IMG/VR virus record: IMGVR_UViG_3300020365_000093
Span: 1-29,054 of that record
Source of the DNA: a virus
Taxonomy: Duplodnaviria > Caudoviricetes
Reading direction: 5' to 3' (one strand)
Length of the DNA stretch: 29,054 bases
This document shows positions 1 through 29,054 of the stretch, one piece after another. The notes under the pieces are model-generated. The model was not told the DNA's origin. It searched no databases and worked only from the letters and a program-made list of their open reading frames with translations. Numbering within the stretch: position 1 is the stretch's first letter; every line of letters begins with the position of its first letter. Made by a program: the position numbers and the translations under genes.

Positions 1-129
1 GCGGATGCTATCCATTTTGAAGTCGAGCACGAGTGCTTCACAGAGCATCTCAGTCCACTTGGTAACGTTGTCAGCGAGCTGCTGGCGAGCGTCAGCGGTG
101 GCACAGTAGTCAGCGAAGGTGGTGGTCAT
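1..129 (-). CDS. Small early hypothetical protein, 5' part (runs off window edge)
   Basis: Read by hand: ATG at 129, MTTTFADYCATADARQQLADNVTKWTEMLCEALVLDFKMDSIR, open to base 1; lies just downstream of the promoter repeat at 141-158. Confidence 0.8.
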   Translation of the reverse strand, partial: MTTTFADYCATADARQQLADNVTKWTEMLCEALVLDFKMDSIR

Positions 130-140
130 GGTGTCTTGCG

Positions 141-208
141 TTGATGAACTTAGTATAGAGCAGGATGGGGGTCAGACCATACGGACTGTGACACTATGCG
201 TACCGTCC
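141..208 (-). promoter_or_regulatory. Early promoter copy 1 (dyad + TATACT -10)
   Basis: Minus-strand CTATACTAAGTTCATCAA at 141-158 (-10 at 152-157); dyad GGACGGTACGCATAGTGTC at 190-208. Confidence 0.7.
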
Positions 209-345
209 TTGTTCAGTTGACGTTGCATCAGTTCACTGTGGATACTACGAGCCAGTTGCTGGTCCAGCGTCTGGTAACCAACTTCACCCTCTTCAGGAGT
301 GACAGCGGTGATCTCGTAGTAGTTGCCTTGAACTGTGAGTTTCAT
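172..345 (-). CDS. Hypothetical early protein (57 aa)
   Basis: ORF track 172..402; start moved to ATG 345 (MKLTVQGNYY) because the promoter repeat at 357-373 lies inside the longer ORF. Confidence 0.75.
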   Translation of the reverse strand: MKLTVQGNYYEITAVTPEEGEVGYQTLDQQLARSIHSELMQRQLNKDGTHSVTVRMV

Positions 346-356
346 GGGTGCTTTGC

Positions 357-423
357 TGATGAACTTAGTATAGGGTAGATCACGCCTTGCGGATCTCACC
401 ACCGACCACTACGTCAGCTGGCA
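357..423 (-). promoter_or_regulatory. Early promoter copy 2
   Basis: CTATACTAAGTTCATCA at 357-373 (-10 at 367-372); dyad TGCCAGCTGACGTAGTGGT at 405-423. Confidence 0.7.
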
Positions 424-631
424 CACGGGAGATGGTGTAACGACGGATCTGACCTTCAAACTGACGCCAGGCATCCACAGTCTCGTTCACGATGCGATTG
501 TGCTGACGATCCATGCCCTTGGCAGTCTTGCACTTGCCTTCCTTGCGGAAGTACACAATGGGGTGCTGGGGAGCGTCCACGGTGTCGATCTCGATCTTGT
601 AGTAGGAGTGCTTGACGACTTGAACGGTCAT
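380..631 (-). CDS. Hypothetical early protein (83 aa)
   Basis: ORF MTVQVVKHSYY..., directly downstream of promoter repeat 648-665. Confidence 0.8.
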   Translation of the reverse strand: MTVQVVKHSYYKIEIDTVDAPQHPIVYFRKEGKCKTAKGMDRQHNRIVNETVDAWRQFEGQIRRYTISRVPADVVVGGEIRKA

Positions 632-647
632 GGGTGGTGTCCCTTGG

Positions 648-715
648 TTGATGAACTTAGTATAGGGCTCAGGAGAGCAGTTCCAATGCCTCCTGTGACA
701 GTTCTTCTCGTGGCA
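648..715 (-). promoter_or_regulatory. Early promoter copy 3
   Basis: CTATACTAAGTTCATCAA at 648-665 (-10 at 659-664); dyad TGCCACGAGAAGAACTGTC at 697-715. Confidence 0.7.
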
Positions 716-809
716 TAGTGTCGATCAGACTAGGGATGTCATCATCCCATGCTAGTTCAGCAGTATCAATGTTCTGCAGGAGCCAGCGGTCGAGCATTAC
801 TTCATTCAT
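669..809 (-). CDS. Small acidic hypothetical protein (46 aa, not in ORF track)
   Basis: Read by hand: MNEVMLDRWLLQNIDTAELAWDDDIPSLIDTMPREELSQEALELLS; fills the gap between neighbours, 6 nt after the upstream stop. Confidence 0.7.
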   Translation of the reverse strand: MNEVMLDRWLLQNIDTAELAWDDDIPSLIDTMPREELSQEALELLS

Positions 810-815
810 AATAGT

Positions 816-998
816 TCAGAGGTGAGTATTTTCCATAAGGAGCATTTCATCGACAGTCATTTCAAGCTCTGCTGCCTTTAGTTCAAGATGATCACAGCAA
901 GTGTCATCATCGTGGAGATCAATCTCTTCCATGTCTACATGTGCAGTGAGTTTACCGAACAACATGTCGAGAAAATCGTGGTCGTCTTTAGAAAACAT
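816..998 (-). CDS. Small acidic hypothetical protein (60 aa)
   Basis: ORF track 816..1061; start moved to ATG 998 (MFSKDDHD), which overlaps the end of the 988..1149 gene by 11 nt. Confidence 0.7.
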   Translation of the reverse strand: MFSKDDHDFLDMLFGKLTAHVDMEEIDLHDDDTCCDHLELKAAELEMTVDEMLLMENTHL

Positions 999-1149
999 TG
1001 GTCCAGCGTTCGTGTTGTACTTTGGTGATTTGTCCTGCATGTAACATGTTATCACACACATTACAGAAGACTTGGAACTTCTCCTCTCGGGAGAGGTTAT
1101 GTTTAGCAGCAGTCTCTGCGATAACCTTGGTGACTTGTGCTTTGAGCAT
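988..1149 (-). CDS. Small hypothetical protein (53 aa, not in ORF track)
   Basis: Read by hand: MLKAQVTKVIAETAAKHNLSREEKFQVFCNVCDNMLHAGQITKVQHERWTNVF; packs tightly with neighbours. Confidence 0.75.
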   Translation of the reverse strand: MLKAQVTKVIAETAAKHNLSREEKFQVFCNVCDNMLHAGQITKVQHERWTNVF

Positions 1150-1151
1150 GA

Positions 1152-1199
1152 TCAGAACAGTGAATAGATGATGACAATAACAGCAACAAGGTACAACAT
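1152..1199 (-). CDS. Putative 15-aa hydrophobic microprotein
   Basis: MLYLVAVIVIIYSLF; its ATG overlaps the upstream stop (TGATG) and its stop is 2 nt before the next ATG. Confidence 0.45.
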   Translation of the reverse strand: MLYLVAVIVIIYSLF

Positions 1200-1438
1200 C
1201 AGCACATCAGGGGAGAATAGTCGTAACCAGCGTAGGCATGAACATGGAAGTCAGAAACAGTTGCACCGTTGGCAATGTAGTTGTTCACAGAATACATCAT
1301 TTCAGACTTGACAACGGTGGAGAATGTGGTCATCTCAGTGTCAGTGTTGGGATGCCAGATCACACGCTTGACAAATCGCTTAGCAGAAGGAGTGCAAGGA
1401 TAGAAGTCGATTTGAGTGGCAGAGGTCTGGAGTTGCAT
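1199..1438 (-). CDS. Hypothetical early protein (79 aa)
   Basis: ORF MQLQTSATQIDFYP..., downstream of promoter at 1464-1519. Confidence 0.8.
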   Translation of the reverse strand: MQLQTSATQIDFYPCTPSAKRFVKRVIWHPNTDTEMTTFSTVVKSEMMYSVNNYIANGATVSDFHVHAYAGYDYSPLMC

Positions 1439-1463
1439 GGGGTGTTCCCTTGACGACTTCTAT

Positions 1464-1519
1464 AGAATACATCATTCAGGGTGCTGTGGGGCAGTTGGTA
1501 GACAGTTCTGCAACTGGTC
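1464..1519 (-). promoter_or_regulatory. Early promoter copy 4
   Basis: -10 TATTCT at 1464-1469; dyad GACCAGTTGCAGAACTGTC at 1501-1519, same spacing as other copies. Confidence 0.65.
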
Positions 1520-1669
1520 GTACAGGCGACCTGCGTTGACGTTATGGTGAGCAGAATACTGTTCAGTGTGACCTAGTGGACATCCCATCATCATATCCAA
1601 CAGGAATCGGATCTGAGAGGGCGTCAGTGGCACGTCAGTGGTCTCAGTCATGGGAGATGGTTCAGGCAT
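1472..1669 (-). CDS. Hypothetical protein (65 aa; may start at Met7)
   Basis: ORF track; fits between the MTase gene and promoter copy 4. Confidence 0.7.
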   Translation of the reverse strand: MPEPSPMTETTDVPLTPSQIRFLLDMMMGCPLGHTEQYSAHHNVNAGRLYDQLQNCLPTAPQHPE

Positions 1670-1691
1670 GTTACAGGCGCTTCTAGAGGGG

Positions 1692-2441
1692 TCACAGGAA
1701 CTCCCTCAGTGTATGGTCTGCCTTGACTCTTGTCAAGGACTGTTCAAAATACTCTTTATCACGTTCACAACCAATGTATTTCCTACCAGCACGTTTGGCA
1801 GCAATAGCAGTAGAACCAGATCCCATAAAGATATCCAACACAGTGTCACCCTCATTAGTATATGCTCTCACAATACGCTCCATGATCTCCAGATTCTTGG
1901 TGGTAGGATGCCAACCACAATAATCTTTGGAGGTAGTATGATTATTCTTCTCCCACACACAGGTAGGAATAGTGCCCTGAGTGTAGTCTTTACCAGTGCG
2001 TAGATTCTTCTTCACCTTACGTTCTACGCGAATCTCCGCATCATTGAACATAAACTCCGCGCCTTTTGACCAACACCATGCATACTCATGCTTACGAGCA
2101 AAGTTAGTCTTAGCACGTCCACCCCAGTTGTATGACCAAATGATCTCATTCTGTGGTTTGAGCACAGCATGATTGTCAGTGGTTTGTAGTTTATAGCGCA
2201 GGAATGTTTCGGTCTTGAGTGTACCCCACACAATGAACATACGGTTGGGTTTCAACACACGGACACACTCTGCTGTCCACTGCTCACACCAATCAAGATA
2301 CTCTTTCTCACTCTTCCACTGTGAATCCCATCCCTTACCACCATCAAATCCAATAAAGTATGGTGGGTCAGTGACAACCAGATCAACACTGTCATCATCG
2401 AGAGTGCTGAGGTATTCGAGACAATCTTTGTTTTCAATCAT
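1692..2441 (-). CDS. DNA methyltransferase, N4-C/N6-A, beta class
   Basis: Catalytic DPPY near the N-terminus (VDLVVTDPPY), HPTTK, then SAM-binding VLDIFMGSGSTA and YIGCE near the C-terminus (beta order); start at MIENKD gives an ATGA overlap with the upstream stop. Confidence 0.95.
   Translation of the reverse strand: MIENKDCLEYLSTLDDDSVDLVVTDPPYFIGFDGGKGWDSQWKSEKEYLDWCEQWTAECVRVLKPNRMFIVWGTLKTETFLRYKLQTTDNHAVLKPQNEIIWSYNWGGRAKTNFARKHEYAWCWSKGAEFMFNDAEIRVERKVKKNLRTGKDYTQGTIPTCVWEKNNHTTSKDYCGWHPTTKNLEIMERIVRAYTNEGDTVLDIFMGSGSTAIAAKRAGRKYIGCERDKEYFEQSLTRVKADHTLREFL
1708..1736 (-). promoter_or_regulatory. Sigma70-type promoter inside the MTase 3' end
   Basis: TTGACA (1731-1736) - 17 nt - TACACT (1708-1713). 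Confidence 0.6.
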
Positions 2442-2944
2442 ACTTCTTTCATCCATGAGAAATCTTTAGGGAAACCGTCGAGACAGAATGTACCAGAGTT
2501 TACAGTCTTACCACCGTGTTGATTATAGATCCAATTACCTTTTTCATCCTGAACTTCAACAGCAGCAGTGACAGTTTGCTTGTCTGCTTCATAGAATTCT
2601 ACACGATCAGGGAAAACACAAACAAACACCATGTCATCATAGTCTTGACCAGGACGAATCTGCTGCCAACGAAAATGTGTGCCAGTGCCCCACAAGAAAG
2701 AACCTTTGATCTCTTTCTTGCGACTGTTGCAAATACGGTCATGATTAGAGTTGTTAGGTTTCTCAACCTTACAACCTTTGCCAGTCATGTACTCTTCATA
2801 CAGCAACTCAAAGAACTTACCTTTCTTCTTAGAAGACAAAGACTTGAACTGTTGGAAAGCAGAATTAGCATAGGGATCGACTGCCTGCTCCATCAGGATG
2901 CTCTCATGGGTGCTGGACTTGAGGTAGTCTTGAGCGGTCAGCAT
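2438..2944 (-). CDS. PD-(D/E)XK nuclease, putative type II restriction endonuclease
   Basis: KGKFFE helix, NHDRI...KKEIKGS (D...E-x-K), FRWQQIR...DYD; coupled to the MTase; start moved from 2977 to ATG 2944 because the -10 box lies at 2968-2973. Confidence 0.7.
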   Translation of the reverse strand: MLTAQDYLKSSTHESILMEQAVDPYANSAFQQFKSLSSKKKGKFFELLYEEYMTGKGCKVEKPNNSNHDRICNSRKKEIKGSFLWGTGTHFRWQQIRPGQDYDDMVFVCVFPDRVEFYEADKQTVTAAVEVQDEKGNWIYNQHGGKTVNSGTFCLDGFPKDFSWMKEV

Positions 2945-2967
2945 GGGTGCGTTGCTTTGATACAGAT

Positions 2968-3023
2968 AGTATGGCATGAAAAAGGGGTGCCGTCAAGCAC
3001 CCCAACCAGTTTGCAAACTGTCC
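2968..3023 (-). promoter_or_regulatory. Early promoter copy 5 with sigma70 -35/-10
   Basis: Dyad GGACAGTTTGCAAACTGGT (3005-3023), TTGACG (2991-2996) - 17 nt - CATACT (2968-2973). Confidence 0.75.
2979..3003 (-). terminator. Rho-independent terminator
   Basis: GGGGTGC-TTGACG-GCACCCC-TTTTT, just after the oxygenase stop codon. Confidence 0.8.
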
Positions 3024-3544
3024 TAGATCCAGTTGAGATTTAGAACAACTCTGCGATTATCATTTGTTGTTGACACTCCACGATGATACATTGTTGATGG
3101 AAATGTCACTAACCTGTTCTCTACTGTCTCTACAATCTCACCATTCTCAAACTCTGTGTATCCATTGTTTGTATTGAAATAAAAGATAGATGTGTTGGTG
3201 ATACCAGTGTTAGTAACTTTCTCCCACGGTGTACCATCCAAATCAACATGAAATGATGTCTTGCTATGTTCTTTCGTGCCTCCACGACAATTTAGTTTAC
3301 ATCTCAATGGTACAAGCACATTTAGTCCTCCCAAAATAGGATAGACCATAGGAAAGAACTCATCAACATGCTGTGATTGTGTATCATACAACATGTGTGT
3401 GAACTGATGCAGCGTTGGGTTGTCAAGTTCGTTGCGATCAACAACAGCATTCATGAAATACCATGGAAACTTCTCAGCAAAGAAGAAATCCTTCATTTGC
3501 TGATATATTTCGGGTTTCAAAAAGTTATCTCTGATATCAATCAC
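3023..3544 (-). CDS. 2OG-Fe(II) oxygenase-like protein
   Basis: FHVD (HxD), YFNTNNGYTEF, ENRLVTFP, distal H in YHRG, RVVLNLN; typical of cyanophage oxygenases. Confidence 0.8.
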   Translation of the reverse strand: MIDIRDNFLKPEIYQQMKDFFFAEKFPWYFMNAVVDRNELDNPTLHQFTHMLYDTQSQHVDEFFPMVYPILGGLNVLVPLRCKLNCRGGTKEHSKTSFHVDLDGTPWEKVTNTGITNTSIFYFNTNNGYTEFENGEIVETVENRLVTFPSTMYHRGVSTTNDNRRVVLNLNWI

Positions 3545-3692
3545 TGAAAATAGGAATGATGTTAGTCTTAGCGTGTTGCGTTTTGTTTATGTGCTGTTCC
3601 CACAGAGCGGCATCTTCCAAATTGTAAAAGATCGCTTCTTGGCGGGAAGTGCCTTTCTTCTTGTTCTTCATCCACACAACTGCGTACTTCAT
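3537..3692 (-). CDS. Small hypothetical protein (51 aa)
   Basis: MKYAVVWMKNKKKGTSRQEAIFYNLEDAALWEQHINK...; 3' part of ORF 3537..3800; overlaps the oxygenase start by 8 nt. Confidence 0.65.
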   Translation of the reverse strand: MKYAVVWMKNKKKGTSRQEAIFYNLEDAALWEQHINKTQHAKTNIIPIFSD

Positions 3693-3873
3693 GCCAAAAT
3701 TCAGGGTAAACGACAATGTTAACATAGTGACGACCCCACCGTGAGTTTGCACTCGTGGGCAGTGGGATGTCTTTGAAACAAATAGTGATGTAATACTCAC
3801 TAATGAAAGAAATATAACCTGTTACATGCCCATAGGTAACAGGTTGTAGCAATTCAAAATCAATCGACTTCAT
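3568..3873 (-). CDS. Hypothetical protein (101 aa)
   Basis: ORF track; beta-rich N-terminal 60 aa (VTYGHVTGYISFISEYYITIC); starts inside the end of the upstream gene. Confidence 0.65.
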   Translation of the reverse strand: MKSIDFELLQPVTYGHVTGYISFISEYYITICFKDIPLPTSANSRWGRHYVNIVVYPEFWHEVRSCVDEEQEERHFPPRSDLLQFGRCRSVGTAHKQNATR

Positions 3874-4057
3874 CGAATGCTTTGCGGTTTTGGTTTGCTG
3901 GATTAGGCAACCTAAACATTTGCTTTAGATCATTTAGTTCATTGATTTGCTTCTGCAAATTATCAATCTGTGCTTGCAATATTGCAGCGTTGTGATCATT
4001 GTTTTCCTGCAACATCAAGAAATTCTTGATTGTATCTTTGAATTCCTGCTCAGTCAT
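3860..4057 (-). CDS. Small coiled-coil hypothetical protein
   Basis: Heptad-like ILQAQIDNLQKQINELNDLK; tight packing with neighbours. Confidence 0.75.
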   Translation of the reverse strand: MTEQEFKDTIKNFLMLQENNDHNAAILQAQIDNLQKQINELNDLKQMFRLPNPANQNRKAFDEVD

Positions 4058-4062
4058 GGTAA

Positions 4063-4347
4063 TCAGTATCTCTCTGGTAATTTAGCACGGATGTCGCCAA
4101 AGTCAATAGGGCGATTACCCATCATAAGATCATAAAGTTCTCTTGCCTTGACATACTCTTTCTGATGATATTGTATCACATCATCGATGCAAGATAGCAT
4201 CTCTTCATACGTTTGTCTGCTTGATACTTTGTCATCCTGGAGGTAATCGTCGATAGCATCTTGCATACGACATTTGCGTTGCTCTTCATAAGTCTTTTGC
4301 GAAAGATTGGTTGGATCTACAATACCAGGGCGGCAGTCAGTTGTCAC
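4063..4347 (-). CDS. Hypothetical protein (94 aa)
   Basis: ORF track; GTGA start/stop overlap with the upstream gene. Confidence 0.75.
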   Translation of the reverse strand: MTTDCRPGIVDPTNLSQKTYEEQRKCRMQDAIDDYLQDDKVSSRQTYEEMLSCIDDVIQYHQKEYVKARELYDLMMGNRPIDFGDIRAKLPERY

Positions 4348-4538
4348 GAATTGAACTCCTCATTACGGCGTTTGTCAAGATAAGCAATAATTTCGCCACG
4401 CCATTCTAACAGTTCATGATAGCATTGCTGATCATGTGCATCTTGGCGCAACTCATGGTCTGGTTTCAATACACTCTCGTAAAAGATGTAAAATGCATCT
4501 TTACGTTTTTCGTGCTTTGTGGTGTTGTTCCAGTCCAT
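4344..4538 (-). CDS. Hypothetical protein (64 aa)
   Basis: ORF MDWNNTTKHEKRKDAFYIFYES; GAGGA Shine-Dalgarno-like sequence upstream. Confidence 0.8.
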   Translation of the reverse strand: MDWNNTTKHEKRKDAFYIFYESVLKPDHELRQDAHDQQCYHELLEWRGEIIAYLDKRRNEEFNS

Positions 4539-4607
4539 GTAATCCTCGTTTGGTCCTATGTATTTTAGACGAGTGTGTCAGAAAATCAGTATAATATCAG
4601 ACTTTCT

Positions 4608-4898
4608 TCACATTTCAGGTCCCCAACCATCATTTTCAGGGACACAATCATCATCGTCCACTTGATCGACAGAATGAATATCGCATACTGGCACTTCATG
4701 CTCACCACCAATAATGTACCAGTGCATCATCTGTCCATGATACTCAGGATGTGCTTGATACTCAGTGGTATACTCTCGCTCGCCACAATACATGATCTCA
4801 CTTTCTGGAATATCATGATCTCGTAGCATTGCTTGCAACTGCAAGTGTAGTAATTCTGGTTGTGTAGGTACTTTCATTAGATCTCCATATTCAAGCAT
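4608..4898 (-). CDS. Acidic hypothetical protein (96 aa)
   Basis: ORF track; downstream of promoter at 4921-4949. Confidence 0.75.
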   Translation of the reverse strand: MLEYGDLMKVPTQPELLHLQLQAMLRDHDIPESEIMYCGEREYTTEYQAHPEYHGQMMHWYIIGGEHEVPVCDIHSVDQVDDDDCVPENDGWGPEM

Positions 4899-4920
4899 AG
4901 TGTCCTACTGGTGCTCTGCT

Positions 4921-4949
4921 ACCCTAGCACGGGCGTCAACCCATGTCAA
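4921..4949 (-). promoter_or_regulatory. Sigma70-type promoter
   Basis: TTGACA (4944-4949, overlapping the upstream TGA stop) - 17 nt - TAGGGT (4921-4926) with extended TG. Confidence 0.55.
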
Positions 4950-5338
4950 GAGGGTTCTGCTACTGCATCGTCGTTGACATATGCTATAACGCCTGTGGGG
5001 GTCACTACATATGCTGGAATGTGATGATCAGCATCAGGTAAGTTCTGTGCTTGTGGGAACCAATCAAAGCAAGCATCTACTGCTTCGACCTTTGTGCCAA
5101 ACTCATAATAGATTACTTCCAATTCAAAGATTCTATCAATCTCTGCCTCAGGAATAATCCAGTTAGCATAGTCAGCATCAATTCTGTCCTCATAGTATGC
5201 ATAGACAGTTGCTTTCTTAGTAGCATCAAATGTATGATACTTTGAATTATCAATGACAAGAATATACTTATCTGTTGCTGCAGCATACTTTTGAACTAGT
5301 TCAAAAGGACGCATTGGGTTTTTAGAAATTAGTGGCAT
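4946..5338 (-). CDS. Hypothetical protein (130 aa), last gene of the tail operon
   Basis: ORF track; starts 1 nt after the upstream stop. Confidence 0.8.
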   Translation of the reverse strand: MPLISKNPMRPFELVQKYAAATDKYILVIDNSKYHTFDATKKATVYAYYEDRIDADYANWIIPEAEIDRIFELEVIYYEFGTKVEAVDACFDWFPQAQNLPDADHHIPAYVVTPTGVIAYVNDDAVAEPS

Positions 5339-5339
5339 G

Positions 5340-6176
5340 TCAAATATCTCCGCTCTCTACCATTTCATTGTGTAGCATGTCAAGAATGTTATCAAGTGAT
5401 TGGTCACCAGTTCTTGGTTTACGGATGTAAGTAACTGGTTGATCATCAACTTGTCTAGTTGCGACAGCAACAGAGATGTAAGATACAATACGATCAACGT
5501 ATTTCTTATACATCATATTACCGCACTTGTAAAAATGTTCCGTTTCATTTGTAAGATACTCACCAGTATCCTCTTGTGCAGCGTATTTTGTTGGTGTAAT
5601 TGGGAATACAATCTGATCAGGTGGCACTGAACCTTGCTCTTGTGGGATGTCTCTCAGTTTCTGACGATAAACTTTCCATTGTTCTTTCTCTGCATCAGAA
5701 ATAGGAGAATCTGGCATCACTGTATAATCAGAATCCATGAGCAAGAACTTTCTAACCATCAACAACTTAGACATGTTGATATGATTAGTTCTAGCAAATT
5801 CTGCTGCTAGTGCAGTCTCAAGATCATGCTCTTGCTTCTCTCTGTATAAAGTATACAGTTCTTCTAGTTTTTCATATAATGCATCAACCTCAGCAGCAGG
5901 CATCTGTGTGTGATCAAACTGATAAGAAACCCACTTATATTGTCCAGTCTTTTGGTTTCTCACATACTTGTTCTTATTCATGTGAGTAGAACCATCTTTC
6001 ATTCTTACGAATGTTTCTAGTCTATCTCTATCACTATCCCATACAGGATATAAGATAGGAACAAAATTATCTGACCAAAAAGTTTCATCAAATGTTTTAT
6101 AGACACCATTGATCTGCATGGTTCTATTCAAACAATTCAAATATAATGCTGTATGAAGAGGTGATGCTAATTCCAT
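5340..6176 (-). CDS. Tail fibre assembly chaperone-domain protein
   Basis: RKFLLMDSDYTVMPDSPISDAEKEQWKVYRQKLRDIPQ matches the R..LL..SD....D.P......W..YRQ.LRD.P signature of phage tail assembly chaperones; located after the fibre genes. Confidence 0.8.
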   Translation of the reverse strand: MELASPLHTALYLNCLNRTMQINGVYKTFDETFWSDNFVPILYPVWDSDRDRLETFVRMKDGSTHMNKNKYVRNQKTGQYKWVSYQFDHTQMPAAEVDALYEKLEELYTLYREKQEHDLETALAAEFARTNHINMSKLLMVRKFLLMDSDYTVMPDSPISDAEKEQWKVYRQKLRDIPQEQGSVPPDQIVFPITPTKYAAQEDTGEYLTNETEHFYKCGNMMYKKYVDRIVSYISVAVATRQVDDQPVTYIRKPRTGDQSLDNILDMLHNEMVESGDI

Positions 6177-6180
6177 GAGG

Positions 6181-6798
6181 TTATGCGAATTGGGTTATCC
6201 AACCAGTCAAAATGTATTTATCTTGTGAGAACACAGTATTGCCTCTATGAACATGTGTCATGCCTGCTGGCCAGATAACTACACGACCTTTCTTTGGTTT
6301 TATTCTTTTCTTTTGATACAAAAACTCTGTTTCTGCTTCGCCATCTGGCATATCATTGAGGTAGATCATCCATGCCAGTTCTCTGTTAGTAACATGAAAC
6401 GAAGAACTTTCGTAATGCCAGTGATGATAACCACCACCTGGACCAGTCTTCTGAAATTTGATAAACCCAGTAGATAGTTTTACACCTTTCAATTGATTAT
6501 ATTGTTCCATGTAATGACCAAGACAGCATTTCAAATAATCTACAGTATCTCTTGACAATTTACTATCGAAGTCAGAGAATACCATTTGAAAGTCACTTCT
6601 TCCCAACTTCTTGTCAGGAAACTGCTTGCTACCATGGTCAGTCTCTTGACCCATGTGGATTGATTGACTCCACATTTGCTCACCCTTCTCGATTACATAA
6701 TCGCAGAGTTTTGCTGGATAGAAACTGTCCCATACACCAATAAATTGGTCAAAGTCACCCACCATCTTATCGATGGGGTAGATATAATTTTGCGACAT
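6181..6798 (-). CDS. 2OG-Fe(II) oxygenase (prolyl-hydroxylase-like family)
   Basis: YHHWHYE, RELAWMIYLND, ETEFLYQ, PKKGRVVIWPA, THVHRG, KYILTGW. Confidence 0.9.
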   Translation of the reverse strand: MSQNYIYPIDKMVGDFDQFIGVWDSFYPAKLCDYVIEKGEQMWSQSIHMGQETDHGSKQFPDKKLGRSDFQMVFSDFDSKLSRDTVDYLKCCLGHYMEQYNQLKGVKLSTGFIKFQKTGPGGGYHHWHYESSSFHVTNRELAWMIYLNDMPDGEAETEFLYQKKRIKPKKGRVVIWPAGMTHVHRGNTVFSQDKYILTGWITQFA

Positions 6799-6799
6799 A

Positions 6800-9700
6800 T
6801 TATACTGCTTTTATCAAATATTTGACTCTGTGATATTTAGTGATTAGTGGAATATCGTTTTCTGGTCTGACTTCTGCTCTAGTAGTAACAGGAGTAGAAG
6901 AACTCATTGTAAAAACACCATCAGATAGTGCTAGTGCAGCATCTTGTGCAGTAACACGTCTTCTTACTTCATTGATACCAACATCACTACCAACTTCAGC
7001 ACCACCATTTACGTTACCTGGAATTGTAGCACCTTCTGTTGCAGTAAACACATTTGATGTTACTTCTCCATAGAATAACGTAATACCAGCAAGACCATAT
7101 TGATCCTTAGGTCCAACAGCATTATCACCACCTGCTACTCTATCTTGTCTGAGGAATAAAGTAACACCTGATTCTCTTGCTTGAGATTCTGGTGGAAGAT
7201 TGATATCAATATCCTGCCAATCTGGGTTATTATTTGTAGCAGCCATGACTTGATCTAGCAATTGAGTATTGGTAGATCCTTGACGTTGATAATATACCAT
7301 CAAATCTTCTTCTGGATCATCACCACCATTCTGACCACTGCCACGTTTTACAGTAAATCTAATTCTCTCTACGTTTGATAAATTAAAAGTTCCAACCTCT
7401 AGTGATCGAATACCATTTTCTCCCATTCCAGTAAATTCAATATACTTCTGAACTTTAGAATCAATAGCTCCAACATTAGTTAGTGCAAAACCACCACTGT
7501 CGCCAGTACCAGTTCCCGCATCTCTTTGCTTGATCAAATCATCATTAGATGACTGCCAAACATCACCAGTAAATCCTGCGCCAGTTGGTATGCCATTTTC
7601 ATCACACAACCAATACTTACCAGTTGGAACACTAGGATCACCTTCATTTACTTCACCTTCACCACGACCAGTATATGAAACTACAATCTGACCCTGTTCA
7701 CCATTGCCACCAGGAGATTGTAACTGAATAACGCATGAAGGATAAACTCCATTAGTTTCAAATGATAGTGAAGCACCTGAACCACCGCCACCACCTGGAC
7801 GATCATAAAATAGTTCAGTCTGAGAGAACGAGATTTGAACCCAACCATCACTGTTTTGACCAGCTCCACCGTTAGATGAAGACATACTCAACCAATAATC
7901 GCTCCTATATGCTGATCTACCTCTTCTGCCACCAGATCCACCACCGTTACCATTGTGTCCAACACCAGCAACGCCACCAGAACCGCCATTATTTTGGTTG
8001 ACAATACCAGCGCCAGCACCGCCGCCGCCTCCACCACCAGCAGTACAACCACCAGATGTTCCATTAGTACCATCACTAAAGTCAATCGGTGAAGTATTGA
8101 TAAGACCGCCAGATTCATTCAAACCACCAGAACCAGCATAGCAACCATCAGTAGTTCCACCACCGTTGAAACCACCACCTGATCCACCGCCGCCACCGCC
8201 GCCGCCAGCACCAGCAATTGCGTTACCACCTAGGTAGATAGCAGTACAACCGCCTCCAGCACCACCAGTAGCACCGTTACCCCATGCACCAGTAGCACCA
8301 CGACCACCTTGTGCAGCACCGCCGCCACCATATGCAGGACCAGCTTCAGATCCAGTTCCAGTGTTACCATCTTTATTGTTGAAACCTTGCTGACCAGCTC
8401 GACCAATAATCCAAGATAGAGTACCACCATTAGCACTCAATGTACCTGTCAATAACTTACCAGAACTACCATTACCACCAACGGCACCACCTCCACAACC
8501 AGAGTTAGCATTGGGGTTGCCACGACCGCCACCACCACCAGACATTTGAATGTTGTAAATTCTAGATGTTACGTTACCACTTGGAGCAGGAATATTATAC
8601 GAACCATCATTGCCGAAATAACCAACGTTACCATTTGTAGTTTCTTCTCTAGCAGAAGATGATCCTGATCCACCAGCACCATCGGAACCAGGCTGTCCTC
8701 CACCAGAAGCTGCAGAACCAGAATTATATGGACCAGCAGCAGGAGAATCGTCTCCATCTTCTCCGTTGTTTACACTCCAGTCAAATCTAGGATCATTGAA
8801 CAGTGTTGCAGGAATTTGATATGTTCCTCCACTACCACCAGATCCACCACTATTACCTGCTTGTCCGCCATCACCGCCACGAGCAATGATAGTATATGAA
8901 ACACCATCAACAGTCATAGTCAGTCTTGCTTCGCCACCATCAGCACCACCACTGCTAGAGGTTCCACCACCTCCACCTGGAGCAGTTAGTTCTCCACGCA
9001 TACCAAACAGTGTTACACCCGAAGGTGCAGAGATATTATCAGAACCAGCAGAGTTTAAACTATCTGACTGAATGGTCTGCAAGTTACCTGGAATCTCAAA
9101 CTCATCAATCTTTCCACCAACTTTAGTGCTATTCTCTACAATATATGCCCTGGGTTGTGGGGTTGATGTTACTTCTGCAAAGAATCCATTTGCAAGTTTA
9201 CCAACAATAAAACCACCAGCAGGTGATGATCCTGGTGTACCATTATCTGTGTTTATAGTAAATTGATCTAGAGTGAGTCCTTCAGTTCTCACTTCAAAGT
9301 TTCCATTATATTCGGTTGGTGTTGCACCTTGAATAGTAACAATATTACCCGCTTCTAATCCATGTGCTCCATCAGATGATACAGTAATAACACCACCACT
9401 AAGTGTCATAGTGGTAATATTGAATGTTGCTGCTTCTGAAATTTTATATAATGGGATATTATCAGGAGTAACAGAATCAATATCACCAATACCAGAACTA
9501 TTACCATAGGTTGCAGCAGTTGCATTCTGCAATCTAGTGCCAAGCAAACCATGAGAGTGACCTAATGGATCACCACCTGCGGGTTCAAACAAACTAATGT
9601 TTGCTCTACTAGTAATATATGTAACAGCAAATTTATCTACTTCAGAGTTTCCTCTTTGTACAATTCTTGCCTCATCTGCTTCAGCGGAAAGAATTCTATG

Positions 9701-10663
9701 ACCATGTTCTGGTGGGAAAGATAGTGGAATATCTACAAGAGGTCCAATAGTATAATCAACATAACCACTTGCAGTTGCTCTAACATCTGCAATAGTGTTA
9801 GTATATCCAGTCGTTTTTACATCACCAACTGAGAAAAACTCACCACTATCTACAAGAGTATCTTTTGAAATATACCATCTACCACCAGTCTGTCCGACAA
9901 AATTGACCAGTGCATTTTCAACTGTTGCTGTACCACTTCCATCAACTGGACCAAATCCAACAATCTTACGATCTCTATAATCTGGTAACTTGAATGTACC
10001 AATGTTGAATGGGTAGTCAGTAAATGCAAATCCTTTGCCAACACTAACTCTAGGAACTGTTCCATTGATAGAAACATCAATCAACCAAGTGCTAGTATCG
10101 ATTCCTGATAAATCAACTTCATATCCAACAGGAAATACTACTTTGTAGATATAATAATCAGTACCAACAAAAGTATATAAAGCTGGAGGTATTCCTTCAG
10201 TTTCGCCATCCAATCCATAGAATACATCTGGTTGAATAACTCCTGCAGGAAATGGACCTAATCCAGTATCACTGAAGAATCTAATATTTGATCCATCTGG
10301 ATATGGTTTAGGAGTAACTCCCATAATACCAGTATCCTTATAAAAAGCAAAGAATAACTCATTAGTTCCATCAATTGGCGTGATGAAACTCTTTGCTAGA
10401 AATCCTGGAGTATTCCTTACGGAAGTTTCTTGTCTAGTAGATCCTCCATACTCATTTCCAATGATATTGAATAGTGAAGGATATTCTCTGATTCTCAGTT
10501 CACTACCATCGCAATAGAGATATCCTTCGTATGAATAATGCGGATCTTGTGAATCAGTAACGAAAAACTCGTCTGCAAATACAGGCAACACAGATCCAAT
10601 AGGAGCATAAGTTTTTTTCTGCTCTGGATAGTAGTTCGCAAATTTTTGTCTGTAGACTGCCAT
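6800..10663 (-). CDS. Tail fibre/adhesin with collar domain and glycine-rich domains (1287 aa)
   Basis: PIGSV...YLYCDG...EYPSLFNIIGNEYGG...FKLPDYR collar motif; HxH motifs (EHGH, GHSH); long Gly-rich tracts; C-terminal YLIKA. Confidence 0.85.
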   Translation of the reverse strand: MAVYRQKFANYYPEQKKTYAPIGSVLPVFADEFFVTDSQDPHYSYEGYLYCDGSELRIREYPSLFNIIGNEYGGSTRQETSVRNTPGFLAKSFITPIDGTNELFFAFYKDTGIMGVTPKPYPDGSNIRFFSDTGLGPFPAGVIQPDVFYGLDGETEGIPPALYTFVGTDYYIYKVVFPVGYEVDLSGIDTSTWLIDVSINGTVPRVSVGKGFAFTDYPFNIGTFKLPDYRDRKIVGFGPVDGSGTATVENALVNFVGQTGGRWYISKDTLVDSGEFFSVGDVKTTGYTNTIADVRATASGYVDYTIGPLVDIPLSFPPEHGHRILSAEADEARIVQRGNSEVDKFAVTYITSRANISLFEPAGGDPLGHSHGLLGTRLQNATAATYGNSSGIGDIDSVTPDNIPLYKISEAATFNITTMTLSGGVITVSSDGAHGLEAGNIVTIQGATPTEYNGNFEVRTEGLTLDQFTINTDNGTPGSSPAGGFIVGKLANGFFAEVTSTPQPRAYIVENSTKVGGKIDEFEIPGNLQTIQSDSLNSAGSDNISAPSGVTLFGMRGELTAPGGGGGTSSSGGADGGEARLTMTVDGVSYTIIARGGDGGQAGNSGGSGGSGGTYQIPATLFNDPRFDWSVNNGEDGDDSPAAGPYNSGSAASGGGQPGSDGAGGSGSSSAREETTNGNVGYFGNDGSYNIPAPSGNVTSRIYNIQMSGGGGGRGNPNANSGCGGGAVGGNGSSGKLLTGTLSANGGTLSWIIGRAGQQGFNNKDGNTGTGSEAGPAYGGGGAAQGGRGATGAWGNGATGGAGGGCTAIYLGGNAIAGAGGGGGGGGSGGGFNGGGTTDGCYAGSGGLNESGGLINTSPIDFSDGTNGTSGGCTAGGGGGGGAGAGIVNQNNGGSGGVAGVGHNGNGGGSGGRRGRSAYRSDYWLSMSSSNGGAGQNSDGWVQISFSQTELFYDRPGGGGGSGASLSFETNGVYPSCVIQLQSPGGNGEQGQIVVSYTGRGEGEVNEGDPSVPTGKYWLCDENGIPTGAGFTGDVWQSSNDDLIKQRDAGTGTGDSGGFALTNVGAIDSKVQKYIEFTGMGENGIRSLEVGTFNLSNVERIRFTVKRGSGQNGGDDPEEDLMVYYQRQGSTNTQLLDQVMAATNNNPDWQDIDINLPPESQARESGVTLFLRQDRVAGGDNAVGPKDQYGLAGITLFYGEVTSNVFTATEGATIPGNVNGGAEVGSDVGINEVRRRVTAQDAALALSDGVFTMSSSTPVTTRAEVRPENDIPLITKYHRVKYLIKAV

Positions 10664-10664
10664 T

Positions 10665-11978
10665 TTAGTATTTGATCAGAAATTCTTGAACAAGATAAGG
10701 TTGAATGTATTGGTCCGCTTTATTCTCTGGATTTACTGTAATTCTAATCGTAGAAACAATTTCAGATGCAGGGATAAAAGTAGGACTCGTAGTCACTTTA
10801 TATGTATGGGCTTGTTGCTCATATAAAATTTCATGTCTATGAGTAGCATCATTACCATATTCTTCAACAAAATTGATTACATTGTTGATAGCACCAAATG
10901 CTTCAATATCAGGAACTGTATCAAAGGGAACTTGAGTATCTGAATAGTTACCAGGAACTTTTACAGCACCATCTTTATCATTACATTCAATAGGTCCAAT
11001 AGAACAAGGTTGATTTACTTTACATCCCATATCACCTTGATATTCAACGCCATCATCAACACCACAAGTAAACGAATCTCCACCCCAAACAGCAAAACCT
11101 TGCTGACTTCCACCCTGAGCACAACCAAATGTTCCTTGACCAGGAACATTATTTGGCATCAAACATTCGTTAGAAGAAACAAAGTTACAACCTGACCAGC
11201 AAGCACCATAATATTCTCTCTCATCCGCCTGTCCCAAAAACTGACAGTCACCACTGTTTAGTCTCTCAACATCTGCTGCTTTCAATCTACTAGCATATGC
11301 TTGACATAGTGGTTGGAATGTATTATTTGCCCAAGGCATAATACACAAACTGGATTTTGATTTATATGAATTTCTACCAAACGTAGCAAATTCACTAGTA
11401 GGAGAAGCAACACGAGTTCTTTTACCATCATGGAAGTGACCATGAGGTTGCCATGCTGTTGCTAGAATATCACTTTCTTCCGTAAAGTTACCAACATTTC
11501 TAGTAAATCCTGGTTCTCCAGTAATATCAAGTTCTTGTGATGGTAGGAAGAAGTTACCTTGATATTGAATCTCGTATACTGTACCAATGTTGGAGTTTAC
11601 TTCCATACCAACACCAGATTTAGAAATAGTTCTATCTGAATCATCCAGAAGATAAGTATCTAGATAATCACCAAGGTTAGATCCATTTGAAGCATTGATA
11701 GACTTTGATCCGAAATCTGGAAGTTGGAATTGATTGTCCAACAACTGAGTATCTGGTTTTTTATATCTGCTAGAATCTCCAACTCCAAGAACTTCTGCCA
11801 ACTCAGGGAATACTTCTGCTTGATAGACAGAACCATCACATCTCAAATAACCAGCAGGAAGTTTCTCTAATGTAGTTGTATCTTCGGGATCAGCACTTGG
11901 TATCTCGCGAGACCAATTGATAATAGATCCCGTAAGTGTTCCAATCTTTGATTTTTCTCTCTGATAAAATACTGCCAT
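10665..11978 (-). CDS. Tail collar domain protein (short fibre/baseplate-like, 437 aa)
   Basis: GSII...PAGYLRCDGS...FPELAEVLG...FQLPDFG; HGHFH and HRH; C-terminal QPYLVQEFLIKY. Confidence 0.85.
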   Translation of the reverse strand: MAVFYQREKSKIGTLTGSIINWSREIPSADPEDTTTLEKLPAGYLRCDGSVYQAEVFPELAEVLGVGDSSRYKKPDTQLLDNQFQLPDFGSKSINASNGSNLGDYLDTYLLDDSDRTISKSGVGMEVNSNIGTVYEIQYQGNFFLPSQELDITGEPGFTRNVGNFTEESDILATAWQPHGHFHDGKRTRVASPTSEFATFGRNSYKSKSSLCIMPWANNTFQPLCQAYASRLKAADVERLNSGDCQFLGQADEREYYGACWSGCNFVSSNECLMPNNVPGQGTFGCAQGGSQQGFAVWGGDSFTCGVDDGVEYQGDMGCKVNQPCSIGPIECNDKDGAVKVPGNYSDTQVPFDTVPDIEAFGAINNVINFVEEYGNDATHRHEILYEQQAHTYKVTTSPTFIPASEIVSTIRITVNPENKADQYIQPYLVQEFLIKY

Positions 11979-11979
11979 A

Positions 11980-13227
11980 TTAGAATGCCCTGATAATCAT
12001 CAAAGTAACCAAAGAGGGTGTATTTGGATTGATTTCTACGCTCAAACCCCTATCAACACTGATAGGTTCGACATTACCCGTGGTCATATTATTTATGAGC
12101 AATGTGCCAGGTAAACTCATCTGACCATTAGTCATGGTAACATCAATCGTGAAGTGATTATGAGATCCCAATGATGATGAAGCAAATGTATCATTAGGGT
12201 GATTCAATGTAACAGGATAAGTTTTTGTATTATCTTGTCCTCTAGCTGCAGAAACATCAGTAGTGTCATAATGGTTTATCTGACCTTGATAATTTCCTGG
12301 AGGAGGATATGGACCAGAAACAGCAGGTTGTTGAACGTTTACGATACAAGAGTTGTCATCCTCATATTCATTTGTATAAGCATACTGAGAAACAACACGA
12401 TCCACTGATGGAATAGCAGGAACTGCATTTGGTGCAGTAGTATAATCTTTGAAACTATCTAAAGTTGGAAGCGTAACAGATGCATCATCATATACTGTCC
12501 AAAAAATATCACCTGGATTGAATCTATCAGCAATTGTTTCTGCTGGGTTGTGTCCATCAGAAGCACCAGTAGTATATTCTGTATTTGAAACTTCAAATAC
12601 ACCTGCTTCAAACATACCAATATATGTACCACCAGTTTCCACAGATGGATAAACTCCATCTGCTGGTCGTGGGTGTGTATGTGCTGGTGTATGTTCCACA
12701 CCCAATTTTCTAGGAATAACTCTAATGTTATCAAAGTATGCTGGAGGATCTAGTGCAATACCTTTGATCTTACCAGAAAGTTGGGAAGTATTGTCTACAC
12801 TAAATTCAATATCAACATAAGATACAATGTTTGTCAATGGTTGAGCTTCAGAGTCTTGACCATTTTCAGAAACATATTCTCCAACACGTACCAAATCTTC
12901 AGCAGCAAGTCTTTGACCTTCCAAGTCAATCATACTAACACCATTTAGTGTTGGTAGATTAAATACATCACTATCATTGTACTCAGGATAATTATTTGAA
13001 ATTCCAATGAAAGGTTGCCCTGCTTCAGAGAAGGGACCATACTGATTTTTTAAAATTTGTGCTAGAAGTGGATACTCGCTAGCTTTTAGTTGTTGCCCTC
13101 TGCAAACTAACCACCCTACGGGGATCCCAGTCTCAGAGAGACCCCCCGTAGATGAACTACCCGTATAGGGCATGATAGTACCAATAGGGGCGTTTTTAGA
13201 CGCCCTGATTCTATTGTAACTTGCCAT
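11980..13227 (-). CDS. Tail collar domain protein (short fibre/baseplate-like, 415 aa)
   Basis: PIGTIMPY...PVGWLVCRGQ...EYPLLAQIL...FNLPTL; PAHTH and SHNH; C-terminal MIIRAF. Confidence 0.85.
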   Translation of the reverse strand: MASYNRIRASKNAPIGTIMPYTGSSSTGGLSETGIPVGWLVCRGQQLKASEYPLLAQILKNQYGPFSEAGQPFIGISNNYPEYNDSDVFNLPTLNGVSMIDLEGQRLAAEDLVRVGEYVSENGQDSEAQPLTNIVSYVDIEFSVDNTSQLSGKIKGIALDPPAYFDNIRVIPRKLGVEHTPAHTHPRPADGVYPSVETGGTYIGMFEAGVFEVSNTEYTTGASDGHNPAETIADRFNPGDIFWTVYDDASVTLPTLDSFKDYTTAPNAVPAIPSVDRVVSQYAYTNEYEDDNSCIVNVQQPAVSGPYPPPGNYQGQINHYDTTDVSAARGQDNTKTYPVTLNHPNDTFASSSLGSHNHFTIDVTMTNGQMSLPGTLLINNMTTGNVEPISVDRGLSVEINPNTPSLVTLMIIRAF

Positions 13228-13230
13228 TTA

Positions 13231-16200
13231 TTAGACCTCCATTAGCCACCAACCCTGGACTGAGGTTGGAATACCCGTTTGATTATTACTATCAGTTGAA
13301 CCCAAGTAAACCAATCCAAACGCTGCATTTGGTGTTTGTACAACTAGTTCTCCTGAAGGATATGTAGTCAATCTACCACCGAGTAGTGTGCCTTGAGCAT
13401 CTCCCTGAATCGTAGTTCCAGAAGTTTCTGGAGTTCTAACTACGAGAGATGTATCATATCTGAGATTACCGCCAACTTCGATGATTCTAATAACATCACC
13501 AGTTTGTGCAGTTTCAGGAAGTGTAACAATAAGAGTTTGTGCTGCCTGAACATTTACCATGTAGATAATGTTTGACTTCAAGTTCAACTCTTCTTCAGTA
13601 GAAGCAGCAGAGATGTATCTGGTGTGTCTACCACCTGTAGTAGTATAGAAATTAGTAAATCCAAATGCATCGATCGATTGATCTTGCTTGACAGTAAAGT
13701 CATTAGCACCATTAGGTCCAAGATTACCAATTCTAAATGGTTCACTAGTTGGTGATGGTGTTGCTGCTGCTACACCAGTAATATTCAATGTTGTTTGAAC
13801 CGTGGCATTACCAAAGTTATCAACAGAGAATGTTGGAGTATCATCATCAGGGTTGAAGAGAACGTTCTCTGGGCAAGAAGTGCCGAAGAGATAGAAGTCA
13901 CCTCTACCAATAATACCAGCATTCCACTGAATTAGACCTTGGTGATCAGCGTGACCATCATCATTGAATACTCTAAAGATGGTAGACTCACCAACACTAT
14001 CCTTGATGTGTAGGTTACCGCCAATCATTTCAAAGTCATTAGCAAGGTAGAAATTACCTCTTCTGAATGGAATAGCACCATCACGTTGCTGCTCATTCAT
14101 CACTGCCTTGTGCTTAGTGCCTTCTAGGCGAGCGACAAGACGCATAATACCAGGAGTCTTAGCATAATTACCAGTTGTTGGTAGATTATCAAAGTCCAAC
14201 CACTGGTTGTAATCTAGTTTTGTTTGAGCAATATATCCTTTATCAAGAATAACAGAGATATACTCAGTGCTTACACCAGACTGAACTCTGGTTCTAACTT
14301 CGATATCAAGAATATTACCATATTCAGAATGTCTAATAACTCTTCTTACGAGATCGCCAATTGTAAATTCAGCAGTCTCAGGTGGTTCGTTACCACTACC
14401 AAACATTCCAGTTTCGTCAGAAGTAGCAATATAATCTGCAACAAGTGTTGGGGTTGCAGTGTCAATAACGTCAACGATTAGTAGGACATTGACAAAACCA
14501 GAACTACCGAACGAAGATGTAGAACCAGTAACAATATAATCGCCTACCTGGAACTTACCATCATTGACTCCAAGTCCCTGAACTGGGATTTGATATCTAC
14601 TGGTGGTGCTACCAGTTTGTACAGCAGCACGAATGGTTGTAGAAGGTCCACCATCATTGATAACTGCAGGATCTTCCTGATAACTGACAACAATAGGATG
14701 ATTTTGTGTGCCAAGATTTTGCTTGACTAGACTGATCCATTGATCACGATCAGAGGTAGAAGGTTGAGAATCGCGAGCGAACTCAATCTCCATTCTACCA
14801 ATCCAGTTACCTAGGGTAGTAGTACCTGTGCAGGTATCTGTCTGCCATACTGGTTGATCTTCTTGTCCAGCGTTGATGATAAACTTCTCGTTTCTTTCAG
14901 CAACAAATTGAATACCAGATACAATCTGACCACCGCCAATAACCTCAGACAACCAGAGTTCATTAGAATCTGGAACAATACGCTCAATATAAGTGTCTTG
15001 AACGATAGTAATTGGTGCTTCGTTAGTAATAACTTGGATGTAATCACCAACTTGAATATCCGCAAGAGTTGCATTAGGAGTTGTGATAATAAGATTAGTA
15101 ATCTTATTGGTATTTGCCTGGGTGCTACCAGTAAATTCAACCTGATTGACTGTTCCACAACCACCCTTGATTGTTAGAGTGTTGTTGATTTCAGTTGTTC
15201 CACCAATTGTAATGTCTCCAGTTACAGAGTCAACAACAAATACCTCAGTCTCAGGATCACCACAGTCAGTAATTACGAATCTCTGGACATTTTGCTCTCT
15301 TGGATCACCAACCTTGATAACTTCACCCTGGTTGAAGATTCCGTCTCCATTGGTATCCTCACGATCAAGAATAACATAATCAACGTTAGGAACCAGTGCT
15401 CCACCAAACTCAGAGAGATAAATTGGAGCAGGATCAGTAGAAGCATCAACATCTTGCTCCAACCATGTAGCATCAAACTGAATGTTGACCTTATAGATTG
15501 GAGTTCTATCTGGGTGTGTGTCTAGAACAGCGGTGAAAGTACCAATGCTAGGTGGTTGACGGCGAACCTTGATATAATATGGAGCGATAGTAGTTCTTGT
15601 TAGTTCTACAATCTGAACAATTTCAGGATGGGTGCTTACGCCAACACCGCTATTGATAATGATAAAGTCATTCTCTGCGTAATACTGACCACCCTGAGCA
15701 TCCAGAGGTGCTCTTAGTAGTGGAATGTAATACTCATCACCAGATAGTGCAGGTAGATCCTGAGGTTCAATAACAGGTGTACCACCTAGGTTTGCTCTTG
15801 GTGCCTGGAATCCAGCACCACCCCATGCACCGTTACCTGCGGTATCAACTTCGTTATAACCAGCTTCGGCACTAGTAAGAACTTTGACATTGATAATATC
15901 GACGTTCTTATTGAATTGAGTATCACTAATAATACCGTCTTCATGAGAAGCGACAGCAGATCCCAACTGTCCTCTAGCACCATCAAATGCGAAGGAAGCA
16001 ATACCACCACAGATCTTGACATCTCCCTTGAATTCGGCAGATGCAATAACTTCTAGTTGGTTATTGATAGTAGTTGTACCACCCTGACCTGCAATGTTGA
16101 TCTCGGAAGCATTTAGACCAAAGTTGATAACAGAAGCAGAACCAGAGTTAGAGAAGAAGTCAACCTGACCAGCGGTAGTAGATAGTGTTACCGTGTCATT

Positions 16201-19200
16201 GATAGTTCTTCTTGCACCTAACTGGAAGTCACCATCAACCTTGAAGGACTTAGTTTTGATTCTAGTAAAGGATAGAGACTCACTGCTGCTATATGCACCA
16301 CCAATCTCAACCTTACTGATTGTCAGTGCATTATCACTAGGTCTATCATCAGGAGTTACACCCAAGAAGACATTACTGTGCAGTGAAGTTTGACCAATTC
16401 TGATAAACTGATCTGCAGTAGTATCATTGCCAAGAGTAATAATCTCAGCAAGATTAGCAATATTTGCTTGAGATGTTACATAGTTGGCAATATTGATAAT
16501 GCCAGTAAAGTTAGTGTCATTGACAAAATTGAACGTTCCGACAGTCTCAGAAGTTCTGATTTCAGCAACAGATCCATCACCATTGATTTCAATGTCACGC
16601 TCAAAGCGTACATCTTCAGTGAATCTAGCATCGCCACGAACAACTAGTGCTCTGTCAAGTTCAGCATCAGTTACGTTGATACCAACCTTATTCTCATTGT
16701 TGCCTCTACCAGACTCAGTAATTGCTACAGTCTCAGTAGAAACACGTAGAGCAGCACGAACCTGATCAATTACGTTGCTATTTGGAGATGCTTCATCTTC
16801 CCAACCAACGACAAGTGCATCAGAGATTCTATTTCTCTCACGAGCATTATAGTTATCTTCAGACAACCAATCGCTCATCTTGCGACCGCTGATGTATGCA
16901 TTACCAACGATATCAAGGTTTGCACGAGGATCAGTGTTGAGAGACTCAACAAATCCGTTTAGATATGCCTCGTGATTTGCTCTTGCAACAGTGTTGATAC
17001 CAAGTTTGAAATCGCCATAGGTTTCAGTCTCAGTTCTCAGTGCTTCACCACCGATGATCATTGTCTCCTTCCAGTTGGAGTTGGAGGAAGAAACCTTAGC
17101 GTTTGGTGATGGGTTGTTTGGATCATTTACGAAAGTAGTCCAGTTAGTACCACCAAATGCGGGGATTGGGCTACCAGTTCTCGATGTAATCAAGAAGTAA
17201 ACAACGTTGCTGGCAGGATTGTAAGGATATTCAGTAGTTGAAAGTACCTTCCAAGTTCCATTAAGAGCATTGCTATAATTGATGTTCTCTAGTTTGATCT
17301 CAGAAGTCGATTTGATTCCGAGGGAAGAGACAGAAACAGCATCTGAGTTAGCATCGATGAAAGTAAGAATACCAATGTTAGTATTCTGATCAACTCTGAC
17401 TTCAATAGAAGCAATCTTTCTTGCTGGATCAGTTGGATCAGAAGGAATCTGATTGAAGATATTAGCGAAGACCCAACCAAGTGAACCATTCTTATTGATC
17501 GATCCACCCTTGAGTAGGATGTCTCCAGTATCAGGTAGAACGTTGGTGTAAGATACAGTTTGTGCTACATTGAGTTTTGATCCACCAGCAGAAACCAAAC
17601 CATCTTGGTTTGGAGTTAGGTTGGAAGCAACACCACCAGGAGCATGTGTCTGAATCTTATAACCTTGTCCAATACCACCGCGTGGGTTGAATGCAAAGAT
17701 TGCAGAATCAATGCGGTTCTTACCAATTCTGATATCACCAGCATTATCACCAAAGTTGTTGAGTGGGAATAGATCACGATCTAGACCCTCAGAGTCTTGA
17801 GGGTTGCCCTTATAGTCAACACTATGAACAAACGATTTGATGATCAGAGGTACACCCTGATTCTGCATCTGTGATGGTGGAATTGGACCATCAGCACAGG
17901 TGATAGTAATTGGTGAATTGAAGTTAGAAACCAAAGTACCATCATCACCACCAACAATAGTGATGTTCTGATTGAATGTAACTGGTGTCTCGAATGATGT
18001 AACGAGTTGTCCGATTACATCATCCTCATCTCCATCGTCGGCAAGAAGTGCTCTATCAATGAAGGTTTCTTCACCAGTGATAGCGTTGATTCTTCTATTA
18101 CCAATGTAAAGGTCACCCTGTGAGTTGATACCAGTGTAGAAGACGATACCAGCGTCTTGCTTCTTCGACTGTGCGTAGAAGTCCTCGTCAGGTGTTAGGA
18201 CAATCTCCTGACGTGCTGGGAGACCTGTAGAGTAGTTACCAGGACCGAAACCAAGGTATTCAAACGTGTGGTTACCAGCACGAGCGATAGATGGTCTACG
18301 GAGTTCAACGTAGTAACGCTGATCTGTCCAGACTCTGTTATCACCAGCAATAGGAATAACACGATCTTCAGAACCAGCAGATGCATTACCTTGCTGTGCT
18401 TCAATTACAGTCTTGAGATCTTGAGTATCAGTTGTATACTCGTTCTCAATAAATGCAGGTTGCTTGAGTAGATCAATAACAAGTTCTCTAGTTACAGAAC
18501 CCTTGACATCATTGACAGTAACCTTACCATGAATGTAATTGTCAGCAGCAGAGTATGACTGAGGTGGATCAATCAACTGTGCATAGTAATCTTTCTCTTC
18601 GTTGCTTGTACCATCTTTCTTGAACCAAAGAGGATCGTTTCTGTAGTTCAGAGGATACAGTTTGCCAACTGGTTGTGAGAACTTGAACTTGCGGAAGTTG
18701 GTAGAAACACCAGCACCTTGTGGGAATGGAGAGATATTACCACGGAGAGCAGTTAGATAGTAGATACCATCTTGCTGACCAAAGATACGTTTCTGTAGCT
18801 CAGCACTATCGAAGATGTAGAAGGTGTCTTCAATAACACCAGTGTCCTCAACAGTTTCAACATAGTATTGGTTACCAGCACTGTCCTGAATAGTATCACC
18901 AGGAGTAATGGTGTAAACATTGGAACCGTTTTGCTTGTAATAATACTCAGGATAATTTTTCTTGATATGAGTTTTCAGAGGTAGGGATTTGCCCATATCC
19001 TGATCCTCAAGCATATCGGCAAATACCGCACCCTGTTGGAATCTTGTAGACTGGAACTCACTATACTCTAGGGAAGCAGATCCCTTAGCACCACTAATAC
19101 CCTTGATGATTAGGTAGTGATCGCCACCAACATTATAGTATCCATGAATATATGCAGTACCAGAAGAATTACCAGAGAATCCAATAGTGTTAGTAGAAAT

Positions 19201-22200
19201 ACTCTGAGTCTTATTGGTAACAAATGTACCACCCTGAGGTGCAGTAATCTTGACAGTTGTGAAGATTTCGTTTCTTAGACCAGAGAAGTTGACAGTATCA
19301 ACAGTGTGGTCGAAGACCGTCAGTTCTAGATACTGAATGTTTTCATCTAGTCTATCTGTGATGTAACGACCAGACTGGATGGTTGCCTGGATACCAGAGG
19401 TAAATCTAGCATAGATTGGTGCATTATATGGATCATAACCATCTTCAGCTGGAGTTAGGTTATTTGCTCTTAGTTGCTCGATAGTATCACCAATGTACTC
19501 AGTTCCACCAGGAACAGCGAAACGGGCACCATATACATTACCAGATACAGGCTTGAGTAGAATCTTCTGAGGTACTAACTTACGAGTGTCGTCAGTTCTT
19601 GTCTTGAGAACAAATCCATTGATAGGATCTCTTGCGTTCTCAATGTACTTAGGAATGACATAACGTAGTTTGTATGTTCTGTCATTTGCCTCACGAGTAT
19701 CATTGACACGCTCATACCATGTATCAGTGGTAGAATCCTTACCCTGATAATCAGAAGATCCAAGTAGACTATAGATCTGCTTATCAATGACTGTTTGATC
19801 AGTCTCACCAGTAATATTATCTGCAGTCTGTAGATACCACTTACCAGTTGTAGTAACAGCATCAGTAAAGGTTGGATCGAAACGCATTGGGCTACGCTTC
19901 TTATTCATGAAGACTCTGAATCCTTTCTCACCTGGATTGAGTTTGATAGGATCTAGATTGTTTTGTGCATCAGATTGAGTCTTGTGGATAGTAAAGACTT
20001 TTGGTGAAACATAACGTACATAGAACTCTTTATTAGGATCGATGAAGTTAGCATTAGGAGCAGCAACAGCTGGATCACTCTGGAAGTCTTGTGCAAGAAT
20101 TGGAGGAGTTGCACCACTTACACCACGGAAGAATACTGTTTGAGGAGTAGTTGATGCAGATGGAACATCAAAGAAGTGTGCAATATCAGTTTGAATACCA
20201 CCATCGACGGAGGTATTAGTCTCAGCAATATAGGTAATAAGATCATACTTGTTATCAAGTACGAATTGGTACATATCGATCTCAACGTCTGGATCGATAA
20301 CATCAACTTCAGAAGCGTAGATGTAAATACCTGCTGCTGCGTTCTCCTTAGAGGTTGCAAGCATCAGTTTAGTCTGATCTTGACCATTGAAGTATACGCT
20401 ATTATTATACTCAACCCCACCCTCACGAGTGCTTCTACCAGGAGCAATTACATAGTAGGTTGTATTAGTGTCGAAACCGTTAGGTAGTCTTACAAGACGC
20501 TTATCAACATCAACAAACTTACCTGAGCTTCTATCGAAACGAGGACGTGGTACAAGTCTTACAGGTGTACCAGTTTCAAAGTCATGTGGATTAGGAGCAC
20601 CAGATCCATCAATATCGATAGTCCAGATTGTTGCTCTCTGTGCAAGTAAGGCAGTGTTGAATGTTGGTTCAACACGATCTACAGTAGGAACAGTTACACC
20701 ATTTACAATCTTGGTTAGACCAGTCTCAATAATGGTGGTGATGTTATCAGTAAGTTGAATAATTGCTGCAGCAGTAGAAGCACACTCACGTTGAGATGTA
20801 GATACTGTTGTATCAGCAATAACATCAGGATCTTCGCTTTCAGGTGCGACAGTTACAGTTTGTGGAAGTGTATCTGCCCAAGCACCCTCTTCAAGCATAA
20901 AGTGTAGATGTAAAGCACCACCAGCAGTGTAAGTGTCTGTAGCAACAACACTATTGCCAGTGTCTAGTCTAGAATCTTTGACTCCAAGTCTAATTGTAGT
21001 AGAGTCAATAATCTCTTTAACATATGTTTCAGCAGGAATTGTACTGGTTACCAAGTAGTTTGCCTTGGTAGCAGGATCTTTTGCTTCATCTTTGAGTAGA
21101 CCAGGAGCACCATCAGCAGTTCTATATGCACTAGCAAGGTATTCCTCAACCCTCATACCAATCAGGATACCTGAAGTATCACCAACATCTACGATGTCAG
21201 ATTGATCTACAGTTCCACAACCCCATGCAACGAAGTCAAAGTTACGCATTGCTGCGATTGCCATGCTTCCAACATAGTTCCAAGCATCAATAGTCTCTGC
21301 TTTCTCTCCATCAATATACTCAAGTTGAGCACCACCAGCAATTACAGAATCTGTAGTGGCACTTACAAATGTGTGTACAGTTTGTGGTAGATGTTTTACA
21401 GCATCATTAGCAGCAGTTACAAATGTGTGAGCAGAAGTATCAGAAGAAGTTCCTACGTTGACTGTAATCGTAGTCGCTGTAACTGCTTCAATTGCAATAG
21501 ATCTGCCAGCGAAAGGATCTGTACCAGGACGTGGATATGTGTGCTGGGTAGCATTGTTATCTAGAGCACATGTGAATGTGAAGGAGTTATCTTCAAGAAC
21601 TACACCTTCACCAACTGATAGTGTATGAGCACCAATAGTGATCTCCATGACACCAGTTGTTGGGTCATAAGTAGCATTAGATGGAGTAAATGATACGTTA
21701 GGACCAGATGCTCCAACATTGACTGTAACTGTAGTTGGAGTAACTGCAGTAACTTGGATAGATCTTCCAGCATATGGATCAATGCCAGGGCGTGGATATG
21801 TCTTTTGCGTTTGATCATTATCCATTCCACATGTAAATGTGAATCCATTATCAGCGAGTCTGATACGTCTACCAACTTCGATGCCATGATTACCAATCGT
21901 AACCGTAAAGTCGCCAGTTGCAGGATCATAAGTTGCATCAGTTGGAGTATATCCTCTAGTGCTAGAAGTACCTACAAAGTATGCTTCACCTGCTTGTACT
22001 GAGTTGATGTTACCACCATACTTGAGGTCATTAGCGATAGCATCAACGATGTAAGCAACGTCTCTATAGCACTTAGATGACGTTGCATTGAGCGTAAAGT
22101 CACCAGGATTTACAACAGGTAGATCAGCAATAGAACCGCTAGAAATGGCATCTGTGATGATGTCAAAGAGGTTCTCGATAGAAGAACGAACGTTTGCACA

Positions 22201-25200
22201 ATCCCAATTACCAGTGCTGAGACTTGGCAGATCATCAAGGTTACCAGCAACCAAAGCATCACATACAATACTAGTCAAGGTATTGACAGTTGCTAAAACA
22301 TCAGAGCAGTTACCTTCCGCATATGTAGCAGGTTGGTATGCCTTTGCAGCACGAGGATAGGAATGAGTGGTTACATTTTGATCCTTAGTGCATGTAAATG
22401 TTAGACTCTCAGTCTTGATTCTGATGCTAGTAGAAGCATCAATATTATGTGGAGCAGAAGTAGTAACAGTAACTACTCCAGTTGCAGGATCATAAGTTGC
22501 ATCTGTTACATCATGCTCAACTAGTGGAGATGTTCCAACGTTGAGTGTAATACTTCTATCGGTAACACTAGCAATTGTAATTGACTGACCAGCATATGGG
22601 TCAACACCAGGACGAGGGTATGATTTCTGTGCAGTGTAATCATCCATTGCACACTTGAATGTAAACGAATTGTCTGCAAGTGTTACAGATGAACCAGCAT
22701 TTAGTCCATGAGCGTTTTGGGTGTAGATAACAAATAGACCCGTTGTTGCATCATAGGTTGCATTGATTGGTGTTAGTGAACCACCACCTGCCCAACCAAC
22801 AGCATCAGCAGCAACGCTTACAAATCTATGATCATATGCACCACCAGATACGATTGCACCAGGCAATGCCTTGACAAATGTATGTGGATATACGTGAGTA
22901 GAAGTACCAACGGTAAACGATAAGGTACTACCTGAAGCAGAAGATAGATTGACTGCAGTATTATATGCAGGATCAGCAGGAGCACCAGTTGTTCTAGTAG
23001 CAGTTAGTGTACCTACGCCACTGTCATTACCAATTGCCTGAATGATGATACCCATAAGTGTATCAACTGCAGCAACAGCAGAACCACAACGTGGTAGCAA
23101 TGCATCTGCATCCCAATCATTGACAATAGTAGTATCAATGCTTTGAGTTAGGGAGTTACCAGCAGAGACTGATACTGCCTCGTTTTTGATAACCTGCATC
23201 GCGATGTTTTTCGCCTCGGTCATTACCTTAGCAGCTTCATCACGCTCAGCATCAATGAATGTTTCTACAGTATTGCCATCTCTATAATCGTAGTTAGTAA
23301 CATAGATGTTAGCAGCGTCATAAGTCTTGGAGTTTCCACCAAACTTAACATCCCACATAACTTCTTTGAGGACGCTAACAACATCATCTCTACAATCCTG
23401 TGCAGTATTTCCTGCGGATGGAGTGTAAGAAGGATATGCAGCAAGCATACGCTCATATGCTTCTGCAGCAATGAAATCAACATTAGCAAGAACCATGTCA
23501 TGTGCATCACACTCGATGTCACCAACAATAGTAGGATCTCCAATAGTATCAAGTGTGATGTTTAGATCGCGATCATAATAAACGTTGTTCAATGCACGCT
23601 GCATTAGATCTTCAGCACGCTTGAAGCATGTAATTGCAGGACCAACTTCATTATCTACACCGTTGGTGATTAGAGAGTTACCATTGAAGTATTCCTTAGT
23701 TGCAGCAATAGTATACTCATTACCACCAAACCATAGATCTTGTGCAATAGCATCAACAACGTGACCGATATCTCTACGGCACTTGATTTCCGCAGCTTCA
23801 AGACTAGAAGGAGTCTCTGCAGGTAGGTTGTTCAGGTTGCCAGCAGTAATTGCATCAGTTACATAAGTTGCAAGAACTGAAATTTCTGACTGTACATTAG
23901 CACAGGAATTTGGATCTTGGTTGTCATTAGTTAGTGGATCGGGAGTTACAGTTAGATCCTTATCATACAACTGATTAGTAACTGCTTTGATCATAAAATC
24001 AGAAGCAGCACCGAAAGCAGTTACACTCTCAGATTCTTCTCCCAATAGACCATTGGTGATAGGTGCGTTACCGTCAAAGTATTGCTGGATGAAAGTTCTG
24101 GTGTGCTTATTGCTTCCAGTATATACATCAACTGCGATAGCATCGATGAAGTAACCAATATCACGAGCACACTTAGTTTCACCAGGACCACCTTGACCCT
24201 TATTGATCTCAAGAGGTAGAGTGGATAGATTACCAGTAGCGATAATTGTTGTGATAATAGATGACAGTGAGTCAACTGCAGACTGAACATCAGAACATAG
24301 TAATTGCTGTTCTTTATTCTGATTAGCAGTATTACCAGCAAATGTAACTGCGCCTGTTTGTGCAGTTGAAAATGTGTGATTGCTGAAGTTTGTGTTACCA
24401 TCACCAACATTAATAGTAATAGTATCAACAGTAACTGCATCAATTCTAATTAGTTTCTGCCATGCAGGGTCACCCGATCTTGGATATCCAGTGATTTGAT
24501 TATTACCATCTAGATCACAAGTGAATTGGATACTGCCAGTAGCAAGTTCAATAAAATCACCAACAGACAAACCATGCTTAGCAATGCTAAGAACAGTAAC
24601 ACCAGTGTTAGGATCGTAAGTTGCAAAATGTGGAGTAAACGACTGAGTTACTTGACCATATGGATTTCCTGGCGAATTATCAGCAGTAACTGTTAGGTCT
24701 TTCTCATAAAGCTGGTTAGTGAGTGCTTTCTTCATCATATCAGCAGCTTTATTGAAAGCAGTGATACTTTGTGCTTCTTCACCTACAAGACCATTAGTAA
24801 TAGGTGTAGTTGCATTAGAGAAGTATTCTGCAGCGAATCTATGAGAATACTCATTACCATTGATGAAGAGGTCAAGAGAAACAGCATCAACAAAGTATCC
24901 AATGTCTCTACGGCATTTAGTTTCTACTACACCACTGGTATATCCAGTTTCTGCAACCATACCAGAAAGTGTACCTGCCTGAAGAACATCAGTTACAATA
25001 GTTGTTAGACTATCAATAGCAGACTGAACATCAGCACAGGATGTAGGATCTAGGTTATTTCCTGTTGCGGAATCAGGTGTAATGGATAGATCTTGAACAG
25101 ACAACTGGTTTGTAATTGCCTGCTTCATGAGGTCTCTTGCCTCTTCAAAAGCACGCTGACTTTCAGTTTCTTCTCCAACTAGACCATTGTTGATTGGGTT

Positions 25201-28200
25201 ACCATTATCATCAAAATACTCAGAGATAAACTTACGAGCGTACTTGTTACCACCCATGAAAATATCAAGGGAGATAGAATCAACGAAAATGCCAATATCT
25301 CTCTTACACTTAGTCTCGACAGAAGCAACGCCAGGGTATGCACCGACCATATTAGTCCATGCAGTATCGACAATTTCAGTTCTGTTCTGCTGGATTAGTC
25401 TATAGGAGTCAGCATATCTAGAACCACCATCAGTTTGTGGTTCGCCTGGGAAGTAGAAATCAGGATGTTCTACAGCAATCTGTGCTAGGGAACGATCTAG
25501 AATTTCGTCTTTGTTTGCCTGAATGAGGCGGTGTGCATCAGCGTATCTAGAACGCTCATCAGTCTGAGGATCACCAGGGAAGTAGAAGTCTGGATGTGCT
25601 AGATTGATTGCTGCAAGTGCATTATCTCTAATCTCTTTGCTGTTACGACGAATAGACTTATATGCATCAGCAAAACGAGTTGTGGAATGATTTCCATTCA
25701 GACCAGGAATTACAAAGTCTGGGTGATATACAGCAATTTCTGCAACAGCTGCATCAAGAATAAACTCGCGGTTAGCAACAATACGATTACGAGCATCCTT
25801 ATAGCGACTAGCAGGATCTTTCAGGTTAGCAGCATCAATAGTGACACCTTCGCTATCTAGTCCAAGTGCAGCAGATCCAGTGTTACCAGCAACGATACCA
25901 TATGGTGCTAGAGGACTGTTAGGATTGGGATCATAAATCGTTGCTTTGACTGTTAGAAGATTAGCAATTGCTTTCTTACAGAGATCTCTTGCTCTATTGA
26001 ATGCAAATACTGATTGATCTTCTTCACCAACCAAACCATTTGTGATAGGTGCATCATTACCATCAAAGTAGAACTTAGTTGCTTCGATGATATTTCTATT
26101 GCCACCGTCTCTAAGGTCTTCAGCAACAGCATCAACAATAAAACCAATATCACGCTTACACTTACCATCAGCAACACCCTGGATGTTACCAATACCAAAT
26201 GTCTCGACCATTTGGTCGAATGCGGTATCAACAATTTCCTGGCGGTTTGCAAGAATTAGATTCTTAGCATCAAAATAACGGTTAGCAGCAGGGTTTAGAG
26301 CAGGGTTGACATATGAAATGTTCTGGAGTCTAGGATACTTCTCTAGGATGTAACCAAAGACTTCCTCCTGAATCATAGTACGGTTGCTTTCGATTAGGTT
26401 AGCACCGTCTACGTTGTTATTATCAATGGTGAAAGTTGTTGGATTTAGAGTAGATGCCTTAGCAATATACTTGACAAATCCTGTTGGTGATAGTTCTGCT
26501 TCAAAGATGCCACCATCCTTGACATAAAGTGTGTCACCAGACTTAGCACCAATTCTGTAACCACCAATGGTAGCAGCAGGGCGAACGAGTGGGTTATCTA
26601 GGTCAACACCACCCAAGAATAGTTTCTTGTATACACCAGCAGATTGGAACTCAGCCTTGGTTCCCTGAACATCCAAAGTGTAGTAAAGAACTTTCTCTAC
26701 ATTTGTCTCATCTTCTACAACTTGTGAAGGAGGAATAATGTCAGTAATGTAACCCGCCTTATCTTGGTTGAAGGAGAATCCTTTGAAACCAATAGCATGA
26801 AGTGATGTATTACCGAAGTTGGAGTTAGAGTTGGTGATCGACATGTCACCACCCGACTCCATCAGGAAGTGATCAGCGAAACCAACAGCGAAGATCGAAA
26901 CGTTCTGGATAAATGCATCATCAGAAGCACGGACGTGGAAGTTTCTCCAGTCATCCTTCCAGTAAGAATCACCCTTAGCGTGATAAGGAACCGTAGCAAA
27001 TGCGTCAACTAGTGATGCTTGGTTCCAAGTGTTTGCGTATTCGTCGTAGCGGATGAATGCTCTGTCGTCTCTCTGGAGCGAAACACCCGTGTACTGCGCG
27101 ATAACCATGGATTTGAATCCAGTGGCTTTCAGACCGTTTGCCCAGATTCCGCAAATACCCCAAACCGAACGGATTGAGACGTTGAAAACATAAGGAGACG
27201 CGGACTCAACAGAGTCAACTTCCGCGAGAACCTGTGCGTTCTGACCTAGTGCGGGAGCAGAGTTTACGCTTACTTCTTTATTATCAGTGAGACCTTGACC
27301 GATTCCAGATACAACAAAAGGAACACGATAAGAGAACTTACGAGGATCATCAGAGATCTCGTAGATTGGCCAGAAACCTTCAATCTCCTCGTCAATGTCT
27401 GTACCAGAAATAGCAACAAACTGACCAGCAAAATAACCGTGGTCAACCTTTGTTGTTACTTCAATATTACAACTAGAAGTACCAGCAATATCATTGAACT
27501 TCAGAGATTCGATAACTCTGGAGTCAGATAGAGGACCAACAATTCTGTTTTCCTGAACGTTGAAATCAAACTCAGGAACACCATTTACAGAGGTGTTGAT
27601 GGTTGGTTGATACTTCTCAAATGCCTTAGCAACCTTTCTGTAGTAGAGTTGCAGTTCTTCTTTATCTGCGTACTCAAATACAGTTAGTTTGTGGTGAGAG
27701 AAGTTAGGGATTGCCTTCTTCGTGAAGTCATATGGATCGTAATAAACCTCACCAGATCCGATAGAAGGATTGTAAAGTGGAGACTCAGCAGTAGTCTGAC
27801 CATCCTTGATAGTGAACTGCCAGAAATAACAACCACCAGTTACATTGAAGATAGCAGAGCGAGGATATGTAACTGAGGAAGGTTCAGGAACGTAGAGAGG
27901 ACGAACAGTGGTTCTACGTAGGTCATAACCTACAAGAGAAGAACCTCTGGGGATGATAGCACCACCCTCAGTATTGTTGAACTTATAGAGGACGTTATCA
28001 GGGTTAGAAATGTCCAGAATAGGATCATCACCCCATGACTCTAGTGCTTGACTAAAGTCAAATGCTTCAATGCCACTAGTGTCAACCAGACCAGGACGGT
28101 TATCAATGTAGTGGATGCCAGGCATCAACATCACAGTAAACTGGTCAAATCTATCATTAGATGGACCAGGAGTATAAGAATATCTTGCAATCTCTAGGAA

Positions 28201-28344
28201 AGCACGCTGAATACTCTTAAACGGAGTTACAGGGGAATTACCTCTGTTAGATAACGAATCTGTCGCGTTAAAATCATCTGGTGAAACATAAAGATACTTA
28301 CCAGTCTTTGAGCTGATAAGGTTATCTAAACGTGTTAATGGCAT
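13231..28344 (-). CDS. Giant virion structural protein (5037 aa), putative tail fibre/baseplate-associated
   Basis: 15.1-kb uninterrupted ORF behind a late promoter; N-terminal LYVSP...D...N.G.S...PFKSIQRA motif typical of phage fibre/beta-helix proteins; internal repeats; C-terminal LIVTLPETAQTGDVIRIIE...GW motif typical of T4-like baseplate/fibre proteins. Confidence 0.85.
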   Translation of the reverse strand: MPLTRLDNLISSKTGKYLYVSPDDFNATDSLSNRGNSPVTPFKSIQRAFLEIARYSYTPGPSNDRFDQFTVMLMPGIHYIDNRPGLVDTSGIEAFDFSQALESWGDDPILDISNPDNVLYKFNNTEGGAIIPRGSSLVGYDLRRTTVRPLYVPEPSSVTYPRSAIFNVTGGCYFWQFTIKDGQTTAESPLYNPSIGSGEVYYDPYDFTKKAIPNFSHHKLTVFEYADKEELQLYYRKVAKAFEKYQPTINTSVNGVPEFDFNVQENRIVGPLSDSRVIESLKFNDIAGTSSCNIEVTTKVDHGYFAGQFVAISGTDIDEEIEGFWPIYEISDDPRKFSYRVPFVVSGIGQGLTDNKEVSVNSAPALGQNAQVLAEVDSVESASPYVFNVSIRSVWGICGIWANGLKATGFKSMVIAQYTGVSLQRDDRAFIRYDEYANTWNQASLVDAFATVPYHAKGDSYWKDDWRNFHVRASDDAFIQNVSIFAVGFADHFLMESGGDMSITNSNSNFGNTSLHAIGFKGFSFNQDKAGYITDIIPPSQVVEDETNVEKVLYYTLDVQGTKAEFQSAGVYKKLFLGGVDLDNPLVRPAATIGGYRIGAKSGDTLYVKDGGIFEAELSPTGFVKYIAKASTLNPTTFTIDNNNVDGANLIESNRTMIQEEVFGYILEKYPRLQNISYVNPALNPAANRYFDAKNLILANRQEIVDTAFDQMVETFGIGNIQGVADGKCKRDIGFIVDAVAEDLRDGGNRNIIEATKFYFDGNDAPITNGLVGEEDQSVFAFNRARDLCKKAIANLLTVKATIYDPNPNSPLAPYGIVAGNTGSAALGLDSEGVTIDAANLKDPASRYKDARNRIVANREFILDAAVAEIAVYHPDFVIPGLNGNHSTTRFADAYKSIRRNSKEIRDNALAAINLAHPDFYFPGDPQTDERSRYADAHRLIQANKDEILDRSLAQIAVEHPDFYFPGEPQTDGGSRYADSYRLIQQNRTEIVDTAWTNMVGAYPGVASVETKCKRDIGIFVDSISLDIFMGGNKYARKFISEYFDDNGNPINNGLVGEETESQRAFEEARDLMKQAITNQLSVQDLSITPDSATGNNLDPTSCADVQSAIDSLTTIVTDVLQAGTLSGMVAETGYTSGVVETKCRRDIGYFVDAVSLDLFINGNEYSHRFAAEYFSNATTPITNGLVGEEAQSITAFNKAADMMKKALTNQLYEKDLTVTADNSPGNPYGQVTQSFTPHFATYDPNTGVTVLSIAKHGLSVGDFIELATGSIQFTCDLDGNNQITGYPRSGDPAWQKLIRIDAVTVDTITINVGDGNTNFSNHTFSTAQTGAVTFAGNTANQNKEQQLLCSDVQSAVDSLSSIITTIIATGNLSTLPLEINKGQGGPGETKCARDIGYFIDAIAVDVYTGSNKHTRTFIQQYFDGNAPITNGLLGEESESVTAFGAASDFMIKAVTNQLYDKDLTVTPDPLTNDNQDPNSCANVQSEISVLATYVTDAITAGNLNNLPAETPSSLEAAEIKCRRDIGHVVDAIAQDLWFGGNEYTIAATKEYFNGNSLITNGVDNEVGPAITCFKRAEDLMQRALNNVYYDRDLNITLDTIGDPTIVGDIECDAHDMVLANVDFIAAEAYERMLAAYPSYTPSAGNTAQDCRDDVVSVLKEVMWDVKFGGNSKTYDAANIYVTNYDYRDGNTVETFIDAERDEAAKVMTEAKNIAMQVIKNEAVSVSAGNSLTQSIDTTIVNDWDADALLPRCGSAVAAVDTLMGIIIQAIGNDSGVGTLTATRTTGAPADPAYNTAVNLSSASGSTLSFTVGTSTHVYPHTFVKALPGAIVSGGAYDHRFVSVAADAVGWAGGGSLTPINATYDATTGLFVIYTQNAHGLNAGSSVTLADNSFTFKCAMDDYTAQKSYPRPGVDPYAGQSITIASVTDRSITLNVGTSPLVEHDVTDATYDPATGVVTVTTSAPHNIDASTSIRIKTESLTFTCTKDQNVTTHSYPRAAKAYQPATYAEGNCSDVLATVNTLTSIVCDALVAGNLDDLPSLSTGNWDCANVRSSIENLFDIITDAISSGSIADLPVVNPGDFTLNATSSKCYRDVAYIVDAIANDLKYGGNINSVQAGEAYFVGTSSTRGYTPTDATYDPATGDFTVTIGNHGIEVGRRIRLADNGFTFTCGMDNDQTQKTYPRPGIDPYAGRSIQVTAVTPTTVTVNVGASGPNVSFTPSNATYDPTTGVMEITIGAHTLSVGEGVVLEDNSFTFTCALDNNATQHTYPRPGTDPFAGRSIAIEAVTATTITVNVGTSSDTSAHTFVTAANDAVKHLPQTVHTFVSATTDSVIAGGAQLEYIDGEKAETIDAWNYVGSMAIAAMRNFDFVAWGCGTVDQSDIVDVGDTSGILIGMRVEEYLASAYRTADGAPGLLKDEAKDPATKANYLVTSTIPAETYVKEIIDSTTIRLGVKDSRLDTGNSVVATDTYTAGGALHLHFMLEEGAWADTLPQTVTVAPESEDPDVIADTTVSTSQRECASTAAAIIQLTDNITTIIETGLTKIVNGVTVPTVDRVEPTFNTALLAQRATIWTIDIDGSGAPNPHDFETGTPVRLVPRPRFDRSSGKFVDVDKRLVRLPNGFDTNTTYYVIAPGRSTREGGVEYNNSVYFNGQDQTKLMLATSKENAAAGIYIYASEVDVIDPDVEIDMYQFVLDNKYDLITYIAETNTSVDGGIQTDIAHFFDVPSASTTPQTVFFRGVSGATPPILAQDFQSDPAVAAPNANFIDPNKEFYVRYVSPKVFTIHKTQSDAQNNLDPIKLNPGEKGFRVFMNKKRSPMRFDPTFTDAVTTTGKWYLQTADNITGETDQTVIDKQIYSLLGSSDYQGKDSTTDTWYERVNDTREANDRTYKLRYVIPKYIENARDPINGFVLKTRTDDTRKLVPQKILLKPVSGNVYGARFAVPGGTEYIGDTIEQLRANNLTPAEDGYDPYNAPIYARFTSGIQATIQSGRYITDRLDENIQYLELTVFDHTVDTVNFSGLRNEIFTTVKITAPQGGTFVTNKTQSISTNTIGFSGNSSGTAYIHGYYNVGGDHYLIIKGISGAKGSASLEYSEFQSTRFQQGAVFADMLEDQDMGKSLPLKTHIKKNYPEYYYKQNGSNVYTITPGDTIQDSAGNQYYVETVEDTGVIEDTFYIFDSAELQKRIFGQQDGIYYLTALRGNISPFPQGAGVSTNFRKFKFSQPVGKLYPLNYRNDPLWFKKDGTSNEEKDYYAQLIDPPQSYSAADNYIHGKVTVNDVKGSVTRELVIDLLKQPAFIENEYTTDTQDLKTVIEAQQGNASAGSEDRVIPIAGDNRVWTDQRYYVELRRPSIARAGNHTFEYLGFGPGNYSTGLPARQEIVLTPDEDFYAQSKKQDAGIVFYTGINSQGDLYIGNRRINAITGEETFIDRALLADDGDEDDVIGQLVTSFETPVTFNQNITIVGGDDGTLVSNFNSPITITCADGPIPPSQMQNQGVPLIIKSFVHSVDYKGNPQDSEGLDRDLFPLNNFGDNAGDIRIGKNRIDSAIFAFNPRGGIGQGYKIQTHAPGGVASNLTPNQDGLVSAGGSKLNVAQTVSYTNVLPDTGDILLKGGSINKNGSLGWVFANIFNQIPSDPTDPARKIASIEVRVDQNTNIGILTFIDANSDAVSVSSLGIKSTSEIKLENINYSNALNGTWKVLSTTEYPYNPASNVVYFLITSRTGSPIPAFGGTNWTTFVNDPNNPSPNAKVSSSNSNWKETMIIGGEALRTETETYGDFKLGINTVARANHEAYLNGFVESLNTDPRANLDIVGNAYISGRKMSDWLSEDNYNARERNRISDALVVGWEDEASPNSNVIDQVRAALRVSTETVAITESGRGNNENKVGINVTDAELDRALVVRGDARFTEDVRFERDIEINGDGSVAEIRTSETVGTFNFVNDTNFTGIINIANYVTSQANIANLAEIITLGNDTTADQFIRIGQTSLHSNVFLGVTPDDRPSDNALTISKVEIGGAYSSSESLSFTRIKTKSFKVDGDFQLGARRTINDTVTLSTTAGQVDFFSNSGSASVINFGLNASEINIAGQGGTTTINNQLEVIASAEFKGDVKICGGIASFAFDGARGQLGSAVASHEDGIISDTQFNKNVDIINVKVLTSAEAGYNEVDTAGNGAWGGAGFQAPRANLGGTPVIEPQDLPALSGDEYYIPLLRAPLDAQGGQYYAENDFIIINSGVGVSTHPEIVQIVELTRTTIAPYYIKVRRQPPSIGTFTAVLDTHPDRTPIYKVNIQFDATWLEQDVDASTDPAPIYLSEFGGALVPNVDYVILDREDTNGDGIFNQGEVIKVGDPREQNVQRFVITDCGDPETEVFVVDSVTGDITIGGTTEINNTLTIKGGCGTVNQVEFTGSTQANTNKITNLIITTPNATLADIQVGDYIQVITNEAPITIVQDTYIERIVPDSNELWLSEVIGGGQIVSGIQFVAERNEKFIINAGQEDQPVWQTDTCTGTTTLGNWIGRMEIEFARDSQPSTSDRDQWISLVKQNLGTQNHPIVVSYQEDPAVINDGGPSTTIRAAVQTGSTTSRYQIPVQGLGVNDGKFQVGDYIVTGSTSSFGSSGFVNVLLIVDVIDTATPTLVADYIATSDETGMFGSGNEPPETAEFTIGDLVRRVIRHSEYGNILDIEVRTRVQSGVSTEYISVILDKGYIAQTKLDYNQWLDFDNLPTTGNYAKTPGIMRLVARLEGTKHKAVMNEQQRDGAIPFRRGNFYLANDFEMIGGNLHIKDSVGESTIFRVFNDDGHADHQGLIQWNAGIIGRGDFYLFGTSCPENVLFNPDDDTPTFSVDNFGNATVQTTLNITGVAAATPSPTSEPFRIGNLGPNGANDFTVKQDQSIDAFGFTNFYTTTGGRHTRYISAASTEEELNLKSNIIYMVNVQAAQTLIVTLPETAQTGDVIRIIEVGGNLRYDTSLVVRTPETSGTTIQGDAQGTLLGGRLTTYPSGELVVQTPNAAFGLVYLGSTDSNNQTGIPTSVQGWWLMEV
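20720..26420 (-). repeat. Seven dispersed helical KCxRD-type protein repeats
   Basis: Core Cys codons at 26158, 25306, 24913, 24169, 23779, 23392, 22069 (C729, C1013, C1144, C1392, C1522, C1651, C2092). Confidence 0.9.
21345..24640 (-). repeat. Five ATYD(P/A)xTG...F(T/K)C...YPR beta-module protein repeats
   Basis: Copies at about 24360-24640, 22350-22780 (two) and 21345-21955 (two). Confidence 0.85.
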
Positions 28345-28379
28345 GACTACTCTGACCCTGCAAGTTTATTCCTCGGATT

Positions 28380-28387
28380 TATTTATA
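28380..28387 (-). promoter_or_regulatory. T4-type late promoter
   Basis: Exact TATAAATA 35 nt upstream of the giant gene ATG. Confidence 0.85.
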
Positions 28388-28390
28388 CCA

Positions 28391-28418
28391 GAAAACCTTG
28401 TAAAACACTACAGGGTTC
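28391..28418 (-). terminator. Possible weak terminator hairpin
   Basis: AACCCTGTA-GTGTTT-TACAAGGTT-TT, one mismatch, between the HNH gene and the late promoter. Confidence 0.35.
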
Positions 28419-28447
28419 TAGGATTTAGAGTGGTTGAGATTTGAACC

Positions 28448-28798
28448 CTAAGGCAACACAATGAGTTCTGGAAGTTCAACTAAACCATGATCTAATAGTC
28501 TATGACAATTTGCACATATTGGAGCACACTTGTCAATTTCTTGCTTCAATGTTTTGTAACTAGCAAACTGCAATAGTTTAGATACGCTGTACATTTTTGG
28601 TGAAGGATCAACATGAATGAGATCCATTTGTACAGGATGAAATTCTTTATTACAAATAATACAAGGATTCTTCTTTGCATCCTCTACTATCTGTTTTCTC
28701 CTCTTATGACTAATTTGATTTGCTTTATAAGTCTTAGAATTCTTTCTAGCCCACTCACGCTGATACTTACGATTTTCTTCTTTATCTTTGTAAGGCAT
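28448..28798 (-). CDS. HNH endonuclease-like protein
   Basis: CIIC...MDLIHVDP..K...EIDKCAPICANCHR..DH: Zn-binding CxxC pairs around an HNH core, basic N-terminus. Confidence 0.8.
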   Translation of the reverse strand: MPYKDKEENRKYQREWARKNSKTYKANQISHKRRKQIVEDAKKNPCIICNKEFHPVQMDLIHVDPSPKMYSVSKLLQFASYKTLKQEIDKCAPICANCHRLLDHGLVELPELIVLP

Positions 28799-28868
28799 AA
28801 CCTAGAAACTTCTACTAAACATATGTAGATATAACTGAATTGTTCTCTATAAGTTGTTCTATACATAA

Positions 28869-28941
28869 CTCCTCCACCTGGGCTCGAACCAGGGACAAAT
28901 TGATTAACAGTCAATCGCTCTACCTACTGAGCTATAGAGGA
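28869..28941 (-). tRNA. trnN: tRNA-Asn (GTT)
   Basis: Acceptor TCCTCTA/TGGAGGA, D arm GCTC/GAGC, anticodon arm ATTGA-CTGTTAA-TCAAT, T arm CCTGG-TTCGAGC-CCAGG; CCA not encoded. Confidence 0.97.
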
Positions 28942-28950
28942 ATGGGAATT

Positions 28951-29054
28951 CCCTCTGCTCGTCAGCAGAGGGGGCACCAAGAGGGATCCCACCTCTCTCT
29001 CACATGGGTTGTTGCTCCGATTCTTTTTTCTCTCGGAAATGTGAGCACGGATGT
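28951..29054 (-). ncRNA. Structured RNA, 3' part (possibly manA RNA motif)
   Basis: Four helices visible in about 100 nt directly upstream of the tRNA; manA RNAs are known next to tRNAs in cyanophages; family assignment unverified. Confidence 0.5.

What the first reader, a model, noticed from the sequence alone, without database searches (positions are those of the whole stretch)
20720..26420. Balanced 'Russian-doll' nesting of the helical domains (7 openers, 7 cores, 7 closers)
Seen: each repeat has three parts - opener N (DA..LI..N...I...A......P), core K (KCxRD...YF...GEE.ES..AF) and closing helix C (C..V...I..L..I...I..G). The order along the chain is N0, N1 K1, Na Nb Nc Nd, K2 C, K3 C, K4 C, K5, N6 K6 C, C, C, K7 C. 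Four openers stacked in tandem (25330-25810, about 43-aa period, HPDFYFPG repeated 129 nt apart) are followed by exactly four cores. Two orphan closers (CSDVLATV, CANVRSSI) precede the last core. Inference: this parses like balanced brackets. Domains were repeatedly inserted into loops of earlier copies, so the chain runs out and back, forming a branched rod in which each domain is built from distant sequence. Nested insertion would lengthen the arm without disturbing the termini.
Basis: partly seen in the sequence, partly recalled or inferred. Interest (0 to 1): 0.8.

Follow-up and report, generated by a model that had tools for sequence, protein, structure and literature searches.

The report
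Nested pigment-protein domains in phage fibre
A giant tail-fibre-type protein of a virus that likely infects cyanobacteria contains seven copies of the fold cyanobacteria use to hold their light-harvesting pigments, predicted to be threaded inside one another like Russian dolls and keeping the pigment-attachment residues, so the virus particle may itself carry pigment, which has not been shown.

Summary
All 62 distinct complete homologues (3–9 domains) are balanced. Co-loss across homologues, a split-chain model and a whole-nest model of a homologue support last-in-first-out pairing, including N0–K7.

Opener+core+closer is a phycobiliprotein β-like globin domain. It keeps equivalents of Cys82 (CxRD), Cys153 and Asp39. 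cpeT, a lyase of the class that serves Cys153, lies upstream in 48 of 48 relatives with at least 3 kb of flank. All 8 domain-bearing isolates tested have cpeT; the 3 without the domain gave no cpeT hit.

Odds: nesting about 0.93, bilin binding about 0.55, light-gated adsorption about 0.2; pigment binding is unshown. One stack step looks like paired tandem duplication rather than whole-domain insertion.

The scan found this kind before on other genomes (8 notes listed). My paper searches found no description.

The parts
13231..28344 (-). 5,037-aa tail-fibre-type gene (PHROG 4527/529) hosting the nest at aa 645-2543
26332..26412 (-). Opener N0 (helices A/B of outermost domain; predicted to pair with K7 and C7)
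26194..26274 (-). Opener N1 (domain 1, with K1 and C6)
25954..26166 (-). Core K1 (CxRD helix to helix G)
25720..25800 (-). Opener Na (with K5 and C5)
25591..25671 (-). Opener Nb (with K4 and C3)
25462..25542 (-). Opener Nc (with K3 and C2, by elimination)
25333..25413 (-). Opener Nd (innermost contiguous domain with K2 and C1)
25102..25314 (-). Core K2
24970..25041 (-). Closer C1 (helix H, Cys1103)
24709..24921 (-). Core K3
24301..24708 (-). G-H loop with one beta-rich module, absent in close homologues such as L001
24229..24300 (-). Closer C2 (Cys1350)
23968..24177 (-). Core K4
23836..23907 (-). Closer C3 (Cys1481)
23578..23787 (-). Core K5
23431..23511 (-). Opener N6 (side-branch domain in the G-H loop of the Na/K5 domain)
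23176..23400 (-). Core K6 (CxDD variant)
23020..23091 (-). Closer C4 (Cys1753)
22312..23019 (-). Beta-rich insert between C4 and C5 (two modules, end motifs before start motifs)
22240..22311 (-). Closer C5 (orphan 1, Cys2013; closes Na/K5)
22132..22203 (-). Closer C6 (orphan 2, Cys2049; closes N1/K1)
21970..22077 (-). Core K7, first half (CxRD)
21319..21969 (-). Beta-rich insert splitting K7 (two modules, one apparently inside the other)
21235..21318 (-). Core K7, second half (helix G)
20788..21234 (-). Beta-rich domain in the G-H loop of the outermost domain, kept in homologues
20716..20787 (-). Closer C7 (Cys2521; closes N0/K7)

Best explanation
This phage tail-fibre-type protein contains seven motif sets in balanced bracket order, which are predicted to fold as seven phycobiliprotein beta-like globin domains nested six deep in one another's loops and which likely carry bilin pigments on two conserved cysteines, one of them probably loaded by the phage's own CpeT lyase. 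Each domain is opener (helices A/B), core (E to G, with CxRD) and closer (H). Daughter domains sit in the B-E loop or the G-H loop of a parent: N0[N1 K1[Na[Nb[Nc[Nd K2 C1]K3 C2]K4 C3]K5[N6 K6 C4]C5]C6]K7 C7. Every insert leaves and re-enters its parent through short linkers (12-19 aa in the stacks), so domains can be added or lost while the flanking fibre sequence stays the same. The X/Y helices that build host alpha-beta dimers are missing, so this is a pigment-type module on a virion protein and not an antenna subunit. Shown: order, balance, fold-family match, conserved residues, gene linkage. Predicted: pairing (about 0.93). Inferred: bilin loading in the infected cell (about 0.55) and display on the virion. 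If loaded, the role I rank first is light-gated adsorption (about 0.2 overall), ahead of photoprotection or fold stabilisation.
For: NESTING. 62 of 62 distinct complete homologues are balanced, with 3-9 domains and two lineages. 96 of 120 database proteins are balanced; of the other 24, 19 start or end inside a nest and 5 show a last closer that scored under threshold. Cross-homologue concordance of opener and core is 0.83 nested, 0.50 first-in-first-out, 0.28 random; core and closer 0.76 vs 0.31 in the serial lineage. AlphaFold2 of aa 843-1600 gives pLDDT 79, pTM 0.75. Split-chain model Na-Nc with K3-K5: score 0.82, best of 3 controls 0.00 (the mark was reached by 116 of 157 solved complexes and 2 of 215 mismatched pairs); runs share at least 78% of contacts; partner pLDDT at least 75; best-resolved contacts are Nb-K4. 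In the whole-nest model of homologue L002 (pLDDT 79, pTM 0.63), single globins align to 5 of the 6 predicted spans, e.g. 45..937 (Z 10.3, rmsd 3.9, 139 aligned) and 1..1176 (Z 7.6, rmsd 3.2, 110 aligned). FOLD. PF00502 scores 35.8 bits vs cut-off 22.2. The 60 listed PDB sequence hits (of 131) are all phycobiliproteins, beta chains first. The inner domain matches phycoerythrin at Z 15.7, rmsd 2.0 over 137 residues. BILIN SITES. Blind scans of two CpcB proteins put opener Asp on Asp39, core Cys on Cys82 and closer Cys on Cys153 (shuffles reaching the score: 1 and 1, 7 and 13, 2 and 1 of 300). In 619 unique domains the core Cys is in 595, CxRD in 493 and the closer Cys in 619, including all 24 that lost the core Cys, which argues against an intradomain disulfide. 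Closer Cys and opener Asp go together: Asp in 90 of 91 units with the Cys, 30 of 454 without. cpeT lies 0.3-3.5 kb upstream in 48 of 48 loci with 3 kb or more of flank. 8 of 8 domain-bearing isolates have cpeT (7 by Pfam, P-SSM7 by annotation only); P-SSM2, P-SSP7 and Mosig gave neither domain nor cpeT hits. T-type lyases serve Cys-beta155 (PMC2327270, passages).
Against: No pigment binding has been shown, and a shared fold shows no function. Split halves of a known fold can pass the complex test by likeness to solved phycobiliproteins. Nb-K4 is the middle pair in both a parallel and an antiparallel 3x3 arrangement, so Na-K5 rests on homologues and. In one search most long-span rows have Z 6-8.6, which the tool calls common for helical folds; a range gives only the end residues; no row covers the Nb domain; the model is of a homologue. 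In the window's own model all globin rows fall on the inner domain. The second protein family does not separate nested from first-in-first-out pairing (0.618 vs 0.615). Among distant two-cysteine representatives only 39 of 56 parse outright: 8 more parse with weak-scoring motifs (2 of them doubtful), 2 are fragments, 7 stay unparsed, and P0124 has 7 stacked openers for 8 cores. cpeT is absent from this 29-kb fragment and far from the domain genes in S-RIM2 and P-HM1, so adjacency may be plain synteny. The Pfam search missed P-SSM7's annotated cpeT, so the negatives are soft. The Asp/Cys coupling is largely a split between two clades. Bilin reductases occur without the domain in P-SSM2 and Mosig. 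The core's second half does not find helix G of CpcA/CpcB by profile.
Confidence: 0.55

Rival explanations
1. The nest is real but pigment-free. A captured phycobiliprotein fold serves as a rigid, length-adjustable spacer that displays the beta-rich modules, and the cysteines are structural or form inter-domain or inter-chain disulfides.
For: Domain number varies from 3 to 9 with constant flanks. Beta modules come and go in the loops. 24 of 619 domains lack the core Cys. A ~330-kb phage record, 93% complete, has 17 CxRD domains but no heme oxygenase, bilin reductase, CpeT or CpeS hit (G001).
Against: Equivalents of both bilin sites plus Asp39 are kept across domains only 20-60% identical. The closer Cys is retained when the core Cys is lost. 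Among the isolates tested, cpeT tracks the domain.
Confidence: 0.3
2. The domains act by mimicry inside or at the host, binding lyases, NblA-type proteins, linkers, free bilins or a surface receptor, and the pigment sites matter only for that binding.
For: All 351 to 380 phage records hit by the domain are cyanophages or unnamed marine viruses.
Against: The X/Y helices used for phycobilisome assembly are missing. The domains are embedded in several different large structural proteins. A one-cysteine class occurs in jumbo phages with no psbA hit.
Confidence: 0.08
3. The parts pair in another register or between chains of a fibre oligomer (domain swapping), so equal counts reflect stoichiometry and not intrachain nesting.
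For: Equal counts alone do not fix the register. Tail fibres are often trimers (recalled). The second family does not discriminate registers. Oligomers were not modelled.
Against: Nd-K2 are 33 aa apart, like uninterrupted domains. Na abuts K5 in one-opener homologues. Single-chain models place nested ends in one globin-like unit. Branched orders such as L050, L024 and P0121 still parse.
Confidence: 0.07

Closest known systems
Phycobiliprotein beta subunits (CpcB, CpeB; Pfam PF00502)
   Same: Predicted globin core A-H (Z 15.7, rmsd 2.0, 137 residues); Asp39, Cys82 CxRD and Cys153 equivalents.
   Different: No X/Y helices; split into three parts up to 1,900 aa apart; inside a phage structural protein; the CxRD segment scores better on alpha chains; helix G region diverged; chromophore unproven.
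Si3 region of cyanobacterial RNA polymerase RpoC2 (recursive insertion of hybrid-motif domains)
   Same: Copies of one domain family nested about six levels deep, with branching nodes (PMC13114784, abstract and passages).
   Different: Si3 uses small hybrid-motif domains in an enzyme. Here the unit is an all-helical globin with two insertion loops, the depth varies freely between homologues and reaches 10 in P0122.
[quoted passage not shown]
   Same: Non-antenna globins; some carry CXRD and bind bilins without lyases (PMC10151467, passages). Photocobilin and ApcE structures rank just below phycoerythrin.
   Different: Bacterial proteins, not described there as nested or as virion parts; phylogenetic placement of the phage domains was not tested.
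T4-like cyanophage giant tail-fibre proteins (PHROG 4527/529; S-WAM2 YP_009324190, S-RSM4)
   Same: Same family and gene neighbourhood; S-WAM2 has the identical 7-domain string.
   Different: Annotated only as tail or short tail fibre; no nested or phycobiliprotein description found in the papers searched.

Membership tests
Phycobiliprotein fold family (PF00502) | Profile score above the curated cut-off | tested here: met
   35.8 vs 22.2 bits, summed over repeats; no single stretch passes alone. Domain profile vs PDB: best E 8.8e-5, the 60 listed hits all phycobiliproteins.
Phycobiliprotein fold family (PF00502) | Globin-type helical core A, B, E, F', F, G, H | tested here: met
   Predicted model: Z 15.7, rmsd 2.0, 137 aligned to 5aqd_M; Foldseek probability 1.00, target TM 0.59-0.76, but E above 0.04.
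Phycobiliprotein fold family (PF00502) | CXRD chromophore motif | tested here: met
   6 of 7 cores in the window; 493 of 619 domains; motif role from PMC10151467.
Phycobiliprotein beta subunits | Second site: Cys153/155 at helix H with Asp39 | tested here: met
   Blind profile scans land on Cys153 and Asp39 in 2 of 2 CpcB proteins. The role of Asp39 as partner of that bilin is recalled. HMMER alignment of this end was weak and in one hit out of register.
Light-harvesting phycobiliprotein subunits | N-terminal X/Y helices and stand-alone 160-180-aa chain forming alpha-beta units | tested here: not met
   Structural match starts at chain residue 30-33; the domains are internal to a 5,037-aa protein.
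Biliproteins | Covalently bound bilin | not testable with these tools
   Needs reconstitution or virion mass spectrometry.
BBAG / photoglobin clade | Phylogenetic placement within the clade | not tested
   No tree was built.
Recursive domain-insertion architecture (Si3 type) | Balanced A1-B1-C-B2-A2 order | tested here: met
   62 of 62 complete homologues.
Recursive domain-insertion architecture (Si3 type) | Discontinuous halves form one domain in 3D | tested here: met
   Predicted only: 5 of 6 spans in homologue L002; Nb-K4 contacts in the window's sequence.
T4-like cyanophage tail-fibre proteins (PHROG 4527/529) | Profile match and tail-module context | tested here: met
   E 0 to PHROG 4527; three collar-domain genes and a tail chaperone downstream.
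T4-like cyanophage tail-fibre proteins (PHROG 4527/529) | Presence and position in the virion; oligomeric state | not testable with these tools
   Annotation only.

The most novel reading that the evidence does not exclude
T4-like cyanophage virions are biliproteins. Phage CpeT and host or phage bilins load up to 14 pigments per chain on a self-nested arm of the fibre, and the pigmented arm gates adsorption by light. This would give viral CpeT its substrate and explain light-dependent adsorption: P-HM1, P-HM2 and S-PM2 carry the domain and cpeT, while P-SSM2 and P-SSP7, which adsorb in the dark, gave no hit for either. A one-cysteine class in jumbo phages would be the target of the enigmatic hemO plus pcyA/X cassette.
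Probability: 0.2. Interest if true: 0.95.

Novelty: new variant of a known kind. Interest (0 to 1): 0.8.

Why it matters
The nest is a natural case of one helical domain inserted into itself six deep here and ten deep in a relative, with many natural length variants. That makes it useful for studying folding and domain evolution. [quoted passage not shown]

Tried and rejected
Openers folding among themselves: rejected; pLDDT 40 with an unrelated partner.

First-in-first-out pairing: rejected for this family.

Intradomain core-closer disulfide: disfavoured, since the closer Cys is kept in 24 of 24 domains lacking the core Cys.

Single-sequence search of the inner domain against PDB found nothing useful; only the profile did.

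Foldseek on the window model gave no hit at E 0.001 or below. The structural aligner on that model reported only the inner domain.

A universal link between the domain and bilin reductases: not supported. Mosig and P-SSM2 have the reductase but no domain hit, and G001 has domains but no reductase hit.

tblastn with one CpeT hit only 71 records and under-counts; S-RIM2 has cpeT by Pfam.

A scan of cellular genomes with the domain alignment could not run, so cellular occurrence is untested.

Gasper et al. 2017 on phage CpeT was not held. That its substrate is unknown is my recollection.

Paper searches that found no description of phycobiliprotein-like domains in phage virion proteins: (listings). 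Most subscription papers are not in the library.
Full report
SETTING. The window is a whole 29,054-base virus record, about 15% complete. The finding lies in one ORF, 13231..28344 (-), 5,037 aa, which matches tail-fibre PHROGs 4527 and 529. Three collar-domain genes and a tail chaperone follow it. The repeat region hits 380 phage records, and the inner domain alone hits 351; all are Synechococcus, Prochlorococcus, 'Cyanophage' or marine-virus records. The host is therefore inferred to be a picocyanobacterium. S-WAM2 is the closest isolate and has the same motif string.

OBSERVATION. Profiles built from the window's motifs and iterated over homologues separate cleanly from shuffled and reversed controls. 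The string parses as N0[N1 K1[Na[Nb[Nc[Nd K2 C1]K3 C2]K4 C3]K5[N6 K6 C4]C5]C6]K7 C7: six levels, one branch. Under 0.00005 of 200,000 token shuffles parse.

HOMOLOGUE TEST. 114 sequences were examined (the window plus 113 loci). Nine end before the nest, three belong to other protein families, and 25 were set aside as partial by a length rule that ignores balance. The other 77 collapse to 62 distinct motif sets, and 62 of 62 are balanced. They have 3 to 9 domains in two lineages: a stack type with 1 to 4 stacked openers, and a serial type (NKG)n Cn. Of 120 database proteins 96 are balanced, 93 of them of the form N^k(KGC)^k with k = 2, 3 or 4, mostly a second family of about 960, 1,140 and 1,320 aa; 19 are fragments cut inside a nest, and 5 show a last closer that scored under threshold. 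A profile search found 1,374 clusters at 50% identity; I parsed the 146 new proteins among the best 150. 56 have the two-cysteine form: 39 parse outright (up to 15 domains), 8 parse with weak-scoring motifs (P0122 to depth 10; 2 of the 8 doubtful), 2 are fragments and 7 do not parse. P0124 has 7 stacked openers for 8 cores, either a true exception or a collapsed repeat.

WHICH PART PAIRS WITH WHICH. One-opener homologues (L026, L036, L052, L059) join an Na-like opener directly to a K5-like core. Three-opener homologues keep Na (91% to the 7-domain class), Nb (86%), K4 (81%) and K5 (92%). Across proteins of different size, opener and core pick the same domain in 0.83 of 2,872 comparisons under nested pairing, 0.50 under first-in-first-out and 0.28 at random (40 of 47 proteins sampled). 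Core and closer give 0.80 vs 0.72, and 0.76 vs 0.31 in the serial lineage. The second family does not discriminate (0.618 vs 0.615; 40 sampled).

STRUCTURE PREDICTIONS. AlphaFold2 on aa 843-1600 gave pLDDT 79 and pTM 0.75, with opener helices at 87-95. A split-chain model of Na-Nc against K3-K5 scored 0.82 with best control 0.00 (mark reached by 116 of 157 solved complexes and 2 of 215 mismatched pairs; contacts agree at least 78%; partner pLDDT at least 75). All three openers, all three cores and both closers are in the interface, the best-resolved contacts are Nb-K4, and the openers fall to pLDDT 40 with an unrelated partner. Such a pass can come from likeness to solved phycobiliproteins, and Nb-K4 is central in either direction. 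The window's nest is too long to fold whole, so I folded the 6-domain nest of homologue L002 (pLDDT 79, pTM 0.63). Single-domain globins align to model spans 292-449, 689-860, 205-899, 45-937 and 1-1176, which are the innermost domain, N6..C4, Na..C5, N1..C6 and N0..C7 (Z 6.2-14.3, 104-139 residues aligned). No row covers the Nb domain, and ranges give end points only. Coordinates were not returned, so the 'branched rod' shape is untested.

HOW IT GROWS. The inner domain of 6-domain forms is a hybrid: opener closest to Nd (70% vs 54% to Nc), core closest to K3 (78% vs 69% to K2), closer closest to C2. Gain or loss of the whole block Nd-K2-C1 would instead leave Nc-K3-C2. Two tandem duplications, one in the opener array and one in the core array, fit better (inference, about 60%). 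Side branches such as N6-K6-C4, and the extra domains of L024, do look like whole-domain insertions. At DNA level the copies are 60-76% identical to a reference copy, so the events are old.

WHAT THE DOMAIN IS. Pfam PF00502 passes its cut-off. A profile of 30 contiguous domains finds 131 PDB sequences at E up to 10; the 60 listed are all phycobiliproteins, beta chains first. The modelled inner domain matches phycoerythrin from residue 30 onward at Z 15.7, rmsd 2.0, so it lacks the X/Y dimerisation helices (helix names recalled). Scanned blind over Acaryochloris CpcA and CpcB, the opener profile lands with its Asp on beta-Asp39, the core with its Cys on beta-Cys82 or alpha-Cys84 (better on alpha), and the closer with its Cys on beta-Cys153. 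On CpcA, which has no Cys there, the closer still picks the last helix, though weakly. The G part does not find helix G. CXRD is the chromophore motif of phycobiliproteins and BBAGs (PMC10151467, passages). T-type lyases attach bilin at Cys-beta155 (PMC2327270 and PMC10452541, passages).

EVIDENCE ON PIGMENT. Conservation: core Cys 595, CxRD 493, closer Cys 619 of 619 domains. A second class (90 of the 146 proteins, mostly tandem, up to 34 cores) keeps CxRD (1,115 of 1,182) but has lost the closer Cys and mostly the opener Asp; its profile hits CpcA weakly (E 0.02). cpeT lies upstream in 48 of 48 loci with at least 3 kb of flank and 54 of 55 with at least 2 kb. The window ends 710 bases upstream of the gene, after an HNH gene and tRNA-Asn as in S-WAM2, and has no cpeT. 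Among complete isolates, S-WAM2, S-PM2, S-RIM2, P-HM1, P-HM2, P-SSM4, P-SSM7 and P-RSM6 have the domain and cpeT (P-SSM7 by annotation only). P-SSM2, P-SSP7 and Mosig gave neither. PMC6628666 (abstract and passages) reports no dark adsorption for P-HM1 and P-HM2, photosynthesis-independent light-dependent adsorption for S-PM2, and dark adsorption for P-SSM2 and P-SSP7. This matches domain presence, but P-HM1 and P-HM2 are sisters, P-SSP7 is an unrelated podovirus, and P-SSM2 adsorption is still light-enhanced. For the one-cysteine class, 15 records gave psbA 0, cpeT 0, heme oxygenase 2 and bilin reductase 2, the latter two adjacent in 2 of the 3 near-complete records. Of 20 fragments picked (largest of 75) only for that reductase, 5 carry the domain; their summed completeness is about 5.5 genomes, and there was no matched control. 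Against: Mosig and P-SSM2 have a reductase and no domain; G001 has domains and no bilin genes; cpeT is far from the domain genes in S-RIM2 and P-HM1.

MECHANISM AND ODDS. Nested fold about 0.93. Covalent bilin about 0.55. Light-gated adsorption about 0.2. The main rival is a pigment-free structural spacer (0.3).

NOVELTY. Recursive self-nesting has a precedent in the Si3 region of cyanobacterial RNA polymerase (PMC13114784, abstract and passages), and the fold is well known; PF00502 is already precomputed for many of the database proteins. I found no paper describing the domain in virion proteins or its nesting (listings; for nesting). Gasper et al. 2017 was not available, and no supplements were read. 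PMC11480375, PMC10665884 and PMC13041748 were seen as passages. The scan's own notes list the same kind of finding on other genomes. I had recorded my reading before looking, and those notes are unchecked. Verdict: observation confirmed, nesting supported, new variant of a known kind, interest 0.8.

Noticed in passing
window 21319-21969 and 22312-23019 (-): The beta-rich modules seem nested too: in the K7 insert two start motifs (aa 2137, 2224) precede two end motifs (2306, 2324); in the C4-C5 insert the end motifs (1821, 1839) come before the starts (1862, 1949), as if circularly permuted.
   Followed up: partly
P0125, P0131, P0135; loci L114-L146; records G001-G015: One-cysteine class of the domain in tandem arrays of up to 34 cores in ~330-kb phages with no psbA or cpeT hit; 2 of 3 near-complete records carry adjacent heme oxygenase and bilin reductase genes (L174).
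   Followed up: partly
P0122, P0124, P0121: P0122 stacks 10 openers (depth 10, 12 domains). Its relative P0124 has 7 openers for 8 cores. P0121 has 15 domains in a branched balanced order.
   Followed up: partly
L110, L111, L112, L113 and records W01-W04, W08-W11: The domain recurs in several different large virion proteins per genome (3 in S-WAM2, 2 in S-PM2, P-HM1 and P-HM2), including proteins annotated gp7 baseplate wedge.
   Followed up: partly
window, aa 608-2783 of the giant gene: PHROG 529 matches aa 1-607 and then aa 2784-3482, so the nest and its flanks are an insert in that scaffold; a paralogous family (P0026, P0031, S-PM2 L113) carries a nest near aa 100 instead.
   Followed up: no
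L043 and L069 (N973 to K3629), L053, L078: Serial-lineage homologues carry very large non-globin inserts, up to about 2,650 aa, in a single B-E loop.
   Followed up: no
domain 1 in 20 loci such as L011, L013, L014: The core cysteine of domain 1 is lost in a whole sub-lineage while its closer cysteine is kept.
   Followed up: partly
window 28448-28942 (-): An HNH endonuclease gene and tRNA-Asn lie just upstream of the giant gene, the same layout as in S-WAM2 between cpeT and the fibre gene.
   Followed up: yes
window 1692-2977 (-): An N6/N4 DNA methyltransferase gene overlaps an upstream 179-aa gene of unknown function (PHROG 6927), possibly a restriction-modification-like pair.
   Followed up: no
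window 6800-10663 (-): Collar-domain fibre protein with long Gly-rich tracts and a C-terminal Reelin-subrepeat-like match below cut-off.
   Followed up: no
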